DNA from: an uncultured Candidatus Saccharibacteria bacterium
Lineage (GTDB): Bacteria > Patescibacteriota > Minisyncoccia > Phycocordibacterales > Zambryskibacteraceae
Reading direction: 5' to 3'
Assembly: GCA_964342515.1 (NCBI GenBank)
Contig: CAYFFP010000001.1
Span: 25,036-76,203 of the forward strand
Length of the DNA stretch: 51,168 bases
This document shows, piece after piece, positions 1 through 51,168 of this stretch. A program made the translations under genes and the position numbers. Numbering within the stretch: position 1 is the stretch's first letter; every line of letters starts with the position of its first letter. The notes below the pieces were generated by a model. The model was given only the letters and a program-made list of their open reading frames with translations. It did not search any database and was not told where the DNA came from.

Positions 1-20
1 GAAGATATATACCCGCTCTA

Positions 21-743
21 GTGCTCTTGGGATTTATTGGTTGGGGCATCTATACATCTCAAGATGATGATGTAGTTCAGAGGAACAATGATGCCATTTC
101 AGCCTTTAATTCTGGTCAAAGTGATTTAGCAATTAACCAATTCCAGCAAGCATCCCAAGAAGCAGTTTCAAAAGAGAATAAAGTTGAATCACTAAAAAAT
201 CTTGGCTACGTGAATACGACAGAAGGTAATTATGCTGAAGCCCTTTCAGCTTTTAAACAAGCATTAACTCTGACTGGTAAAGACTCTTTTAATTACTATC
301 TAATTTCTGGAGAGATTGCAGTCTTGGAAGGTAAACCTAATTCTGCCTATATTAGCTTCAATAAAGCATATTCACTCAACCCAGAGAGCTTCCAAATAAA
401 TAATAGCCTCGCCTTATTTCATATAGATTTGGAAGAAATCGCACCACAATATACAGATTATCCAAAAGCACTTAAATACGCTCAAAAGGCATATAGCTTA
501 CAGAGCGATGAAATTGGGAGACAAAACTTAGGCATAGCCCATTACTTTAACGATAATTACATCCAGGCAATCAATCTACTATCACAAACAAATTTAGACC
601 AACATCCTTATATGGCTTTGTGGCTAGGTCTGGCCTATGCGGGAAATGGGGATGTGACGAATGCCAAATCTCATTTTAGAACAGCCATTGCTAAGGGTGT
701 TGAGATTCCTCAAGAGGTTTACGATTATCTCTATAACAATTAA
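21..743 (+). CDS. TPR-repeat protein, probably 5'-truncated by the window edge
   Basis: Repeated ~34-aa A/L/Y/G-rich helical repeats (e.g. GNYAEALSAFKQAL, AYISFNKAYSLNP, ALKYAQKAYSL, ALWLGLAYAGNGD). Frame is open back to nt 3 and the first codon is GTG. Confidence 0.6.
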   Translation: MLLGFIGWGIYTSQDDDVVQRNNDAISAFNSGQSDLAINQFQQASQEAVSKENKVESLKNLGYVNTTEGNYAEALSAFKQALTLTGKDSFNYYLISGEIAVLEGKPNSAYISFNKAYSLNPESFQINNSLALFHIDLEEIAPQYTDYPKALKYAQKAYSLQSDEIGRQNLGIAHYFNDNYIQAINLLSQTNLDQHPYMALWLGLAYAGNGDVTNAKSHFRTAIAKGVEIPQEVYDYLYNN

Positions 744-745
744 AT

Positions 746-1282
746 ATGGAACAAAAAGATACAAACAAGAAAAGTGCTTGGTCGTGGAGTATGGAAGAGA
801 CGGACATAAAGAACCAAATTGAAAACTACCATAGTTTAAAAATTACAAAATCTTATCGTGGTATTTCGGTTCTCCTAGTTTCCGCACTGTTAGCCTTATC
901 TCTGCTTTTAAGTTTTTTCGGAGTATATTCAGATATAGACACCATTATCTATAGTCTCATCATTTATATTCCCATCATATTCTTTGTTTATAAGGGTCAT
1001 CGTTGGGCAATCATTTCTCTTATAGCTCTATGGACTTTGGAAAAGGTTTATCAAATCTATGAGACTGGAGGAGAAAGCGGAATTATGCCAATTATATGGT
1101 GGCTCATAGTGACGCCATATTTCTGGAAGGCTCTGAAGGTTGAAAATGTAAGGAATGGAAAATTTAAAGAAGAAGTCGGAAAGGGCACGTCATTTTGCCA
1201 CCAGTGTGGTGAAGCTCTAGAGTCAGACGTAAAGTTTTGCTCAAAGTGCGGAGCTAAGATTAATCCTTTAATAACACAATAG
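746..1282 (+). CDS. Multi-pass membrane protein with C-terminal CxxC-x11-CxxC zinc ribbon
   Basis: Hydrophobic helices and C-terminal CHQCGEALESDVKFCSKCGAKI. Starts 2 nt after the previous stop. Confidence 0.6.
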   Translation: MEQKDTNKKSAWSWSMEETDIKNQIENYHSLKITKSYRGISVLLVSALLALSLLLSFFGVYSDIDTIIYSLIIYIPIIFFVYKGHRWAIISLIALWTLEKVYQIYETGGESGIMPIIWWLIVTPYFWKALKVENVRNGKFKEEVGKGTSFCHQCGEALESDVKFCSKCGAKINPLITQ

Positions 1283-1284
1283 TT

Positions 1285-1959
1285 ATGTATTGCGAAAATT
1301 GTGGGGCAAAGATTGAAGAGGGTGCAAATTTTTGTCAAAGTTGCGGAAAGACAGTTGGTATAACCAATGGTAATTCAAAACAAAACAATCAAACAGGAGC
1401 ACTTACACAGGCAGATTATCGGAAAAAGAAAATCTGGGCCGTTGGTTTACCCATTGCCATTTTGATAGGAACAATTGCTCTTTGGGGGATAGCTTCCACG
1501 CTGTCCCAGACATTATTGAGCATTATCAGTGTCTTCTTACCGATAGTGGTCGGTATGGCTATCTTTTGGATTCCTCTTGGTGTATTAGCGGCTATATATT
1601 TTCATAGGAGACAGAAGCAAGAGGGATGGGAGCAATATGATAGGCGGTCGGGTCTGGGTAAGGATGCCCCTATACCTGATGAGGTAAAGAAATGGAATTG
1701 GGGAGCCTTTGTTCTTACGGCAGTATGGGGAACCTATCACGGTGTGTGGCGTTCTCTGCTGATATTCATTCCTTTTTTCAATATCATATGGTTCTTTGTC
1801 TTAGGAGCTAAAGGTAGCGAGTGGGCCTGGCAAAGAAACAAATACAAAAGTATAGAGGATTTTAAAGTGTCTAAGAAAAGATGGGACAGAGCGGGAATAA
1901 TTATCCTCCTGATTATTATTCCACTTTATATAATTGGAGGGATATTAGGAAGCTTATAA
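1285..1959 (+). CDS. N-terminal zinc-ribbon membrane protein (DUF2628-like C-terminal region)
   Basis: MYCENCGAKIEEGANFCQSCGK at the N-terminus; TM helices; WNWGAFVLTAVWGTYHGVW motif resembling DUF2628-type proteins. Confidence 0.6.
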   Translation: MYCENCGAKIEEGANFCQSCGKTVGITNGNSKQNNQTGALTQADYRKKKIWAVGLPIAILIGTIALWGIASTLSQTLLSIISVFLPIVVGMAIFWIPLGVLAAIYFHRRQKQEGWEQYDRRSGLGKDAPIPDEVKKWNWGAFVLTAVWGTYHGVWRSLLIFIPFFNIIWFFVLGAKGSEWAWQRNKYKSIEDFKVSKKRWDRAGIIILLIIIPLYIIGGILGSL

Positions 1960-1963
1960 AACT

Positions 1964-2365
1964 ATGTATTGCGAACATTGCGGAAACAAAATAGAAAAAT
2001 CACACAGCTTTTGCACAAAGTGTGGCAATTTAGTTGTGAGGGACGGTGCCTTGAATGGCAGTCCATCTAAATTTGTAATATCTGCGGATAAATGGTGGCA
2101 CCGCTTATTAAAGGTCATTTATATCTTTTTATATCTGCAGGTGCTCTGGATAGTTCCAGCAGTCTGGTCAGTGAATAGTTCAGAATATGTCGGCTACAGT
2201 TTTGGCCAGTCTCAATATAGAGATACTTATGGAGAAGCATTCTGGTATTCACTACTAGCTCTCCTAATATTTCTAGTAGTGATTAGGCTTATAAAATTAA
2301 CGACTTTATATATTTTCTGGGGTCATAAACCGCAATGGGATCTGGAATTTAAAAAGTTATTTTAA
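1964..2365 (+). CDS. N-terminal zinc-ribbon membrane protein
   Basis: MYCEHCGNKIEKSHSFCTKCGN followed by TM helices. Confidence 0.55.
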   Translation: MYCEHCGNKIEKSHSFCTKCGNLVVRDGALNGSPSKFVISADKWWHRLLKVIYIFLYLQVLWIVPAVWSVNSSEYVGYSFGQSQYRDTYGEAFWYSLLALLIFLVVIRLIKLTTLYIFWGHKPQWDLEFKKLF

Positions 2366-2370
2366 GAACA

Positions 2371-2835
2371 ATGATTATATTTGGCTGGGGATTTCAAATG
2401 ATAAAAAACTTTGGGCCAACCTTTAAGCAACATTGCAATCATTGCGGCAATGATGATTACTGGGTGCTTACGAGAATAATGACTTGGTTCACTTTATTTT
2501 TTGTTCCAATATTTCCTTATTCAATAAAATATTTCTTGAGTTGTCCGGTTTGCCAATATGGTCTTACACTTGATTCCAAACAATCTGACGAATTGAGGCC
2601 TCTTGCAGAAGCAAATCAACTATTGCTTGATGGAAAGATTACAAAAGAAGAATACCAAGTAAGGTTAAGCTTGCCTCAAGCTTCTGAATCACAAGAAAAG
2701 GTGGTTGAAGCTGAAATTGAAACTAAAGTGGCTCATAAGCCAACTTCTCTTAAGTTTTGTGCGAGTTGCGGAACTGAAGTGGTAAAAGATGTAAAATTCT
2801 GTGGAAATTGCGGCGCGCAAGCTAATCCTTCTTAA
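2371..2835 (+). CDS. Membrane protein with internal CxxC pairs and a C-terminal zinc ribbon
   Basis: CNHCGN...CPVCQYG near the N-terminus and FCASCGTEVVKDVKFCGNCGAQ at the C-terminus. Confidence 0.55.
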   Translation: MIIFGWGFQMIKNFGPTFKQHCNHCGNDDYWVLTRIMTWFTLFFVPIFPYSIKYFLSCPVCQYGLTLDSKQSDELRPLAEANQLLLDGKITKEEYQVRLSLPQASESQEKVVEAEIETKVAHKPTSLKFCASCGTEVVKDVKFCGNCGAQANPS

Positions 2836-2841
2836 CTTATT

Positions 2842-3693
2842 ATGTTTTGCATAAATTGCGGAAAGGAAACTAAGGATAGCAATAAATTCTGCACATCGTG
2901 TGGTAAAGATAGCAACCCATCTCCCATCAAGACATCAGGTGTGTTTATTACAAAAAAGAGAGTGATATTTGCTGTATTGGCCCTACTTTTTGTTGTTTGG
3001 GTATTCTGGTCTATTGAAGACAGCAACGAAACGATAGCGTCCTCAGTTGTGAATATTTATTGCGAGAACGATAATGAAGAGTTGGCTGGTGGATCTGGAA
3101 CTATCATGACTGATACTGGTCTAGTTCTTACAAATGCTCATATCATTCCTGAAAATATAAGCGGGGATACTCTGCAAACCTGTGTAGTTATTCTTCCCGA
3201 TCCTCAAACTGGTGCACCTAAGGAAATGTATTATGCGTATCCAATAGTCTTTCCAGATATCAGTGAGAGATACGACTTAGCTTTTATTCAAATTGACGAC
3301 GTTTATGTAGATGATGAGGGTGTAATCTATGGAGATTATCCTAAGTTATTTCCTGCATACGACAATAGCAAATATTGTGTTAATGAAAATGTTAAGTTGG
3401 GTGAATCAGTTCGAATATATGGTTATCCTGCTATAAGCGGAGGAGTGGCTCTAACTATTACTGATGGCGTGGTCAGCAGTCTTTTGTTAGATGAGGGTTT
3501 AATAATTACTTCAGCAAAGATAAGTAGTGGTAATTCAGGCGGACTGGCTGTAGACGAGTATGGGTGTCGTATTGGTATTCCTGCGATGGTTACAGGGGAT
3601 GAGTATGAGAGTCTGGGTATTATTATTTCAAATAACCTAATTGCGGATTTTACTGATGAGGCTACAAGTCTATTGGAGCTGGGCGCAGAATAA
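2842..3693 (+). CDS. Zinc-ribbon / TM-anchored trypsin-like (S1) serine protease
   Basis: MFCINCGKETKDSNKFCTSCGK, one TM helix, then a candidate catalytic triad: TNAHI (His), DLAFIQI (Asp), GNSGG (Ser). Confidence 0.7.
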   Translation: MFCINCGKETKDSNKFCTSCGKDSNPSPIKTSGVFITKKRVIFAVLALLFVVWVFWSIEDSNETIASSVVNIYCENDNEELAGGSGTIMTDTGLVLTNAHIIPENISGDTLQTCVVILPDPQTGAPKEMYYAYPIVFPDISERYDLAFIQIDDVYVDDEGVIYGDYPKLFPAYDNSKYCVNENVKLGESVRIYGYPAISGGVALTITDGVVSSLLLDEGLIITSAKISSGNSGGLAVDEYGCRIGIPAMVTGDEYESLGIIISNNLIADFTDEATSLLELGAE

Positions 3694-3834
3694 ACTACGA
3701 AGGCAATTAACGCTCTAGCTCTGATTTACGATGCCATAGAACGCTCTAGAAGCACTTAGTTGTTATAGCTGTTATACGATGCTATCTAACGCTTTAACTG
3801 GTAAATACTTGTGGGCAAATATAAACACAATGAT

Positions 3835-3972
3835 ATGGAACACTACCTATTTGAGAAAGGGGTATATTTTCCGGATAATTCCGAAAAATTACCTGAACCG
3901 GGCTGGGATTATCTGGCTATAAATCAGCCTTGCTTTCCTACCGATCAGGGCTATAGTGAAGTTAAGTTTTAA
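3835..3972 (+). CDS. Small 45-aa ORF (MEHYLFEKGVYFPDNSEKLPEPGWDYLAINQPCFPTDQGYSEVKF), translationally coupled to the next gene
   Basis: Below the ORF-track cutoff. Its stop overlaps the next ATG as TAATG at 3970-3974. Non-repetitive composition. Confidence 0.3.
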   Translation: MEHYLFEKGVYFPDNSEKLPEPGWDYLAINQPCFPTDQGYSEVKF

Positions 3973-4709
3973 TGAAAATTACAATGGGAAAGAAGTACAT
4001 AATACTAGCTATAGGGCTTATTGCTGTAGTTTTAGCAGTTTCTTTTCTTGTAATTTTAGGCAATGAAGATAACGAGAAAAAAGTATTAAATAGTTCTACT
4101 AATGAAACATCTTTTGTCAGTGATACAGAGTTAAAAGATCAACTTGATTCAACATTGGACGTATTGATGAGGATTCATAGTGTCTCAATCACGGATATAC
4201 CACTAAAAAGTCCTGAAAGTCTTATTGTCGATGAACTAACTGAATCAATGAATGATCTTAATAAGTTGAAGGGGTTAACTTACAAAATAGAGGAAATCTC
4301 AAAGTCAAAAAATGAGATTATCTCAACGACTGGCTTAGTTTTAGATATTAGTGTGAAATCTTTAATAAAAGTTTATGAACCATGGATTCAATACTTGCGC
4401 GGTGTAGATATTAATAATCTGGTGGTATCAGAATTTCAATACCAGCTAGCACTTTTCCAAAGCTCAACACATGATGTCTATCTAACACTCGTAGAAAATG
4501 CCTCTTTGTTGCCAATGGTAACAGTTATATTCGGAGAGAGTGGTTCACAAAACACTGTTAATGAAGACTTGAAAGCTCATTTTTTAGCAAAGATTGACGA
4601 TTTATTTACTGATATTTTTATTAATGACGATCAATTTTACAAAGAGACTAAAAATAGGTACGCAATAGCGGTATTAGTAAGAGGGTATAGGGATTTCTAC
4701 ACTAGATAA
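3972..4709 (+). CDS. Hypothetical N-terminally membrane-anchored protein
   Basis: Single N-terminal TM helix (YIILAIGLIAVVLAVSFLVIL); no recognisable domain. Confidence 0.5.
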   Translation: MKITMGKKYIILAIGLIAVVLAVSFLVILGNEDNEKKVLNSSTNETSFVSDTELKDQLDSTLDVLMRIHSVSITDIPLKSPESLIVDELTESMNDLNKLKGLTYKIEEISKSKNEIISTTGLVLDISVKSLIKVYEPWIQYLRGVDINNLVVSEFQYQLALFQSSTHDVYLTLVENASLLPMVTVIFGESGSQNTVNEDLKAHFLAKIDDLFTDIFINDDQFYKETKNRYAIAVLVRGYRDFYTR

Positions 4710-4711
4710 AT

Positions 4712-5455
4712 ATGAAAAACAGAAATTTCTTATTCATCTTCATTTTTCTAGTCCTATTCTTTTCAAGAGTTAGCGCTGTTGATGCACACAGGTCTGGTTG
4801 TCATAGATGGCATTCCTGTCCTTCAGATAGTGGCTCATATACTTGTGGTGATGCTGGTCATCCCTGTCAGTATCCAACTTATCCAGCCAGTGGTGGAGTT
4901 ATTTATCCGCCGAGTGGATATTACAAAGATTGCTATGACTGCGTGCTGAAGAAAGTTCCCAGCAATGCATATACTTCAGGTATAACTTTTGAATGTAATA
5001 GTGGTTATGTAAAGATTGGTGATTCTTGTTTCAAAATAAATACAGATTCTACATCCAATCCTAATTATCCACCCCCTTCCTCAAAATGCCCCTTAAATTC
5101 ATCCACCTCTTTAACTGATTTAACTAAATGCAGCTGTAACAGTGGTTATACAACAAATTCGACAAAGACTGCTTGCGAATTGATATCTTCTGCTGAACTA
5201 AACAATAAGTCATGCAGTGATAAATATGGAGCTAATAGCAATTGGAATAGCACAATGACCTCTGATGGATTATTAAACTGCGGTTGTATTAGCGGATATG
5301 CATGGAATCAATCTAATACTGCATGTATTTTGCCAACTAACAATATAATATCCTCAAATACTGCTGATTTAGAGAGGACAAATCTTATAGCGGCAATAAT
5401 TGCGCAAATAAATGCACTTCAAGCTCAAATGGATAAATTAAAAAGTGGTATATGA
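4712..5455 (+). CDS. Secreted cysteine-rich repeat protein with C-terminal coiled coil
   Basis: Signal peptide (FLFIFIFLVLFFSRVSA), a His/Cys motif HRSGCHRWHSCPSDSGSYTCGD, three C-x-C-(N/I)SGY-x-C modules, and a C-terminal heptad segment. Confidence 0.55.
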   Translation: MKNRNFLFIFIFLVLFFSRVSAVDAHRSGCHRWHSCPSDSGSYTCGDAGHPCQYPTYPASGGVIYPPSGYYKDCYDCVLKKVPSNAYTSGITFECNSGYVKIGDSCFKINTDSTSNPNYPPPSSKCPLNSSTSLTDLTKCSCNSGYTTNSTKTACELISSAELNNKSCSDKYGANSNWNSTMTSDGLLNCGCISGYAWNQSNTACILPTNNIISSNTADLERTNLIAAIIAQINALQAQMDKLKSGI

Positions 5456-5526
5456 AGAAATCTTTTTAATTGAGTCATTTTTCTTTATTTTCGCTATTTT
5501 TCAATGAAAAAGGTGGCTATAAAAGA

Positions 5527-6342
5527 TTAGTTGGTTGTTTCTCTATACCATTTTTCCCAGCTTTCTTTGGCCTCTGTTCCAAAATTTTGCAAAAGACACT
5601 CTGTTGCAAACTTATCATTGTCACACCGTACTGCAGAGCATTTGCTTCCTATTTTACACTGGTATTCAAAACTTAATGATTCTATTGTCCCAGTATAAAA
5701 ACCATCTTTATTGAATGGGGTAACGAGAATTCTATTTACACTTGGAGCCGGTGGCTGTGGCTGGATAAAGTCCCAAAACCTAACTAATTTCGTTGTATTG
5801 CGACTAGATAAGAACTCCTCTTTTGTTGTAGATAGGGTGCTCTTACCCAAAAGATCAATCTCTAAATTAATAGGATTATCTTTATTAAATACACCGCCAT
5901 TTTCTTTCGTAAGTGTGATATCTAGTCCATCAGACGATTTACGAACCGCATTATATATACCACTTTCTTCCCCTATGTTTATGGAAAGAAAGTAGTCTTT
6001 ATTGTCTTGAAAACTGCCCTTAATATGTAATTTGGCTACTTCAAAATCTCCAGTAAGAGCAAGTATCCGACTAAGTTTTTTATAACTCTCTGTTAGGTAT
6101 GGGTTCTCAGTAATCTGATATTTGTCTTCTGGTTTAATCAAATCAACAAAAGAAGTTTTAATCTTTGGCGGAGTTATTACTGGCAACTCATCTACAATTG
6201 GTGGAATTTCATCCTTTGGCAAGTTGGCCGTATTAGTTTGTTCTGAAAACTGAAATAACTTCAAAATACCAAATACTGCCAAAAATATAGTTAGAGCAAA
6301 TAAAGTCAAATATCCAATAGTTCGTATTATTTTATCTTTCAT
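5527..6342 (-). CDS. Hypothetical membrane-anchored protein with Cys-rich C-terminus
   Basis: N-terminal TM helix, 271-aa ORF, overlaps the upstream ORF by 11 nt. Confidence 0.5.
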   Translation of the reverse strand: MKDKIIRTIGYLTLFALTIFLAVFGILKLFQFSEQTNTANLPKDEIPPIVDELPVITPPKIKTSFVDLIKPEDKYQITENPYLTESYKKLSRILALTGDFEVAKLHIKGSFQDNKDYFLSINIGEESGIYNAVRKSSDGLDITLTKENGGVFNKDNPINLEIDLLGKSTLSTTKEEFLSSRNTTKLVRFWDFIQPQPPAPSVNRILVTPFNKDGFYTGTIESLSFEYQCKIGSKCSAVRCDNDKFATECLLQNFGTEAKESWEKWYRETTN

Positions 6343-6742
6343 CTTTAGGAATTTTTACTAATTTTTCTAAAAGTAGGTAAGACGGCTTATATATTACTAT
6401 AGGTAGTGGTATGCAGATTATTGAAGTTAGAACTTTATATTTGGTTGGCACTCTCAACTCTTTTTCTGTCCATATTTCCACTACTGAACAAAATAACCAC
6501 CAGACTAATTTGAGAAATATTATTGTTAAAGCTACAGCTAATCCGAGCACAGGCAACACAGTTTTTATACTTGTTCCTAGAAAATATTGAAATAACTTAA
6601 GTAACTCATTCTCAAGTAAAAAAGATAAGAAAATGATAGCTATAGCAAAATTAAAGGTGCTATAAATACCTAATCCAGTGCTAGTGGCACTATCTGGTTC
6701 TCTCATCATCCAAGCGTGTGCCTTCTTAATGTAAGTCACCAT
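6332..6742 (-). CDS. Hypothetical multi-pass membrane protein
   Basis: Three to four hydrophobic helices; operonic with 5527..6342. Confidence 0.45.
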   Translation of the reverse strand: MVTYIKKAHAWMMREPDSATSTGLGIYSTFNFAIAIIFLSFLLENELLKLFQYFLGTSIKTVLPVLGLAVALTIIFLKLVWWLFCSVVEIWTEKELRVPTKYKVLTSIICIPLPIVIYKPSYLLLEKLVKIPKDER

Positions 6743-6817
6743 AACTCAATATCTGTTCAATCAAAATAGCACCATGGGTCATTTTTGCAAGTTCTTGTAT
6801 GGTCTTGAATATCTTCG

Positions 6818-7042
6818 TCAAAAAAACCTTTGATGTTCGTTAAGTGGGATGTCAAGGATAGCTTCTTCAGAATTATCACGAGTGGCATCAGTATCTTTAA
6901 TGGCGCTAGGTTGCTTTACCTCAAAGGCCATGTAGGATTTAAGGTCTGGAATGTATATAAGCCCGTCATAGTTCTTAAGGCTGGTTCTTACTTTGTTCAA
7001 TAAGTCGCGCCACGTAAAATGGATTGCCTTGCAATCCATCAC
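6818..7042 (-). CDS. Hypothetical 74-aa protein
   Basis: ORF only; no motif recognised. Confidence 0.3.
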   Translation of the reverse strand: MMDCKAIHFTWRDLLNKVRTSLKNYDGLIYIPDLKSYMAFEVKQPSAIKDTDATRDNSEEAILDIPLNEHQRFF

Positions 7043-7071
7043 GTGGCTTCGCAGAAATGTGAAGACACTAC

Positions 7072-7100
7072 AAAATTGCCTTAATAGGCAATTTTGTTTT
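7072..7100 (+). terminator. Orphan terminator-like hairpin AAAATTGCC-n6-GGCAATTTT followed by GTTTT
   Basis: 9-bp stem followed by a T-run. There is no obvious plus-strand gene upstream. Confidence 0.3.
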
Positions 7101-7187
7101 ACGTGAGTCGCGTGATGAGCAAAGTCCCGTGAAGTTTACTTTTTACGGGACGTAGCGAATTTTACGCGACAGCGTTAGAATGAAATT

Positions 7188-7442
7188 ATGTACTGGGTCT
7201 ACGTCCTAGAGTGCCCAGACGATAGAAGCTGGTATATTGGTTATACTTCGGATTTGGATAAGAGAGTTAGGGAACATCAATCTGGCTACGGTTCTCAAAC
7301 TACAAGTATTAAAGCTGGCTGGAAATTAATTTATTGCGAAGGCTATCTTGATATTAAAGACGCTAAGGGTAGAGAAGTGTTTTTAAAGAGCGGTGCGGGG
7401 AGAAAATTTTTAAAGAAACAGCTAAAAAATTACTTATCTTAA
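7188..7442 (+). CDS. Small GIY-YIG (URI) domain nuclease-family protein
   Basis: YWVYVLEC...WYIGYTSDLDKRVREH matches the GIY-YIG signature of stand-alone ~85-aa proteins. Confidence 0.75.
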   Translation: MYWVYVLECPDDRSWYIGYTSDLDKRVREHQSGYGSQTTSIKAGWKLIYCEGYLDIKDAKGREVFLKSGAGRKFLKKQLKNYLS

Positions 7443-7455
7443 ACCTGATATACTT

Positions 7456-8244
7456 TTGTATATGAGTAAGAATTTGAGATTTGATTTTTATGTTGTATTG
7501 GGAATTGTATTATTGTCGATTCCAACGATTCTTCATTTTGAAGTCAAGCCCCTTACAGCTTCACTATACTTATTTGCACTTCCCACACTCTATCTCTTTG
7601 TAAAAAGAAGAAAGCCGTACAAAGAACTCTTACTGGGGACTTTGTTGATAGGAAGTGGTTTTGGTCTCATTTTTGATATTATCGCTACTGTAAGCGGAGC
7701 TTGGTTTATTCCTGATAATCAGCTGGTATTTAATTACAGGATATTTGGTTTCTGGCCAGTAGATGAAATAATCTGGTTCTTTCTATGGGCTTTATTTATT
7801 CTTGCTTTTTATGAGCATTTTTATGAAAAAGATAGACGAGATAAGTTATCAAAAAGATTTAGGTATATTGCTGTACCAATTTTAATTTCTGCCACCCTTG
7901 TTTTATGGGTTGCTGTGGTAGACCATTCTAGGCTGGCGATTAATTATGCTTACTCCTTAATTCTTACTCCAGCAATAATACCTATTTGGTATGTGTTCTC
8001 GAAACGACCTAATTTGATACCAAAATTTTTAAAAACAGGGGCATTCTTCTTTTTGGTTTTTCTTGCACATGAACTTACAGCTTTAAAACTTGGGCAATGG
8101 CAATTTCTAGGAACCAGTCAGTATATTGGTTGGGTAGAGCTATTTGGATTAAGATTTCCATTTGAAGAGCTGCTACTCTGGATGGGATTAAGTCCGTTTA
8201 TTGTTCTGGCTATTTACGAAGGATTTGTTGATAATGATAAGTAA
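7456..8244 (+). CDS. Polytopic membrane protein, lycopene-cyclase-domain-like
   Basis: Two P-x-(D/E)-E motifs in TM context (WPVDEIIWF, FPFEELLLW), typical of CrtYc/d-type domains. TTG at 7456; the first ATG is at 7462. Confidence 0.45.
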   Translation: MYMSKNLRFDFYVVLGIVLLSIPTILHFEVKPLTASLYLFALPTLYLFVKRRKPYKELLLGTLLIGSGFGLIFDIIATVSGAWFIPDNQLVFNYRIFGFWPVDEIIWFFLWALFILAFYEHFYEKDRRDKLSKRFRYIAVPILISATLVLWVAVVDHSRLAINYAYSLILTPAIIPIWYVFSKRPNLIPKFLKTGAFFFLVFLAHELTALKLGQWQFLGTSQYIGWVELFGLRFPFEELLLWMGLSPFIVLAIYEGFVDNDK

Positions 8245-8368
8245 TTCTGGTTCTAGCATTATTTACTATCTGAGTTGACAGAAAATGCCTATCTGATAGT
8301 CTATATATACAAATGCCTTCGGGCCGGCCCTGCTTTGCAGGGACAAAGTCGGGAGAAACAAAAAGCCG

Positions 8369-8797
8369 TCAAAAGAGTAAATCTTTGATGGCTTTTTGTA
8401 TTTTGGCGAAAGTATCTTTATCTAAGGTGCTGATTTGTTTGTATAGACGCTTCGTATCAATCAACCGAATTTGTGAAATGATAGCGGCGGCTTTTTTACC
8501 ATCTACAATACCAACGGGCATGTAGTATTTATTATCCTTAATTGTGGTTGTAAGAGGAACAATAACACAAACATTTCGGCTTAACCCTTTCATAATTAAA
8601 ACTGGCCTAGAGAATCCCTTGCCTGTTCCGTCCTGTTCAAAGCCGACATTTACTCCTAATCTGCACCAACGAATCTGTCTTTCATGGTAAAGAGGCAAGT
8701 AATCTTCAAGCCCATCTATTTCCTTCTTGCGTTTATTCCAGCTATCAAAATCTTTCTTCATTTCTTCCAGCGCCTTAGCCCGCGCTTCGTTTTGCAA
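8369..8797 (-). CDS. PemK/MazF-family toxin (endoribonuclease fold), no adjacent antitoxin seen
   Basis: RQIRWCRLGVNVGFEQDG...FSRPVLIM...VIVPLTT...AIISQIRLIDTKRL. A more likely start is the ATG at 8761 (MKKDFDSW). Confidence 0.7.
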   Translation of the reverse strand: MQNEARAKALEEMKKDFDSWNKRKKEIDGLEDYLPLYHERQIRWCRLGVNVGFEQDGTGKGFSRPVLIMKGLSRNVCVIVPLTTTIKDNKYYMPVGIVDGKKAAAIISQIRLIDTKRLYKQISTLDKDTFAKIQKAIKDLLF

Positions 8798-8841
8798 AAG
8801 GACATAAATTTCTATAAGATTAAAGCCGTTATTTTCTATTT

Positions 8842-8913
8842 GCCGGAGTAGTTCAGTGGTAGAACGTTACCATGGTAAGGTAAAAGTCGGGAGTCCGATT
8901 CTCCCCTCCGGCT
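8842..8913 (+). tRNA. tRNA-Thr (anticodon GGT)
   Basis: Manual cloverleaf: acceptor GCCGGAG/CTCCGGC, D arm GTTC-AGTGGTA-GAAC, anticodon arm TTACC-ATGGTAA-GGTAA, T arm GGGAG-TCCGATT-CTCCC. Confidence 0.85.
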
Positions 8914-8980
8914 CAAGATGCAACCTTTTGTCATTTCTAAGAGTTGTAATAAGTGCAAGGGTCGATATTATGAGACAATA

Positions 8981-9009
8981 ATGGAATCCCGCCAAAGGCG
9001 GGGTTCCAT
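8981..9009. repeat. GC-rich hairpin ATGGAATCCCGCC-AAA-GGCGGGGTTCCAT, arms resemble the PPAGG palindrome
   Basis: 13-bp stem with one T-G pair, 10 nt upstream of the ECF sigma ATG. Arms AATCC(C)GCCA / GGCGGGGTT compare with AATCCGCCA / TGGCGGA. Confidence 0.5.
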
Positions 9010-9018
9010 GCCCTTACC

Positions 9019-9549
9019 ATGAGCACGCCACATCTACAATCGGACACCCAAATTCTTAAGGAATCTCTTAAGTACCCATGGATGTTCGGTATGCTGGTGG
9101 AGCGCTATGAGCAAGCTTTCTTGAGAAAAGCCACTTATATTCTCCGCTCTAAGGAAGACGCGGAAGACGCCGTGCAAGATACCTTCCTCAAAATTTATAA
9201 GCATGGGGTCAAGTTTGCCGAGCGCCCGAATGCCGGCTTCAACTCTTGGGCCTATAAGATTCTCATCAATACCTGCTACAGCTATCTAGCCAAGAAACGG
9301 GCGCGACTTGGAGACTTAGATGAGTTCGGCAGCGCGGATTCCGCGATAGGAAACGAAGAATTCTCTCTAGTGCACTCAACCCTTGCTCGCTTGCCGGCCA
9401 AATTCTCTCGACTCTTGTCTCTGTACTTTCTCGAAGATAAAACTTATAAGGAAATAGCGGACATAGAGCAAGTCTCGCTCTCCGCGGTAAAATCGGGGCT
9501 TCACCGCGCCAAAAAACGATTTAAGAATATTGCCATAGAATTGTCATGA
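9019..9549 (+). CDS. ECF-type sigma-70 family RNA polymerase sigma factor
   Basis: Region 2 (DAEDAVQDTFLKIY, FNSWAYKILINTCYSYL) and region 4 (YKEIADIEQVSLSAVKSGLHRAKKR). Confidence 0.8.
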   Translation: MSTPHLQSDTQILKESLKYPWMFGMLVERYEQAFLRKATYILRSKEDAEDAVQDTFLKIYKHGVKFAERPNAGFNSWAYKILINTCYSYLAKKRARLGDLDEFGSADSAIGNEEFSLVHSTLARLPAKFSRLLSLYFLEDKTYKEIADIEQVSLSAVKSGLHRAKKRFKNIAIELS

Positions 9550-9869
9550 AGATATTAACCATGAAAAACAAAATAATGTTCGGCGTCTATCTCATATATC
9601 TGTCGCGTAAATTAAGGAGTCCATTTGTCGCGGAGTCTTTTGCATTTGTCATTTTCGTATTACTTTTGTCCATCTTTGTTTCTATTCCGAGTGTATTATC
9701 TAATATGTCCAATTCGCAGGATTTTGTCAGATATTTCACCATCGCTTTTTCAAATACGAATTCTGTCGTTCAGATAATTTTGGTTTTGGCTCTGATTCCT
9801 GCTATATTCTTAATGAAAGATATTGCCACCTTAGCTCAGTTGGTAGAGCGACGCATTCGTAACGCGTAG
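9546..9869 (+). CDS. Membrane protein coupled to the ECF sigma (possible anti-sigma); 3' end runs into a tRNA gene
   Basis: ATGA overlap with the sigma gene; three hydrophobic helices. The last 14 codons plus the stop codon (9825-9869) lie inside tRNA-Thr(CGT). Confidence 0.45.
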   Translation: MKILTMKNKIMFGVYLIYLSRKLRSPFVAESFAFVIFVLLLSIFVSIPSVLSNMSNSQDFVRYFTIAFSNTNSVVQIILVLALIPAIFLMKDIATLAQLVERRIRNA

Positions 9870-9897
9870 GTCCGGAGTTCGACTCTCCGAGGTGGCT
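9825..9897 (+). tRNA. tRNA-Thr (anticodon CGT)
   Basis: Acceptor GCCACCT/AGGTGGC, D arm GCTC-AGTTGGTA-GAGC, anticodon arm ACGCA-TTCGTAA-CGCGT (one A-C mismatch), T arm CGGAG-TTCGACT-CTCCG. Confidence 0.85.
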
Positions 9898-9898
9898 C

Positions 9899-10777
9899 AT
9901 GGCTTCACCGGAGGAATTAAAAAAGAAAATAGAGGCGCTGGAGACGCAGATGGCTACTGCGGAATTTTGGGCTGACAAAGAGGCGGCGCAAGCGGGCGTG
10001 CGCGAGCTTCAAGCGCTTAAAGACAAACTAGAGGGAGTGGGGAAGTATGATAAGGGTGGAGCGGTCATGACCATCTTCTCCGGGGCGGGCGGGGATGATG
10101 CGGAGGACTTCTCACGCATACTTCTCGAAATGTATCTGAAACTTTTCGACAAAAAGGGCTGGAGTTATAGTGTGGTGCATAAAAACGAGAACGACCACGG
10201 CGGGTACAGAAACATTACTCTCGATATTGAGGGGAAGAACATTTACGGAACTTTAAAAAACGAATCCGGCGTGCATCGCTTAGTGAGAGTCTCCCCCTTT
10301 AATGCCAATGAGAAAAGGCACACCAGTTTTTCTATGGTAGAAGTGATTCCGAAGTTTGAGAAAGTAGAAGAAATAAAAATTCCACCAGAAGAGATTAAAA
10401 TCGAACTCTCAAAATCTTCCGGCCCGGGCGGACAGAATGTCAATAAGCGCGAGACCGCCGTGCGTTTGGTGCATATCCCGACCAATCTCTCTGTGCATGT
10501 AGAATCAGAACGCAGTCAGTTGCAGAATAAAGAGAAAGCGTTAAGAATGCTTGAGGCAAAACTCTACAAACTCCGCGAAGACGAGCGTTTGGCGAAGGAG
10601 AAGGGAATGTATATTTCCAAAACCACCCAGATAGAATGGGGCAACCAAATCCGCTCGTATGTTTTGCATCCTTACAAAATGGTCAAAGACCACAGAACCA
10701 ATGTCGAAACTCATGATGTCGAAAAAGTTTTGGACGGAAATTTAGACGAATTCCTTGAAGCCGAGAAGAATCTATAA
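9899..10777 (+). CDS. prfB: Peptide chain release factor 2, short form (292 aa), single ORF without frameshift
   Basis: SPF tripeptide (RVSPFNANEKRHTSF) and GGQ (SGPGGQNVNK). C-terminal IRSYVLHPYKMVKDHRT. Confidence 0.85.
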   Translation: MASPEELKKKIEALETQMATAEFWADKEAAQAGVRELQALKDKLEGVGKYDKGGAVMTIFSGAGGDDAEDFSRILLEMYLKLFDKKGWSYSVVHKNENDHGGYRNITLDIEGKNIYGTLKNESGVHRLVRVSPFNANEKRHTSFSMVEVIPKFEKVEEIKIPPEEIKIELSKSSGPGGQNVNKRETAVRLVHIPTNLSVHVESERSQLQNKEKALRMLEAKLYKLREDERLAKEKGMYISKTTQIEWGNQIRSYVLHPYKMVKDHRTNVETHDVEKVLDGNLDEFLEAEKNL

Positions 10778-10813
10778 GTTGGAAATTGAACCCAAATTCG
10801 TTATAATGCCCGT

Positions 10814-10987
10814 ATGAATAAAACCAAGCTGAAAGACAGAATTGCTGCCATTGAGGCAGAGGTCAAATTTCTGAAAAGAACGGCAGTAGAGAAGCCGGAT
10901 TTTGGCATTGATTATGCTGGTTGGAAGAAAGTCAGGCCGTTTCTCAAGAAGGCGAGGATGAAAACCTACAAAAAGGTTTATGGATAA
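10814..10987 (+). CDS. 57-aa putative antitoxin of the PIN module
   Basis: MNKTKLKDRIAAIEAEVKFLKR... Its stop overlaps the PIN ATG by 8 nt (ATGGATAA). Confidence 0.45.
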   Translation: MNKTKLKDRIAAIEAEVKFLKRTAVEKPDFGIDYAGWKKVRPFLKKARMKTYKKVYG

Positions 10988-11412
10988 ACCGAAGGTTTTT
11001 GTTGACTCCAGCGTTATCGTCGCGGCGCTTCTATCAAGTTCTGGCGGCTCCTACTATCTTCTTGACCGTATTGCGCGATAAATTTCGGTTTATAACCAAT
11101 CAATACGTTTTGGCGGAGCTCGAAGAATTGTTACAAGGAAAATTTCGCGGCCACTCGAACCTGCAAAACAAACTCTTCCTGCTTCTGGGCATTGCTGAGA
11201 TGGAAGTACTTAGTTATCCCTCCAAAAAAGAAGTGGTTAAGACGGCCAAAATAATATCTAAGAAAGATGCTCCAATATTGGTTAGTGCGCTGGTATCCGC
11301 GAAATTTCTCGTTACTCTTGATAATGAATTTATGGCAAAGAAAGTGTCTGAATACGCTTTGAAACACGGACTAAAAGTACTGAAGCCAGGAAATTTGATA
11401 AAAAGAAATTAA
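10980..11412 (+). pseudogene. PIN-domain toxin, interrupted by a frameshift near 11070-11081
   Basis: N-terminus MDKPKVFVDSSVIVAALLSSSGGSYYLLDRIAR stops at TAA 11079-11081. The rest (FITNQYVLAELEE...DAPILVSALVSAKFLVTLDNEF) continues in the +1 frame to 11412. Confidence 0.55.
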
Positions 11413-11483
11413 ATTGCAATTGAGGCGGAAAAAGGCCTATAAATAAGGGTAATTCCATGCGGACACCGAGTATCCACGAACTA

Positions 11484-11512
11484 TTGACTCTTAATATTAA
11501 ATGTGATAAGAT
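11484..11512 (+). promoter_or_regulatory. Sigma-70-like promoter TTGACT-17-TGaTAAGAT
   Basis: Read directly. Lies ~100 nt upstream of the ATG at 11612, which has a GAGGAG SD. Confidence 0.4.
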
Positions 11513-11605
11513 GAAAAAGTAGGCAAAAGTTCTTTTCACAAACTGATTGCAGGGCCTACACTGCAATTATCCGTCCCGACAGGGCCTCCAGCCGTGGAGT
11601 GAGGA

Positions 11606-12046
11606 GTGAGTATGAATACACAGAAGAGCGATCGTCGGTTCGACAAGCTTCTTGACAGCCTCAAGGAGTTCGATGAAAAGAGTGATAAGCTCCGTCGCAT
11701 CGGGAACTTCCTGCGGAGCGCAATCGACGATGCCTGGAAAAGTTCGGCTCAAATGAACCTCATCCGGCACGCGGACCTCGTCGTCCGTATGCCAATCGGA
11801 GAGATGAATCCGATGGTCGCCGAGGTATCTCTCGACAAGAAAAGTCTTCGCGCTCGCATCCGTATTGTCGACGGCGCCGGCAACGAGATCACGGAAAGCA
11901 ATATCACCCATCTCGGCCTCGATTTCCTCATGGGTAATCCGAGCCCGATGATTGACGCGGCGGCCAAGTTCTGTGAAGGACTGGGTTGCCTCGAGACCTT
12001 CAAGGGCAGGATCGGACGGTTCTGCCTGATGGAGTACAATCTATAA
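11606..12046 (+). CDS. GC-rich orphan hypothetical protein (likely start ATG 11612)
   Basis: Has its own promoter, an SD (GAGGAGTGAGTATG) and an intrinsic terminator. No recognisable domain. Confidence 0.45.
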   Translation: MSMNTQKSDRRFDKLLDSLKEFDEKSDKLRRIGNFLRSAIDDAWKSSAQMNLIRHADLVVRMPIGEMNPMVAEVSLDKKSLRARIRIVDGAGNEITESNITHLGLDFLMGNPSPMIDAAAKFCEGLGCLETFKGRIGRFCLMEYNL

Positions 12047-12065
12047 CACCGCACCCCGCACAAAC

Positions 12066-12105
12066 CCCCGCCAACCGGCGTCGGTTTGGCGGGGTGTTTT
12101 TGTTT
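12066..12105 (+). terminator. Intrinsic terminator
   Basis: CCCCGCCAACCG-GCGT-CGGTTTGGCGGGG followed by TGTTTTTGTTT. Confidence 0.65.
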
Positions 12106-12203
12106 AGACATCTTTTCTAATTCATTAACCCAAAATAAAAAAGCTATAGCTTTCTTATTTTGTATCTTTACTTAAACATAAATTCTTGTTAATCTAGCCA
12201 AGC

Positions 12204-12533
12204 ATGTTAAGGATTAGACTTCAAAGGGTGGGGAGGAAACACGAGCCGTCGTTTCGGCTTGTTTTGACTGATTCTAAAAACTCAACCAAGTCAGGTAGGT
12301 TTGCCGAAGTGCTCGGCTCTTACGACCCAAGGAAGACCACGGAAGCTCTCAAGGCCGAGCGCGTCAGATACTGGCTCTCTTTAGGCGCTCTCCCCACGGC
12401 CTCTGTCAATAACCTCCTTATTAAGAAAGGCGTTATCAGGGGAAAGAAAATCGATGTTGGTGGTAAGATGGAAGCGACCCAGCCTACGCAAAATGCTACG
12501 GTGGGCGAAGCAGAAAATCCAGTTAATCCTTAA
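12204..12533 (+). CDS. rpsP: 30S ribosomal protein S16
   Basis: MLRIRLQRVGRKHEPSFRLVLTDS...GSYDPRK. Confidence 0.9.
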   Translation: MLRIRLQRVGRKHEPSFRLVLTDSKNSTKSGRFAEVLGSYDPRKTTEALKAERVRYWLSLGALPTASVNNLLIKKGVIRGKKIDVGGKMEATQPTQNATVGEAENPVNP

Positions 12534-12544
12534 CGAATACGACT

Positions 12545-12871
12545 ATGATAGACGATGTCCAGTTTCTGGAATACGTGGTAAAAGCGCTGGTGAATCATCC
12601 CGAAGATGTCAAGATCAAGAGAACGGTAGATGAAATGGGCGTGCTCATGACTCTTGACGTCAATCGCGAAGACATGGGCAAGGTCATCGGCCGCTCCGGC
12701 AATACCGCCAAGGCCATCCGCATTCTACTTAGGGTGGTCGGCATGAAGAATAACGCCCGCATCAATCTCAAAATCAACGAGCCCCCCGAGGGCTACGGCC
12801 GCCGCACCACCGACTCCGTAGTTGCTTCCAAAAATCTCGACGAAGCGTTGGATGATCTTAATCTCGAATAG
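12545..12871 (+). CDS. KH-domain RNA-binding protein (YlqC/UPF0109-like)
   Basis: GKVIGRSGNTAKAIRILLRVVG (GxxG KH motif). Conserved position between rpsP and trmD. Confidence 0.8.
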   Translation: MIDDVQFLEYVVKALVNHPEDVKIKRTVDEMGVLMTLDVNREDMGKVIGRSGNTAKAIRILLRVVGMKNNARINLKINEPPEGYGRRTTDSVVASKNLDEALDDLNLE

Positions 12872-13509
12872 TGCATTTTCACATAGTTACGCTATTTCCT
12901 AAATCATTTGATTCCTATCTCGGAGAATCAATTCTTAAGCGCGCTATAGAGGATAAGAAGCTCAAGGTCTCAATCTACAATCCTCGTGATTTCGTGAAGA
13001 ATAAGTGGAAGAGAGTGGACAGACCGCCATATGGCGGAGGACCGGGGTTAGTTATAGAAGCGCTTCCTGTCATTCGAGCGATAGAGAAAGCGAAGGGTAA
13101 AAGAAAGAATGTAAAAATTATTTTCTTGAATCCGAGAGGGAAACAACTGACTAATCAGTACGCGAATAAGATCAGCAAAAAATACAAAGATATAATTATT
13201 GTTTGTGGGAGATACGAGGGTATAGATGCGAGAGTGAAGAAAATATTCAAAATGGATGAGATTTCCGTTGGACCATTCGTGCTCACGGGCGGAGAACTTC
13301 CAGCGATGATTATTATGGATGCCATTTCCCGTCAAGTTCCCGGGGTGCTTGGAAATATTGATTCTTTAGAAGAGCGCAGGGTGTCAACGTCCGAGGTCTA
13401 TACCCGCCCCGAAGTTTTCAAATATAAGAACAAATCCTACCGCGTCCCAAAAATTCTCCTCTCCGGCCACCGCGCCAAGATTGAAGAGTGGAAGAAGGGC
13501 AGGAAATAA
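12871..13509 (+). CDS. trmD: tRNA (guanine37-N1)-methyltransferase
   Basis: FHIVTLFPKSF..., DRPPYGGGPGLV, VCGRYEGIDARV, GPFVLTGGELPAM. GTG start. Confidence 0.9.
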   Translation: MHFHIVTLFPKSFDSYLGESILKRAIEDKKLKVSIYNPRDFVKNKWKRVDRPPYGGGPGLVIEALPVIRAIEKAKGKRKNVKIIFLNPRGKQLTNQYANKISKKYKDIIIVCGRYEGIDARVKKIFKMDEISVGPFVLTGGELPAMIIMDAISRQVPGVLGNIDSLEERRVSTSEVYTRPEVFKYKNKSYRVPKILLSGHRAKIEEWKKGRK

Positions 13510-13513
13510 AAAA

Positions 13514-13541
13514 GGGCCTGCACGCTAGAGCGTGCAGGCCC
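13514..13541. terminator. Bidirectional hairpin between convergent trmD and the DHOD-like gene
   Basis: GGGCCTGCACGC-TAGA-GCGTGCAGGCCC, a 12-bp perfect stem preceded by an A-run. Confidence 0.55.
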
Positions 13542-13546
13542 TTGTG

Positions 13547-14494
13547 CTACGCAGGCCTTCTCAAAAGCTCACGCTCGTACTCTTCCCGAGCTACGATCTG
13601 CGTCGACATCCACGGCGTGCGGAGGTGGATCGCTCCGAAACTCACCGCTTGTGCCCCGAGTGCACGAACTCTTGCGAGATCATCATATTCCATGACACTC
13701 GGTCCGATAACCGGGATAGGCCCTTGACAGGCAAGTACTTCAACTGCTTTCCAGTTCTCCTTCTGGGCTGGCTTACCAGACACCCCGCCGTCGCCAGAAC
13801 CAAGTTTACCGACCTCCGCCATCGGAGATCTGTGCCATGGGCTTGGGAAAGCTATTTTCCATGGTACGCTGTTGAGTGAAATTGCTTCGGCGCATAAACC
13901 CAGCCCTTTGGAAATTGCTAGGTAGTCTTGGTCGACAGAGACTTTGACAATGACCGGATGTTCGGTGGCTTGACTGACAAGTCGAACGCTATCAATGACC
14001 TCGTTAGCCACGTCCATGGCGTGGCCTGTGTTCGGACATGATACATTGACCTCGATCCCGACTATATCGTCGAGGTAATCGAGCCTTTCAGCCATTTGTA
14101 TCAATTCGTGGCGTGTGCCGAAGACCGAAACAACGATCTTGTTTTTCTTGAAGTCGATGGTTGGCGCGATATTGTCGTACCAGTATTCGATTCCATGATT
14201 GTAGAGTCCAACCTTGTTGACTGCTCCGCCGTTTGGGAGGAATCGCACGCATGAGTACGGACTCCACGGCAACCATGTCCATGGGCGAATCCATGAGAGA
14301 TTGCTTACGGGATACAATCGAGGTTCACAGGTGAGAGTACGCAGGACAATGGTGAAAAGCTCCAACTTCATGAGTCCGAGAGCGACCAGCGGACGCTCCC
14401 AGAACCACCCGCGCCCGTCGAAGCCCATCGCTCCGCTTGCTATCATGTACTCGAAAGTGTGGCCGTTCGAAAGGTGAATCATGTGACACTCCAA
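13547..14494 (-). CDS. Dihydroorotate-dehydrogenase-like FMN TIM-barrel family protein (divergent)
   Basis: MIASGAMGFDG, NKVGLYNHG, IEVNVSCPN, GGVSGKP and PVIGPS...GAQAVSFG resemble class-1 PyrD motifs. Higher GC than its neighbours. Confidence 0.55.
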   Translation of the reverse strand: MECHMIHLSNGHTFEYMIASGAMGFDGRGWFWERPLVALGLMKLELFTIVLRTLTCEPRLYPVSNLSWIRPWTWLPWSPYSCVRFLPNGGAVNKVGLYNHGIEYWYDNIAPTIDFKKNKIVVSVFGTRHELIQMAERLDYLDDIVGIEVNVSCPNTGHAMDVANEVIDSVRLVSQATEHPVIVKVSVDQDYLAISKGLGLCAEAISLNSVPWKIAFPSPWHRSPMAEVGKLGSGDGGVSGKPAQKENWKAVEVLACQGPIPVIGPSVMEYDDLARVRALGAQAVSFGAIHLRTPWMSTQIVAREEYERELLRRPA

Positions 14495-14537
14495 TCTTGA
14501 ACTTGTCTGAGTCCACCTTAACTAACTTTTCAGCTCT

Positions 14538-14567
14538 TGACAAGATTTTGGGGGTTGGGGTATCATG
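14538..14567 (+). promoter_or_regulatory. Sigma-70-like promoter TTGACA-18-TATCAT upstream of rpoBC
   Basis: Read directly, ~85 nt upstream of the ATG at 14654. Confidence 0.45.
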
Positions 14568-14653
14568 GGGCCTTGTCAAATACTGCATTGCCGGCAGGTT
14601 CTGATTGAGTTAAGGCGGCCGAAGTTAGGTAACTTAATTTTTCTTATTTTTTA

Positions 14654-17600
14654 ATGCAAAAAAAGTACTTCGGCCGCTTTCGCGAACCGCTCGCGAAGAT
14701 GCCTAACCTTGTTGTTTCTCAGGTCGAGTCTTTCAAATGGCTTATCGAGCGTGGCTTGAAGGAAGTCTTCGAGGAATTCTCTTCCATCAAGGACTTCTCG
14801 GAGAAGAAGTTCCAGCTCGACTTCGTCGGTTTCGAATTGGCCGAGCCGAAAATCGGCGAGTTTCAGGCGAAGGAAAGAAAGCTCTCTTACGAGGCGTCTC
14901 TTAAGGTGCGCGTCCGCCTGAAGAATCATATCCAGAAGTCGGAGAAGGAGCAGGAAATCTTCATGGCCGACTTGCCGCTGATGACTTCCCACGGCACCTT
15001 TATCATCTCCGGCATCGAGCGCGTCATCGTGCCGCAGCTGGCCCGTTCCACCGGAGTCTCCTTTACCGGACAGGAGATTAAGGGCAAGAAGACTTTCGGG
15101 GCGAAAATCATCCCCGGCCGCGGGGCGTGGATCGAGATGGAGACCGACTTCGACGGCACTATTTACGTGCGCATCGACAGGAAGAGGAAGTTCCCCGTCA
15201 CCACCCTTTTAAGGTCTTTCGGCGCCATCGGGAACGACAAAATTCACGCCCTTTTCGCGCCAATGCCCCAAGCGAAGCTCTATATCGATAAAACCCTTGC
15301 CAAAGACCACACTATCTCGGCCGATGAGGCGGCTATCGAGATCCATCGAAGGTTGCGCGACGGCGATTTGGCCTCCGCCGAGAATGCCCGCGAGTTCGTC
15401 AAGCTGATCTTCGACAAGGAACGCTACGACCTCTCGCGCGTGGGCCGCTTCCGCTTCAATAACCGCTTCGGTCTGAAGGTCAAGGGTTCGGAGATCGAGC
15501 GGCGCACTCTTTCGCTTGACGACCTCGTATTAATCATCTCCCACATCGTGAAGCTTAACACCACCCCGGACGCTCTAGCCGACGACATCGACCACTTGGG
15601 CTCAAGACGGGTGCGCTTCGTGGGCGAACTTTTCCAGATGAATATCAGGAAGGGCATGGCCCAGATCAAGAGAAACATCCAGAACCGGATGTCGACCATC
15701 GATACCGACGTCACCTTGCCGGTGCAATTTATTTCCCCCAAGCCCTTGCAGGCGAGGATCAAAGAGTTCTTCACCACCAACCAGCTCTCGCAGTTCATGC
15801 AGCAGATAAACGCCTTGGAAGAGCTCGAGCATCTGCGCACCGTCTCGGCCTTAGGCCCCGGCGGATTGAATCGCGCTCGCGCCGGCTACGAAGTGCGCGA
15901 CGTGCATCCTTCCCACTACGGTCGTCTTTGTCCCATCCAGACTCCGGAAGGCCCGAACATCGGTCTCATCTTGCGCCAATCCTGCTACGCGCGCGTCAAT
16001 GACTTCGGCATGATAGAGACTCCCTATGCCGTGGTGGAAAACGGCAAGATTACCGGCGAGATTAAATATTTAAATGCCTTGGAGGAGGAGAGCTTCAACA
16101 TCGCCCACGCCGCCACTGAAGTCAAAGACGACGTGCTTGTACCGAGCGTAGTCGAAGTAAGACACAAGGGCACTCCGACTACCGTGCCGAGCTCTCTCGT
16201 AAACTTTATTGATGTCGCCACCAATCAGGCCTTCTCGGTCGCCACCTCGATGATTCCGTTCTTAAACCACGACGACGCCAATCGAGCGCTCATGGGTTCT
16301 AACATGCAAAAGCAAGCCACTCCCTGCATTTTGCCGGAAGTGCCGCTGGTGGCCACCGGCGTGGAAGAGACGGCTATCCGCGATACCGGCAGAGTGCTCT
16401 TCTCTCCGGTCGACGGGAAGGTCGACGAGGTCGACGCCAAACTCATCAAAGTCAGGGATAATAAAGATAAGGTTCACGAATTCCCGCTGGTTAATTTCTC
16501 GATGACTAACGGCTTTACCGTCCACCACCAGCGTCCTTCGGTAGAACTTGGGGCGAAGGTAAAGAAGGGGAGCGTCTTGGCCGACACCTCTTCTTCCGAG
16601 AGCGGCCAGATGGCAGTGGGACAAAATGTTTTAGTCGCCTTTATGTCATGGTCCGGCGCCAACTACGAAGACGCCATCATCATCTCCGAGCGCCTGCTGG
16701 AGAAGAGTAAATTCGCCAATGTCCATATCGAAGAGTTCGAGGTGGCCGTGCGCGATACCAAGCTTGGTCCCGAGATGACTACCTGCGATATCCCGAATGT
16801 CGGTGAGTCCAAATTAAAAAATCTTGCCGAAGACGGCATCATCCGCGTCGGCGCCGAAGTGCGTCCGGGAGATATCTTGGTCGGCAAAATTACTCCCAAA
16901 GGCGAGAGCCAGCTTACTCCCGAAGAGCGGCTCTTAAGGTCGCTGTTCGGCGAGAAGGCCAGAGATGTCAAAGACACCTCCAAGCGCATGGAGGGGGGCA
17001 AGCGCGGCCGCGTTATCTCGGTGCAAGTTTTCTCCCGCGAGAAGGGCGACAAGCTTGATTCCGGAATTTTGAAGAGGATCCACATTCAGGTCGCGCAGTT
17101 AAGAAACGTGAGCGTCGGAGACAAGCTGGCGGGACGGCACGGCAATAAAGGAGTGATTTCTCGAATCCTGCCGGTCGAGGACATGCCCTACATGGCAGAC
17201 GGCACTCCGATTGACGTCCTTCTCACTCCTCTCGGGGTGCCTTCCCGCATGAACTTGGGACAGATTCTTGAAATGCATCTGGGTTTGGCTGCCAATGCTT
17301 TAAACTACCAAGCGATAGTGCCGCCGTTTGCCGGCGCCTCGGAGGAAGAGATTAAGGAGGAATTGGTCAAGGCAGGCATTCCGGAGAACGGCAAGGTTAA
17401 GCTTTACGACGGGCGCACCGGTGAGCCGTTTGATCAGGATATTGCCATCGGCTGCATGTATATACTGAAGCTTCACCACATGGTCGAGGACAAGATCCAC
17501 ATGCGCTCCATCGGCCCGTACTCGCTTATTACCCAACAGCCGCTCGGAGGCAAGGCGCAAAACGGCGGCCAGCGCTTCGGCGAGATGGAGGTGTGGGCGC

Positions 17601-20600
17601 TCTTGGGCCACGGCGCGGGACATACTCTGCGAGAGATGCTTACCATCAAGTCCGATGACATTCTCGGCAGGTCGGCCGCCTTCGACGCCATTGTCAAGGG
17701 CGACAAAATTCCGGAACCCAATCTGCCCGCGTCCTTTAACGTGCTCCTGAACAACTTGCGCGGCCTCTCGCTTGATATAGAACTGGAAAAGGGCAAGCCG
17801 GATAATATTAATAAAAATATGATCAGTAATTACAGAACCGCTCCGGGAAATAAGGATTTCGAAGCCATCTCCATTAAGTTGGCCAGTCCCGAGCGCATCA
17901 AAGAATGGTCCTACGGCGAAGTGACCAAGCCCGAGACTATCAACTACCGGACGCAGCGAAGCGAAAGAAACGGTCTCTTCGACGAGAAAATCTTCGGACC
18001 AGACAAAGATTTCGAGTGCTACTGCGGCAAGTACCGAGGCGTCCGCTACAAGGGCATTGTTTGCGAGAAATGCGGCGTCGAGATTACCCGCTCCATCGTG
18101 AGGCGCGAACGGATGGGCCACATAGAGCTCGCCAGTCCCGTCGCCCACATCTGGTTTTTGAAAAACGTGCCCTCGAGGATTTCTCTCATCATGGGCATTC
18201 CGGTCGTCGACTTGGAGAAGGTTGTCTACTTTGCCGGTTATATCATCACTTCGGTAGAGATTTCCGAGAAGGAGAAGGTGCTTAAGGACTTGGACTCCGA
18301 GTTCAAGAACAAGATTAAAGGTCTTCAGGACGAGAAGAGCAAAGCCGCTCTCAAAGAGTTGGCCCTTGCCACTAAGAAGGACATCGAAGCGCTGGTGCCG
18401 GGCAAAGTCTTAAATGAAGTCGAGTATCACCGCGCTTCTCTTAAATATCCGACAATTTTTGAAGCCGGCATCGGGGCCGAAGCGGTCTACAATATCCTTA
18501 AAGACACCGACATGCATAAGTTGAAGGAGAAGCTTACGGCGGAGCTTGAGAAGGCGCCGTCCACTGAAATCCCCCGCATCAATAAGCGCCTCTCAACCCT
18601 ACAGTGGATGATTAATGCCGGCACCCGTCCCGAATGGATGTTCCTCATCCGCGTGCCGGTTATTCCGCCCGCCATCCGCCCGATGGTTCCACTCGACGGC
18701 GGCCGTTACGCCACCTCCGATGTCAACGATTTGTATCGCCGCGTCATCAACAGGAATAACCGGTTAAAGAAACTTAAGGAAATCAATGCTCCGGATGTCA
18801 TCCTCCGGAACGAGAAAAGAATTTTACAAGAAGCCGTAGACGCTCTCATCGACAATACCATCCGCCACGGCGGCGCCTCCGGCAGTCAGGCGTTGAGAAG
18901 GCCGCTGAAATCTCTCTCCGATAACCTCAAGGGCAAGCGCGGCCTCTTCCGCCAGAATCTTTTGGGCAAGCGCGTCGACTATTCCGGCCGCTCCGTTATC
19001 GTCGTCGGTCCGGAATTGAAGCTCCACCAGTGCGGCCTGCCCAAACACATGGCCTTGGAACTCTTCAAACCCTTTATCATCAGCGAGCTTTTGAAGCGTG
19101 AGCTTGCCTTCAACATCCCCGGCGCCAAGCGCCTTATCGAGGACGCCGTGCCGGAAGTCTGGGCCATCCTTGAGGAAGAAATCTCCGGCAAATACGTGCT
19201 CTTAAACCGCGCCCCGACGCTCCACCGACTCGGTATCCAAGCCTTCCAGCCGGTGCTTATCGAGGGCAATGCCATCCAGCTTCACCCCTTGGTCTGCACC
19301 GCCTTCAACGCCGACTTCGACGGCGACATGATGGCCGTGCATGTGCCACTCTCGGAGGAAGCGCAAGCCGAGGCGCGCCTTATCATGGCCGCGGACAAAA
19401 ATATCTTGAAGCCCGGCAACGGCGAGCCGATAGTTTCTCCGAGACAAGACGTTGTGCTCGGCACTTACTGGATGACTCGCCTCAAGCCTAATGCCAAAGG
19501 GGAGGGCAAATATTTCTCTTCGCCAAATAGCGCCATATTGGCCTTCGACTTCGATGTCGTCGATATGCGCGCCAAGGTCCATGTGCTTCCTTCAGAGACG
19601 GAGCGCTACAAGCAATTCGATGGGAAGGTCTTCGAAACTACGGTTGGCAGGTTGCTCTTCAATTCAGTATTGCCCAAGGATTATCCTTATATCAATAGGG
19701 AGGTTGGGCGCAAGAAAATGTCAGAATTGATCGACGACCTCTTGGAAAAATATGGAATAGAAAACATTCCGGCAATCATCGATAAAATTAAATCTTTCGG
19801 TTTCCGCTACGCTACCTATTCCGGTATTACTTGGAGCTTGGGAGACGTAAAGATTCCTAAAGGCAAAGACGCATTGATTGAAAAGGGCCGCCAGCAAGTC
19901 ACGCAAATATTCAATCAATATCAAGAGGGCCTTCTCTCAGAGAGCGAACGCATCGTCCGCTCCGTCGAGATTTGGCAGGGCGTAAAATTAGAAATAGAAA
20001 AAATAATGCCGGGAGCGCTAGAAACGACCAATCCTATTTACGACATTATTCATTCCGAAGCCCGCGGCTCGTTCGGCAACCTGAACCAGATGGCGGGCAT
20101 GAAGGGTATTATTGTGGATGTTTCCGGCGAGACTCTCGAATTCCCGATTACTTCAAACTATAAAGAAGGCCTCACCCCGCTCGAATATTTCATCACCACC
20201 CACGGCTCGAGGAAGGGTTTGACGGACACGGCTCTTAACACCGCCAAAGCGGGCTACCTTACCCGCCGCCTCTTCGACGTGGCGCAGGATGAAATTATTA
20301 CCGAAGATGATTGCGGCGCGAAAGAAGGCATCCTCATCCACAAAAAGGCCGCCTCGGGCATAGAGATTCCGCTGTCGAAAAATATTAAAGGGCGCTTTTT
20401 GGCGGCTGATCTTCTCGACAATAGTGGACAAGTTCTCTTCAAAAAATGGCATTTCATCACTCCGGCCGACGCCGCTCTGATAGATAAATCGGCAGTCGAA
20501 GCCGTTAATGTCCGCTCTCCCTTGGGCTGCAGATCCACTCAAGGACTCTGTGTCAAATGCTACGGCACCGACCTTGGCAACAATAAAGTAGTCGAGCTGG

Positions 20601-21472
20601 GCGAGGCCGTCGGTACTGTGGCCGCGCAGGCCATCGGCGAGCCGGGCACCCAGCTTACCATGCGCACCTTCCACGCCGGAGGCGTGGCGGCCGCCTCGGG
20701 CGACATTACCGCCGGACTGCCGCGCGTGGAGGAAATCTTCGAGAAGAGGAAACCCAAGATTCCGGCTATAGTCAGCCACTTGGACGGGGTCGTGACGGAA
20801 ATCAAAGTGGTTGGTCACGACAGAATTATCGTAGTGGCGCCTGAGGCGGGCGAGGTTAAAGGCAAAAAGTTGGATAATGAATATACAGTACCCGCCTCTC
20901 GTGCCTCGCTCATACATATCGGGCAAGGAGTAAAGAAGGGCGATATCTTGACTGACGGTTCGGCGGACCTTGACGAACTCTTCCGCTACGCCGGCAGAGA
21001 AAAGACGGAGAATTATATTATTCACGAAGTCTCCAAGCTTTACGAGCTTCAAGGCGCCGCCGTCGCCCACAAGCACATCGAGCTTATCGTCCGCCAGATG
21101 TTTAGCAGGAGAAAGATTAAAGATCCGGGTAATTCGAAGTTTACTCGCGGCGATGTCGTTGAAGTTTCGGAATTGACCGAGATTAATAACAAGTTAAAGG
21201 AAAGCGGCGGAGAGGAAGCTAAAAGCGATGTCGCCATTATGGGTATTACCGAAGTCTCGCTGTCGAGGGCGTCATTCCTATCGGCGGCTTCCTTCCAGCA
21301 TACGCCAAGAGTCTTGATCCAAGCCGCCATTAAAGGCGTCAAGGATGAGCTGGTCGGTCTTAAAGAGAATGTCATCATCGGACGGCTGATCCCTGCCGGC
21401 ACGGGCTTTAAGGGAGGATACAAGGAGAAGCTCATATGCGAGGCAATGCTCAAACAGTCAAAGAGCGGCTAG
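14654..21472 (+). CDS. rpoBC: Fused DNA-directed RNA polymerase beta-beta' subunit (single 2272-aa ORF)
   Basis: Beta motifs: GRHGNKGV, RMNLGQILE, GGQRFGEMEVWAL. A linker ...ELEKGKPDNINKN-MISNYRTAPGNK... follows. Beta' motifs: CYCGKYRGVRYKGIVCEKCGVE, NADFDGD, and the G-loop/trigger-loop region. Confidence 0.9.
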   Translation: MQKKYFGRFREPLAKMPNLVVSQVESFKWLIERGLKEVFEEFSSIKDFSEKKFQLDFVGFELAEPKIGEFQAKERKLSYEASLKVRVRLKNHIQKSEKEQEIFMADLPLMTSHGTFIISGIERVIVPQLARSTGVSFTGQEIKGKKTFGAKIIPGRGAWIEMETDFDGTIYVRIDRKRKFPVTTLLRSFGAIGNDKIHALFAPMPQAKLYIDKTLAKDHTISADEAAIEIHRRLRDGDLASAENAREFVKLIFDKERYDLSRVGRFRFNNRFGLKVKGSEIERRTLSLDDLVLIISHIVKLNTTPDALADDIDHLGSRRVRFVGELFQMNIRKGMAQIKRNIQNRMSTIDTDVTLPVQFISPKPLQARIKEFFTTNQLSQFMQQINALEELEHLRTVSALGPGGLNRARAGYEVRDVHPSHYGRLCPIQTPEGPNIGLILRQSCYARVNDFGMIETPYAVVENGKITGEIKYLNALEEESFNIAHAATEVKDDVLVPSVVEVRHKGTPTTVPSSLVNFIDVATNQAFSVATSMIPFLNHDDANRALMGSNMQKQATPCILPEVPLVATGVEETAIRDTGRVLFSPVDGKVDEVDAKLIKVRDNKDKVHEFPLVNFSMTNGFTVHHQRPSVELGAKVKKGSVLADTSSSESGQMAVGQNVLVAFMSWSGANYEDAIIISERLLEKSKFANVHIEEFEVAVRDTKLGPEMTTCDIPNVGESKLKNLAEDGIIRVGAEVRPGDILVGKITPKGESQLTPEERLLRSLFGEKARDVKDTSKRMEGGKRGRVISVQVFSREKGDKLDSGILKRIHIQVAQLRNVSVGDKLAGRHGNKGVISRILPVEDMPYMADGTPIDVLLTPLGVPSRMNLGQILEMHLGLAANALNYQAIVPPFAGASEEEIKEELVKAGIPENGKVKLYDGRTGEPFDQDIAIGCMYILKLHHMVEDKIHMRSIGPYSLITQQPLGGKAQNGGQRFGEMEVWALLGHGAGHTLREMLTIKSDDILGRSAAFDAIVKGDKIPEPNLPASFNVLLNNLRGLSLDIELEKGKPDNINKNMISNYRTAPGNKDFEAISIKLASPERIKEWSYGEVTKPETINYRTQRSERNGLFDEKIFGPDKDFECYCGKYRGVRYKGIVCEKCGVEITRSIVRRERMGHIELASPVAHIWFLKNVPSRISLIMGIPVVDLEKVVYFAGYIITSVEISEKEKVLKDLDSEFKNKIKGLQDEKSKAALKELALATKKDIEALVPGKVLNEVEYHRASLKYPTIFEAGIGAEAVYNILKDTDMHKLKEKLTAELEKAPSTEIPRINKRLSTLQWMINAGTRPEWMFLIRVPVIPPAIRPMVPLDGGRYATSDVNDLYRRVINRNNRLKKLKEINAPDVILRNEKRILQEAVDALIDNTIRHGGASGSQALRRPLKSLSDNLKGKRGLFRQNLLGKRVDYSGRSVIVVGPELKLHQCGLPKHMALELFKPFIISELLKRELAFNIPGAKRLIEDAVPEVWAILEEEISGKYVLLNRAPTLHRLGIQAFQPVLIEGNAIQLHPLVCTAFNADFDGDMMAVHVPLSEEAQAEARLIMAADKNILKPGNGEPIVSPRQDVVLGTYWMTRLKPNAKGEGKYFSSPNSAILAFDFDVVDMRAKVHVLPSETERYKQFDGKVFETTVGRLLFNSVLPKDYPYINREVGRKKMSELIDDLLEKYGIENIPAIIDKIKSFGFRYATYSGITWSLGDVKIPKGKDALIEKGRQQVTQIFNQYQEGLLSESERIVRSVEIWQGVKLEIEKIMPGALETTNPIYDIIHSEARGSFGNLNQMAGMKGIIVDVSGETLEFPITSNYKEGLTPLEYFITTHGSRKGLTDTALNTAKAGYLTRRLFDVAQDEIITEDDCGAKEGILIHKKAASGIEIPLSKNIKGRFLAADLLDNSGQVLFKKWHFITPADAALIDKSAVEAVNVRSPLGCRSTQGLCVKCYGTDLGNNKVVELGEAVGTVAAQAIGEPGTQLTMRTFHAGGVAAASGDITAGLPRVEEIFEKRKPKIPAIVSHLDGVVTEIKVVGHDRIIVVAPEAGEVKGKKLDNEYTVPASRASLIHIGQGVKKGDILTDGSADLDELFRYAGREKTENYIIHEVSKLYELQGAAVAHKHIELIVRQMFSRRKIKDPGNSKFTRGDVVEVSELTEINNKLKESGGEEAKSDVAIMGITEVSLSRASFLSAASFQHTPRVLIQAAIKGVKDELVGLKENVIIGRLIPAGTGFKGGYKEKLICEAMLKQSKSG

Positions 21473-22986
21473 ACATAGCCGAAGTCGTAGGGAATTACGT
21501 CAAGCTCGAGAAGGCGGGAACAAGTCTTAAGGCGCGTTGCCCCTTCCATAACGAGAAGACCCCTTCCTTCTTCGTCTCGCCCTCGAGGCAGACATATTAC
21601 TGCTTCGGCTGCGGGGCTAAGGGCGACATCTTCACCTTCATCGAGGAGTTTGAGGGGCTCGAGTTCCGCGAAGCGCTCAAAATGCTTGCGGACAAAGCGG
21701 GAGTCGAGCTTGAAACTTACAGGGAGTCGAAGGGAGTAAAAAGCGAGAAGGATAAAATCCGCGAGGTGTTGGAAGTGGCAACCGAGTTCTTTGAAAATGA
21801 GTTGGAGAAAAATGAGGCGGCGAAAAAATATCTGCTGAAACGCGGCTTGATGAAAGAAATAATCGAGGCTTGGCGACTCGGTTACGCTCCGGCAGAGTGG
21901 AGAGCTCTTTACTCTCATCTTGTAGAGCTTGGTTACGGCAAAGATGTCTTATTGAAAGCCGGATTGGTCAAGCCCGCGGAAGGAAAGGAGCCGTATGACG
22001 TCTTCCGCGACCGCATCATCTTCCCGCTCTCCGATTCTTCCGGCGGTATTATCGCTTTCTCCGGCAGGGCCTTAGGCAAAGATGCCATGCCCAAGTACCT
22101 TAATACTCCCGAGACGGCGCTCTTCACCAAGAGCGAAGTCTTATATGGATTGGATAAGGCCAAGGAGAAAATCAGGAAGAAGAATTACGCCGTATTAGTC
22201 GAGGGGCAGATAGACCTGCTGCTCTCTCATCAAGCGGGGGTGGAGAATACGGTCGCCTCGAGCGGCACCGCTTTTACGCGGGGGCATTTGGAAAGGCTTA
22301 GCCGCCTTTCCAAAAGAATTATTCTTGCCTTCGACGGCGACAAAGCGGGAGAGCTTGCGGCGGAGAAATCCGCGGAACTCGCTCTCTCGCTTGGTCTTGA
22401 AGTAAAGGTGGCCAAGCTTCCGGACGGAGAAGATCCGGCCTCAATTGTTTCCGGAAGCGGCGATAAATGGAAAGAAATCCTGCGTTCTTCAAAGCCCGCC
22501 ATTGAGCATTTCTTGGATAGAATTCTTGAAGAAGAGAAAGATAAAAGAAAGGCCGGTAAGCTTATCGAGAAAAAACTCTTACCCCTCGCGGCGCTTCTTC
22601 AAAGTTCAATCGAGAGATCTCACTTCACTTCGCTTATCGCCAAGCGCGCGGGGATTAAAGAGGAGGTCATTTGGGAGGATTTGAAAAGAGTTAAATTGGC
22701 CGGAGTTTCGTCTAAAAAAGAGGATACGGAAGATGCCTCTGGGCGCATAGAGAGGCGCTCGAGAGCCGACGAATATAAGGAAGTCGGCGAATTTCTCAAA
22801 GAGAATCCTCTCGATAAAGCACTCCTTGCCCAGAAGGAAGAACTTGAGAGACTTATGAAAATAGATGAGCTTGACGCAAAAATAGAAGTTCTGCGGTTTA
22901 GGTTAAGAGAGGGCGATGATGGAGTGTTGGAGAGAATCCATACGCTTACTCGTGAAAGAGATGACATAAAGCGCGAGGCATTGTAA
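21436..22986 (+). CDS. dnaG: DNA primase
   Basis: Zn finger CPFHNEKTPSFFVS...YYCFGCGAKGD; TOPRIM region VLVEGQIDLL...AFDGDKAG. Overlaps the rpoBC 3' end by 37 nt. Confidence 0.9.
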   Translation: MRGNAQTVKERLDIAEVVGNYVKLEKAGTSLKARCPFHNEKTPSFFVSPSRQTYYCFGCGAKGDIFTFIEEFEGLEFREALKMLADKAGVELETYRESKGVKSEKDKIREVLEVATEFFENELEKNEAAKKYLLKRGLMKEIIEAWRLGYAPAEWRALYSHLVELGYGKDVLLKAGLVKPAEGKEPYDVFRDRIIFPLSDSSGGIIAFSGRALGKDAMPKYLNTPETALFTKSEVLYGLDKAKEKIRKKNYAVLVEGQIDLLLSHQAGVENTVASSGTAFTRGHLERLSRLSKRIILAFDGDKAGELAAEKSAELALSLGLEVKVAKLPDGEDPASIVSGSGDKWKEILRSSKPAIEHFLDRILEEEKDKRKAGKLIEKKLLPLAALLQSSIERSHFTSLIAKRAGIKEEVIWEDLKRVKLAGVSSKKEDTEDASGRIERRSRADEYKEVGEFLKENPLDKALLAQKEELERLMKIDELDAKIEVLRFRLREGDDGVLERIHTLTRERDDIKREAL

Positions 22987-22995
22987 AATAAACAT

Positions 22996-24174
22996 TTGTT
23001 CGTGAAAAAAAATAAAAAACAAAAGCATAGGAAAATCAAGAAACCGGCCAAAAAGCGGGTCAAAAAGGTAAAAAAAATAAAAGCCAGACCGAAAAAGGTC
23101 GGCAAGCGCAAATTAGAACAGACGCTTAGGATGGAGCGGCTTATTGTCCGCGGCAAGGAGCGCGGCTTCGTCACTTACGACGAGATTTTGCGCGAGTTCC
23201 CGACTATCGAGAATGACATTATCTTTCTTGACGAAATGTACGAGAAACTTCACGGCTCGGGCATCGATATTCTCGAGGGCGGAGGGCTTCTGGAACTCCC
23301 GGAGATAGAGGACAAGAAGTACGCTTACTCGCGCGACAGCTCTTCTTATGACTCCATCCAAATGTACTTGCGGGAGATCGGCCAGTATCCGCTCATTGCC
23401 GGCGCCATGGAAAAGGAGCTCGCCAAGCGTATTGAGGCGGGCGATGAAGACGCCAAAAACCTCCTGATGAAGGCCAATTTGCGTCTGGTAGTTTCTATTG
23501 CCAAGAAGTATGCCAACAGAAGTCCGGACTTAACGCTGCTTGATCTAATACAGGAGGGTAATCTGGGACTGCATAAAGCGGTGGAGAAGTTTGATTGGAC
23601 AAAAGGATTCAAATTCTCGACTTATGCCACTTGGTGGATCCGTCAAGCCATTACCAGAGCGCTGGCCGACCAGTCGAGGACTATCCGCGTGCCGGTGCAT
23701 ATGGTTGAAACTATCGCCAAGTACAAACAGGTGGTCCGACGCTTGACGCAGGACTTGGGCCGCGAGCCCCTGCCGGAGGAGATTGCCATGGAGATGAACT
23801 TGGACGTTGAGAAGATTTATCAGATAGAAAAGATCGACCAAGCGACCGTTTCGCTCGAGACGCCGGTAGGGGACGCCGATGATGATAAAAGCAAGCTCGG
23901 AGACTTTCTGGCCGATGACAAAATTCTCTCTCCGGATCAAGACTCATCGCGCCGGATAATCTCGGACCAAGTGAAAGAAATCTTAAACGACCTTCCGCCG
24001 AAGGAGCGGAAGATTCTCGAAATGCGCCACGGCCTGCTTGACGGCTATACTCATACGCTCGAAGAAGTAGGCAAAGTCTTCGGCGTCACCCGCGAGCGCA
24101 TCCGCCAAATCGAAGCCAAAGCGCACGAAAAAATCCGCCAGCATGAGAAGATTGACAGATTGAGAGGGTATTAA
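22996..24174 (+). CDS. rpoD: Primary sigma factor (sigma-70/RpoD) with polybasic N-terminal tail
   Basis: Region 2 [40 protein letters not shown], region 3, and region 4 [25 protein letters not shown] or GTG start. Confidence 0.9.
24130..24174 (+). repeat. Direct repeat copy A (authentic rpoD 3' end, encodes [14 protein letters not shown])
   Basis: Aligns with 24536..24585 (AAAATCCGCCAGCAyGArAA...TTGACA...ATTGAGA...). Confidence 0.6.
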
Positions 24175-24185
24175 TTTCTCTCCAA

Positions 24186-24485
24186 TTGCGTTATCATAGA
24201 TATATGAAGAAAACTTATTCCATAAGGACAAAATATGGTCTCTTCCGAGCGTTTATTTGGCAGGATAAACGAGATAAGTTTTATCTTGTTGAGGTGCCAA
24301 GCTTCGATAAAGCCATGACCCAGGGCTACACTTTGGCAGAAGCAAAGGAAATGGCAGCTGATCTTATTAATCTCTTGTGTGAAGACGCTATGGATAACGG
24401 GAAGGTTGTGATAGATGACAATCGACGAGTGTTTGCTCGCGGCAAGTTAGCGCGTAAAACTGGGCCAGTCTTTATTACTGCATGA
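24186..24485 (+). CDS. HicB-like antitoxin, solitary (likely start ATG 24204)
   Basis: FYLVEVPSFDKAMTQGYTLAEAKEMAADLINLL matches the HicB/UPF0150 core. An 8-codon ATGA-overlapped stub (MSLLSGLR*) lies where a toxin gene would begin. Confidence 0.55.
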   Translation: MRYHRYMKKTYSIRTKYGLFRAFIWQDKRDKFYLVEVPSFDKAMTQGYTLAEAKEMAADLINLLCEDAMDNGKVVIDDNRRVFARGKLARKTGPVFITA

Positions 24486-24535
24486 GCTTGCTATCCGGTC
24501 TTCGCTAAAAGAATTTCTGAAATTATTGGGCAAAT

Positions 24536-24585
24536 AAAATCCGCCAGCACGAAAAAATAATTGACATAAATTGAGATAGTGATAA
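24536..24585 (+). repeat. Direct repeat copy B (displaced rpoD 3' end, would encode [12 protein letters not shown])
   Basis: About 75% identical to 24130..24174 with small indels. Confidence 0.6.
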
Positions 24586-24588
24586 AAT
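24561..24588 (+). promoter_or_regulatory. Near-consensus promoter TTGACA-16-TGaTAAAAT
   Basis: Read directly. Lies inside repeat copy B, ~120 nt upstream of the DUF2779 ATG. Confidence 0.5.
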
Positions 24589-24605
24589 TAAATTGTTTAA
24601 TAAAC

Positions 24606-24700
24606 CGACACGAACCCCCGGAGGTGAGGATCCGCTTAGGCCACTAACCCCTCGTATAGGTTAGAATATCCTAAGTAATACACCGAAGGGGGTTTAGTCG
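24606..24700 (+). ncRNA. 95-nt extended hairpin leader that pairs the SD of the DUF2779 gene
   Basis: Nested stems: CGAC/GTCG, AACCCCC/GGGGGTT, GGTG/CACC, CTTAGG/CCTAAG, CTAACC/GGTTAG. The only purine-rich SD (GAAGGGGG, 24685-24692) lies in the second stem. Confidence 0.5.
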
Positions 24701-24706
24701 TTAATT

Positions 24707-26239
24707 ATGCCTGAATTTAAAGCAAAACCAGTAATTTCCAAGTCAGAATTCATGATGTTTTTGAAGCATCCGGCGTGGCTGTGGCTCAAGAAGCACGATA
24801 AAAATAAGCTCCCGGAACCGGACAAGACTCTGCAACTGCGCTTCGACGAGGGCGCACTCTTCGAAAGCTACGCGGAGAAAATTTTCCTTCCGCCAGCTGG
24901 CGGAGCGGTTAAACTTGGATATAAAAAAGATGGGAATGTCTTCTCCGGCACCATGTATTACGCTCTGCCCGAAACGACTCTCGGAGAAATTAAGAAGGAA
25001 ACGAAAGTAATTTTGCAAGGCCGTTTAGAAGTAGAAAATATTACATCCACTTTTGACGTTCTCGAGAGGGTGGGGGAGAAGACCTTTGACCTTTATGAAA
25101 TCAAATCGTCCACTTCCGTAAAGCCAGAGCATATACCAGACCTCGCTTTCCAAACTTTAGTTATCGAAAAATCCGGCTTTAAGGTTCGCGATGCGCATGT
25201 GCTTTATGTAAATAAAGAGTACCTGAGGAAAGGAGAGATAGATCCGTCCGGTATAAGCAAAAAAGAGGATGTGACGGAAAAGGTGCGTGAAGCTATTCCC
25301 GAAACTCTAGAGAATATCGAGAAAGCCTTTAAGGTTCTCTCTGGTCCCATGCCCAACCTGTCACCGCGACATCTGACAGGCGGTGAGATGGGTGAGTGGC
25401 TCGATATCTATCAGGTGATTAATGGCGAATTGCCCCAATATCACATTTACAAACTGGCTGGTCTTAAGCCCGATTTAGTCGAATGGCTTGAAGATAACGG
25501 CATCGAAGCGCTCCATGATGTTCCTCTGGACGAACGATTAAATGAGCGGCAAAGACGTCAGATAGAAGCCATGAAATCCGGCGAACAGAAGATTGATAAG
25601 GAAGAAATAAAAAATTTCTTAGATAAATTGGAGTATCCAATACACTTCTTCGACTATGAGACAGCCATGGGTGTTATTCCAGCCTTCGACGGATACAGGC
25701 CGTATCAACAAATTCCATTCCAATATTCTTTACATATCTTGCCGAGCCAGGGAGCGGAACTAATTCACAAAGAATATCTTCACACGGAGAATTCCGACCC
25801 GGTGCCGGAATTATTGAAGCATATTAAAGAAGATTTTGAGGGTAAAGGCTCCGTTATATCTTGGTTTATGACGTTTGAAAAAGGCAGGAACAGCGAGATG
25901 GCCAAGATGTATCCAGAATACGAAAAAATTCTAAATAATATCAATGATCGGATGGTAGATTTGATGATACCGTTTTCCAAAGGATGGTTCGTGGATAAGG
26001 ACTTCTTCGGCAGGGCTTCTATCAAAGCGGTTTTACCGGTGCTTCTGCCGGAACTAAGCTATAAGGCGCTCGAAATATCCGGCGGGGCGGACGCGCAGAG
26101 GATTTGGATGGAAACGGTGCTGAAGAATCTTAACGCGGAGAAGAAAGAAAAAATTATGGAGGATTTGCGTAAGTACTGCGCTCTTGATACGTACGCGATG
26201 TATGCAATCTATAAATATTTATCGGGAAAAGTCACTTAA
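24707..26239 (+). CDS. DUF2779-family protein (N-terminal PD-(D/E)xK-like nuclease region plus C-terminal DEDD/RNase H-like exonuclease region)
   Basis: DLYEIKSST...; FFDYETAMGVIPAFDGYRPYQQIPFQYSLHIL; WFMTFEKGRN; YCALDTYAMYAIYKYL. Confidence 0.65.
   Translation: MPEFKAKPVISKSEFMMFLKHPAWLWLKKHDKNKLPEPDKTLQLRFDEGALFESYAEKIFLPPAGGAVKLGYKKDGNVFSGTMYYALPETTLGEIKKETKVILQGRLEVENITSTFDVLERVGEKTFDLYEIKSSTSVKPEHIPDLAFQTLVIEKSGFKVRDAHVLYVNKEYLRKGEIDPSGISKKEDVTEKVREAIPETLENIEKAFKVLSGPMPNLSPRHLTGGEMGEWLDIYQVINGELPQYHIYKLAGLKPDLVEWLEDNGIEALHDVPLDERLNERQRRQIEAMKSGEQKIDKEEIKNFLDKLEYPIHFFDYETAMGVIPAFDGYRPYQQIPFQYSLHILPSQGAELIHKEYLHTENSDPVPELLKHIKEDFEGKGSVISWFMTFEKGRNSEMAKMYPEYEKILNNINDRMVDLMIPFSKGWFVDKDFFGRASIKAVLPVLLPELSYKALEISGGADAQRIWMETVLKNLNAEKKEKIMEDLRKYCALDTYAMYAIYKYLSGKVT
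24889..24904. repeat. 16-bp perfect palindrome TCCGCCAGCTGGCGGA (read as PPAGG)
   Basis: Exact self-complementary 16-mer inside the DUF2779 CDS. Confidence 0.95.
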
Positions 26240-26939
26240 GCAAGGAGTCGATCTTCTGTCTCACGCTTGCGATAGGTTCTGCGCCGTTTATCACCACTTT
26301 TTCGCCGTCTTGGGAGACAATTATTGAATGGGGAGTACCCCGAGCGCCGGCTTTAACCGCTTCGGCGATACTCTCCTCGATTTTTTGGTTGTATCGGCCG
26401 CTGTTGAGACAAGAGTTGAAACTTTCTACATCAAGTCCTATATCGCCCGCGATTTTCGACAGCTCCGTTTCCGGCAGAGAGTCGTTGGAATTTGTTCTTT
26501 CGAAAATCTCATCAAGATAATTCCAGAAGGCCATGTTACCGCCGAGCTCCGCCGCGCATTCCGTGGCCTCCGCTTCCTTGATGGCTTTGGCATGGAGTTG
26601 CTGGATGGGGAAATGGCGGTAGACCCAGGCAACCCGTCCTCCGTAAGATGATAGAATTTCTTTCATAGTACTATGGAAAGTTTTGCAGAACGGACATTCG
26701 GTGTCGGAGTATTCAATGATGATAAGTTCGGCGGAGCGGCTGCCGCGGATGTGGTCAGCGTCACTTACCGGCTTCACATCAACGCCACTCGTTGTCGGTT
26801 GTCGGTTGTCGGTTGTCGGTTGTTTCGCTCCCCCGAAATAAACTGCTCCCGCCACAAGCGCTCCGGCCACTACTATCGCCAGAGGCACTAAGAATTTATT
26901 CTGTTCTTCCATGGTAAAATATTGTATCACATGCCGCAA
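26232..26939 (-). CDS. Membrane-anchored DsbA/thioredoxin-family thiol:disulfide oxidoreductase
   Basis: TM anchor and a CPFC active site (YSDTECPFCKTFH). Likely start MEEQNK at codon 10. Confidence 0.8.
   Translation of the reverse strand: MRHVIQYFTMEEQNKFLVPLAIVVAGALVAGAVYFGGAKQPTTDNRQPTTSGVDVKPVSDADHIRGSRSAELIIIEYSDTECPFCKTFHSTMKEILSSYGGRVAWVYRHFPIQQLHAKAIKEAEATECAAELGGNMAFWNYLDEIFERTNSNDSLPETELSKIAGDIGLDVESFNSCLNSGRYNQKIEESIAEAVKAGARGTPHSIIVSQDGEKVVINGAEPIASVRQKIDSLLK
26791..26823. repeat. Heptanucleotide tandem repeat (GTTGTCG)x4 plus a partial unit, inside the DsbA-like CDS
   Basis: Four perfect 7-nt units at 26791-26818 and a partial fifth. Encodes QPTTDNRQPTT just after the TM anchor. 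Confidence 0.9.
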
Positions 26940-26940
26940 G

Positions 26941-27501
26941 TTAGAAGGGGAGAGAGAAAGTCATTTTGTTTTCGTTCGGTTTCTCCCATTCACTCGTGTC
27001 GAGTTTGATCTCCTTGAGCTGACCACCTTCTTTGAAGATTAATTTATTATTGGCGCGAGCGTAATCGTAGAGTTCTTTGGTGAGTTTAACATCATCGATG
27101 CAATAGCTTCTGATTTTCTCTATCTCGCCGGCTTGCCACCACTTGAGAGCGTCGGAGCCGTGGCCGGATTTATGTTTGCCCAGAGTGCCTTCCGCCAACT
27201 GGTCGAGCTTCATGCCGCGGCCGTAACTTTTCTTAATTTCCTTGAGAATATCCAGATGCTTGATCTTCGTCAGGTCGCCCGGATAATACTTGTTGAGTAT
27301 TGGAATATCGAAGTGCTCCGAATAAAATCCGATAATCATGTCGGCGCGTTCAAGCACCGGCCAGAGCTTACCCAGCTCTTCTTCTAAATATGTCGAATAA
27401 GTATCGGTACTCGAATCGTAAATGCCCACCAGAGCCAAGTCGATGCTCAAAACGTCCCGAAGAAAGTTCCTGGTCTCGATATCAAATACTATTTTACGCA
27501 T
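26941..27501 (-). CDS. DEDDy-type 3'-5' exonuclease (RNase H-like fold, PolB-exo/YprB-like)
   Basis: Exo I FDIET, Exo II GFYSEHFDIPIL, Exo III YCIDDVKLTKELY. Confidence 0.7.
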   Translation of the reverse strand: MRKIVFDIETRNFLRDVLSIDLALVGIYDSSTDTYSTYLEEELGKLWPVLERADMIIGFYSEHFDIPILNKYYPGDLTKIKHLDILKEIKKSYGRGMKLDQLAEGTLGKHKSGHGSDALKWWQAGEIEKIRSYCIDDVKLTKELYDYARANNKLIFKEGGQLKEIKLDTSEWEKPNENKMTFSLPF

Positions 27502-28282
27502 AGGGTCCTAACTTGTGGGTCTCAAGAAAGTCTCTAAGGGCGATATCTCCCATGGCAAAGCCCACGGCCGGCACAGGCTCGACGCCAAATAGCTCAAGCA
27601 AATTATCGTACCTTCCGCCTCCGGCTATGGCGCGCGGATTTTCTTTGTTGGTGTCGAAAATTTCGAAGACCATGCCGGTATAGTAAGTCTGGCCTCTGGC
27701 AAGTGTCGGGTCAGAGACGATATTGAGCGCGGTATCTTTGAAAGTATCGATACCAGCATTGTTCATCCTGATTTCGAAATCCTCATCTTTTACTCCGAAC
27801 TCTTTCATCACGGCATAAGCGAGTTTTAGAATTTCTTTGTCTGCTTCTATATCAGAAAGCCCTAATAAATCCGCGTTAAACTGATAGTGTTCGCGCCTTC
27901 TGCCGCGCTGCGGGCGCTCATAGCGGAAGAGATTCGGGATAGAGTACCAGCGCAGTGGAAATTTGAGCGACTTGCGGCGCGCCGCGACCATGCGAGCGAG
28001 AGTGGGGGTCATTTCTGGCCGAAGAGTGACGCTTCGACCGCCGCGGTCGGTGAAGGTGAAAGTTTGCTGGTTGACTATCTCGTTACCGGACTTTTCTGTA
28101 TAGATTTCCGTAGGTTCGAGCGGGGAAGCGCTGTATTCTTCGTAACCAAATTGCTCGGCCACCTTGCGCCAAGTATCGAAGATATAGTTCTGAATCTTCA
28201 TATCTTCAGGATAAAAGTCCTGTACTCCTTTGTACGGCGCGGTATCCAATTTTGACATGAGGGTATTATACCTTAATAGCAA
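27494..28282 (-). CDS. Histidyl-tRNA-synthetase-like class II catalytic core only (no anticodon-binding domain); likely start ATG 28258
   Basis: GVQDFYPED, TLRPEMTP, motif 2 FRYERPQRGRRREHYQFNADLLG, motif 3 GGGRYDNL, AVGFAMG. Ends ~15 aa after AVGFAMG. Confidence 0.75.
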   Translation of the reverse strand: MLLRYNTLMSKLDTAPYKGVQDFYPEDMKIQNYIFDTWRKVAEQFGYEEYSASPLEPTEIYTEKSGNEIVNQQTFTFTDRGGRSVTLRPEMTPTLARMVAARRKSLKFPLRWYSIPNLFRYERPQRGRRREHYQFNADLLGLSDIEADKEILKLAYAVMKEFGVKDEDFEIRMNNAGIDTFKDTALNIVSDPTLARGQTYYTGMVFEIFDTNKENPRAIAGGGRYDNLLELFGVEPVPAVGFAMGDIALRDFLETHKLGPYA

Positions 28283-28308
28283 AAATCCCGTCTAAACGGG
28301 ATTTTTGC
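28279..28308 (-). terminator. Strong A/T-flanked hairpin GCAAAAATCCCGT-n4-ACGGGATTTTTGC
   Basis: 13-bp perfect stem with a U-run on either strand. Lies between the 28309-28544 spacer and the HisRS-like start. Confidence 0.55.
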
Positions 28309-28544
28309 TTGGAGCGGCCAACTCGTGTAAGAGGTGTGTTCCGCTTATATTCTAATTTGGTCTCCGTGTGAGGCTCATAACTCTCACTGGTTTGAGACCT
28401 TATATTTAAGTTATGGAAGTCCTCTTGTTATCCAACCGAAGCAAAGCTCGGGGGACAAAGCTGACCTAACTACATTTTCTTAAACCAATGTAAAATGTCA
28501 AATCAAAATTGTTCGAAACTGCGTGGATAATCTGTGGATTAATG

Positions 28545-28940
28545 TTAATAAGTCTTCCTGAAAGATTTATCAACACTCCAAATACCCGCGCCGTAAGCCG
28601 CGAAGAAGAGGAAAATAAAGGCGAAGAGCGCCGCCGGCTCGCCGCCGTTCTGGATCGGGAAGAACGTCTCCATGCTGAAGTGGGCTGTAAAGTATGCCAC
28701 CGCCATTTCGCCCGCGAGGATGAAAGCCACCGGTCTTACGAATAAACCAAGAAGAATAGCGGTTCCTCCAACAAGCTCTAAGATGCCAGCTACCATCATA
28801 AGAGTCGGAAGTTCTCCGCCGGGCATGCCGCCGAACCAGCCCAGAAGTTTCATCCCTCCGTGCTGGAGGAATAGAAGCCCGGCCGCCACTCTTAATAAAA
28901 AGACCGCAACCCCAATTATTTTTTCTTTAGTCATATGCAC
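28545..28940 (-). CDS. DoxX-family membrane protein
   Basis: LLRVAAGLLFLQHGGMKLLGWFGG and four TM helices. Confidence 0.8.
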   Translation of the reverse strand: MHMTKEKIIGVAVFLLRVAAGLLFLQHGGMKLLGWFGGMPGGELPTLMMVAGILELVGGTAILLGLFVRPVAFILAGEMAVAYFTAHFSMETFFPIQNGGEPAALFAFIFLFFAAYGAGIWSVDKSFRKTY

Positions 28941-29077
28941 CTTATTCTACCAGACTTTATAAATCTCACGCGAAGGCGTGCAAGAACGCCTCTTTGTACT
29001 CCGGCGGAATTTCAACGGGGGAAAATATACGCTCCTCCCATCTGTCTAATAAAACATATTACACAAACAATAGAGTT

Positions 29078-29923
29078 TTAGTAGAGCGCGTTTACGCCAG
29101 TTATGTCGCCCGGGTTAAGGTCGCGCTTCTGGATCTCGGCGGTTGGTGAGAAGCGATACATCGTTTCCTCGGTGCAGGAATCCGAAGGATGTCCCATCCC
29201 GGCGGCATGACCATTTTCATGGGTCGCGATGTTGTCAAAATCCATTTTGCCGGCTACGCCCGCACCTTCTGCTGACCAGTCAAAGGTTACATCATCATAC
29301 ACCTGATCCCATTCAACCAGTTGTCTGCCCGAGATTGGTCCGCCAAATATCCCCCAGACAATGGTGACCGCAATGGTATTTGAATTTACAATATCAGCAA
29401 AGTAGACTTCGTTTTGATTATCAAGAGACAAGGTATCAGCAGAAAGTGTGGCAGAAGTTATGGTGCCTACTCCCAGAACATCTATTCCCGCTCCATTGGT
29501 AACATTTCCATCTGTTGCATCTTCCCACTTGGAAACCCCGCCACTTAAAAGATTAAAGACAGTAGCATTAGCTAAACCGTCAATATTTGAAGGGTTTACC
29601 AGCCATGGTTCAACATTCTTCCATTTGGCACCTTTGGCCAAATAGGTGTAGCAGGCGGTATTACTGGGTCTGGCACCACCGGGTTTTATTGCATTATCTT
29701 TTCGGTGAATAATCGCCAAGCCCTCAACTACCTTGCCTGTTCCAGGATCAACCGCAGTTCCTAAGGATATTACATTGGAATTATCCGCAGCAGGAGGGAG
29801 AAGTAAGGTTCTTGTGGTCCCAGGAGTATCAAGAGTGGCGGTCTCAAGAGGAGGAGCGGCTGCGACCACCACTGCTAAAAGAAGACTTAAGACTGTTCCA
29901 ATGCTTATAGTTAGTTTTTTCAT
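29078..29923 (-). CDS. Secreted metzincin (matrixin/M10-like) zinc metalloprotease
   Basis: Signal peptide, HENGHAAGMGH (HExxHxxGxxH), and a downstream Met-turn (ETMY). Confidence 0.75.
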   Translation of the reverse strand: MKKLTISIGTVLSLLLAVVVAAAPPLETATLDTPGTTRTLLLPPAADNSNVISLGTAVDPGTGKVVEGLAIIHRKDNAIKPGGARPSNTACYTYLAKGAKWKNVEPWLVNPSNIDGLANATVFNLLSGGVSKWEDATDGNVTNGAGIDVLGVGTITSATLSADTLSLDNQNEVYFADIVNSNTIAVTIVWGIFGGPISGRQLVEWDQVYDDVTFDWSAEGAGVAGKMDFDNIATHENGHAAGMGHPSDSCTEETMYRFSPTAEIQKRDLNPGDITGVNALY

Positions 29924-29977
29924 ATAGATATAATAATATTACTAAATGCTATCCCATCAGCAGCAGATGTCAAGAAG

Positions 29978-30601
29978 TTAATACAGCAGTATAAGCGCGA
30001 GTGCCGCCATCCCAAAATCCTCGATGATAGTTATTTTTGTAAGAGGAACCTTGAGGAAAGTGCCGAGGCATGCGCATTGAAACTCCTCGCCTCTGGCCAA
30101 TTTAACAGCAACTCCTATGCCGCTAAAAGTCATTACGACAACCTCTGCCCAAAGAAGAGAGGGGTCGTGGAAACCTAGAAGCATGGCAAGACCAAACCCC
30201 AACTCTATGAACGGATACGCGTAGCCGTAACCAAACCATTTTTGCGCCAGCAGGTCATACGTCGAGTATCCTTCGGCAAAACCTTTAAGGTCCATCAATT
30301 TAAAGCCGGCAAAAACTATGAAAAACCCGATCATAAAGTAGATGATCGAGTTCTCTACATTGAACCCACCTCGTGAGTAGTCAGCGACACTCAAAACCGC
30401 CGACACCAGCAGTAAGAGAGAAATAATCACGATTAGGGGTACGTAATTTCTCCATGTCAGCAAGCCCAATCCTCGATCTTCTGTCTCGTGGACTCTTTTT
30501 GGCGCTTCGTTCTTGAGTGCAAGCGCCATACCGCACCTCGGGCATTGACCCGGGCCACCCTGTGTTATCTCCGGATGCATTGGACAAGTGTATTTATTCA
30601 T
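29978..30601 (-). CDS. Membrane protein: N-terminal CPMHPE-type metal-binding Zn-ribbon plus MauE/DoxX-like domain
   Basis: [24 protein letters not shown], then four TM helices with [14 protein letters not shown]. Confidence 0.6.
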
Positions 30602-31142
30602 ATCTTAATTCAATCTTATCGCCATCCTTCATCTCATAATTTCCAAGTTCGGTATTATCAAAGCCATTAACGACCATTCTTAGGTTAGAGCCGAAGGAGT
30701 TCATATCTTTACCCCAACTCTTAAATAGCTGTTCAAGCCTAATATCGTCTTTACGAACAATACTGCTAAACTCTAAGTGAACCACACCATTTGCCGCATC
30801 ATCGTGAGTATGAACGGGCGCCATTCCCATTGGTAAAGACGAGTATTGAGGGCCTATGCCAATGTTCGCAGGAATAGCTTGTTTCTCATTCTTAACATAG
30901 ATAGTTAGTACGGGATGCCAATGAAGACCATTTCTTGAAATAATTTCTGGGTCACTCTTCTGCAAGCTCTTAGACCACCAAATACTTCCTCCGAAGAGAA
31001 TAACGATAATACCAACAATAAGAAGAGCATTTTTCATAGTTATCTGCTCCCCAAGTATAGCATTGATATACCCCTGTTCTTTAGCAAAGAATATATGCAA
31101 CCCCGAACCAAAGCAGAGTTTGGTACGGGGCAGGCCCGACAT
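30594..31142 (-). CDS. Membrane-anchored His-rich periplasmic protein (likely start ATG 31037)
   Basis: [17 protein letters not shown] anchor; HWHP...APVHTHDD motifs suggest metal binding. Overlaps the upstream gene by 8 nt. Confidence 0.5.
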
Positions 31143-31175
31143 TATTTTTAGGGTAATTGAGAAATCGCATAAATC

Positions 31176-31421
31176 GTGCTAATATACGTCTATACACATA
31201 TGAAAACTATTGCCCAGTTTAAGATTACTCGAGACAAGGATGCCTACATTGCCGAAGGGGTGGATTTGGCTATTGTTACCCAAGCCAAAGATTTGGATAG
31301 TCTTGTGAAGAATATCGAGGAAGCAGTTTCTCTGCATCTTGAGGACGAAAACATCAAAGATTTTGATTTCTCCCAGAAACCTTCTATTTTAGTGAATTTC
31401 GAGTTGTCGCAATATGCCTAA
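31176..31421 (+). CDS. hicB: HicB-family antitoxin
   Basis: YIAEGVDLAIVTQAKDLDSLVKNIEEAVSLHLE. Overlaps hicA by 8 nt. Confidence 0.6.
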   Translation: MLIYVYTHMKTIAQFKITRDKDAYIAEGVDLAIVTQAKDLDSLVKNIEEAVSLHLEDENIKDFDFSQKPSILVNFELSQYA

Positions 31422-31656
31422 GCTGAAGACTTTGAGTTCAGAGGACATTATCTCTGCACTCAAGAATTTCGGCTTTCAAGTTGTTGGTCAAAGAGGTAGT
31501 CATGTCAAACTCTCAAGGCAGACCTCTGTCCAAAAACAAGTTCTGACTATTCCCAACGAAAAGAATCTTCCGAAAGGCACGACAAAGGCGATATTCAATC
31601 AGGCCAGCAGATTTGTCTCTCAAGAAGAGTTGAAGAAATATTTTTATATCGATTAG
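31414..31656 (+). CDS. hicA: HicA-family mRNA interferase toxin
   Basis: SSEDIISALKNFGFQVVGQRGSHVKLSR...TIPNEKNLPKGT. Confidence 0.8.
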   Translation: MPKLKTLSSEDIISALKNFGFQVVGQRGSHVKLSRQTSVQKQVLTIPNEKNLPKGTTKAIFNQASRFVSQEELKKYFYID

Positions 31657-31676
31657 GTTCTATTAAGGCCTTAAAT

Positions 31677-31750
31677 GCTCCCGTGGTTGAATACGTTAAG
31701 AACTCTGAATTGGTCCAATATAGCACGGGAATTAGAGTTTAGCGGTTTAT
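31677..31750 (-). repeat. Pseudo-tRNA-like repeat, copy 1 (right part only)
   Basis: ~85% identical to 33809..33885. Begins at the stop codon of the amine-oxidase gene. Confidence 0.7.
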
Positions 31751-33048
31751 TAAAAATGTATTATTTGTCTTGCCACTTCTAATCCACTAGCCAGTGCTCC
31801 TTCGACAGTTGCCGTCTCTGTTTCTTTATAAAGAGCTTCACCAGCAAAGAAGATCTTATTTTCAACAGGTTCTCTCAATTTAGCGTATGCTTTCTCTGAA
31901 TTAGCCATACTATAACTATATGCACCTTTGGTAAAAGGGTCGGCTGGCCAGTTTACAACTTGATAAGTTACCACTTTTTCTTTAATAAAGTCTTTATCTG
32001 CTTTCCAGATGTCAGACAACGAAGAAAGACATAGGTTAAAAATCTCTTTCTCGGATTCGTGCTTTAATTTTTCTGCCTCTGGCCCCGCGATCCACCCTGT
32101 CAGAACTGGATATTGTTCTGGGTATTGTGTCCACCACGCATTTACTTTACCGTTGCAAAGCATAAATACCATCTTGTTAATATTTTTATGTTGACTGTTG
32201 CTTGTCCACCATTGGTCCTTAAATTTAATAAGAATTTTAATAACTTGACCGAAACCTATTTTATCAATCGCTTCAATTTTCTCATGAATAGTAGGACTGA
32301 ATTTTATATTTTTAATAATTGGTAAAGCCACGGTAACAATGACTCGTTGTCCATTATATAAATTGCCGTCTGTGCATAATACATTTATAGTATCGTTATC
32401 TATTTTTACAGATTTTACCTCCTTATTAGTTAATAGTTCTACGCTATATTTTTTACATTCTGAAACTAGGAAATTAATCATTGGCCCATATCCCTCTTTT
32501 ATCCTTCCTTGTTTCCATTCAGTTTGCCCAAGCCACTCTTCTTTAAGAGAAAAAGTGCTTATTTTATGGGGATCAGCGGCGTCAAACCCTTTCACCATAT
32601 TATTTATCACATTCACAAGCCTGCTATATTTTTCATCAGAAAAGTATTTTTCTAAGAAGGTTGAAATAGGAATGTCATCTACCAGCTCATTTAATCTTTC
32701 GTTTATTATTTCTCTATATTTTATAAATTCAGGGTCTTCAGTAAATAAATAAGCCTTCTTCAATTCGTTACCATCGAAAGACCACATTTCTCCGTCTTCA
32801 GGCATGGAAACATAATTCAAACCAGCTTCACGAAGTAATGACTTGGTTAATGGTGCCTCTCCGTGAATGAATTCTGCTCCACCTTGCGCCGGATAACCAA
32901 ACTCTTCTTCGTCAAGAGGGAAAATTCTTCCTCCCACCCTATCTATGGCTTCAAGAATTATTACTTTTTTCCCGGCTTTAGCTAGTTCTCTTGCCACCAT
33001 TAAACCTGTTGCCCCAGCACCTATAACTATAATTTCTGCTTTTTCCAT
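31750..33048 (-). CDS. Flavin-containing amine oxidase / NAD(P)/FAD-dependent oxidoreductase
   Basis: IIVIGAGATGLMVARELAKAGKKVIILEAIDRVGGRI dinucleotide-binding motif; C-terminal FFAGEA...ATVEGAL. Confidence 0.8.
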   Translation of the reverse strand: MEKAEIIVIGAGATGLMVARELAKAGKKVIILEAIDRVGGRIFPLDEEEFGYPAQGGAEFIHGEAPLTKSLLREAGLNYVSMPEDGEMWSFDGNELKKAYLFTEDPEFIKYREIINERLNELVDDIPISTFLEKYFSDEKYSRLVNVINNMVKGFDAADPHKISTFSLKEEWLGQTEWKQGRIKEGYGPMINFLVSECKKYSVELLTNKEVKSVKIDNDTINVLCTDGNLYNGQRVIVTVALPIIKNIKFSPTIHEKIEAIDKIGFGQVIKILIKFKDQWWTSNSQHKNINKMVFMLCNGKVNAWWTQYPEQYPVLTGWIAGPEAEKLKHESEKEIFNLCLSSLSDIWKADKDFIKEKVVTYQVVNWPADPFTKGAYSYSMANSEKAYAKLREPVENKIFFAGEALYKETETATVEGALASGLEVARQIIHF

Positions 33049-33081
33049 AAACTTCAGCTAAATAATCATCAATTATTAGTT

Positions 33082-33636
33082 CTACAATTTATCTACTTGA
33101 AACGGTATTAAATCTGACTCTGCAAATAGCCTTGATTTTGAGGATTTTATTAATCCGATAGAAGGGTTGGTTGCGAAACCTATGTATTCTACCTGTTTAT
33201 TTTTACCATTTCGCACATATTGAATTGCTGGTATCAAATCGGTATCAGAACTCACTATAATGGCTGTATCGTATAAATTATCCACAGCACCGATAACCAG
33301 ATCTACAGATAATTTAACATCCACACCCTTTTCCCTAATTCTTTTTCCGTCATACATAATACGTCCACGTTTTATAACAAATCCTTCGTTTTCTAAACCA
33401 CTTAGAAATTTTTGCTGGCTTTTGACCATTTCCTCACTCTTCTTAGAGTTATCGTGATTTTTTACAATACCAACATAGTATCTCTTTGATATAAGCTCTC
33501 TTTCTCCAACTAGATGACTAACGAAAGCGGAGTAATCAAATCTCTTATCTTGTTTAGGTATACCCAACTCCTTAAGTTTTCTATAAGTATTGCCTCCATC
33601 TATATAAACTACGACTTTTTCTTTGCCGAATAACAT
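33082..33636 (-). CDS. NYN/LabA-like PIN-fold RNase domain protein
   Basis: VVVYIDGGN..., GVDVKLSVDLV, AIIVSSDTDLIPAIQYV. Confidence 0.8.
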   Translation of the reverse strand: MLFGKEKVVVYIDGGNTYRKLKELGIPKQDKRFDYSAFVSHLVGERELISKRYYVGIVKNHDNSKKSEEMVKSQQKFLSGLENEGFVIKRGRIMYDGKRIREKGVDVKLSVDLVIGAVDNLYDTAIIVSSDTDLIPAIQYVRNGKNKQVEYIGFATNPSIGLIKSSKSRLFAESDLIPFQVDKL

Positions 33637-33660
33637 AACTAGACTTTAACATAAAACAAA

Positions 33661-33688
33661 CCACCTCTGCCCGTGAAGGCAGAGGTGG
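33661..33688 (-). terminator. Intrinsic terminator (minus strand) after the EEP operon and repeat copy 2
   Basis: CCACCTCTGCC-n6-GGCAGAGGTGG, followed on the minus strand by TTTGTTTTAT. Confidence 0.6.
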
Positions 33689-33722
33689 TGCTGTTAGTGC
33701 TTATTAATATACATGTTTCAAA

Positions 33723-33885
33723 TTAAAAATCAATGAAATATGTTAATAAGTTCTGAACCCTATTTTTGGTTATAAAAATTAGCGGCTTAACGAAGCCATA
33801 TTTTCAGGGCTCCCGTGGTTGGATACGTTAAGAACTCTGAATTGGAAAAATATAGCACGGGAGCTTGAGTTTAGTGGGTTAATAA
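33723..33885 (-). repeat. Composite repeat copy 2: pseudo-tRNA part (33809-33885) plus tRNA-Asn downstream-flank part (33723-33808)
   Basis: The left part aligns with 35532..35618 and the right part with 31677..31750. Begins at the EEP stop codon. Confidence 0.75.
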
Positions 33886-33887
33886 AT

Positions 33888-34628
33888 TTAATTAAAATCT
33901 AAGTACATGGCTAAATGGTCAGAAACTTCATCTGGTAATACCTGGAAATCATTAACCTTTATATCTTTACTGACTAGAGTATAGTCAGCAAAACGAACTG
34001 ATTTTGTGTAGTGGCTAGACCTCGTTGAGGTAATACCAAATTCTTTAATAAGATTTCTCATACCTAAATCTTCCAACATTTTCAAACTCTTAGTTTCTGG
34101 AAGTAGGTTGAAGTCGCCCATAAGCACATGGTGGTGTGAAATTCCTTTTAAGAACTTGGCAATCCTGTCTGATTGAATTAACCTCTCTTCGGTATCTTCT
34201 TTAGGACCACCGTTCCACAAACCATGAAAATTTAGAATTGTCCTAGGGCCTTTGGGTGTCTCTATGGTTGTATATTGAAGATTTCTGGCATGATTAGCAT
34301 GAAATTCTTGATGCACCCAGCCTACATCTTTATGAACAAAAATGTCTCCCTCTTCAAGAGCATTGAGGTCTTTCTTAACAAACATAGCTAGACCATACCA
34401 ATCGTGATAATGTGGGCGAAAGAATATTGAATGCTCCGTTAATATATTCCCGATATTAGTAAGCATTCTTGTATCTATCCCTTCTCCCCATTTAGGGGCT
34501 TCATCATCTCCACCTTCCCAGATTTCTTGAAGGCAGAAAACATCAATATCCTTGTGCTTACGAAAAAAATCCAAGAGATTATCCTTTCCAGCTCTTCCGC
34601 CCCAAGTATTTAGCGAAATCAGCCTCAT
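33888..34628 (-). CDS. Endonuclease/exonuclease/phosphatase (EEP) family protein
   Basis: LISLNTWGG, FCLQEI, GDFN, SDHLAMYLDF. Confidence 0.8.
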   Translation of the reverse strand: MRLISLNTWGGRAGKDNLLDFFRKHKDIDVFCLQEIWEGGDDEAPKWGEGIDTRMLTNIGNILTEHSIFFRPHYHDWYGLAMFVKKDLNALEEGDIFVHKDVGWVHQEFHANHARNLQYTTIETPKGPRTILNFHGLWNGGPKEDTEERLIQSDRIAKFLKGISHHHVLMGDFNLLPETKSLKMLEDLGMRNLIKEFGITSTRSSHYTKSVRFADYTLVSKDIKVNDFQVLPDEVSDHLAMYLDFN

Positions 34629-34900
34629 TATTTCAGTGAGATTACCTGCAACCCTTTCTTATCTATATCTTCTTTAGGCCAGAATTTAGTTAAATCATCT
34701 ATCTTCCACTTTCCTACATATCCAACCTTTCTTTCTAATTCTCTTCCTGTGTAGGCCTTTGTGTATGGATTCCACTCTTTCAAAACTAAGGTGTCTCCTT
34801 CGTCTATGTCAAAATCATTCAGTCTTAACTCAAAAGTCTTTTTGCCATCTAGAATTTCTTGAAAGTATTCAGACCATACTTTCTTTTCAACTGTTTTCAT
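34628..34900 (-). CDS. ASCH/DUF3850-like small RNA-binding-fold protein
   Basis: YFQEILDGKKTFELRLNDFDIDEGDTLVLKEW...YTGRELERKVGYV. Confidence 0.65.
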   Translation of the reverse strand: MKTVEKKVWSEYFQEILDGKKTFELRLNDFDIDEGDTLVLKEWNPYTKAYTGRELERKVGYVGKWKIDDLTKFWPKEDIDKKGLQVISLK

Positions 34901-34942
34901 ATGGGAAGTATAACAAAAATGGTGTAAGATATCTCCATTATT

Positions 34943-35419
34943 ATGGGCTTTTTATCTAGATATAAACGCGAAAAGCAAAAAGCGGAAGATTTCTATAAAA
35001 CTATAGATAAGGTTAAATGTCCTTATTTTGAGACCGATATCACTTTTAATGCTGATGGATTTCATCACCTCCAGTTTTCTGCGGAACGCGAACGGCCAAA
35101 GCAAGAGCAACTTCTGAAATTCAGTCTTTTACCCGCAATTCCACATATCTTAAAGAAAGCCGGGACAATTCAAGAGTATAGACGCACAATGGAACCAGTG
35201 GGTCAAAAGAGATTTTCTGATGGCGCTAAAGAAATGAAAGAAATTGAATATTGGGGAATAGTTGCTATCACAAAAAGTGAAAAACCGATAAGAATCAAGA
35301 TTATTTTGCGTAGAGTTGGTAACGGAAGTATAATTTTTTGGAGTGTAATGCCAACAGTGAAATTGAAAGATGGTGACTCGTATTTATATTTAGCTACTCC
35401 AAATATTGCTGAAGAATAA
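34943..35419 (+). CDS. Hypothetical 158-aa protein
   Basis: ORF with plausible composition (FNADGFHHLQF...IIFWSVMP); family not recognised. Confidence 0.45.
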   Translation: MGFLSRYKREKQKAEDFYKTIDKVKCPYFETDITFNADGFHHLQFSAERERPKQEQLLKFSLLPAIPHILKKAGTIQEYRRTMEPVGQKRFSDGAKEMKEIEYWGIVAITKSEKPIRIKIILRRVGNGSIIFWSVMPTVKLKDGDSYLYLATPNIAEE

Positions 35420-35531
35420 CGACAAAGCCCCTGATAAACAGGGGCTCTCTCGAGTGTCTGCCTTCAGCTTAATTTATTAGCTGAACGGGGCTTGCGCCCA
35501 CAGACACACTTTGACTATACCTAATCGTAAG

Positions 35532-35618
35532 TTAAAAATCAATGAAAATATGTTAATAAGTTCCGAACTCTATTTAGGTTGCAAAGTTTAGTGGCTCAAC
35601 AAAGCCATATTTTCGGGG
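35532..35618 (-). repeat. Repeat copy 3: authentic downstream flank of tRNA-Asn
   Basis: ~85% identical to 33723..33808 and contiguous with the tRNA-Asn 3' end. Confidence 0.75.
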
Positions 35619-35691
35619 CTCCGCGAGCAGGGATCGAACCTGCGACATCCTCGTTAACAGCGAGGCGCTCTGCCGACTGAGCTATCGCGGA
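35619..35691 (-). tRNA. tRNA-Asn (anticodon GTT)
   Basis: Acceptor TCCGCGA/TCGCGGA, D arm GCTC-AGTCGGCA-GAGC, anticodon arm CCTCG-CTGTTAA-CGAGG, T arm GCAGG-TTCGATC-CCTGC. Confidence 0.9.
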
Positions 35692-35747
35692 ATATTGGGA
35701 AATGATACCAAAAAGAGGGGATTAGACAAATTTGTTATAATAAGTTT

Positions 35748-36125
35748 ATGAAAATCAACATCAAGGCGACTAATATCACGCTTACTCCAGCCATCTCCGA
35801 TTACGTTAATAAGAAAATTTCCGCTCTTGAGAAATATTTTCAACAAAGTCCCGACGCGGTGGCGCACGTAGAGGTGGGGCGCATCACCCGTCACCACAAG
35901 ACGGGGGAGATTTTCCGCGCCGAGGTACATGTCATCGGGGCGGGGCTCGATGTCTATGCCGACTCGGAACAGGCGGACCTCTACGCCGCCATAGACTTGG
36001 CCAAGGATGAACTCATCAGAAACACTCTACAGGGTAAGGATAAGCGCGCCACACTTGCCCGCCGCGGAGCGGAGATGGTGAAAAATATGATGAAAGGGTT
36101 TAGAATATTTAAGAAAAGACCATAA
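35748..36125 (+). CDS. hpf: Ribosome hibernation promoting factor / RaiA family (short form)
   Basis: MKINIKATNITLTPAISDYVNKKISALEKYF...AEVHV...DLYAAIDLAKDEL. Confidence 0.8.
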   Translation: MKINIKATNITLTPAISDYVNKKISALEKYFQQSPDAVAHVEVGRITRHHKTGEIFRAEVHVIGAGLDVYADSEQADLYAAIDLAKDELIRNTLQGKDKRATLARRGAEMVKNMMKGFRIFKKRP

Positions 36126-36298
36126 TGGATTTTTACTGGAGACAGAAAGCGAACATGTGGGTTACCGCCTCGGTTCTAGCCGGAGGATTGGTGTCGGCAA
36201 TAATCCTCTTTTTCTTGGCGCGATTGGAGAATCGCCTAGAGGCTAGTTACCTCGCAGAAAGTCCCGCCAATTCATCTCTCGTTTTCCCGCAGGAGTAA
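36125..36298 (+). CDS. 57-aa single-TM small ORF coupled to hpf (TAATG)
   Basis: MDFYWRQKANMWVTASVLAGGLVSAIILFFLARLENRL... Would overlap the convergent def-fmt 3' end by 56 nt. Confidence 0.25.
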   Translation: MDFYWRQKANMWVTASVLAGGLVSAIILFFLARLENRLEASYLAESPANSSLVFPQE

Positions 36299-37463
36299 CT
36301 CTGGTAGGTACAAATTTCCCATCTTCGATTTTGGCATCATTTACTGCGATTCTTAGTTCTTTACCCATTTTATTTTTGAAAAAGAAATAAGCGCCGGGCC
36401 ATCTACTGTAAGCGAGGACCTTTCTTAAATTCTTTTCCGCATCATCATTCAAATCAAGAAGCCCATCCTCCTTCTTCACCAATTTGCAATAAGTAGCTAA
36501 TGAGTCGTCTTGAGGAGTAGGTGTCGGCAAATTCGGGAGGATTTTTGCCAGAAGTCTGCCACCGGCGCGGGCCAATTTCTCTTCCACTTTCGCGTAATGG
36601 TCCGGCCATGGCTCTATAAAAACCTTTTCTTGCGCCAGTATTGGTCCGTGGTCCATTTTCTCGTCCATTTTTATGATAGTGACACCGGGCTGCTTGTTCT
36701 CTAGGATTAAATTTTGAATAGGGGAAGAGCCCCGCAACTCAGGCAACAACGACGGATGCGCGTTAAGAAATCCGCGTCTTGGAATTTCTAAATATTCTTT
36801 AGGCAAGATTTTCCCGAACGACGCGACTATGCCGAAATCAATATCTTTTGGAAATTTGGGGAGGGGTGCTTTCGCGTCGGTAACTTTCAGAACGGGAGAA
36901 AACCCGGCACTTTCCAACTCTTCCAGTACAAATTCCGAGAATTTAGAACCTTGCCTGCCGGCAGGCAGGCTACCGAAGAAGACGAACGAAGCGGCTGGGG
37001 GGAGATTCCTCACATTCTTCGCTTTATCGGTAAAGAGTATGCCGTTTAAGTGGTCTATCTCGTGCTGTATTATCTGGGCAAGGAGGCCGGAGGCGCCAAT
37101 GGTAACCGACTTACCGGCATCGTTATAAGCTTTTATCGTCACTTTCTCATGGCGGAGCACTTCTCCGTAAAGCCATCTTACGGACAGACAGCCCTCCTCC
37201 ATCTTCCTCTTCTTCTTGGAAGTTTTGACGATTTCCGGATTGATGAAGACTAGGTCAGCACTTTCTCTCTTTACCATAAAAATCCGGAGGCTAGCGCCGA
37301 TTTGCGGCGCGGCAATAGCCACCCCGTCCTTTTCGGCATGTAAAGCCCTCTTCATCTTAGCGACAATGTCTCTTATTTTTTTAGAACCAATATCTTCGAG
37401 AGGCACTGCCTCGGCAGTTTGCCTCAAAACTGGACTCTCTTTGTCTACTAATAGTTTCTTCAT
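36243..37463 (-). CDS. def-fmt: Fusion of peptide deformylase (N-terminal) and a shortened methionyl-tRNA formyltransferase (C-terminal)
   Basis: Def motifs GVAIAAPQIG, EGCLSV, QHEIDHLNG. Then the Fmt part: VFFGS..SKFSEFVLEEL, NAHPSLLPELRGSSPIQ, GVTIIKMDEKMDHGPIL. ATGA overlap with the priA stop. Confidence 0.8.
   Translation of the reverse strand: MKKLLVDKESPVLRQTAEAVPLEDIGSKKIRDIVAKMKRALHAEKDGVAIAAPQIGASLRIFMVKRESADLVFINPEIVKTSKKKRKMEEGCLSVRWLYGEVLRHEKVTIKAYNDAGKSVTIGASGLLAQIIQHEIDHLNGILFTDKAKNVRNLPPAASFVFFGSLPAGRQGSKFSEFVLEELESAGFSPVLKVTDAKAPLPKFPKDIDFGIVASFGKILPKEYLEIPRRGFLNAHPSLLPELRGSSPIQNLILENKQPGVTIIKMDEKMDHGPILAQEKVFIEPWPDHYAKVEEKLARAGGRLLAKILPNLPTPTPQDDSLATYCKLVKKEDGLLDLNDDAEKNLRKVLAYSRWPGAYFFFKNKMGKELRIAVNDAKIEDGKFVPTRVTPAGKREMNWRDFLRGN
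36952..36967. repeat. 16-bp perfect palindrome TGCCTGCCGGCAGGCA (read as LPAGRQ in the Fmt N-terminal motif)
   Basis: Exact self-complementary 16-mer inside the FFGS[LPAGRQG]SKF segment. Confidence 0.9.
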
Positions 37464-39211
37464 AAAATGCTTTCTGGGTCCACTTTAATATTAAATTGCG
37501 GCGGCAGCAATAAAAGTTCGCCCAGAAGCTCTCTGTCCGGCCACTGCTCCCTTGGCATTCTTATTATTAGAGAATCTTTCAGCACATCCGGCTGCCACCT
37601 CGCAAACTTATCCTTGGGCAAACCTGCTCCCTCAATCTTGATAAAAATCGAGAACGGCGGATAAGACAGAGCGAGCCTTTCGGCGATCTCGTTCTGGTAG
37701 AAATCCGTGATATTGCCGGTTGCCGCCAAAAAAAGTATCTGCTTGCCGATATTTCTCGTTTGGATGACTAATTCTGTTTTAGTCAACTCGCGCAGGTGGC
37801 TTACAAGGTAGAAAATCCGCTCGTTTATCCCGAAGTCCGGTATGGAGAAAAGCGCGTCTAAAGAAACTATTCCGGCATATGGAATCGATTCAAGGTAAAA
37901 GAAAGCTTGCTCTGTCCCGACCAGAATGTCCCAATCTTTTGGAACCTTCTTATGTTCACTGTCTATGATCGCGACTCTCTTGTCTGGAGCAACAGCTTGT
38001 ACCTGCCTCGCGATCTCGTCCGTGCCGATGCCAAGAGGCACCAGCCGCCAACTTTTGCAGTAGCCGCAAGTGGTATTACTCGACTCACGTCTACCGCAGG
38101 CATGGCAAACGTAAATCCGCTCTGCTTTTTTCTGATGTAAGACAAGGGGCGCTTTGCAGTTAGGACACTCAAGAACGCTGCCGCAATCGCCGCAGATGGT
38201 GGTGGGAGCAAGGCCCTTCCGCGCTCCGAAAAGGAAAATCCGCTCTTTTTCAGCACCGGCTTTTTGCAGGAGTTCCTTGAGTTCTCTGGAGAAGATTTCG
38301 AACCGGCCGCGCTCGTCTGGCGGAGACTTCCCATCCGCAAGCACGGTCTTTACTCCGGAGAGACGCTTCGCAATCTGCGAATTTTCTCCGTAGGCGCCGT
38401 TTTTTTCTCTCCAAAGCGTTTGGAGCGAGAGTACCGAATCTCCCAACACCAATTCCAAGCCTAGAAGCCCGGCATAAATTTCTATAAAGTTTTTGAAGTT
38501 AAGGTATGGCCTCCTCTTCGCGCGGTAAGCGCGGGAGTTCTCGCGCTCGACGATGATGGCAGCCAAATCCGGCCGGTAGAAGGAGACGCCGGAAGGCGTG
38601 GTTATAAATAATACGGGATGCGGATCGGAAAGGGCCTTGCCCCAATCCTTCTCTGTATAAACGAACTCCTCGATGCCCCGCGAAAGCTCCTTGTATACAA
38701 GTTCGGCATCGTAATGCGTCGGTACTATAAGAAGCACTGATTGACTCCTGGCGAAACTCTGCCGGACCCGGGCGCGGTATTGAACAAAGCGCTCCCCGTA
38801 CTCCATCTGGAAGAGCGAGACTTCCGCGGGCCCTTTTTTATTTTTCTTGATAGTTCCAGTCTTGAGCTTTAGAAATTCTTTCGGTACCAGAAGAGAGAGC
38901 GCCGAGCCGACGCTGGCGGCGTAGAATTCTGCCGTGACGGCCGCCGCGTCGAGGAATGCTTCCGGCAGTGCGGCGGAGAAAATATCTCTTCCGGCAATTT
39001 TTTTAAGCGGGAAGTTCGCTTTCCTGATGCGACTCCTCTCGCTCTTAATGCTCTTGGAGTTTAAAACTACGGCCGCTACCCTGCTTTTCCTTAAAGGTAT
39101 CCGGACCAGTGTTCCTTTGGCGAGTTTAACCGAGGAGAAGTAGGAGAGATTGGTCTTGACGCTTGCCGTCATGGGCGCCGCTTCTATCAAATACAATTTC
39201 GCATAGGGCAT
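37460..39211 (-). CDS. priA: Primosomal protein N' (replication restart helicase PriA)
   Basis: Cys-rich insertion CGDCGSVLECPNCKAPLVLH...YVCHACG...CGYCKS plus helicase motifs. The start may be an internal Met. Confidence 0.85.
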   Translation of the reverse strand: MPYAKLYLIEAAPMTASVKTNLSYFSSVKLAKGTLVRIPLRKSRVAAVVLNSKSIKSERSRIRKANFPLKKIAGRDIFSAALPEAFLDAAAVTAEFYAASVGSALSLLVPKEFLKLKTGTIKKNKKGPAEVSLFQMEYGERFVQYRARVRQSFARSQSVLLIVPTHYDAELVYKELSRGIEEFVYTEKDWGKALSDPHPVLFITTPSGVSFYRPDLAAIIVERENSRAYRAKRRPYLNFKNFIEIYAGLLGLELVLGDSVLSLQTLWREKNGAYGENSQIAKRLSGVKTVLADGKSPPDERGRFEIFSRELKELLQKAGAEKERIFLFGARKGLAPTTICGDCGSVLECPNCKAPLVLHQKKAERIYVCHACGRRESSNTTCGYCKSWRLVPLGIGTDEIARQVQAVAPDKRVAIIDSEHKKVPKDWDILVGTEQAFFYLESIPYAGIVSLDALFSIPDFGINERIFYLVSHLRELTKTELVIQTRNIGKQILFLAATGNITDFYQNEIAERLALSYPPFSIFIKIEGAGLPKDKFARWQPDVLKDSLIIRMPREQWPDRELLGELLLLPPQFNIKVDPESIL

Positions 39212-39226
39212 GACGTTATAGTATCA

Positions 39227-40237
39227 TTGCCGCTAATGGCAAAGAAATTAGGCATCGATCTGGGCACCACGAACATCCTCGTCTTCGTCCCCGGCAAGGG
39301 AATTGTCTTGAACGAACCATCGGTAGTAGCCGTCTCCTCCGATAACAAGATTCTCGCCATCGGCGCGGAAGCCAAGACCATGATCGGCCGCACTCCCGAA
39401 GGCATCATCGCGTACCGGCCGATGAAGGACGGCGTTATCGCGGATTACCGCGTGACGGAAGCGATGTTGCGCTATTACATCAACAAAGCGCTCGGCAAGT
39501 GGAACATCTGGAAGCCCGACGTATTAATATCGGTGCCCGCGGGCGTTACCAGTACCGAACGCCGCGCCGTGATAGAAGCCGCGGTCAAGGCGGGGGCCAA
39601 GAACGCCTACGTGGTGAAAGAGCCGGTTCTTGCGGCAATCGGGGCCGGCATCCCGATACAGGAAGCGGCGGGGCATATGATCGTCGATATCGGTGGCGGG
39701 ACCACGGATGTGGCGGTCATTTCTCTCGGCGGCATAGTTTCTTCCACCTCGGTAAAGGTGGCGGGCAATAAGCTGGACGCCGCCATCGCCGATTACGTCA
39801 AGAAAAATTTCAATCTCGTCATCGGAGACAAGATGGCCGAGGATATCAAGATCCAAGTCGGCTCAGCCACTTTGCTTGATGAGGAATTATCAATGAATGT
39901 GAAAGGGCGCGATTTTATCCTAGGTTTGCCGAGAACGATTGAGATCAAAACCAATGAAGTAGTGAAAGCTATTAGTAAGGAATTGAGAGAGATGGTCAAA
40001 GCGGTCAAAGACGTTTTGCAGGAGACTCCGCCGGAACTCTCCTCCGATATTATCGACAAGGGCATCATTATGACCGGCGGCTCCTCTCAGCTTAGGAATT
40101 TCCCGGAACTAATGTTTCGCCGCACCGGTGTCAAAGCGGTTCTCGCCAAAGATGCCTACTTCTGCGTGGCCAAAGGCACCGGTATTGCGCTCGAACATTT
40201 GGATACTTATAAAAAGAGCATAATTGCGAAGAGATAG
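39227..40237 (+). CDS. mreB: Rod-shape-determining actin homologue MreB
   Basis: GIDLGTTN, DIGGGTTDVAVISLGG, GIIMTGGSS. Confidence 0.9.
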   Translation: MPLMAKKLGIDLGTTNILVFVPGKGIVLNEPSVVAVSSDNKILAIGAEAKTMIGRTPEGIIAYRPMKDGVIADYRVTEAMLRYYINKALGKWNIWKPDVLISVPAGVTSTERRAVIEAAVKAGAKNAYVVKEPVLAAIGAGIPIQEAAGHMIVDIGGGTTDVAVISLGGIVSSTSVKVAGNKLDAAIADYVKKNFNLVIGDKMAEDIKIQVGSATLLDEELSMNVKGRDFILGLPRTIEIKTNEVVKAISKELREMVKAVKDVLQETPPELSSDIIDKGIIMTGGSSQLRNFPELMFRRTGVKAVLAKDAYFCVAKGTGIALEHLDTYKKSIIAKR

Positions 40238-40243
40238 AGGGTC

Positions 40244-42229
40244 ATGGGAGTTTTTAAGATTAACAACGGATTCAAGCCGGCAGGGGACCAACCCCGAGCA
40301 ATCTCGGGGTTGGTCAAAGGTATTAGGGATGGGCTTCGTCACCAAACTCTTCTCGGTGTCACCGGCTCGGGCAAGACATTTACCGTGGCGAATGTCATAG
40401 CAGAGACAGACAAACCCACTCTCGTCATCGCTCACAACAAAACCTTGGCCGCCCAGCTGGCGCAGGAATACCGCGAATTTTTCCCCGAAAATGCGGTGCA
40501 CTACTTCGTCTCTTATTACGACTACTACCAGCCCGAAGCGTATCTTCCTGTCACCGATACTTATATCGAGAAAGAAGCGATGATCAACGAAGAGATAGAG
40601 CGCCTGCGCCACGCTTCCACCCAAGCGCTCTTGACTCGCAAAGATGTGATTATCGTAGCTTCAGTATCTTGTATCTATGGTTTAGGCGATCCGGCCGAAT
40701 ACGAGAAGGTAAATTTAAAAATAAAAGTCGGAGAGAATGTCTCGCGAGCAGATTTCATCCGAAATCTAATTGATATCCACTATTCCCGCACTAATGCGGA
40801 TTTAAAGCCGGGAACATTTCGCGCACTGGGTAATGTCATTGAGATTATGCCAATCTCGGAGAGAATTATTTACCGAATTGAATTAGATGGAGGGAAAGTT
40901 TTTTCTATCAAGCGCATTGACGCGGTATCGCGCTCGATAATAAATGAAGTAGATGTTTTCTTCCTCTTCCCGGCAAAGCACTTCATAACTGCCGATGATG
41001 CGAACAAGAGGGCTCTCGAGAGCATCAGATCGGAATTGGAAGACCGGTTGGAAGAATTAAAGGAAGGAGGGAAAATTCTTGAAGCTGAACGACTCAAACG
41101 CAGGACCACATACGACCTAGCCATGATCCGCGAAGTTGGTTACACCAACGGCATTGAGAATTACTCAAGACACTTCACGGGTAAAAAAGCCGGTGAAGCG
41201 CCATTTACGCTCCTTGATTATTTCCCCAGTCCGCCAGCCGGCGGATTTCTAACCATTATCGATGAATCTCATGTCACCGTGCCGCAGATAGGAGGAATGT
41301 ACGCGGGCGATAAAAGCCGCAAGGATACTCTTGTTGAACACGGCTTCAGACTGCCTTCCGCGCGCGACAACAGGCCGCTTAAGTTCGAAGAGTTCGAAAA
41401 GAAAATTGGGCAAGTTATCTATACTTCTGCCACGCCGGCGGAATACGAAAGGGAAGTGAGCGGTAAGATAGTAGAACAAGTCATCAGGCCGACGGGATTA
41501 ATTGACCCAGAGGTAATAGTAAAACCCATCGAATCTCAAATCTTGGATTTTATAAAAGAAGCAGAGAAGGCAATAGCAAAAGGCGGGCGAGTGATGGCCA
41601 CCACTCTTACTAAGAAAATGGCCGAAGACCTCTCCGAATTTTTAAAGGAGAAGAAGATTCGCGCGGAATATTTGCATAGTGATATTAAGACTATCGAGCG
41701 CATTGAGATCTTGACCCGGCTTCGCAAAGGTGAATTTGATTGCATTGTTGGAGTCAATCTCTTGAGAGAAGGTCTAGACTTGCCGGAGGTAACTCTTATT
41801 GGGATTCTTGATGCAGATAAAGAAGGATTCTTAAGGTCAGAGACTTCTCTTATACAGATCATCGGCCGCGCCGCGAGAAATATAGATGGCAGAGTCATTC
41901 TCTATGCCGACACTATGACTGGCTCTATGAAAAAAGCGATCGAAGAGACGGAGCGCAGGAGGAAACTCCAGAGTGCATATAACAAAAAGCATGGTATTAC
42001 TCCCAAGACGATTGTCAAAAAGATTAAAGATATCACCGACACTCTGGAACGCGAACATCATCAGGCGGTCAATCTTTTACTGGAAACTGACGAGAAGTTA
42101 TTCAAAAAATCTCCCAAGAAAGTTATTAAAATGAAGATGAAAGAGATGGAAGAAGCGGTCAAGAATTTGGATTTTGAAACCGCCGCCATCCTCCGCGATG
42201 AGATCAAAGCACTAGAAGCACGTCTGTGA
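40244..42229 (+). CDS. uvrB: Excinuclease ABC subunit B
   Basis: GVTGSGKT, DESHVTVPQIGGMY, RLPSARDNRPLKFEEF, and a C-terminal UVR motif (DFETAAILRDEIKALE). Confidence 0.95.
   Translation: MGVFKINNGFKPAGDQPRAISGLVKGIRDGLRHQTLLGVTGSGKTFTVANVIAETDKPTLVIAHNKTLAAQLAQEYREFFPENAVHYFVSYYDYYQPEAYLPVTDTYIEKEAMINEEIERLRHASTQALLTRKDVIIVASVSCIYGLGDPAEYEKVNLKIKVGENVSRADFIRNLIDIHYSRTNADLKPGTFRALGNVIEIMPISERIIYRIELDGGKVFSIKRIDAVSRSIINEVDVFFLFPAKHFITADDANKRALESIRSELEDRLEELKEGGKILEAERLKRRTTYDLAMIREVGYTNGIENYSRHFTGKKAGEAPFTLLDYFPSPPAGGFLTIIDESHVTVPQIGGMYAGDKSRKDTLVEHGFRLPSARDNRPLKFEEFEKKIGQVIYTSATPAEYEREVSGKIVEQVIRPTGLIDPEVIVKPIESQILDFIKEAEKAIAKGGRVMATTLTKKMAEDLSEFLKEKKIRAEYLHSDIKTIERIEILTRLRKGEFDCIVGVNLLREGLDLPEVTLIGILDADKEGFLRSETSLIQIIGRAARNIDGRVILYADTMTGSMKKAIEETERRRKLQSAYNKKHGITPKTIVKKIKDITDTLEREHHQAVNLLLETDEKLFKKSPKKVIKMKMKEMEEAVKNLDFETAAILRDEIKALEARL
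41230..41245. repeat. Palindrome variant TCCGCCAGCCGGCGGA (one central mismatch; read as PPAGG)
   Basis: Inside uvrB at DYFPSPPAGGFLTIIDESH. Confidence 0.9.
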
Positions 42230-42283
42230 TACTATATCCCCGTTGACATACCCCTGTAGCCCAGGCGCAGGGCGCCTTTCTAT

Positions 42284-44809
42284 ATGAATAAAAAAGATGA
42301 TTTGATTATCGTCAAAGGCGCGAGAACACACAACCTTAAGAATATTACGGTTGAGATGCCGCGCAATAAAATAATCGCTATTACCGGCCTCTCCGGTTCG
42401 GGCAAATCCTCTTTGGCCTTCGACACTATCTTCGCCGAGGGTCAGCGCAGATACATTGAGTCGCTCTCTTCTTACGCGCGTCAATTCCTGCGCCAGATGC
42501 AGAAGCCGGATGTCGACGAGATTATCGGACTTTCTCCCGCTATCTCTATAGACCAGAAGTCTCGCTCCAATAATCCTCGCTCAACAGTCGCTACTATTAC
42601 CGAGATCTACGATTATTTGAGAATTTTATACGCTCGCATCGGCCGGCCGCATTGTCTTGTCTGCGGCCATGAGATCAAAAAACTCTCGAATGAAGAAATA
42701 AAAAATTTTATTTTGGAAAAAGCATCAATGTCAAAGGCGGCCTTTGACATATTGTCACCCGTTGTGCGCGGGAGAAAAGGTGAGTATTACCAGCTTCTCT
42801 ACGATCTTCTAGGTAAGGGATATAGCGAGGTAATGGTAGATGGTAAAAAGTATTCTCTCCGCGAACGCATTAACCTTACCAAGACCAAGAAACATGAGAT
42901 ATCGGTATTGGTCGATTCGATCAATCTTGCCGAAGATGACGCGGAAGAAAGACTCTCCGAAGCCATCGAAAGAGCCTTACACGAATCAGACGGCCTGCTT
43001 ATTTTGAAAACTAATCCGCCAGCTGGCGGAGAAGAACATTTGATGTCCGCCAAATGGGCCTGCCCGAGAGACGGCTTCTCTTTCCCCGAAATAGAACCGC
43101 GGCTCTTCTCGTTTAACTCGCCGTACGGGGCATGTCCGGAGTGTAACGGCTTGGGCACCAAGTATCTCTTCGGCTCCGAGCCGTGCGAAAGGTGCCATGG
43201 CAAGAGATTAAGGGAAGAAGCGTTAAATGTCCTTATAGGAGGGAAGAATATTGTTGATTTGACGGCTCTTTCCATCAAAGACGCGGACGAATTCTTCAAA
43301 AAACTCAAACTTACTCAAAGAGAAAAAAGTATTTCAAAAGTAGTGACAAGAGAGATTGAAGCACGACTCGCTTTTATGCTCAATGTCGGCATCGAGTACC
43401 TCTCGCTTGATCGCAGAGCGCACACGCTCTCCGGCGGGGAGGCGCAGCGCATTAGATTGGCTAGCCAGCTTGGATCGGGACTTGTCGGAGCGCTTTATGT
43501 GCTCGATGAGCCAACTATAGGACTGCACGCTCATGATAATGACCGGCTCATCAAAACGCTTCTCAACCTGCGCGACCTAGGCAATACCATTCTCATTGTT
43601 GAGCACGATGAGGAGACCATTTACTCCTCTGACTATCTGGTAGACATCGGTCCGGGCGCGGGTGTGCATGGGGGAGAGGTGGTTATTGCCGGTGACTTAG
43701 ACGAATTGCTTACCGCGCCGAAAAATAAAAATAATTCCTTAACTCTAGCGTATTTGCGCGGCGAGAAGAAGATTGAAGTGCCGGAAGAGAGGCGCGAAGC
43801 GGAGAGAGGAGAGATAAGGATCCGCGGAGGGAAAGTGTTTAATATTAAGCACTTAAATGTCGATGTTCCTCTGCGTCGGCTTATTGCTGTCACTGGAGTA
43901 TCCGGCTCCGGCAAGTCATCTTTCGTCTACGAAATTTTGCACAAGAATCTGCAGGCGCGGCTGGACCGTCGCTACCGGAGCGCGGAGACTCACAACTGCC
44001 AATCATTCGAAGGGACGGAATACTTAGGCAGAACGATACTTATCGACCAGTCTCCCATTGGTCGTACTCCGCGTTCTAACCCCGCCACTTACACCGGTGC
44101 TTTCACTTTCATCCGTGAGTTATTTGCCGAGACGGCGGAGGCGCGGGCCAGAGGTTGGAAGCCGAACAGGTTCTCCTTCAATGTCAAAGGCGGCCGGTGC
44201 GAAACCTGCCAAGGCAACGGCATGATCGAGGTGGAGATGCATTTCCTGCCGACCGTTTACGTGCCGTGTGACGTCTGCGGGGGCAAAAGGTTTATGAAAG
44301 AGACTTTGGAAGTGAAGTATAAGCACAAAAATATTTTTCAGGTGCTTGAGATGACGACAGAAGAAGCACTGGAATTCTTTGAGGATATCCCGGCGATTTA
44401 TGACCGGCTCAAGACCATGAATGATGTGGGTCTTGGCTACTTGGCGCTTGGCCAGTCCGCCACGACGCTCTCCGGCGGGGAAGCGCAGAGAGTAAAGATT
44501 GCTTCGGAACTCTATCGCCCGCATTTGGAGAAAACGATTTATCTACTAGATGAGCCGACAATAGGACTTCATTACGAAGATGTGAAAAAATTGATTGAGA
44601 TTCTCCAAAAACTCGTCGATAAAGGCAATACGGCAATGGTCATCGAACATAATATGGATTTCATCAAATCCTGTGATTACATCCTCGACATCGGTCCCGA
44701 TGGCGGAGATGGTGGAGGCGAACTGGTGGCTAAAGGCACTCCGGAAGAAGTAGCGGGCACAGATACGCATACGGGGAAGTATTTAAGAAAAACTCTCAGA
44801 AAGAAATGA
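42284..44809 (+). CDS. uvrA: Excinuclease ABC subunit A (841 aa, apparently lacking the insertion domain)
   Basis: Two ABC modules ([18 protein letters not shown]; LSGGEAQR twice) and Zn modules. Only 9 residues separate CPECNGLG from CERCHGKRL. Confidence 0.95.
43015..43030. repeat. 16-bp perfect palindrome TCCGCCAGCTGGCGGA (read as PPAGG)
   Basis: Inside uvrA at [11 protein letters not shown]. The 21-nt context is identical to the uvrC copy. Confidence 0.95.
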
Positions 44810-46068
44810 AAATAAATCATTTGCCGGATGGGCCGGGAGTTTACTTTTTCCTTAAATCCACCTCACCCAGCCCTCTCCTAGGCAAGGAGAGGGCAAAAGA
44901 AAAAGACCCCCTTCTCCTTACGTCTAGGAGAAGGGGTGGGGATGAGGTGCTGTATATCGGCAAAGCCACATCTCTCTGCGATAGGGTAAAAAGTTATTTC
45001 TCGAAAGATATATTTCTCTCGCGCGGACCGAGGATTGTAAAGATGCTTGAGGAGGCGGATAGAGTTGATTTTGTTCAGACTGATTCGGTGCTGGAGGCGC
45101 TGATTCTTGAGGCCAATGAAATCAAGAAGCATCAGCCGATTTATAACGCGAAAGAAAAAGATGATAAAAGTTATCTTTATGTCGCTATTACTAAGGAGAA
45201 GTTTCCTAAAGTAATTGTCACGCGTGGTTCAGGAGACTATGGACCCTTCCCACACAGCGGGGAACTGAAAGAAGCTTTAAAGATTGTCAGAAAGATTTTT
45301 CCCTTCCGCGATGATAAATGCAAATTAATTAACAAGCCCTGTTTCAATGCCCAAATCGGTCTCTGTCCCGGGCCGTGCGCGGGCTGGATTTCTAAGGCCG
45401 ATTACAGGAAACAAATCAGGAATATAAAATTATTTTTCGAAGGCAAGAAAGATACTCTTATAAAAACTCTTGAGAAAGAGATGAAAGTCTTTGCGAAAAC
45501 GCAGGAATTTGAGAGGGCTGGTGAAATAAAGAAGAAAATTTTTGCCCTCGATCATATTCAAGATATTGCTTTGATTAAAAAAGATTTAGAGGGAAGTTCT
45601 CAAGAAGGTTTTCGTATAGAAGCTTATGACATTGCTCATATCTCCGGCACCAATGTTGTCGGGGTAGTGACTGTCGTCGAAGATGGAGAGCTGAACAAAA
45701 GCCAATACAGGAAATTCAAAATAAGAGCGGATAATCCGCCAGCTGGCGGAGACGATACCAAGAACCTCAAGGAGATTATTTCCAGACGCTTAGGTCATCC
45801 GGAGTGGAAGTTCCCGAATCTTATTGTCGTCGATGGCGGCAAAGGGCAGATTAATGCCGCGAGAAAGGTTTTAGAAGAATCCGGACTAGAAATGATAGAT
45901 GTGGTCTCTGTGGTCAAGGATGAAAGACATAGGCCCAGAGAGATTCTAGGCACTGTGCAAATGCAAAGTCCGACTTTGCACAAATCTATTCTTCTGGCTA
46001 ACTCAGAAGCCCATCGCTTCGCTATCGGTTATCACAGACGACTGCGCGGCAAAGGATTTAGGATATAA
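44806..46068 (+). CDS. uvrC: Excinuclease ABC subunit C, minimised (420 aa; no C-terminal (HhH)2 region)
   Basis: GIY-YIG (GPGVYFF ... VLYIGKATSLCDRVKSYF), UVR motif (EFERAGEIKKKIFAL), RNase H-like domain (IEAYDIAHISGTN ... HRFAIGYHRRLR). ATGA overlap with uvrA. Confidence 0.9.
   Translation: MKINHLPDGPGVYFFLKSTSPSPLLGKERAKEKDPLLLTSRRRGGDEVLYIGKATSLCDRVKSYFSKDIFLSRGPRIVKMLEEADRVDFVQTDSVLEALILEANEIKKHQPIYNAKEKDDKSYLYVAITKEKFPKVIVTRGSGDYGPFPHSGELKEALKIVRKIFPFRDDKCKLINKPCFNAQIGLCPGPCAGWISKADYRKQIRNIKLFFEGKKDTLIKTLEKEMKVFAKTQEFERAGEIKKKIFALDHIQDIALIKKDLEGSSQEGFRIEAYDIAHISGTNVVGVVTVVEDGELNKSQYRKFKIRADNPPAGGDDTKNLKEIISRRLGHPEWKFPNLIVVDGGKGQINAARKVLEESGLEMIDVVSVVKDERHRPREILGTVQMQSPTLHKSILLANSEAHRFAIGYHRRLRGKGFRI
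44859..44949. repeat. ~91-nt in-frame palindromic element (outer stem plus two hairpins) inside the uvrC GIY-YIG domain
   Basis: Hairpin 1: GCCCTCTCCT-AGGCA-AGGAGAGGGC (44870-44894). Hairpin 2: CCCCTTCTCCT-TACGTCT-AGGAGAAGGGG (44908-44936). Outer stem: CACCTCACCC / GGGgaTGAGGTG. Confidence 0.85.
45735..45750. repeat. 16-bp perfect palindrome TCCGCCAGCTGGCGGA (read as PPAGG)
   Basis: Inside uvrC at RADNPPAGGDDTK. Confidence 0.95.
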
Positions 46069-46075
46069 TATCTAC

Positions 46076-46984
46076 ATGTCAAAAGTTAGGGTAGCAATAC
46101 TGCGCGGCGGACCGTCACATGCCTATGATGATTCGCTCAAAACCGGCGCGTATCTCCTCTCGCTTCTCTACGAAATGCCGGACGAGTATGAGCCGCTCGA
46201 TGTATTTATCTCCAAGGGCGGCGAGTGGCATTACCAAGGTCTCGCGGACGAACCGCATAAGATTCTCTCCCGAGCCGATATAGCATGGAACGCTATGCAT
46301 GGTCCGTACGGCGAGGACGGGCAAGTCCAGCGGCTCTTGGAAAATCTCAAATTGCCATTTGTCGGTCCGGGCGCGCTCTCGGCTTTGTTTGCCCACAACA
46401 AGGAGCTTGCTAAGGAGCTCTACCGCCGTCACTCACTCTCTACCCCCGCTTGGCAGATGCTGAATGAAAATAATTTCGACGAAGTACAACTTATTCCCGT
46501 TTTCAGGAACTTCATGCATCCGGTCATCGTCAAGCCCGCTACCGGCGTACGCGCTCTGGGTGTCCGGCTGGCGCATACCTTCCAAGAATTGGTGGAAGCG
46601 GTTAAGAATACTTTCCAATATTCGCCGAAAGTTCTGGTCGAGGAGTATATCTCCGGCAGTGTCTCCTCGTGTGTGGTAATCGAGCAGGCGAAAGGGGAGC
46701 GGCTTTATACCCTTGTGCCTTCCGGCAGGAGAAGCGTTGAAGAAAACAAAATAATCGCAGATATGGCCAAGACGGCCCACGAGACGCTCGGACAGAGGCA
46801 TTACTCAAGCTCGGATTTCGTCATCACGCCGCGCGGCAAGATTTACATACTGGAGACTAACTCCTTGCCGGTGCTCCATGAAAACTCTTTAGTCCACCAC
46901 TCTCTCCGCGCCACCGGCTGGCGTCCCCGAGATTTCGCGCACCATTGCTTGAATATGGCTCTCAACAAAGAACCTTATATTTGA
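46076..46984 (+). CDS. ddl: D-alanine--D-alanine ligase
   Basis: VRVAILRGGPSHAYDDSLKTG, HGPYGEDGQVQRLLE, and a C-terminal ILETNSLP ATP-grasp motif. Confidence 0.85.
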   Translation: MSKVRVAILRGGPSHAYDDSLKTGAYLLSLLYEMPDEYEPLDVFISKGGEWHYQGLADEPHKILSRADIAWNAMHGPYGEDGQVQRLLENLKLPFVGPGALSALFAHNKELAKELYRRHSLSTPAWQMLNENNFDEVQLIPVFRNFMHPVIVKPATGVRALGVRLAHTFQELVEAVKNTFQYSPKVLVEEYISGSVSSCVVIEQAKGERLYTLVPSGRRSVEENKIIADMAKTAHETLGQRHYSSSDFVITPRGKIYILETNSLPVLHENSLVHHSLRATGWRPRDFAHHCLNMALNKEPYI

Positions 46985-47031
46985 TATAGTTAAGCAGGCA
47001 CAGTTCTTCGTGCCCAAGAAAGGACACGAAC

Positions 47032-47412
47032 ATGACGCAGATGTCGCTCGGTCTTGGAATCGCAAGTCCTCAACCAATCCTTTTCCCCGTGGGTCGAAGG
47101 ATCATGGCTGGAGTGAGAGAACTCGAGAACATGGTCGGTCCGGACTGGCGAGATCGCATTAAGAAAAAACATCCAATCGCCAGCTTCAATCAGTGTGTCA
47201 TCTGCCAAGTTTCCGGCGGTGACTATGAGGACGGTTGTCGGATGCTGGGGATTAACCCCAAGAGCAAGGAACCAGCGATGCTTGGATTCAATGTGGTGGA
47301 TATCAAAAGTCTCCACGTGGACAGGGAGTTCGAAGCTCTGACGCGCGGCTGGGAGGTCGTCATTAAGAACCCATCAATCAGGAGTATCAAGCACCTGCGC
47401 ATTGCCGCCTAG
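47032..47412 (+). CDS. GC-rich orphan hypothetical protein
   Basis: Followed by the intrinsic terminator at 47417. An alternative antisense ORF exists, so the call is uncertain. Confidence 0.4.
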   Translation: MTQMSLGLGIASPQPILFPVGRRIMAGVRELENMVGPDWRDRIKKKHPIASFNQCVICQVSGGDYEDGCRMLGINPKSKEPAMLGFNVVDIKSLHVDREFEALTRGWEVVIKNPSIRSIKHLRIAA

Positions 47413-47416
47413 CGGC

Positions 47417-47452
47417 AGCCCGTCCCGCTTCAGCGGGACGGGCTGAAATTTT
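47417..47452 (+). terminator. Intrinsic terminator
   Basis: AGCCCGTCCCGC-TTCA-GCGGGACGGGCT followed by GAAATTTTAT. Confidence 0.65.
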
Positions 47453-47489
47453 ATAACAAAAAACGGGGTGCCAGAATTTCTGGCACCCC
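47453..47489 (-). terminator. Intrinsic terminator of the minus-strand KGG operon
   Basis: GGGGTGCCAG-n5-CTGGCACCCC, followed on the minus strand by GTTTTTTGTTAT. Confidence 0.65.
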
Positions 47490-47508
47490 TCTGAATCCTT
47501 GGTGTTCG

Positions 47509-47739
47509 CTATACCGTCGCCGGCAACAGGTCCGGCTCCGGCGTCAACTCTTCCATCGCCATCCTTTCGCGGCGCTTGCAATGACTGGCGCGGCCGCCTT
47601 TGCGACCCGCCTCACGGGCCTCCTCCCTCGTCCATTCGTGCGCGACGCCCTTCCGGTGGGCGGCCTTGCCGCCTTTGCTGGCGATTTCGCGCTGCTTGGC
47701 GTGGTCCATCGATGCGAAGCCTTGATTCCTCCTGTTCAT
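47509..47739 (-). CDS. KGG-repeat general stress protein (YciG-like)
   Basis: GFASMDHAKQREIASKGGKAAH...EEAREAGRKGG. Confidence 0.7.
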   Translation of the reverse strand: MNRRNQGFASMDHAKQREIASKGGKAAHRKGVAHEWTREEAREAGRKGGRASHCKRRERMAMEELTPEPDLLPATV

Positions 47740-47990
47740 CTCTGACCTCCATAGCGTTGCTGACTATATTGGGAATCCGCTTGCGCTCTGTGGCACTGCT
47801 GACAAAGCACGTGGTCTTTATCGGTCTTGACCACCGCTCTCTTGCCCAGACGCGTCTTGCCGTTACGGCCGGCCCGCACTTTCCGCACGAAGAGCGCGCG
47901 CCGCCGCCCACAACACTTGCACGTCTTCCGGCTTTTCCTTATGAACCGCTTTTTGTTCTGCCGTCCCATCGCTTTCCGCAGGTTCGGCAT
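47736..47990 (-). CDS. Highly basic small protein with CxxC...CxxC
   Basis: AAGGAGG SD 7 nt upstream of the ATG. ATGA coupling to the KGG gene. KTCKCCG...VLCQQCH. Confidence 0.5.
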   Translation of the reverse strand: MPNLRKAMGRQNKKRFIRKSRKTCKCCGRRRALFVRKVRAGRNGKTRLGKRAVVKTDKDHVLCQQCHRAQADSQYSQQRYGGQR

Positions 47991-48043
47991 GACGGCCTCC
48001 TTTCCTTCCTTAGACTACCACGAAAAATCAGATGTGTAAAATT

Positions 48044-48088
48044 TGGTGGACCCGACCCGATTCGAACGGGCGACCTCCTCATTGCAAA
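48044..48088 (-). other. 3' fragment of a tRNA-Ala(TGC) gene (anticodon loop to CCA): putative att site of the adjacent element
   Basis: The minus strand reads TTTGCAA-TGAGG-AGGTC-GCCCG-TTCGAAT-CGGGT-CGGGTCC-A-CCA. No matching 5' half lies upstream. Confidence 0.6.
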
Positions 48089-48272
48089 GAAATAAGTACC
48101 CTTATTTCTCTTGAAATATCCTTAATTTAAGGGGTAAAATCGTGATTCTGATCCTCAAATTCATACTATTGCAATGACCTGTTTCCTGCCTAGGAAAGTC
48201 CATGAAATAATTAGCTGCAACAGACTGCAAATTAACTAATAATCTCTACTCAATTGTACAAAATAGTCAGGC

Positions 48273-49370
48273 CTATATCAAGTTTTCAAATGTCATAATT
48301 TTCATCTCCGACTCCAAATCATCCGATGACAATGAGCGAAGATACACTTGAGTCATTCTTATATCTTTATGACCAAGAAGTCTTGAGATTTTTATCAGAC
48401 TGACTCCTTTTTCGGCGAGGTTTACAGCAAAGGTGTGACGAAATCTATGCAAATGGAATTTCACTCCAGATAGTCTTTCTAATCTCTTAACCCAATGCTT
48501 CAGTCCTTCAGCACTTATTCCTTTGTCGGTATTTAGAGAAACAAATAATTGCGGGGTTTTATAACTTTTCCTCTGGTCTAAATAATCTTGCAAAGCCATT
48601 GCTAATAATATATTAGTAATCGGCAAAATTCGATCACGTCCTGATTTTGATGTTTCGCCCCTAACTGTCAATTTCCTTTTTTCCAAGTTGATATCGGTCA
48701 CTTTCAAGCCAAGTAATTCGCTCTTTCGAATCCCACAAAACAGAAGCACAGCGAGCATTGCTCGATCCCTTTTTCTCTGCAACAAGGTGGTTGAATGGTT
48801 TTCAATAGCTGTCCTGATATGCTCGATATCCCCTTTACGCAAGGCCCTTTTGTCATCATAGGTTGGTTTGAATTTAGGCAGTTTTTTTATTGGATTTTCA
48901 ATAATATGTTTCTCTTGAACCAGCCACTCAAAAAACACATTCAACTTCATGGCATATGTCGCTACAGTCGAAAACTTAACGCCAGTTTTCTCAATTCCTT
49001 TTCCGACAATTCTAGTCCGAGTTTGCATTTCCTTGAAAAAATTAGTCAACGATTCCGTAGTCAGTAAATCGATTGTGACGTAAGAGAGTTTCCTGAAAAG
49101 ATCATACGACGCTTTATACCCAATTAAAGTGGCGGGGCGAAGTAGCGTTACATATTTCTTTTCCTCTATAAACTTATTGAAGAGTTCGTCTAGTTTGTCT
49201 GGAGTGGACATCTCTCTTGTTTTGCCGGTTTCCTTATCGGAACGCCCTAAAGACAAAGGACCAAGCGTTTTTCTGCATTCTTCTGGGGTTACGCCGTATG
49301 ATTCCATCACCGAGACTTCGTCGTACACAAACAATGAAATTGTATTGTGCTCCATGGTTAATGTATTCAT
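48273..49370 (-). CDS. Tyrosine recombinase / phage-type integrase
   Basis: C-terminal catalytic region GIRKSELLGL..., HRFRHTFAVNLAEKGVSL, LLGHKDIRMTQVYL. Confidence 0.85.
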   Translation of the reverse strand: MNTLTMEHNTISLFVYDEVSVMESYGVTPEECRKTLGPLSLGRSDKETGKTREMSTPDKLDELFNKFIEEKKYVTLLRPATLIGYKASYDLFRKLSYVTIDLLTTESLTNFFKEMQTRTRIVGKGIEKTGVKFSTVATYAMKLNVFFEWLVQEKHIIENPIKKLPKFKPTYDDKRALRKGDIEHIRTAIENHSTTLLQRKRDRAMLAVLLFCGIRKSELLGLKVTDINLEKRKLTVRGETSKSGRDRILPITNILLAMALQDYLDQRKSYKTPQLFVSLNTDKGISAEGLKHWVKRLERLSGVKFHLHRFRHTFAVNLAEKGVSLIKISRLLGHKDIRMTQVYLRSLSSDDLESEMKIMTFENLI

Positions 49371-50377
49371 ACCTTCTTACTAGACGGTAAGACTACCTGC
49401 TCAGTTCCTATTCTTTTTACTTGAGGATTCCCATTAAGATAATTTTGAAGATAAGCCACGAAACCTTGAATATCTCTGATCATAAACGGGCGATGGAAGT
49501 TATCAAGACTTGTTAATGGATGCTTATCTAACGAGTCCATTAACTCAACAATTTTTTCTGAAACAAGTTTAACTGCGTTCGCCGGTTCTTTTACTCTTTC
49601 ATTTTCATCCAGAACAATTCTGTTTATTCTGTTTGAAGCTTCAACCGACGAAAGTCCTTCATAATTTTGTTTGAGTAATTTCTCGGCATTATATGTTTCC
49701 CCATATCTATCTGCTCTTCGTAAAGCTTTGGCTAATTCAGAAACTATGTCCCTGGGAATAGTTTTTTGTTCAACAATTAGTTTTCTAAAGCCTCGTCTGT
49801 ATTTTTCTGGAGCTTCCTTGACTAATGGAACTTTTGCCTTGGAAAATTCAGGATCATTTAACGCTTCTTTCATTTCTTTAGTTTCTCCCAAGAGAGCCAG
49901 GTACTCCGAGATGGTACTTTCCGGCATACCAAGAAGTTTGTGGAGTTCTCTTACGCCGGGCTGACCATGCCGGAACCCACCATGGCCTTTCTTGACTTCT
50001 GCCGCCGAACTCAAGATTTTTTTCCTTATTTTATCTAGCATCATCGCCGTATCTAAGGGAGACATCTTTTCTTGGTGAATATTCTCTATCGCCTGTCGGA
50101 TGAATCTATCATCATCACTAATATCAAGGATTCTAACTGGGACTACTTTTAATCCGGCAATCTTCGCGGCTCTCCACCTACGTTCTCCGGTAATGATTAC
50201 AAAGTTCTTATCTATCTCGATGGGATAGATGATTCCGGCAGTAACAATGCTTTGGGCTAATTCTTTTAAATTCTCTTCGTTTCTAGATTGGCGTGGCTGA
50301 TTTGTATCTGCTTTTATTTTGTCTATTTCAACTTCAGTGATTTTCATGATATTTCTTAGTAAATTGAGTAAAGTCAT
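49367..50377 (-). CDS. ParB/Srx N-terminal-domain protein
   Basis: PRQSRNEENLKELAQSI...IITGERRWRAAKIAGL. 4-nt overlap with the integrase gene. Confidence 0.7.
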   Translation of the reverse strand: MTLLNLLRNIMKITEVEIDKIKADTNQPRQSRNEENLKELAQSIVTAGIIYPIEIDKNFVIITGERRWRAAKIAGLKVVPVRILDISDDDRFIRQAIENIHQEKMSPLDTAMMLDKIRKKILSSAAEVKKGHGGFRHGQPGVRELHKLLGMPESTISEYLALLGETKEMKEALNDPEFSKAKVPLVKEAPEKYRRGFRKLIVEQKTIPRDIVSELAKALRRADRYGETYNAEKLLKQNYEGLSSVEASNRINRIVLDENERVKEPANAVKLVSEKIVELMDSLDKHPLTSLDNFHRPFMIRDIQGFVAYLQNYLNGNPQVKRIGTEQVVLPSSKKV

Positions 50378-50544
50378 GAAAACAAACGAAAAACCCCATT
50401 GTTACGCAGTAGGAATATTCGCGAAGACCTACAACGTAAAAACGAGGTTCTTACCGCGAATATTTAACTATTGGCACAGAGACTAGATCGCCGTTCTCAA
50501 AGGCACTAAACCGACGCCGAAATATATACGTATATCGATTTATT

Positions 50545-50620
50545 CTTAACTTTGAACTTAACTTGGCCTTGGCTTAATGAGATCTTTATCAAAAACAGCA
50601 ACTTAACTTTTTTTAACTTA
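50545..50620. repeat. Four copies of (C)TTAACTT (iteron/parS-like) upstream of the ParB-like gene
   Basis: Copies at 50545, 50557, 50602 and 50613. Nearby are the 10-bp inverted repeat AATATTCGCG/CGCGAATATT (50414/50455) and the palindrome ATATACGTATAT (50523). Confidence 0.4.
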
Positions 50621-50742
50621 GGCCTATTATACACCTAGTCCTAATTTTCACTACCAGAATCACAAAGGTGGCTTGGTGTAGCTGTACTTTCCGAATTATC
50701 CGAATTCCATCTCTTTAAATAACAAAAATCTACTGAATCTGT

Positions 50743-51168
50743 CTAAACTTGTTGCTGATAGTTATTTATGCCCTCCATAAGCTTTTGGGCACTTGATACC
50801 TCATTAGTCAGCCCTACGCGGCCACAGAGCTCTAAATAACGCCTAAAACGCTTGCTATACCGAGATCTATAGAAAATACGGTTCATGCTTTCCCTAATAG
50901 CCATAATTTTGAGCAATCGGCTCTGCTGGTACAGAAATTGGCCGTGTTTAGAATGGCGATTAATGGTTGTGCTCTCGTATTTGAGTTTATGGCACCTTCT
51001 ACAAGCAAAATAACCCAATTTCAAATAAAGCCCATTAGTTTTCTTTCCGCAACCGCAGACAAGGTAGCTCCGGCTCCCAAACTTCAATTCTCTTTCGGCC
51101 AGAAGTATTTTTTGTGACTCTTCCGCGAAATTAATTACTAAATAAGTATCCCCATTAAAAGAATACTC
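50743..51168 (-). CDS. Zinc-ribbon hypothetical protein, 5'-truncated by the window edge
   Basis: The frame is open to nt 51168 (…EYSFNGDTYLVINFAEESQKILLAERE-LKFGSRSYLVCGCGKK...FACRRCHKLKYES). Confidence 0.4.
   Translation of the reverse strand, partial: EYSFNGDTYLVINFAEESQKILLAERELKFGSRSYLVCGCGKKTNGLYLKLGYFACRRCHKLKYESTTINRHSKHGQFLYQQSRLLKIMAIRESMNRIFYRSRYSKRFRRYLELCGRVGLTNEVSSAQKLMEGINNYQQQV

Follow-up and report, generated by a model that had tools for sequence, protein, structure and literature searches.

A composite gene island without an integrase beside tRNA-Asn in an ultra-small CPR/Patescibacteria bacterium, with probable serine recombinase relics at its module borders

Layout of the tRNA-Asn island

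An insertion of 4.6 kb lies between tRNA-Asn (35.6 kb) and a conserved gene for a 147-aa protein (31.04 kb) in the genome of an ultra-small CPR/Patescibacteria bacterium. It consists of three small gene modules, and its GC content is 34–39%, compared to 45–47% in the DNA on either side. Positions refer to the window, the whole stretch of 51,168 nucleotides that was analysed. From the tRNA inward, the features are:

35616..35692, minus strand: intact tRNA-Asn(GTT) (ARAGORN; Rfam RF00005, 69.2 bits, 35619-35691)
35618..35622, minus strand: core 0, GGAGC, comprising the last acceptor bases, the discriminator and the next base (alignment, junction table)
35529..35617, plus strand: flank copy 1, reading towards the tRNA on the plus strand; putative left arm of attP
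33814-35617: module A, with the 158-aa protein, ASCH and EEP genes
34943..35419, plus strand: module A cargo, 158-aa protein of a widespread Patescibacteria family (433 homologues)
34628..34900, minus strand: module A cargo, ASCH/DUF3850 protein (Pfam DUF3850, 1.1e-18)
33888..34628, minus strand: module A cargo, endonuclease/exonuclease/phosphatase (EEP) family protein (Pfam Exo_endo_phos, 7.8e-19)
33809..33889, plus strand: mini-element copy 2, LPWLDTLRTLNWKNIARELEFSGLINL; putative right arm of attP, core GCTCC at 33809-33813
33720..33808, plus strand: flank copy 2, putative left arm of an attP-like junction; contains an in-frame stop
33660..33689, minus strand: terminator-like hairpin of the intrinsic type, 13 pairs and a T-run; separates flank copy 2 from the NYN gene
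31682-33808: module B, with the NYN and amine oxidase genes
33082..33636, minus strand: module B cargo, NYN-domain (RNase-like) protein (Pfam NYN, 4.2e-20)
31750..33048, minus strand: module B cargo, flavin amine oxidase (Pfam Amino_oxidase, 5.1e-59)
31677..31757, plus strand: mini-element copy 3, beginning MLPWLNTLRTLNWSNIARELEFSGLL; putative attR-type junction, core GCTCC at 31677-31681
31051-31676: module C, with HicAB
31176..31656, plus strand: module C cargo, HicB-like antitoxin (31176/31200-31421) and HicA toxin (31414-31656; Pfam HicA_toxin, 3.6e-14)
31046..31052, minus strand: core 3 relic, GGGGAGC (core GGAGC 31046-31050), 8 nt before the ATG of the conserved 147-aa gene
30594..31037, minus strand: conserved 147-aa gene, directly after tRNA-Asn in relatives; putative B' side of attB

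The tRNA-Asn gene, which a sequence-only reading had placed on the minus strand, was recovered there by ARAGORN and, at about 69 bits, by Rfam. That reading had also proposed a duplication of the tRNA 3' flank at about 85% identity, and flank copies 1 and 2 do agree in 76 of 91 aligned columns (83.5%) with two 1-nt indels (nhmmer, E=5e-24), their similarity starting at GGAGC and continuing for about 90 nt. Recurrence of the mini-element was borne out as well. This repeat of 78–81 nt is present in two copies in the window (33809-33886 and 31677-31754, 87% identity over 78 nt), and its 21-nt core occurs exactly twice, against an expectation of zero; in copy 3, similarity ends at the core GGAGC/GCTCC (31677-31681). 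Both copies touch or overlap the stop codon of the minus-strand gene upstream, as had been described, with ORF ends at 33888 (EEP) and 31750 (amine oxidase), and the operon terminator proposed at 33661-33688 is a strong terminator-like hairpin.

Where two modules had been counted we found three, the third being HicAB, which is set off by the further GGGGAGC relic at 31046-31052 and is missing at the empty sites of relatives. In those empty sites, the position of this relic is taken by the tRNA-Asn 3' end (GCGGAGC). No recognisable mini-element was found for module C, only the relic of 5–7 nt, which counts against the explanation that we prefer below. The island lacks any intact integrase gene, in agreement with the earlier reading, and no serine recombinase was found in the whole window; it is a composite of three small modules without an integrase. 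The 158-aa protein has an AF2 model (pLDDT 80) with no PDB fold match and only a weak LPD3 match in Pfam, and its relatives at about 80% identity have neither flank nor mini-element in their neighbourhood.

Further mini-element copies were found in 13 more contigs (L013, L014, L016-L020, L027-L031, plus L037). In L014 the copy follows a tRNA-Asn at a distance of about 780 bp and in the same orientation; the 8 kb upstream of the mini-element in the L027 lineage contain no tRNA-Asn, which again counts against our preferred explanation. L016 carries a single-gene LigT module of 750 bp, with the flank at one end and the mini-element at the other. Contigs frequently break close to flank and mini-element loci, an observation consistent with population heterogeneity.

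Origin of the mini-element

The mini-elements had been described as degenerate tRNA-Asn, either eroded copies acting as partial-tRNA att repeats or tRNA-like 3'-UTR hairpins directing RNase P/Z processing. They share GGAGC with the tRNA (CGGGAGC in L014), carry a weak T-arm-like motif, and lie directly past stop codons and upstream of the terminator, while copy 2 has an acceptor-like stem of 9 bp (GCTCCCGTG/CACGGGAGC) and folds better than shuffled sequences (z=-2.9). However, copy 3 forms just eight pairs, one of them G-U, and folds at the level of shuffled sequences (z=0.07), and L014 is missing the 5' arm entirely. Neither an Rfam tRNA match, even at E<=10, nor an ARAGORN call was obtained for the mini-element, and when seven family members were aligned locally to the tRNA-Asn of the window, p was 0.42–1.0, no better than with two tRNA-Thr controls. 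The TTAACG said to be retained is not conserved across the family, in which TGAAT, TGAAC and TAAAC variants occur, and the proposed likeness of the 3' ends is confined to the terminal GGAGC and does not extend into the mini-element body. A processing signal fares no better, as a tRNA-like fold was absent and the ten aligned copies revealed neither a consensus structure nor stem covariation; one-sided C-to-T changes in the stem leave the amino acids encoded by the other strand unaltered. An origin from tRNA-Asn was rejected on the negative covariance-model and alignment tests, the codon-structured variation of the opposite strand and the homology to integrase C-termini. This reading is largely refuted, and we give it next to no credence.

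On the strand opposite the tRNA, the mini-element encodes LPWLxTLRTLNWxxIARELEFSGIL. In an alignment that excluded L020 (23-nt insertion) and L014, one frame is open in all ten copies. It has the lowest pN/pS among the six frames (0.42), and the BLOSUM sum-of-pairs score of its peptide (z=5.9) was exceeded by none of 1000 column shuffles. A profile search with the peptide returned 97 representative proteins; in the longer ORFs among them, the motif is C-terminal. In L037 the tail is in frame within an integrase ORF that matches Pfam Recombinase at 26.4 bits (cut-off 21.1) and Zn_ribbon_recom at 30.7 bits (cut-off 25.3), and whose top PDB match is the A118 serine integrase; P0285, P0262, P0260 and P0334 align to the C-terminal region of this ORF (E=4e-22 to 8e-10). 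In L019, a large serine recombinase (LSR) ORF (Zn_ribbon_recom 2.4e-8) occupies the position of the window's flank and reads into the core. On these homologies, the mini-element is what remains of the final ~27 codons of an LSR gene. The flank probably represents ~30 pseudogenised codons of a serine-integrase gene just before the core; the homologous flank of L016 is open and in frame with the tail peptide (P0002). If the mini-element is the C-terminal tail and the flank the preceding codons, the attachment core would lie inside the integrase ORF. An intact recombinase with both catalytic domain and tail was not recovered, L037 being a 1.26-kb contig with an in-frame stop and L019 containing the C-terminal half only. 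A viral contig carries the tail module joined to a GIY-YIG nuclease, so the module is not exclusive to integrases.

The coding signature could also indicate a functional small protein of 27–40 aa, such as a regulatory or DNA-binding micro-protein, encoded antisense to the cargo in each module. No copy interrupts the frame, which varies as under purifying selection; in 7 of 11 copies the first conserved codon directly follows ATG, GTG or TTG, and such ORFs were predicted by gene callers in several metagenomes. We nevertheless consider a micro-protein very unlikely. A start is absent from copy 2, L019a, L027 and L029, the C-terminal ends are variable, and the ribosome-binding site is not consistent. 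The same peptide forms the in-frame end of longer recombinase ORFs, so the coding signature can be explained as inherited.

Empty sites, break points and a proposed mechanism

Empty sites in three related lineages (L006, L032-L035, L036) consist of tRNA-Asn ending in GCGGAGC, followed 6–27 nt on by the ATG of the 147-aa orthologue; the gene in the window and its counterpart at L006:8513-8956 share 73% amino acid identity. Occupied sites differ between related strains. The DNA downstream of GGAGC is identical between L016 and L017, which differ on the other side in mini-element variant and in cargo (DUF3800 and a restriction-modification gene vs. MFS), and the same holds for L027 and L029 (DoxX vs. 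DUF3800). Cargo has been swapped between related strains exactly at GGAGC. The empty sites and the break points in these two strain pairs uphold the proposal of serial integration at the tRNA-Asn 3' end with att scars left behind. This 3' end is the attB-side half of an attL junction. The modules of the window occur only in contigs of the same strain, so movement of these particular modules was not seen.

The half-sites share GG.T.GGA at +9 in tRNA-Asn antisense strands and mini-elements alike. A TTCGAACC-like motif begins at +16 in 5/5 tRNA-Asn antisense strands, and TT[CTA]AGAAC begins at +20 in 11/11 mini-elements. LSR attP sites have a zinc-ribbon-domain motif shifted 5 bp outward relative to attB (PMC3783163), and the geometry of the tRNA-Asn and mini-element half-sites fits this shift. 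The mini-element as a whole resembles the tRNA half-site at only p~0.12, and inverted-repeat symmetry around the core was not significant. The common core is merely 5 bp, a further point against our explanation.

We think it likely that the modules descend from integrative elements of an LSR family of Paceibacteria-type CPR bacteria that insert at the tRNA-Asn 3' end, the LSR catalysing the insertions. As we infer the order of events, the crossover core, which reads GCTCC on the integrase strand and GGAGC where the tRNA ends, would lie inside the integrase ORF, ~27–35 codons before its stop. Integration would therefore split the gene, leaving the body beside the tRNA and reading towards it, and placing the last ~27 codons at the opposite end of the element. 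The integrase bodies would since have been deleted from the window, each core being left with ~90 nt of the penultimate coding region as a dead remnant (flank) and ~80 nt of the tail (mini-element). Flank and tRNA would then form attL, mini-element and flank an attP-like junction of two tandem modules (A and B), and mini-element and unrelated DNA attR. To our knowledge, canonical LSRs recombine attP only with attB, not with attL or attR, and a tandem array is therefore not their expected product. It would require a relaxed enzyme of the Ccr type (Ccr is an LSR) or TnpX type, the insertion of a multimer, or homologous recombination of one relic with another.

An overlapping reading, which differs solely in present-day activity, takes the modules to be live cassettes, as in SCC/pseudo-SCC or integrons. 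The flank and mini-element would form functional sites of ~170 bp, and a cognate serine recombinase acting in trans, from a phage, a plasmid or another locus of the cell, would excise, exchange and insert the modules. Both arms are 83–87% identical between modules of unrelated cargo, three flank copies start at the same base despite different neighbouring DNA, and the exchange of entire cargo blocks at the core between close strains, the compact LigT module and the frequent contig breaks are all consistent with such activity. Continued mobility is, however, unlikely in our view, as the window contains no recombinase, its own modules were not seen to move, and copy 2 has no start codon and stops interrupt the flanks, so that the relics themselves would not be expressed.

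Comparison with known systems

The locus is an integration hotspot of a general kind already known, and literature searches returned no description of this LSR family. SCC cassettes integrate at the 3' end of a single conserved gene and form tandem stacks, separated by short direct integration-site repeats, and their arrays include elements without a recombinase gene that bear accessory or defence genes (PMC6243372). The island resembles SCC and pseudo-SCC (without ccr) in tandem stacking at the 3' end of one gene and in its recombinase-less elements, but its target is a tRNA gene instead of rlmH/orfX, its modules are very small (0.6–2.1 kb), its host is a CPR bacterium, and its att core would lie within the integrase ORF, so that, unlike in SCC, the repeats would be pieces of the integrase gene.

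In the tycheposons of Prochlorococcus, new elements integrate at a tRNA and push older ones inward, leaving degenerate remnants and repeated att motifs (bioRxiv 10.1101/2020.12.28.424599). These and other tRNA-linked genomic islands are similarly hypervariable, with small adaptive cargo modules at a tRNA gene. Tycheposon repeats are genuine partial tRNAs and the enzymes are tyrosine recombinases, whereas here only 5 nt of the tRNA are repeated and an LSR is implied. The att site proposed within the integrase ORF, and the putative gene fragments at both element ends near a tRNA, are reminiscent of SSV1-type archaeal integrases, in which attP lies inside the int gene and integration partitions that gene, its fragments marking the element ends beside the tRNA gene. 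The SSV-type enzymes are tyrosine recombinases that are split near the N-terminus, with an att of ~44 bp identical to the tRNA, whereas the serine recombinase proposed here would lose just its last ~30 residues.

The integrases of A118/LI, Bxb1 and phiC31 share with the island family the Recombinase and zinc-ribbon domains and a short core, but their attP lies beside the int gene, not inside it. Canonical phage LSRs build no tandem arrays, and the symmetry around their att cores was not matched at a significant level here. As at phage LSR sites, the distal (ZD-like) motif lies 4–5 bp further out in the putative attP than in attB, with the proximal register kept (PMC3783163). The island differs from integrons in lacking both an IntI tyrosine recombinase and the R''/R' (RYYYAAC/GTTRRRY) boxes, and its repeat, without the conserved hairpin of attC, is conserved in sequence and codon structure and not in folding. 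Like integron cassettes, the modules are small, mostly of one or two genes and variable in content among strains, and each ends just past a stop codon in a conserved repeat resembling a recombination site.

Anatomy of the island beside tRNA-Asn

The window derives from a Patescibacteria (CPR) genome close to Candidatus Zambryskibacteria, and the Def-Fmt fusion protein encoded beside the locus shares 60-64% identity with proteins of Zambryskibacteria and Minisyncoccia MAGs. In this fusion (36243-37463, minus strand), peptide deformylase and methionyl-tRNA formyltransferase occupy one 406-aa ORF, an arrangement kept in Zambryskibacteria and Nomurabacteria relatives (414-436 aa) and split in the related contig L036. 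The same strain, with the same island, is present in two ENA assemblies. GC content is 0.34-0.39 over 31-35 kb, compared with 0.45-0.47 on either side, and both ARAGORN and Rfam identify the tRNA-Asn(GTT) at the island's edge as genuine. Four copies of a five-nucleotide core, GGAGC on the tRNA strand, bound three modules.

GGAGC cores of the island (window positions, tRNA strand)
35618-35622, minus strand, core between tRNA-Asn and flank copy 1
33809-33813, minus strand, core between flank copy 2 and mini-element copy 2
31677-31681, minus strand, core at the edge of mini-element copy 3
31046-31050, minus strand, core before the 147-aa gene

The duplications described in the sequence-only reading were borne out. 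The flank of tRNA-Asn (35529-35617) is repeated at 33720-33808, with 76 of 91 aligned columns identical, and a 78-nt element (33809-33886), here called the mini-element, is repeated at 31677-31754 with 87% identity; an exact-core search and a sensitive nhmmer search found no further copy in the window. Each mini-element reaches the stop codon of the minus-strand gene upstream of it (EEP for copy 2, amine oxidase for copy 3), as had been noted, and the terminator proposed for copy 2 corresponds to a terminator-like hairpin of 13 pairs at 33660-33689. A recombinase gene is absent from all three modules, which are A (158-aa protein, ASCH, EEP), B (NYN, amine oxidase) and C. Module C pairs a HicA_toxin domain (Pfam, 3.6e-14) with an overlapping upstream ORF of 73-81 aa, the arrangement of a HicAB toxin-antitoxin system; this ORF had no Pfam antitoxin match, and a sensitive nhmmer search found no diverged mini-element at the end of the module.

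Elsewhere in the window, a MazF/PemK toxin gene (8369-8797, minus strand) directly adjoins tRNA-Thr (8842-8914), where a low-GC block (0.34-0.40) has its edge. This block, within 1-9000, encodes several zinc-ribbon membrane-type proteins in a row, together with a trypsin-like protease and a number of proteins that belong to no family; it is possibly a further tRNA-linked island. The GC-richest part of the window (0.52-0.58) holds a 2272-aa ORF (14654-21472, plus strand).

Ancestry of the mini-element and flank

The mini-element had been taken for a degenerate tRNA-Asn, and this ancestry fails every test applied. Between 31000 and 36000, no RF00005 match other than the real tRNA was found at E<=10, and ARAGORN called the real tRNA alone. 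Local alignment of the mini-elements to the window's tRNA-Asn gave p=0.42-1.0, no better than with tRNA-Thr controls, and p=0.46-0.98 after removal of their last 9 nt, while a targeted test of half-site similarity gave p~0.12. The TTAACG regarded as a retained tRNA feature is not conserved among other members of the mini-element family, and the repeats have just 5 nt in common with the tRNA. The other suggestion, that the element acts as an RNA hairpin, drew on a 9-bp stem that is paired in 77% of cells across ten mini-element copies; pair counts showed no covariation, RNAalifold found no consensus structure among the copies, and copy 2 folds with z=-2.9 but copy 3 with z=0.07. We therefore dropped the hairpin reading.

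The mini-element instead carries a coding signature. All ten aligned copies share one open frame on the strand opposite the tRNA; it begins one base into GCTCC, the core as read on this strand, and reads LPWL[DN]TLRTLNWxxIARELEFSG[IL]L. Variation within it is codon-like (CGG/CGA/AGA, CTT/CTC/TTA, GAG/GAA, AGT/AGC, GGG/GGT/GGC), its pN/pS of 0.42 is the lowest among the six frames, and its amino-acid sum-of-pairs score (z=5.9) was exceeded in none of 1000 column shuffles. The peptide had no match in Pfam, and a word-indexed search of 5.8 billion proteins returned only four short ORFs. The idea of an element with no parent gene, to which these results pointed, was overturned by an index-free HMMER scan, which recovered 97 representative proteins, with the motif C-terminal in the longer ones.

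One of these proteins, P0261, had no match by itself in Pfam, NCBIfam, PDB or a phage tblastn search, and recombinase domains appeared only once the upstream DNA of its contig (L037) was translated. The segment before the motif contains DPFYCG...GKHEPLIS...ELF, a Cys-rich ribbon and a long helical region, followed by ...SHPV-MLPWLDEFRTLDW...; Pfam Recombinase and Zn_ribbon_recom matches, both above cut-offs, lie directly upstream of the tail peptide and in frame with it. The best solved relative of this ORF in the PDB is the A118 serine integrase, and other tail-bearing fragments align to the same region (E=4e-22 to 8e-10). On a second contig (L019), a more distant recombinase ORF (Zn_ribbon_recom, 2.4e-8) extends up to and into the core, in the position held by the flank in the window; its tail lies in another frame past the core, and by this sequence arrangement the locus is a hybrid junction of two element subtypes. 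Because of the coding signature, and because the tail stands at the C-terminus of recombinase ORFs, the mini-element is, on the evidence of sequence, the last ~27 codons of a large serine recombinase (LSR) gene, with the core inside that ORF. The flank probably represents the ~30 codons before these, now interrupted by stops, a homology that we infer. In the relative L016, the flank is still open in frame and reads MLISPEPYLDHKNKWLKIKLKSL up to the core and LPWL after it, compared with LILEPENILTNKRQKSTFVLSHPVM and LPWL in L037. The window contains no serine recombinase, and among the recovered contigs no intact integrase with both catalytic domain and tail was found, the contigs being cut or the genes truncated (L037, L019).

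A 225-aa viral ORF (IMG/VR contig UViG_3300009537_000070, 5713-6390) combines a GIY-YIG nuclease domain with a recombinase-family C-terminal module that includes the tail LPWLDALGTLNWGSIKSELQFSGI. Possibly a homing endonuclease has here taken over the module as a portable DNA-binding domain.

Other enzymes were considered for the island. An IS200/IS605-style model, with a HUH transposase and a pentanucleotide target, was suggested by the 5-nt core and a small hairpin in the flank, and was rejected on finding neither a HUH motif nor a Y1_Tnp match in the 158-aa protein. This protein (34943-35419, plus strand; AF2 model pLDDT 80, no PDB fold match) was also rejected as a recombinase: relatives of ~80% identity occur in unrelated contexts, away from flank and mini-element, and we therefore treat it as cargo. 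It belongs to a strongly conserved, Patescibacteria-wide family of >430 members, with invariant residues including DGFHHLQFS, ER, KF, GT.QEYR and FWSVM, and its gene often neighbors tRNA genes, as in the contig L026, where tRNA-Lys and tRNA-Leu lie on either side of it. Past the gene, both the window (35421-35500) and L016 (1112-1200) have a long compound hairpin rich in GC (GTGTCTG...CAGACAC enclosing CCTTCAGC...GCTGAACGG), possibly a bidirectional terminator. The tyrosine integrase at 48273-49370 was excluded as well, since it has no flank or mini-element nearby and adjoins its own tRNA 3'-half fragment. That fragment (48046-48090, reverse strand), called by neither ARAGORN nor Rfam, ends in CCA (...TTGCAAT...GCCCGTTCGAATCGGGTCGGGTCCACCA), and its anticodon loop is Cys(GCA)-like. 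The 3' end of the integrase gene (Phage_integrase, 1.1e-31) is ~180 bp away, a gene for a ParB_N protein comes after the integrase (region 48273-50377), and GC falls there from 0.58 to 0.38. The fragment resembles one att end of an integrative element of the classical tRNA-targeting type, which would extend past the window's right end.

Empty sites and exchange at the core

In related contigs of three lineages (L006, L032-L035 and L036), tRNA-Asn ends in ...GCGGAGC, and the start codon of a 147-aa gene follows after 6-27 nt. The window orthologue of this gene (73% identity) lies at 30594-31037. Because tRNA-Asn directly adjoins the 147-aa gene in relatives, we regard 31.05-35.6 kb as an insertion. 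GGGGAGC is kept in the window 8 nt upstream of the gene's start codon, and with this relic there are four cores for three modules. Compared with the empty attB sites, the window's junctions are of the hybrid attL/attR kind: tRNA with flank, mini-element with flank, mini-element with unrelated DNA, and the core relic.

Further mini-element copies were recovered by a 20-nt scan of metagenomes and through the protein route. Two of four metagenome matches (L012, L015) were chance 20-mers inside unrelated sequence, and a scan of IMG/VR with the 20-nt core gave no match. A further tRNA-Asn, in L014, has a mini-element of like orientation ~780 bp downstream, and both end in CGGGAGC. In L016, a mini-element takes the place of the window's tRNA after the 158-aa gene (92% identical), its hairpin and the flank; flank and mini-element therefore belong to different modules, one on each side of the core. 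Three flank copies begin at the same base, though the neighboring DNA differs.

Comparisons of closely related strains place the exchange point at the core. L016 and L017 share an identical sequence that spans a LigT gene and the flank as far as GGAGC, past which the mini-element variants and genes differ. In L027 and L029, the sequence that starts at GGAGC and covers the 168-aa and 147-aa genes is identical, as are the 147-aa proteins, and upstream of it the mini-element variants and genes differ. The mini-element variant shared by L016 (copy L016b) and L029 accompanies a block of DUF3800, SpoVG, HTH_17 and type IIG restriction-modification genes. This block forms part of a larger element (L016 2141-8044; L029 1-5353) with its own terminal mini-element variant, present at two different junctions; it also carries several unknown proteins, and both contigs end within the type IIG gene (HSDR_N_2, N6_Mtase, Eco57I). 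In L027 (6380-6560), GC-rich nested inverted repeats (CCAACGGCTCAACTAGTTGAGCCGTTGGGAGC..., GCGCGCCGAAGGCGCGC) occupy an AT-rich intergenic region upstream of the cargo adjoining the mini-element.

The sites were also compared with serine-integrase attachment sites, with positions counted from the G of GCTCC and motifs picked by eye. A TTCGAACC-like motif, antisense to the T-arm, starts at +16 in 5/5 tRNA-Asn genes, and TT[CTA]AGAAC starts at +20 in 11/11 mini-elements, such that GAAC falls at +19 in the tRNA and +24 in the mini-element; GG.T.GGA is at +9 in both. In known sites, attP and attB agree in the position of the recombinase-domain motif, and the zinc-ribbon-domain motif of attP is shifted outward by ~5 bp relative to that of attB (PMC3783163). 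The offsets match this rule, a match that is suggestive only, given eye-picked motifs and an overall half-site similarity of p~0.12. Such matched half-site motifs in attP and attB may account for the faint tRNA-like look of the mini-element. Copy 2 contains a 13-nt imperfect inverted repeat (10/13 matching, read by eye), and a symmetry scan of six junctions found dyad symmetry around the core no better than in shuffles.

It is conceivable, though in our estimate rather unlikely, that Paceibacteria-type CPR bacteria maintain an active SCC/integron-like cassette-exchange platform at tRNA-Asn, driven in trans by LSRs with the att site in their own 3' coding end, the relics being portable sites and the tail swap a possible switch. 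Integration would replace the last ~30 residues of the enzyme with a short tail read from the antisense tRNA, and the swapped tail could act as an inherent switch, either of activity or of directionality. The ~170-bp relics of the integrase gene would be portable recombination sites, making integrase-less modules of 0.6-2 kb mobilizable. Genes for RNA repair, defense and toxin-antitoxin systems are the cargo of these modules.

CPR/Patescibacteria have tiny genomes, and their mobile elements and gene-exchange routes are poorly described. The locus and its relatives form a hypervariable tRNA-Asn hotspot, at which closely related strains swap small modules at a single 5-bp core, including nucleases, RNA-repair enzymes, restriction-modification genes and toxin-antitoxin pairs. 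A simple tag for such islands and integrases in metagenomes is the tail peptide LP[LW][LV]D.FRT[LA]NW..IK.ELQFSGIL, which matches 97 protein clusters. An attP inside the integrase ORF would be unusual for a serine integrase. If active, the enzyme would be a tRNA-targeting large serine integrase with defined ~50-bp sites, the type sought by genome-engineering screens. For annotation, tRNA-adjacent repeats that resemble tRNA by eye can be fragments of integrase genes.

Comparison with known systems

Our literature searches found no description of such elements in Patescibacteria. An integron reading was rejected because the locus has no IntI, no R''/L''-L'/R' boxes and no conserved structure. 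The mini-element repeats conserve sequence and not structure, whereas attC is a structure-conserved, sequence-variable hairpin; no IntI with attI was found beside the array, and the window's only tyrosine recombinase (48273-49370) is 12.6 kb away in another element.

Canonical serine integrases are not known to recombine attP with either attL or attR, and a tandem array therefore needs a relaxed enzyme (as in SCC/Ccr), insertion of a multimer, or homologous recombination between relics. SCC composite islands include pseudo-SCC elements without a recombinase (PMC6243372). The window's island resembles them in its tandem, recombinase-less elements at the 3' end of one conserved gene, bounded by direct repeats of the integration site, and can be described as an SCC-like composite island by analogy of architecture.

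Tycheposons are defined by a tyrosine recombinase and att repeats made of partial tRNA. The island's repeats have only 5 nt in common with the tRNA, and the enzyme fragments linked to them come from serine recombinases, which places the island outside that group. In tycheposon islands, successive tRNA integrations push older, decaying elements inward (bioRxiv 10.1101/2020.12.28.424599), and the architecture of the window's island resembles such serial, tRNA-targeted accretion. It differs from SCC and tycheposons in enzyme class or target, in the very small size of its modules, and in an att core that lies inside the integrase ORF.

Follow-up and report, generated by a model that had tools for sequence, protein, structure and literature searches.

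The 16-nt word TCCGCCAGCTGGCGGA is probably a relative of the REP/RPE palindromic repeats, but one of unusually small size that is tolerated inside genes. The same word is scattered through many other small-genome bacteria, which argues for such a relative and not for a protein motif, an uptake signal or a restriction site. What reads as a peptide motif would then be a DNA repeat copied into surface loops of uvrB, uvrA, uvrC and a DUF2779 gene in a Patescibacteria genome.

The window, i.e. the whole 51,168-nt stretch of DNA analysed, was searched for TCCGCCAGCTGGCGGA with up to two mismatches. Three perfect copies and a one-mismatch form, TCCGCCAGCCGGCGGA, lie exactly where the preliminary description had placed them, and the window holds no further match at this threshold. 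Four matches compare with a mean of 0.01 expected; none of 100 dinucleotide-preserving shuffles of the window reached four, and the 16-mer family is the top-ranked repeated 12-mer family in the window. All four copies are intragenic. The copies and their host genes are:

24889..24904, no strand assigned: perfect 16-nt hairpin element, reading L-PPAGG-A in the DUF2779/Cas4-like gene
41230..41245, no strand assigned: loop variant TCCGCCAGCCGGCGGA, stem intact and one central base altered, reading S-PPAGG-F in uvrB
43015..43030, no strand assigned: perfect copy, reading N-PPAGG-EE in uvrA
45735..45750, no strand assigned: perfect copy, reading N-PPAGG-DD in uvrC
24707..26239, + strand: DUF2779/Cas4-like nuclease host gene (Pfam PF11074, PF01930)
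40244..42229, + strand: uvrB host gene (Pfam; PDB match E = 1.8e-249)
42284..44809, + strand: uvrA host gene, 841 aa (Pfam; PDB alignment in two blocks)
44806..46068, + strand: uvrC host gene, short form, 420 aa (Pfam; PDB)

The first T of the word occupies codon position 3 in all four genes, and xxT CCG CCA GCN GGC GGA is read as Pro-Pro-Ala-Gly-Gly (PPAGG), in agreement with the common reading frame claimed earlier. The uvrA and uvrC copies do share the 21-nt context TAATCCGCCAGCTGGCGGAGA. The same copies are present in three further public assemblies (L001-L003, from the same or related samples), which rules out an assembly artefact. When aligned to PDB entries, the 841-aa UvrA lacks ~118 residues found in solved UvrA structures.

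Judged from sequence comparison, the window copies are secondary DNA-level additions in variable loops and not conserved residues. About 85 to 120 close relatives were compared at each of the UvrA, UvrC and DUF2779 sites, and PPAGG is missing from nearly all of these orthologues. At the uvrC site the insert is absent in 118 of 120 relatives, which read ..DK-N-DD.., and a single one (P0028/L059) has the identical 16-mer at the same site. The uvrA element was found in none of ~85 relatives, the nearest of which read LKTKE-EEYLMS and LKFKD-EEHLMS (net change +12 nt). The DUF2779 site is empty in 117 of 119 relatives, the closest (83-75% identity) having AEKIF-PD-AVKLGY where the window has AEKIF-LPPAGG-AVKLGY. 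The earlier view of the copies as insertions into loops thus stands for these three genes, while in uvrB the event is a loop replacement with no net gain: relatives read FP-KKADGSPD-FL, and the 16-mer takes the place of 22 nt of native loop, exchanging 8 residues for 6 (net -6 nt).

Net length changes at the sites are +12, +15 and -6 nt. Codon-level comparison indicates that 1 to 22 target bases were lost at the junctions, where microhomologies AA and GA are found. The uvrA, uvrB and uvrC element sites are all indel hot spots across relatives, and in the AlphaFold model of UvrC the PPAGG peptide forms a coil (pLDDT <50) within a confidently folded domain. Secondary insertion is also seen elsewhere. 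In CarB the element occupies one position in L258 and another in L242, and each genome lacks it where the other has it. The same 16-mer recurs at the same site in a more distant lineage for uvrC (L059) and DUF2779 (L264), nearer relatives being empty.

The 16-mer is self-complementary, and in its hairpin TCCGCC pairs with GGCGGA over a 6-bp GC stem that leaves a loop of 4 nt (predicted stability -5.9 kcal/mol as DNA and -10.2 as RNA); TCCGCCAGCCGGCGGA from uvrB is predicted to fold into the same hairpin. Variants alter the four central bases (positions 7-10) and keep the arms (AACT, GGCT, AGCC, AGTC, CCCT, TGCT), and TCCGTCAGCTGACGGA is the single compensated stem variant. Since the loop bases vary and the stem is kept, the conserved unit is the 6-bp-stem hairpin and not the CAGCTG site. 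The earlier proposal of a CAGCTG recognition site is unsupported on the same ground. A restriction-modification or methyltransferase site, as in HIP1-like iterated palindromes, or else an ancestral PPAGG protein motif, is hardly credible: the core is indeed CAGCTG, but its bases are the least conserved part of the word, and the window shows no excess of CAGCTG, with 8 sites of which the element supplies 3. Likewise TrmD natively encodes PPYGG by the palindromic codons CCGCCATATGGCGG at 13024, but the word uses identical codons in unrelated proteins. Central-base variability and the orthologue absence described above contradict this pair of readings.

The hairpin is found in RNA contexts as well. 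In RNase P RNA it makes up hairpins P3 and P12 (L132) or P12 (L129). It also caps long locus-specific stems in L104, L143, L097 and L125, and is in some copies the apex of terminator-like hairpins; tRNA-gene fragments are also among its contexts. In Mucilaginibacter L114 it builds REPIN-like inverted doublets, with arms at 7024-7052 and 7135-7163 that lie 82 nt apart. The copies of the window and of Patescibacteria are singletons, and inverted doublets were not seen there.

A scan of GTDB species genomes for the 16-mer yielded at least 120 loci, mostly of low GC, although the word itself has 75% GC; at least 130 distinct low-GC copies are present in public genomes. Among the matches listed, ~41 (~1/3) belong to Patescibacteria and ~33 (~1/4) to Bacteroidota, and several phyla and many small-genome bacteria share the word. 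Low-GC matches in ORFs of at least 120 codons favour one frame (36 PPAGG, 9 RQLAE and 7 SASWR; binomial p = 1.3e-7). Among loci labelled Patescibacteria, 25 of 46 copies are in ORFs of at least 150 codons, and 22 of 25 copies inside long ORFs read PPAGG, the other two frames accounting for 1 and 2. Most Bacteroidota copies (17 of 21) are outside long ORFs, mostly intergenic and within longer repeats. The flanks of copies show a weak T/G preference only, and at the loci examined the surroundings of the copies, up to 2.5 kb away, show no over-represented gene family.

The window has 4 copies in 51 kb and relatives have 6 in 767 kb (~1 per 128 kb), with very uneven densities among the close ones. 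These values bear on the proposal that the word is a selected functional signal, whether a DNA-uptake sequence, a protein-binding site or a regulatory mRNA hairpin. Patescibacteria are believed to rely on taking up DNA, and DUS are reported to be enriched in genome-maintenance genes. That presumed reliance, the conserved and once compensated stem, and the copies capping terminator-like hairpins would suit a signal. Yet the density is 10-100 times below that of known uptake signals, the identical word occurs in several phyla, copies are insertions in loops of unrelated genes without consistent position relative to gene ends, and compensated changes also arise from arm-to-arm templating without selection. 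A selected signal is therefore very improbable, and the uptake-like word suggested in the preliminary description fares no better, given low density, presence in several phyla and origin by insertion instead of substitution.

The hosts had been described as being all repair or nuclease genes. This is correct within the window but not elsewhere, where they are varied housekeeping genes whose products look like CysS, MetK, GDH, TsaD, PNPase, DnaK, RpoD, Map, CarB and others; only ~3 of 36 coding hosts, as judged by eye, look related to repair or replication. The uvr clustering of copies in this genome is real: 3 of 4 copies share 11% of the window's length (p ~0.005, calculated post hoc on one window), and the uvrBAC operon has 7 perfect palindromes, or 1.2 per kb, against 0.26 in the rest of the window and an average of 0.24 per kb in the uvr genes of 85 relatives. 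REPs are also found in uvrA/B/C of several unrelated species (PMC3733652). Hairpin repeats might accordingly target nucleotide-excision-repair genes preferentially, or be kept in them, and modulate repair, as Di Nocera et al. propose in their mutator hypothesis. Such a non-accidental clustering is improbable in view of the diverse hosts elsewhere, of relatives whose uvr genes show no excess of hairpins over other parts of the same loci, and of uvr sites that are generic indel hot spots. The catalytic columns of UvrC (GIY-YIG, invariant in alignment A1) and the helicase and ATPase motifs (PDB comparison) are intact, and the statistics are post hoc and come from a single window.

Several further palindromes of the uvr genes belong to other sequences:

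40286..40315, no strand assigned: perfect 13-bp-stem hairpin of different sequence, inside the conserved uvrB motif GDQPRAISGLV
42728..42750, no strand assigned: 11-bp-stem palindrome of different sequence in uvrA, +2 residues versus nearest relatives
44870..44936, no strand assigned: two GC-rich hairpins of different families in uvrC, with 10- and 11-bp stems, within a ~29-residue GIY-YIG-loop insertion

UvrC residues 22-41, at the last of these sites, are modelled as coil (AlphaFold, pLDDT <50). Two sequences previously listed as related to the 16-mer are also distinct. The hairpin at 8981-9009 lies downstream of a tRNA-Thr gene; its arms, CCCGCC and GGCGGG, differ from those of the 16-mer and enclose a 3-nt loop. 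The rpoD half-site AATCCGCCAGC is native coding for K-I-R-Q, present also in the relative L264, and its second copy at 24538 derives from the duplication of the rpoD 3' end.

The uvr palindromes of other sequence speak for a spread of the word with no dedicated transposase, by template switching during replication or repair that would also keep it perfect. When synthesis of a new strand stalls at a hairpin or break, that strand would copy a short patch from another copy via 2-3 nt of microhomology, arm-to-arm templating would preserve perfect palindromes, and the 16-mer would be the most successful of many coding palindromes produced by the mutational regime of the clade. Other perfect palindromes are indeed present in genes of the window and of relatives, at 0.13-0.32 per kb of uvr coding sequence versus ~0.03 by chance. 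The uvrB hairpin at 40286 was perfected by substitutions within a conserved motif (3-7 of its 13 positions pair in relatives), and at the uvrA site at 42728 six relatives have palindromes of other sequence, several of them mutually compensated (e.g. L187 versus L188). The variable loss of target bases, the AA/GA microhomologies, and the failure to find a linked enzyme near copies or in the window agree with such a process. Nevertheless, template switching yields locus-specific palindromes and not one 16-mer in unrelated genes and phyla, ectopic templating across a genome would be a very inefficient process with just 2-3 nt of homology, and the REPIN-like doublets and the longer Bacteroidota repeat units carrying the word are left unaccounted for. 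This route is rather unlikely.

A non-autonomous REP/RPE-like mini-hairpin repeat that persists only where it is harmless is thus the favoured reading, with a better than even chance of being right. The earlier idea of a miniature coding-tolerant palindromic element like the Rickettsia RPEs fits the insertions, the spread and the frame bias. New copies would enter the chromosome as units of 16 nt, usually in exchange for a few target bases and without target-site duplication, and most landing sites would be genes, given the gene-dense genomes of Patescibacteria. A copy would persist there only if its net length change preserves the reading frame, if the word is in the sole frame giving the flexible peptide Pro-Pro-Ala-Gly-Gly, and if it sits in a surface loop already tolerant to indels. 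The same logic would hold for RNA, where the element occupies tips of existing hairpins (P3/P12 of RNase P RNA, terminator-like stems, tRNA-gene fragments).

As to the enzyme, our tentative preference, at less than even odds, is for a single-strand HUH/Y1 transposase (RAYT/IS200 type) that recognises the hairpin and mobilises it in trans. RAYT-like Y1 transposase genes exist in the clade (L264, L255, L126), each with its own short GC-rich flanking palindromes. These three, the only ones in all loci, adjoin palindromes other than this 16-mer, and the window has no RAYT-like gene. The lack of a transposase with 16-mer flanks among the loci and of a linked gene family within 2.5 kb speaks against the REP/RPE-like reading, and the loss of 1-22 target bases is atypical of Y1 'peel-and-paste'. 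Kinship to REP-RAYT systems is weakened by the identity of the 16-mer across phyla, an unusual trait for systems that the literature describes as mostly vertically inherited. Kinship to the REP superfamilies is weakened by the tags, which are not enriched: GTAG adjoins 6 and CGTC 5 of 130 distinct copies, versus ~4 expected by chance. It is conceivable, though on balance doubtful, that the 16-mer represents a mobile DNA of its own kind, perhaps the smallest known: a bare, tagless 16-nt hairpin without flanking repeats that travels inside genomes and also from phylum to phylum (Patescibacteria, Bacteroidota, others), replaces few (typically 4) target bases, and hits the same sites again in different lineages by a mechanism unlike classical REP/RAYT transposition. 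If so, it would sprinkle PPAGG pentapeptides proteome-wide and replace hairpin tips in structural RNAs.

REPs lying in frame within uvrA, uvrB, uvrC and further genes of replication or repair were already described (Di Nocera, De Gregorio & Rocco 2013, PMC3733652), and the 16-mer therefore belongs to a known kind, as a new form. Like those intragenic REPs it is a short GC-rich stem-loop, dispersed in multiple copies (4 in 51 kb; at least 130 low-GC public copies) of which some are in frame in uvrA/B/C and repair genes; both are thought to occupy flexible loops and form inverted doublets in some genomes. REPs are 20-40 nt long, carry the GTAG or CGTC tags of their superfamilies and are mainly extragenic, downstream of genes, whereas this perfect palindrome of 16 nt with a 6-bp stem is untagged, mainly intragenic in Patescibacteria and extragenic in Bacteroidota. 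The sharing of an identical word across phyla and the lack of a cognate RAYT among the loci set it further apart.

Rickettsia palindromic elements (RPE) also lie in frame in numerous genes of a reduced genome that are unrelated to one another and apparently functional, and they supply an extra peptide stretch where it is tolerated (PMC3733652); in-frame insertion is documented here by orthologue presence/absence for uvrC, uvrA, DUF2779 and CarB. RPEs measure ~100-150 bp, add 30-50 residues, are confined to Rickettsia and have one orientation, while the 16-mer adds 5 residues, occurs in several phyla and, being self-complementary, gives the same reading on both strands. A 16-nt unit is thus not an RPE, though RPE-like in behaviour.

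REPIN-RAYT systems (Bertels & Rainey 2011; Nunvar 2010) have non-coding hairpin repeats in common with it; inverted doublets occur in L114, and RAYT-like genes with short flanking palindromes occur in the clade. REPINs are described as extragenic, lineage-specific and mostly vertical, and their single-copy RAYT gene is flanked by the same repeat; the 16-mers are single, intragenic and common to phyla, and RAYT-like genes in the loci adjoin other palindromes. DNA uptake sequences (Neisseria DUS, Pasteurellaceae USS) are likewise over-represented short words in genes with preferred frames, but they are not self-complementary, reach a fairly uniform ~1 per kb within a single lineage and originate through point substitution, unlike this rare, inserted word found across phyla. 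Mobile GC clusters of yeast mitochondria and coding palindromes of Nematomorpha mitochondria (PMC8811140, PMC6649704) are described as small palindromic elements, rich in GC against an AT-richer genome and able to lie in frame in protein-coding genes; they are organellar, 30-280 bp long and unrelated in sequence, whereas the element described here is bacterial and 16 nt long.

Three perfect copies of a self-complementary 16-nt element, TCCGCCAGCTGGCGGA, and one variant are found in the window, in genes assigned by Pfam matches to a DUF2779/Cas4-like protein, UvrB, UvrA and UvrC.

start 24889: perfect copy TCCGCCAGCTGGCGGA, DUF2779/Cas4-like gene (24707-26239)
start 41230: variant copy TCCGCCAGCCGGCGGA, uvrB (40244-42229)
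start 43015: perfect copy, uvrA (42284-44809)
start 45735: perfect copy, uvrC (44806-46068)

The window contains no further matches at up to two mismatches. These four matches compare with a mean of 0.01 in dinucleotide-preserving shuffles of the window, so the feature spotted in the preliminary description is real and non-random; the 16-mer is also the top repeated 12-mer family of the window. The reading frame is identical in the four hosts, the first T being the third base of a codon, and yields Pro-Pro-Ala-Gly-Gly (PPAGG). An assembly artefact is ruled out by the finding of the same copies in three other public assemblies and of the word in isolate genomes, e.g. Mucilaginibacter flavidus. 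The top protein matches bear the names Candidatus Zambryskibacteria, Parcubacteria or Patescibacteria, which places the organism in the candidate phyla radiation. A word with three mismatches at 27188, within a gene for an RNase H-like exonuclease, was not counted; it is most likely native coding sequence (LDQLAE) or a chance match. The hairpin at 8981 and the half-site derived from rpoD, formerly considered kin to the element, are both unrelated to it.

PPAGG is missing in nearly all aligned relatives (120 UvrC, about 85 UvrA, about 45 UvrB and 119 DUF2779 proteins), a result that discards an ancestral protein motif. The uvrC site is empty in 118 of 120 close relatives (61-75% identity), whose sequence KIRADK-N-DDTKNL runs directly from N to DD where the window reads ADN-PPAGG-DD. 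In uvrA the word is missing from every one of about 85 uvrBAC loci of conserved synteny, taken from metagenomes and genomes, the nearest relatives reading LKTKE-EEYLMS and LKFKD-EEHLMS at the site, while the closest DUF2779 relatives have AEKIF-PD-AVKLGY as compared to AEKIF-LPPAGG-AVKLGY in the window. The earlier view of DNA-level insertions rather than conserved residues holds for these three genes; uvrB differs in that its close relatives have a native 8-residue loop (KKADGSPD) that is missing from solved UvrB structures. This existing loop was replaced: the 16-mer takes the place of 22 nt and the window loop has six residues, SPPAGG. In CarB the element occupies two different sites in two relatives, each site being empty in the other. 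Judged from these alignments, the window copies are to be read as later additions and not as old protein motifs.

Every event can be described as the exchange of 1 to 22 target bases for a 16-nt unit, without target-site duplication. GAT AA[G AAT] GAC becomes GAT AA[16-mer] GAC in uvrC, and AA[G GAA] GAA becomes AA[16-mer] GAA in uvrA; such junctions may alternatively be read as a 15-nt insertion with separate loss of one codon. Exact junctions are ambiguous in DUF2779 and CarB because the flanks diverged. At two of the four window sites, those of uvrC and DUF2779, an identical 16-mer is found at the equivalent position in a lineage that is further away (loci L059 and L264, respectively, both from one sequencing project), while nearer relatives are empty; either these sites were hit more than once, or the insertions are old and were later lost precisely. 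Recent recombination between the window lineage and that of L059/L264, as a source of the shared sites, was rejected, as flanking codons are, by eye, no more alike than elsewhere.

Variants, whether close to perfect copies or from relatives, are altered almost exclusively in the four central bases (AACT, GGCT, AGCC, AGTC, CCCT, TGCT), and in one, TCCGTCAGCTGACGGA, both arms are changed in a compensated way. Folding predictions give a stable hairpin, a 6-bp stem with a 4-nt loop, for DNA and RNA alike. The unit that sequence variation marks as conserved is the hairpin, not a CAGCTG site: the central bases vary and the stem is kept. A recombinase or restriction-modification site, one of three options initially put forward, is unsupported, as is an uptake signal, and the remaining option, a coding-tolerant palindromic element, provides the best explanation. 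PPxGG peptides are naturally prone to palindromy because Pro and Gly codons are reverse complements. The perfect 14-nt palindrome CCGCCATATGGCGG in trmD (13024-13037), whose arms are the same as those of the element, was rejected as a copy; it codes, without insertion, PPYGG, presumably a native and conserved TrmD motif.

The element also sits where an extra hairpin is harmless to an RNA or to a terminator. The P3 and P12 hairpins of RNase P RNA from Cyclobacteriaceae locus L132 (4274-4680), which are both copies of that locus, are exactly the 16-mer, and the 16-mer is P12 of RNase P RNA in Bacteroidota locus L129 (Hanamia, around 2824). At several loci it forms the tip of a long stem that is specific to the locus and precedes a run of T. 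In three Patescibacteria loci the 16-mer replaces 3 or 8 internal nt of duplicated 5' fragments of tRNA-Asn or tRNA-Lys.

L121, 2181-2540: tRNA fragments adjoining an intact tRNA gene
L103, 1-110: tRNA fragments
L116, 3988-4043: tRNA fragments adjoining an intact tRNA gene

The tRNA-Asn fragments, from one Wolfebacteria and one Kaiserbacteria genome, adjoin a small GIY-YIG ORF.

A scan with one genome per species gave at least 120 loci with the 16-mer, of which, by record title, about 41 are from Patescibacteria of many classes, about 33 from Bacteroidota and a few from Cloacimonadota or Elusimicrobiota. Most of the matches listed are in genomes of 29-50% GC, though the word has 75% GC; high-GC genomes, where chance matches are expected, provide only about 20 of the loci listed and there the word is ordinary coding sequence (..RQLAE..). 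In ORFs of at least 120 codons from low-GC genomes the frames PPAGG, RQLAE and SASWR are used 36, 9 and 7 times (p = 1.3e-7 versus equal use), and in Patescibacteria-labelled loci 22, 1 and 2 times. Bacteroidota display no frame preference: 17 of 21 copies are not in long ORFs and some lie within 130-400-nt repeats or doublets resembling REPINs (inverted pairs of repetitive extragenic palindromes, REPs). Read by eye, the hosts span a range of housekeeping proteins (CysS, MetK, RecJ, glutamate dehydrogenase, TsaD, PNPase, methionine aminopeptidase, the DnaK tail twice, the RpoD amino terminus twice, and CarB), so the association with repair proteins initially noticed does not extend beyond the window.

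Relatives feature many other indels at all three uvr sites. In the AlphaFold model of UvrC, PPAGG (residues 311-315) is found in coil of pLDDT <50, between a strand and a helix, in a domain modelled at pLDDT 86-93. The uvrBAC operon of this genome, with three of the four element copies, stands out for its palindromes: it has seven perfect ones (1.2 per kb, versus 0.26 in the rest of the window and an average of 0.24 in uvr genes of 85 relatives; the enrichment test is post hoc). Judged by the UvrC catalytic columns, and by the long alignments at high identity of UvrA and UvrB with solved structures, the three appear to be still working proteins. The window UvrA is without about 118 residues found in solved structures, and UvrC has 420 residues; both short forms recur in relatives, that of UvrA (about 845 residues) in those checked and that of UvrC at 365-459 residues. 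The uvrB loop that holds PPAGG in the window has insertions of 15-30 residues in loci L232, L235 and L244, as does the uvrC loop in L235. They have the peptide words ..GQTQTI.. and ..NADKTQI.. in common and resemble translated copies of further repeat families.

A selfish hairpin repeat pruned by selection is consistent with the observed secondary insertion, spread, frame bias, conserved stem and position in loops. The repeat would be non-coding in itself; in gene-dense genomes the survivors would be copies that keep the frame, are read as a flexible Pro/Gly peptide and lie in permissive loops. As to the copying step, the reading favoured here is that a HUH/Y1 transposase of the RAYT (REP-associated transposase) or IS200 type recognises the hairpin and mobilises it in trans. 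RAYT-like Y1 genes are found in the clade at loci L264, L255 and L126, each bordered at either end by a short GC-rich palindrome of its own. The L264 gene occupies exactly the rpoD-DUF2779 intergenic spot and its flanking palindrome is GCGTAGGCAATGCCTACGC. The case for Y1 mobilisation is weakened because junctions lose target bases, which is normally not seen with Y1 transposition, and because the 16-mer flanks none of the L264, L255 and L126 genes, a RAYT-like gene is lacking from the window, all-against-all clustering of ORFs up to 2.5 kb from 130 copies shows no enriched family, and the copies have no excess of the GTAG and CGTC tags that mark described REPs. Tblastn over the loci gave three hits for RAYT and three for the GIY-YIG ORF, none of them general. 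To our knowledge, the copying of REP-like repeats is still unsettled and their transposition has rarely been caught.

The main rival to this copying step is template switching, which would need no dedicated enzyme. It accounts for locus-specific palindromes and is favoured by the striking excess of perfect palindromes within genes of the clade. The following palindromes of the window belong to neither perfect nor variant copies of the element.

36952-36967: second 16-nt GC-rich perfect palindrome, TGCCTGCCGGCAGGCA, within a def-fmt fusion gene
40286-40315: perfect hairpin with 13-bp stem, GACCAACCCCGAG-CAAT-CTCGGGGTTGGTC, uvrB, coding conserved DQPRAISGLV with length unchanged
42728-42750: palindrome with 11-bp stem, uvrA, two residues more than in nearest relatives
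44870-44936: two GC-rich hairpins of other families (CCCTCTCCT..AGGAGAGGG type), uvrC residues 22-44, within an insertion of about 29 residues in the GIY-YIG loop

Template switching is supported by palindromes made by substitution in conserved motifs, such as the uvrB 40286-40315 hairpin. Just 3-7 of its 13 positions are paired in relatives, indicating that it was perfected by substitutions (Q/K to R, KE to SG) that are the hallmark of quasi-palindrome template switching. A further argument is the occurrence of different, mutually compensated palindromes at one site: different perfect palindromes occupy the uvrA 42728 site in at least six relatives (L187, L188, L255, L258, L261, L263), and two mutually compensating changes separate L187 from L188 there. 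The occurrence of an identical word in unrelated genes and phyla is, however, not easily explained by template switching, and mobilisation in trans by a Y1 enzyme remains our favoured reading. The uvrC GIY-YIG loop has other insertions in the aligned relatives P0003, P0007, P0023 and P0025, and hairpins related to the uvrC pair are found in L185 uvrC and L193 uvrB. TGCCTGCCGGCAGGCA is extended to 22 nt within uvrC of L191; its presence there and in def-fmt suggests further families of the same kind.

Three neighbouring features of the window, whose 2-kb blocks range from 0.34 to 0.55 in GC, are also described.

14654-21472: ORF of 2272 residues with all RpoB domains, then all RpoC domains
24130-24560: last ~23 nt of rpoD (AAAATCCGCCAGCAYGARAARAT) duplicated, flanking a 93-residue ORF with a weak HicB-like match
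31677-35692: three related segments adjoining tRNA-Asn (35616-35692), namely 31677-31754 with 33809-33886 (87% identical) and 33736-33813 with 35546-35622

The domain order in a single ORF identifies a fused beta-beta' RNA polymerase subunit. The HicB-like ORF is inserted between rpoD and the DUF2779 gene, a spot that, occupied by the RAYT-like gene in L264, appears to be an insertion hot spot. The 31677-35692 segment has low GC (0.35-0.40), codes an amine oxidase, a NYN-domain protein and an endonuclease/exonuclease/phosphatase-family protein, and looks like tandem integrations at a tRNA gene.

The element is noteworthy for its minimal size, cross-phylum identity, strict frame filter and clear-cut pairs of occupied and unoccupied sites. 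Some of the lineage-specific 'insertions' found in proteins of Patescibacteria would be selfish DNA translated by the ribosome, with a bearing on annotation, alignments, phylogenies and structure prediction in this group. Its 16 bases, clear empty and filled orthologous sites, recurrence at the same site across lineages and presence in proteins, RNase P RNA and tRNA-gene fragments recommend it as a simple model in the search for the enzyme that inserts such hairpins into DNA. No paper was found for the string CCGCCAGCTGGCGG, nor any literature on such elements or on palindromic in-frame insertion in Patescibacteria.

In-frame palindromic repeats within genes of reduced genomes are known from the Rickettsia palindromic elements, RPEs (PMC3733652). 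The examples of Di Nocera et al. include uvrA, uvrB and uvrC, and mutator effects were speculated upon (PMC3733652); the window adds an independent case to this published and unexplained link between palindromic repeats and uvrABC genes. The element works like intragenic REPs and RPEs, yet stands outside the described families: it is 16 nt long, perfectly self-complementary, untagged, mainly intragenic in Patescibacteria and the identical word across phyla.

Follow-up and report, generated by a model that had tools for sequence, protein, structure and literature searches.

Locus and features

The window (the whole stretch of DNA analysed, 51,168 nucleotides) contains a uvrC gene whose start overlaps the stop of uvrA, an overlap that is absent in several relatives. 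In the predicted UvrC an insert splits the GIY-YIG N-domain. The protein also has a UVR motif and a UvrC RNase H-like domain; the C-terminal HhH domain is absent from the 420-aa product. Pfam reported UvrC_RNaseH_dom (6.9e-36) and UVR and did not call the split GIY-YIG domain. Matches in the PDB were to UvrC N- and C-domains; the alignment of T. maritima UvrC to the window protein begins only at residue 47-48. The top matches in a search that returned 8000 UvrC homologues were from Zambryskibacteria/Parcubacteria.

A sequence-only reading had placed a palindromic element in frame between the GIY and YIG strands of this protein. The coordinates and sequences of its arms and hairpins were all reproduced, the open reading frame is intact across it, and it is flanked by GVYFFL and EVLYIGKA. 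"BoxC-like" below refers to the BoxC repeat of E. coli. The features are as follows.

44806..46068, + strand: uvrC open reading frame, 420 aa (ORF list, Pfam, PDB matches, homologue search)
44859..44949, + strand: complete element, made of two BoxC-like units as an inverted doublet (fold, match to covariance model R1, module alignment against copies in five other phyla)
44859..44949, + strand: translation of the complete element in the uvrC frame, (S)TSPSPLLGKERAKEKDPLLLTSRRRGGDEV
44859..44868, + strand: outer left arm CACCTCACCC, with which the left BoxC-like unit has its head "CCTCACCC" (sequence, fold)
44870..44894, + strand: hairpin A, GCCCTCTCCT-AGGCA-AGGAGAGGGC, of the left BoxC-like unit (perfect 10-bp stem)
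44895..44906, + strand: A-rich spacer AAAAGAAAAAGA separating the two units (sequence)
44908..44936, + strand: hairpin B, CCCCTTCTCCT-TACGTCT-AGGAGAAGGGG, of the right inverted unit, "CTTCTCC" variant (perfect 11-bp stem)
44938..44949, + strand: outer right arm GGGGATGAGGTG, with one bulged A (sequence)

The nearest orthologue (P0002, 75% identical) is an empty site and reads GVYFFKKGKEILYVGKA, which sets the size of the insert at about 27 codons. The element is some 8-10 nt longer than this net insertion; its right end overlaps native codons, the last two codons of the right arm, GAG GTG (E V), being the native E-I/V of the YIG strand. In an AlphaFold model of UvrC the strands 11-18 and 46-54 are confident, and the insert lies between them as low-confidence coil (residues 19-45, pLDDT about 47-54).

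Structure and conservation of the element

Each half of the element has the layout CCTCACCC-nn-CCCTCTCC-loop-GGAGAGGG, that is, a BoxC-like unit, and the element as a whole is thus an inverted BoxC-like doublet: (CCTCACCC)-nn-(CCCTCTCC loop GGAGAGGG)-spacer-(CCCTTCTCC loop GGAGAAGGG)-n-(GGGGATGAGG). The outer arms CACCTCACCC / GGGGATGAGGTG form terminal inverted repeats. Published E. coli BoxC sequences share the CCTCACCC head motif of the left arm, as do copies in other phyla. The bulged A of the right arm is a conserved feature of the repeat family: GGGGATGAGG with the extra A was found in six of the ten copies from other phyla that served as the seed of model R1 (see below), and in a uvrB copy of a related genome (L006).

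The three-way junction predicted by the sequence-only reading was recovered when the RNA of 44850-44955 was folded. The outer stem encloses the two perfect hairpins, with a free energy of -56.6 kcal/mol; 200 dinucleotide shuffles of the same segment gave -33.4 +/- 3.7 kcal/mol (z = -6.3), and none of the 200 matched the native value. With the seed alignment, RNAalifold favoured one long hairpin (left unit x right unit) over the three-way junction. The doublet can adopt both folds.

Across the copies, 94% of helix positions are paired. Fourteen of the 22 stem pairs are invariant and two show double changes; since so many pairs never vary, it is the sequence that is conserved, rather than the pairing. 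The few compensatory changes lie at the top and base of the hairpin. Rfam gave no match at gathering score, and only chance-level matches (miRNA and ctRNA models) at E <= 10.

Distribution among uvrC orthologues

Variants of the element occupy the same uvrC loop in six Zambryskibacteria-like lineages, with perfect stems despite synonymous differences in the flanking codons. Most UvrC orthologues, the nearest included, have a turn of 4-6 residues in place of the insert. Some insertion at the GIY/YIG loop was seen in 27 of 117 orthologues, eight of these being of the TSP...GGEV type. This type falls in at least five scattered places of a poorly resolved neighbour-joining tree of UvrC, and a single ancestral insertion was rejected on this non-monophyly, which is only suggestive because the tree is star-like. 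Such a scatter would need repeated insertion at the same site, recombination between lineages or many precise losses.

Two further ideas were followed and dropped. A hidden set of out-of-frame insertions was suspected where two predicted proteins (P0016 and P0042) begin just past the insertion site; one of these late starts is a start choice of the gene caller and the other a scaffold gap. A link to diversity-generating retroelements was considered for one locus (L008), which has an RT gene and a bAvd gene directly upstream of uvrC; as no other locus shows them, the arrangement was taken as coincidence.

Copies in other genes of candidate-phyla bacteria

The genome with the uvrB copy mentioned above (L006) carries both insertions on one contig. 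The uvrB copy is in frame, 87% identical to that genome's own uvrC copy, and forms a clean 22-aa insertion relative to UvrB of the window. Further in-frame copies were found in nadB of Ca. Gottesmanbacteria (27 residues, against 4 in solved structures) and in dus of Ca. Nomurabacteria. The dus copy was not retained as a clean insertion, the gap in the PDB alignment at this place being 4 residues only. Additional putative copies, read from translations, lie within long stop-free stretches that are TilS-like (Dehalococcoidia) or DNA methyltransferase-like (Ignavibacteriaceae). The reading frame used differs by lineage, so that one and the same element appears as PSPRSRRG or as PLLGKER.

In about 334 kb of related candidate-phyla loci, every one of them picked around uvrC, model R1 found copies in uvrC, uvrB and dus only. 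A weak match at 2243-2327 of one locus (L004) proved to be native ddl coding sequence instead of a copy. Run on the window with its filters off, R1 found no second copy, the next match scoring 10.8 bits (E 2.7), in agreement with the sequence-only reading. A second palindrome of 16 nt (PPAGG) is present in uvrA, uvrB and uvrC of the window; together with the BoxC-like copies in uvrB and uvrC it would support a possible preference for, or interplay with, nucleotide-excision-repair (NER) genes. The 3-of-4 count for NER genes and palindromes in the window has a post hoc p of about 0.005.

A dispersed family across phyla

A scan of one genome per species with the hairpin-alone pattern gave at least 120 loci in many phyla. 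In about 30 of these loci (29 listed), ACCTCACC or GGTGAGGT lies no more than 70 nt away, for which the chance rate near a hairpin was estimated at about 0.5% per locus. Near full-length homologues were found on a Pseudanabaena plasmid and in Acidobacteriota, Anaerolineae, Spirulina and Desulfobulbaceae. These match the window element in the order of modules, the second hairpin and the bulged right arm. The Pseudanabaena plasmid copy also has an A-rich spacer, with GAAAAGAAAAAG at the equivalent place, and the hairpin CCCCTTCTCC/GGAGAAGGGG occupies the right-hand position in the Pseudanabaena, Acidobacteriota, Anaerolineae and Spirulina copies. An E. coli copy has only the module order in common with the window element. 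Two copies in Rivularia (L050, L107) are embedded in larger inverted repeats. The majority of the copies in other phyla are intergenic or intercistronic, whereas the window copy lies in frame inside the uvrC ORF.

Covariance model R1 was built from a seed of ten copies from Proteobacteria, Cyanobacteria, Acidobacteriota and Chloroflexota, with zero sequences from candidate phyla. It matched exactly 44859-44949 of the window over its full length, at 49.3 bits and, by a rough calibration, E about 3e-8; the same segment on the minus strand scored 37.3 bits. By homology, the window element belongs to a dispersed family of BoxC-like palindromic repeats. A literature search for the element sequence, or for palindromic in-frame insertions in Patescibacteria, returned nothing relevant.

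Interpretation

The reading that we prefer, with a probability of about three in four, is that a small palindromic repeat of a dispersed family, an inverted BoxC-like doublet, has left an in-frame copy here, which is tolerated in a loop of UvrC. The hairpins and the outer stem would be intrinsic to the repeat and would not have been evolved by uvrC. A copy would have landed in, or recombined into, the beta-hairpin turn that joins the GIY and YIG strands. By chance its length would have been divisible by three and no stop codon would have fallen in it, the latter helped by arms made of pyrimidines or of purines alone, in which stop triplets are almost absent. Such an insert would be translated as a surface loop of about 27 residues, probably disordered, leaving the nuclease fold intact. 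It would be tolerated as it merely lengthens a floppy surface loop, and is probably neutral or nearly so for UvrC. Selection at the protein level would do no more than filter where insertions survive, so that a permissive loop would gather many different insertions in related lineages. The repeat is probably selfish, and probably is or was mobile; in being tolerated in frame it is analogous to the Rickettsia palindromic elements (RPE). The RPE-type insertion proposed in the sequence-only reading gains support from the dispersed family and from the in-frame copies in other candidate-phyla genes. The overlap with the native E V codons could instead mean that the element was templated locally or that homology guided the mechanism.

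The embedded structured RNA and the recombination site that the same reading had offered as alternatives gained no specific support. A cis-acting structure, of RNA or single-stranded DNA, might be under selection here as a control on uvrC: it could, for example, hold up ribosomes about 50 nt into the ORF, serve as a target of RNase III, or reduce UvrC output compared with that of the overlapping uvrA. In favour are the high stability of the structure and its closeness to the 5' end of an ORF that starts within uvrA; its stems stay perfect in six orthologous lineages whose flanking codons differ synonymously; the L008 variant pairs through a U-G wobble, which works on the sense strand only; and compensatory changes, if few, exist. 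Conserved uvrB codons, too, contain perfect hairpins. We nevertheless judge such control unlikely, as the element also turns up across phyla between genes and within unrelated ones, is absent from the closest orthologues, conserves its sequence rather than its pairing and has no Rfam match, and as uvrC does not overlap uvrA in several relatives. No more weight was given to selection on the protein, in which an extended basic, Gly-rich loop would aid contacts with DNA or UvrB in a UvrC that lacks HhH, the palindromy being raw material. It agrees with the concentration of insertions at exactly this loop, many of them R/K/G-rich (ARRRGGKHGKR, GPPKRGRK), and with the shortness of these proteins, which are without the C-terminal HhH DNA-binding domain. 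The amino acids of the loop, however, are widely different; the same DNA element is read in different frames; the model shows low-confidence coil; and most orthologues, the closest included, do with a turn of 4-6 residues.

A local origin by template switching or fold-back synthesis (perfecting of a quasi-palindrome) from native uvrC sequence would fit the overlap of the right outer arm with the native E-V codons, since the left arm could then be a copy of the right. Perfect 13-bp hairpins exist without insertion in conserved uvrB codons, at places that vary by lineage, and an AT-rich hairpin insertion of other orthologues also pairs with native ILY codons. For the window element this origin is largely refuted and we consider it very improbable: all 91 nt, with hairpins, spacer and bulged arm, are homologous to elements of other phyla and match R1, and a second copy of 87% identity sits in a relative's uvrB. 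MDA or misassembly can also yield palindromes, for example as chimeric inverted repeats. An artefact of this kind, which the sequence-only reading had named as grounds for dismissal, has a negligible chance of being the explanation, as three contigs, each of a different assembly, encode the identical UvrC protein and orthologues from other samples and studies carry homologous variants, likewise in frame.

Beyond the tolerated in-frame copy, a broader and rather doubtful extension may be considered. BoxC-like doublets might form a pan-bacterial family, from E. coli to the Candidate Phyla Radiation, whose nearly invariant head and hairpin are kept by a conserved machinery acting in trans; this could be a host factor or an enzyme that mobilises the repeat. 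In the gene-dense genomes of candidate phyla the doublets would persist in permissive loops of ORFs, and they may prefer or interact with NER genes. The constancy in sequence of a non-coding element does call for a conserved recognition partner.

The case bears on the origin of new protein loops. Outside Rickettsia, it is a clean and well-bounded example of selfish-looking palindromic DNA that a conserved repair nuclease carries within its catalytic domain. It is also relevant to annotation, as Pfam fails here on the split GIY-YIG domain, and the element accounts for a class of low-complexity peptides (TSP..PSP..GEG/RRG..GEV) found repeatedly among predicted proteins and in spurious ORFs.

Comparison with known repeat systems

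Rickettsia palindromic elements (Ogata et al. 2000, cited in PMC3184786) are 105-146 bp long and occur in Rickettsia only. Like them, the window element is a palindromic repeat placed in frame in protein-coding genes, adding a peptide without destroying the protein: in-frame copies are found in uvrC and in uvrB and nadB of relatives, with orthologues that have empty sites. It differs from RPE in being shorter, in belonging to a cross-phylum family and in having a Patescibacterium as host.

REPINs are hairpin-forming doublets of REP sequences (Bertels and Rainey 2011, PMC3116915), and the REP superfamily is marked by a GTAG or CGTC head tetranucleotide (PMC3733652). REPINs and REP/BIME elements resemble the present repeat as inverted pairs of short palindromic units that form one long hairpin or junction, and as dispersed, mainly intergenic or intercistronic, GC-rich sequences. 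The units of the window, however, start with (A/C)CCTCACC and their ends are without GTAG or CGTC. REP sequences are species-specific, whereas the BoxC-like sequence is conserved across phyla. No RAYT-like gene or cognate transposase was identified, and none of the 12 window ORFs scanned against Pfam gave a Y1 transposase.

MITEs and other small repeats are known to fuse with ORFs (review PMC3184786; Coxiella MITEs, PMC5896051; MITE review, PMC10969869). Terminal inverted repeats, a strong RNA fold, the lack of any coding capacity of its own and occasional in-frame fusion with a host ORF are shared with the window element. Such elements, 57-110 nt long, do not exceed the usual size of MITEs or fall short of it. 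Intergenic copies showed no consistent flanking direct repeat that would be a target-site duplication; filled and empty sites are too diverged to be compared cleanly, and no insertion sequence with the element's termini was seen. The small dispersed repeats (SDR) of heterocystous cyanobacteria, reportedly described by Elhai et al. in 2008, are similar in consisting of very small palindromic units nested in one another and in larger repeats, as the two Rivularia copies lie within larger inverted repeats.

The closest relative is BoxC. Published members read CCCCTCACCCTAACCCTCTCCCCAAAGGGGCGAGGGGAC, and one of them (eco:9) is the K-12 copy upstream of fabI. The repeat was reportedly first described by Bergler et al. 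in 1992, and it is not known to have an assigned function or mode of spread in E. coli. It is listed as a known family of 56 bp with about 32 copies (Cozzuto et al. 2008, PMC2267715). BoxC-like copies were found in all 5426 of 5426 E. coli genomes, at a median of 16 places per genome. Comparison with the published BoxC sequences confirmed that each unit of the window element corresponds, in sequence and architecture, to a BoxC unit. Both have CCTCACCC, then 2-3 nt, then a CCCTCTCC(C) hairpin with GG(A/C)GAGGG; E. coli too has inverted doublets, closed by GGGTGAGGGG (L175); and the BoxC family is multi-copy. They differ in that BoxC as described is intergenic and enterobacterial, while the window copy lies in frame in the loop of an essential domain in Patescibacteria, and in the ACCTCACC/GGTGAGGT end variant and CTTCTCC second hairpin of the latter. 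The match by sequence alone is weak: searched with an nhmmer profile of ten published BoxC sequences from E. coli, the window gave its best match at 44861-44893 with E = 0.015. A 30-year-old orphan repeat of E. coli would thereby be tied to copies in at least ten phyla, Patescibacteria included, that have its head, its hairpin and the bulged arm in common.

Host gene and protein

The element at 44859-44949 agreed exactly on re-reading with its earlier description and lies in frame, as first placed, within an intact 420-aa ORF of a uvr gene group:

40244-42229, uvrB, upstream of uvrC
42284-44809, uvrA, upstream of uvrC, its stop overlapping the uvrC start
44806-46068, uvrC, 420 aa, carrying the element in frame

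The ORF was identified as UvrC by Pfam (UvrC RNase H-like domain and UVR motif), and its PDB matches span the N- and C-domains. No Pfam GIY-YIG domain was called in the window UvrC, because the insert splits that domain; N-domain PDB alignments begin no earlier than residue 47-48. All alignment-invariant UvrC residues are present. Named homologues are from Candidatus Zambryskibacteria, Parcubacteria and Patescibacteria. The helix-hairpin-helix C-terminal domain of canonical UvrC is missing: the protein and all its close homologues (~380-430 aa) stop after the RNase H-like domain.

An AlphaFold model was computed with 70 homologues. The strands at residues 11-18 and 46-54 were modelled at pLDDT ~76-91, and residues 19-45 between them as coil at ~47-54. 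With confident strands on both sides, the insert is predicted to form a surface loop that lengthens the GIY/YIG beta-hairpin at its tip and leaves the UvrC fold intact.

Element structure

RNA folding of 44850-44955 recovered the predicted outer stem and two hairpins, at -56.6 kcal/mol against -33.4 ± 3.7 for shuffled sequences (z = -6.3). The parts within 44859-44949 are:

Outer stem, CACCTCACCC / GGGGATGAGGTG, with one bulged A, enclosing both hairpins
First hairpin, perfect, GCCCTCTCCT-AGGCA-AGGAGAGGGC
Spacer between the hairpins, AAAAGAAAAAGA
Second hairpin, perfect, CCCCTTCTCCT-TACGTCT-AGGAGAAGGGG

A cross-phylum repeat family

A hairpin-only scan of one genome per species (pattern CCCTCTCCT N0-8 RGGAGAGGG) gave at least 120 loci in many phyla. 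About 30 of 120 listed loci (29 itemised) also have ACCTCACC or GGTGAGGT within 70 nt, for which the estimated chance rate is ~0.5% per locus. Among the matches listed, 45 composite elements (strongly folding CCTCACC...GG(A)TGAGG intervals) were extracted. Their sources are Enterobacteriaceae, Pseudomonas, Polaromonas, Alphaproteobacteria, Mycobacterium, Akkermansia, several cyanobacteria, Bacteroidota, Ignavibacteria, Armatimonadota, Acidobacteriota, Chloroflexota/Dehalococcoidia, Melainabacteria and Ca. Nomurabacteria. An intergenic Pseudanabaena copy, found by BLAST against plasmids, has the module order of the window element; its spacer is GAAAAGAAAAAG, its second hairpin CCCCTTCTCC/GGAGAAGGGG and its right arm GGGGGATGAGG. 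The same modules and the bulged A occur in copies of Acidobacteriota, Anaerolineae, Spirulina and Desulfobulbaceae. The E. coli copy also shares the module order, with GGGTGAGG as right arm. Most other copies are intergenic and often almost fill short spacers between co-directional genes.

A covariance model built from ten such copies, none of them from candidate phyla, was searched against the window with filters off. It matched exactly 44859-44949 at full length on the plus strand (49.3 bits, E ~3e-8); the minus strand of the same segment scored 37.3 bits. All other scores in the window were at most 10.8 bits, and no second copy was found there, as the sequence-only reading had reported. The window element belongs to a widespread repeat family.

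The Enterobacteriaceae version matches all 5426 of 5426 complete E. coli genomes, at a median of 16 places per genome, and the K-12 copy lies directly upstream of fabI. Cozzuto et al. 2008 (PMC2267715) tabulate the E. coli BoxC members in a supplementary file of repeat families, where the member TTTTCCCCTCACCCTAACCCTCTCCCCAGAGGGGCGAGGGGACCGTATTGTG is the K-12 fabI copy. Each half of the window element is accordingly a BoxC-like unit, and the whole an inverted doublet. When ten published BoxC members were made into a profile of sequence alone, its best window match, at 44861-44893, reached just E = 0.015; the connection to BoxC of E. coli itself therefore rests mainly on shared architecture and a chain of intermediate copies.

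The loop in UvrC orthologues

Loop boundaries between GVY-F and LYIGKA could be set for 117 of the best 120 homologues, and the insert falls between these motifs. Ninety have a short ancestral turn, e.g. GVYFFKKGKEILYVGKA in P0002, the closest relative of the window UvrC (75% identity), which has no insertion; in 27 the loop is enlarged at precisely this point by as many as ~30 inserted residues. Eight of the 27 are of the (S)TSP...GG(E/D)V type, and DNA was retrieved for six lineages with it. The outer arms ACCTCACCC(C) and (G)GGGTGAGGT are common to all six with identical codons; the codons flanking them differ synonymously. Hairpin CCCTCTCCT...AGGAGAGGG is likewise present in all six, as is a second small hairpin of variable identity and position:

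CTCGC-GGGCG-GCGAG, 3' side
GGCC-TTC-GGCC, 5' side
CTTCTCC hairpin, window copy

In two orthologues the predicted protein starts just past the site; this was traced to start-codon choice in one and a scaffold gap in the other, not to an out-of-frame insertion. In a poorly resolved neighbour-joining UvrC tree made with the loop excised, the TSP...GGEV type stands at five or more separate positions, each beside insertion-free relatives. This scatter is compatible with repeated insertion, inter-lineage recombination or repeated loss.

Unrelated hairpin-forming insertions occupy the same loop in other lineages. Such kinds were seen in loci L137, L165 and L167, in L149, and in L009 and L134. An AT-rich kind (AAGATTCG-AGA-CGAATCTT) pairs into the native ILY codons, a GAAGCC...GGCTTC kind encodes APLRQGFAGQ, and the orthologue P0003 has a different three-way junction with a weak BoxC-like model score (21 bits). 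In one relative (locus L008), a bAvd (accessory-variability-determinant-like) gene and a reverse transcriptase (530-1881) lie immediately upstream of the element-bearing uvrC. Such a pair is typical of diversity-generating retroelements; its position here is probably coincidence.

In-frame copies in other genes

In L006, a relative with the element in uvrC, uvrB on the same contig also holds ACCTCTTCCCGCCTTCGGCACCCCTCTCCTAGATCTAGGAGAGGGGATGGGGATGAGGTG, 87% identical to the uvrC copy, in the same reading frame, and cleanly adding 22 residues compared with the window UvrB. L-aspartate oxidase of Ca. Gottesmanbacteria has a copy giving 27 residues where solved structures have 4. Dihydrouridine synthase (dus) of Ca. 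Nomurabacteria has an in-frame copy, with boundaries left unfixed by PDB alignment. Copies in Dehalococcoidia and Ignavibacteriaceae lie in long stop-free stretches whose translations resemble TilS and a DNA methyltransferase, respectively, as candidate identities. The covariance model found no copies beyond uvrC, uvrB and dus in 334 kb of candidate-phyla loci, all picked around uvrC except the dus locus L053.

Other features of the window and of related loci

A 16-nt perfect palindrome TCCGCCAGCTGGCGGA, unrelated to the BoxC-like element, is always in frame as PPAGG:

24889-24904, perfect, DUF2779 ORF
41230-41245, one mismatch, uvrB (degenerate)
43015-43030, perfect, uvrA
45735-45750, perfect, uvrC, 4 residues inserted compared with T. 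maritima UvrC

Chance expectation is 0.06 matches; uvrABC is 11% of the window and holds three of the four copies (post hoc p ~0.005). Further copies of the palindrome lie in Ca. Gottesmanbacteria (two, L101) and in the other uvrC loci L146 and L168.

Conserved uvrB codons form 13-bp perfect hairpins without insertion, at 40286-40315 in the window (GACCAACCCCGAG-CAAT-CTCGGGGTTGGTC, encoding DQPRAISGLV) and, differing from it, at ~5205-5240 in L005 (encoding EQGLRHQTLL). This suggests that coding sequences of these genomes tend generally toward perfect palindromes. In several relatives (L006 7420-7455; L142 3385-3420; L144 3420-3450; L146 2395-2430) a conserved small hairpin, CCCTCACCCTAT...GGGGTG, precedes the start codon of uvrA by ~30 nt. 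Its CCTCACCC head is shared with BoxC; a leader element and a solo head are possible identities.

The remaining features are:

14654-21472, plus strand, one 2272-aa ORF with RNA polymerase beta (Rpb2 domains) and beta-prime (Rpb1 domains), hence an rpoB-rpoC fusion
31677-31754 / 33809-33886 and 33736-33813 / 35546-35622, direct repeats
35619-35691, tRNA gene
36243-37463, minus strand, 406-aa ORF, peptide deformylase fused to methionyl-tRNA formyltransferase
47032-47412, ORF with no Pfam family
47416-47489, two strong GC-rich hairpins past this ORF
48273-49370, tyrosine integrase gene, downstream of the hairpins
48273-50377, region with a gene beside the integrase, ParB_N domain by the annotation of locus L001

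The direct repeats (78 nt, 87% identical; 50 nt; 30 nt; ~1.8-2.1 kb separation) lie in an AT-rich region that terminates at the tRNA gene and may represent recurring module ends or attachment sites. The hairpins, integrase and ParB_N gene look like the edge of an integrated element.

Interpretation

On the most probable reading (probability about 0.75), a permissive surface loop of UvrC harbours a BoxC-like doublet, a palindromic repeat that is small, dispersed and probably selfish, and translation runs through it to give a disordered peptide. The original proposal of an in-frame palindromic repeat insertion of the Rickettsia type was judged right, and the feature itself real. The pyrimidine-only and purine-only arms are nearly free of stop triplets, which makes in-frame survival likely. 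No target duplication or transposase was seen for the element. The element's right end falls on the native E-V codons of uvrC, perhaps through microhomology during insertion, through filtering by selection or by chance.

A locus-specific regulatory RNA, akin to the embedded structured RNA also suggested at first, is unlikely. Over eight candidate-phyla copies, pairing in the two shared helices is 94%, yet 14 of 22 stem pairs are invariant and only 2 changed on both sides; it is the sequence itself that is conserved, which fits a fixed-consensus repeat family better than an RNA selected for shape only. An adaptive protein loop is about equally improbable, and an origin by local template switching is more doubtful still. 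The identical UvrC protein was found on three contigs from different assemblies, so that an assembly artefact is ruled out and artefact in general has a negligible chance.

Beyond the preferred reading of a BoxC-like doublet, the element gains interest from how unexpectedly far the BoxC family extends, from its recurrence in nucleotide-excision repair genes and from a question that can be tested, namely what recognises the sequence. The element is BoxC-like and REPIN-like by sequence and design, having an inverted doublet comparable to that of REPINs, and RPE-like by effect, a palindromic repeat being read through inside a protein gene. Its way of working is like that of the Rickettsia palindromic elements (RPE) and other repeat-ORF fusions reviewed in PMC3184786.
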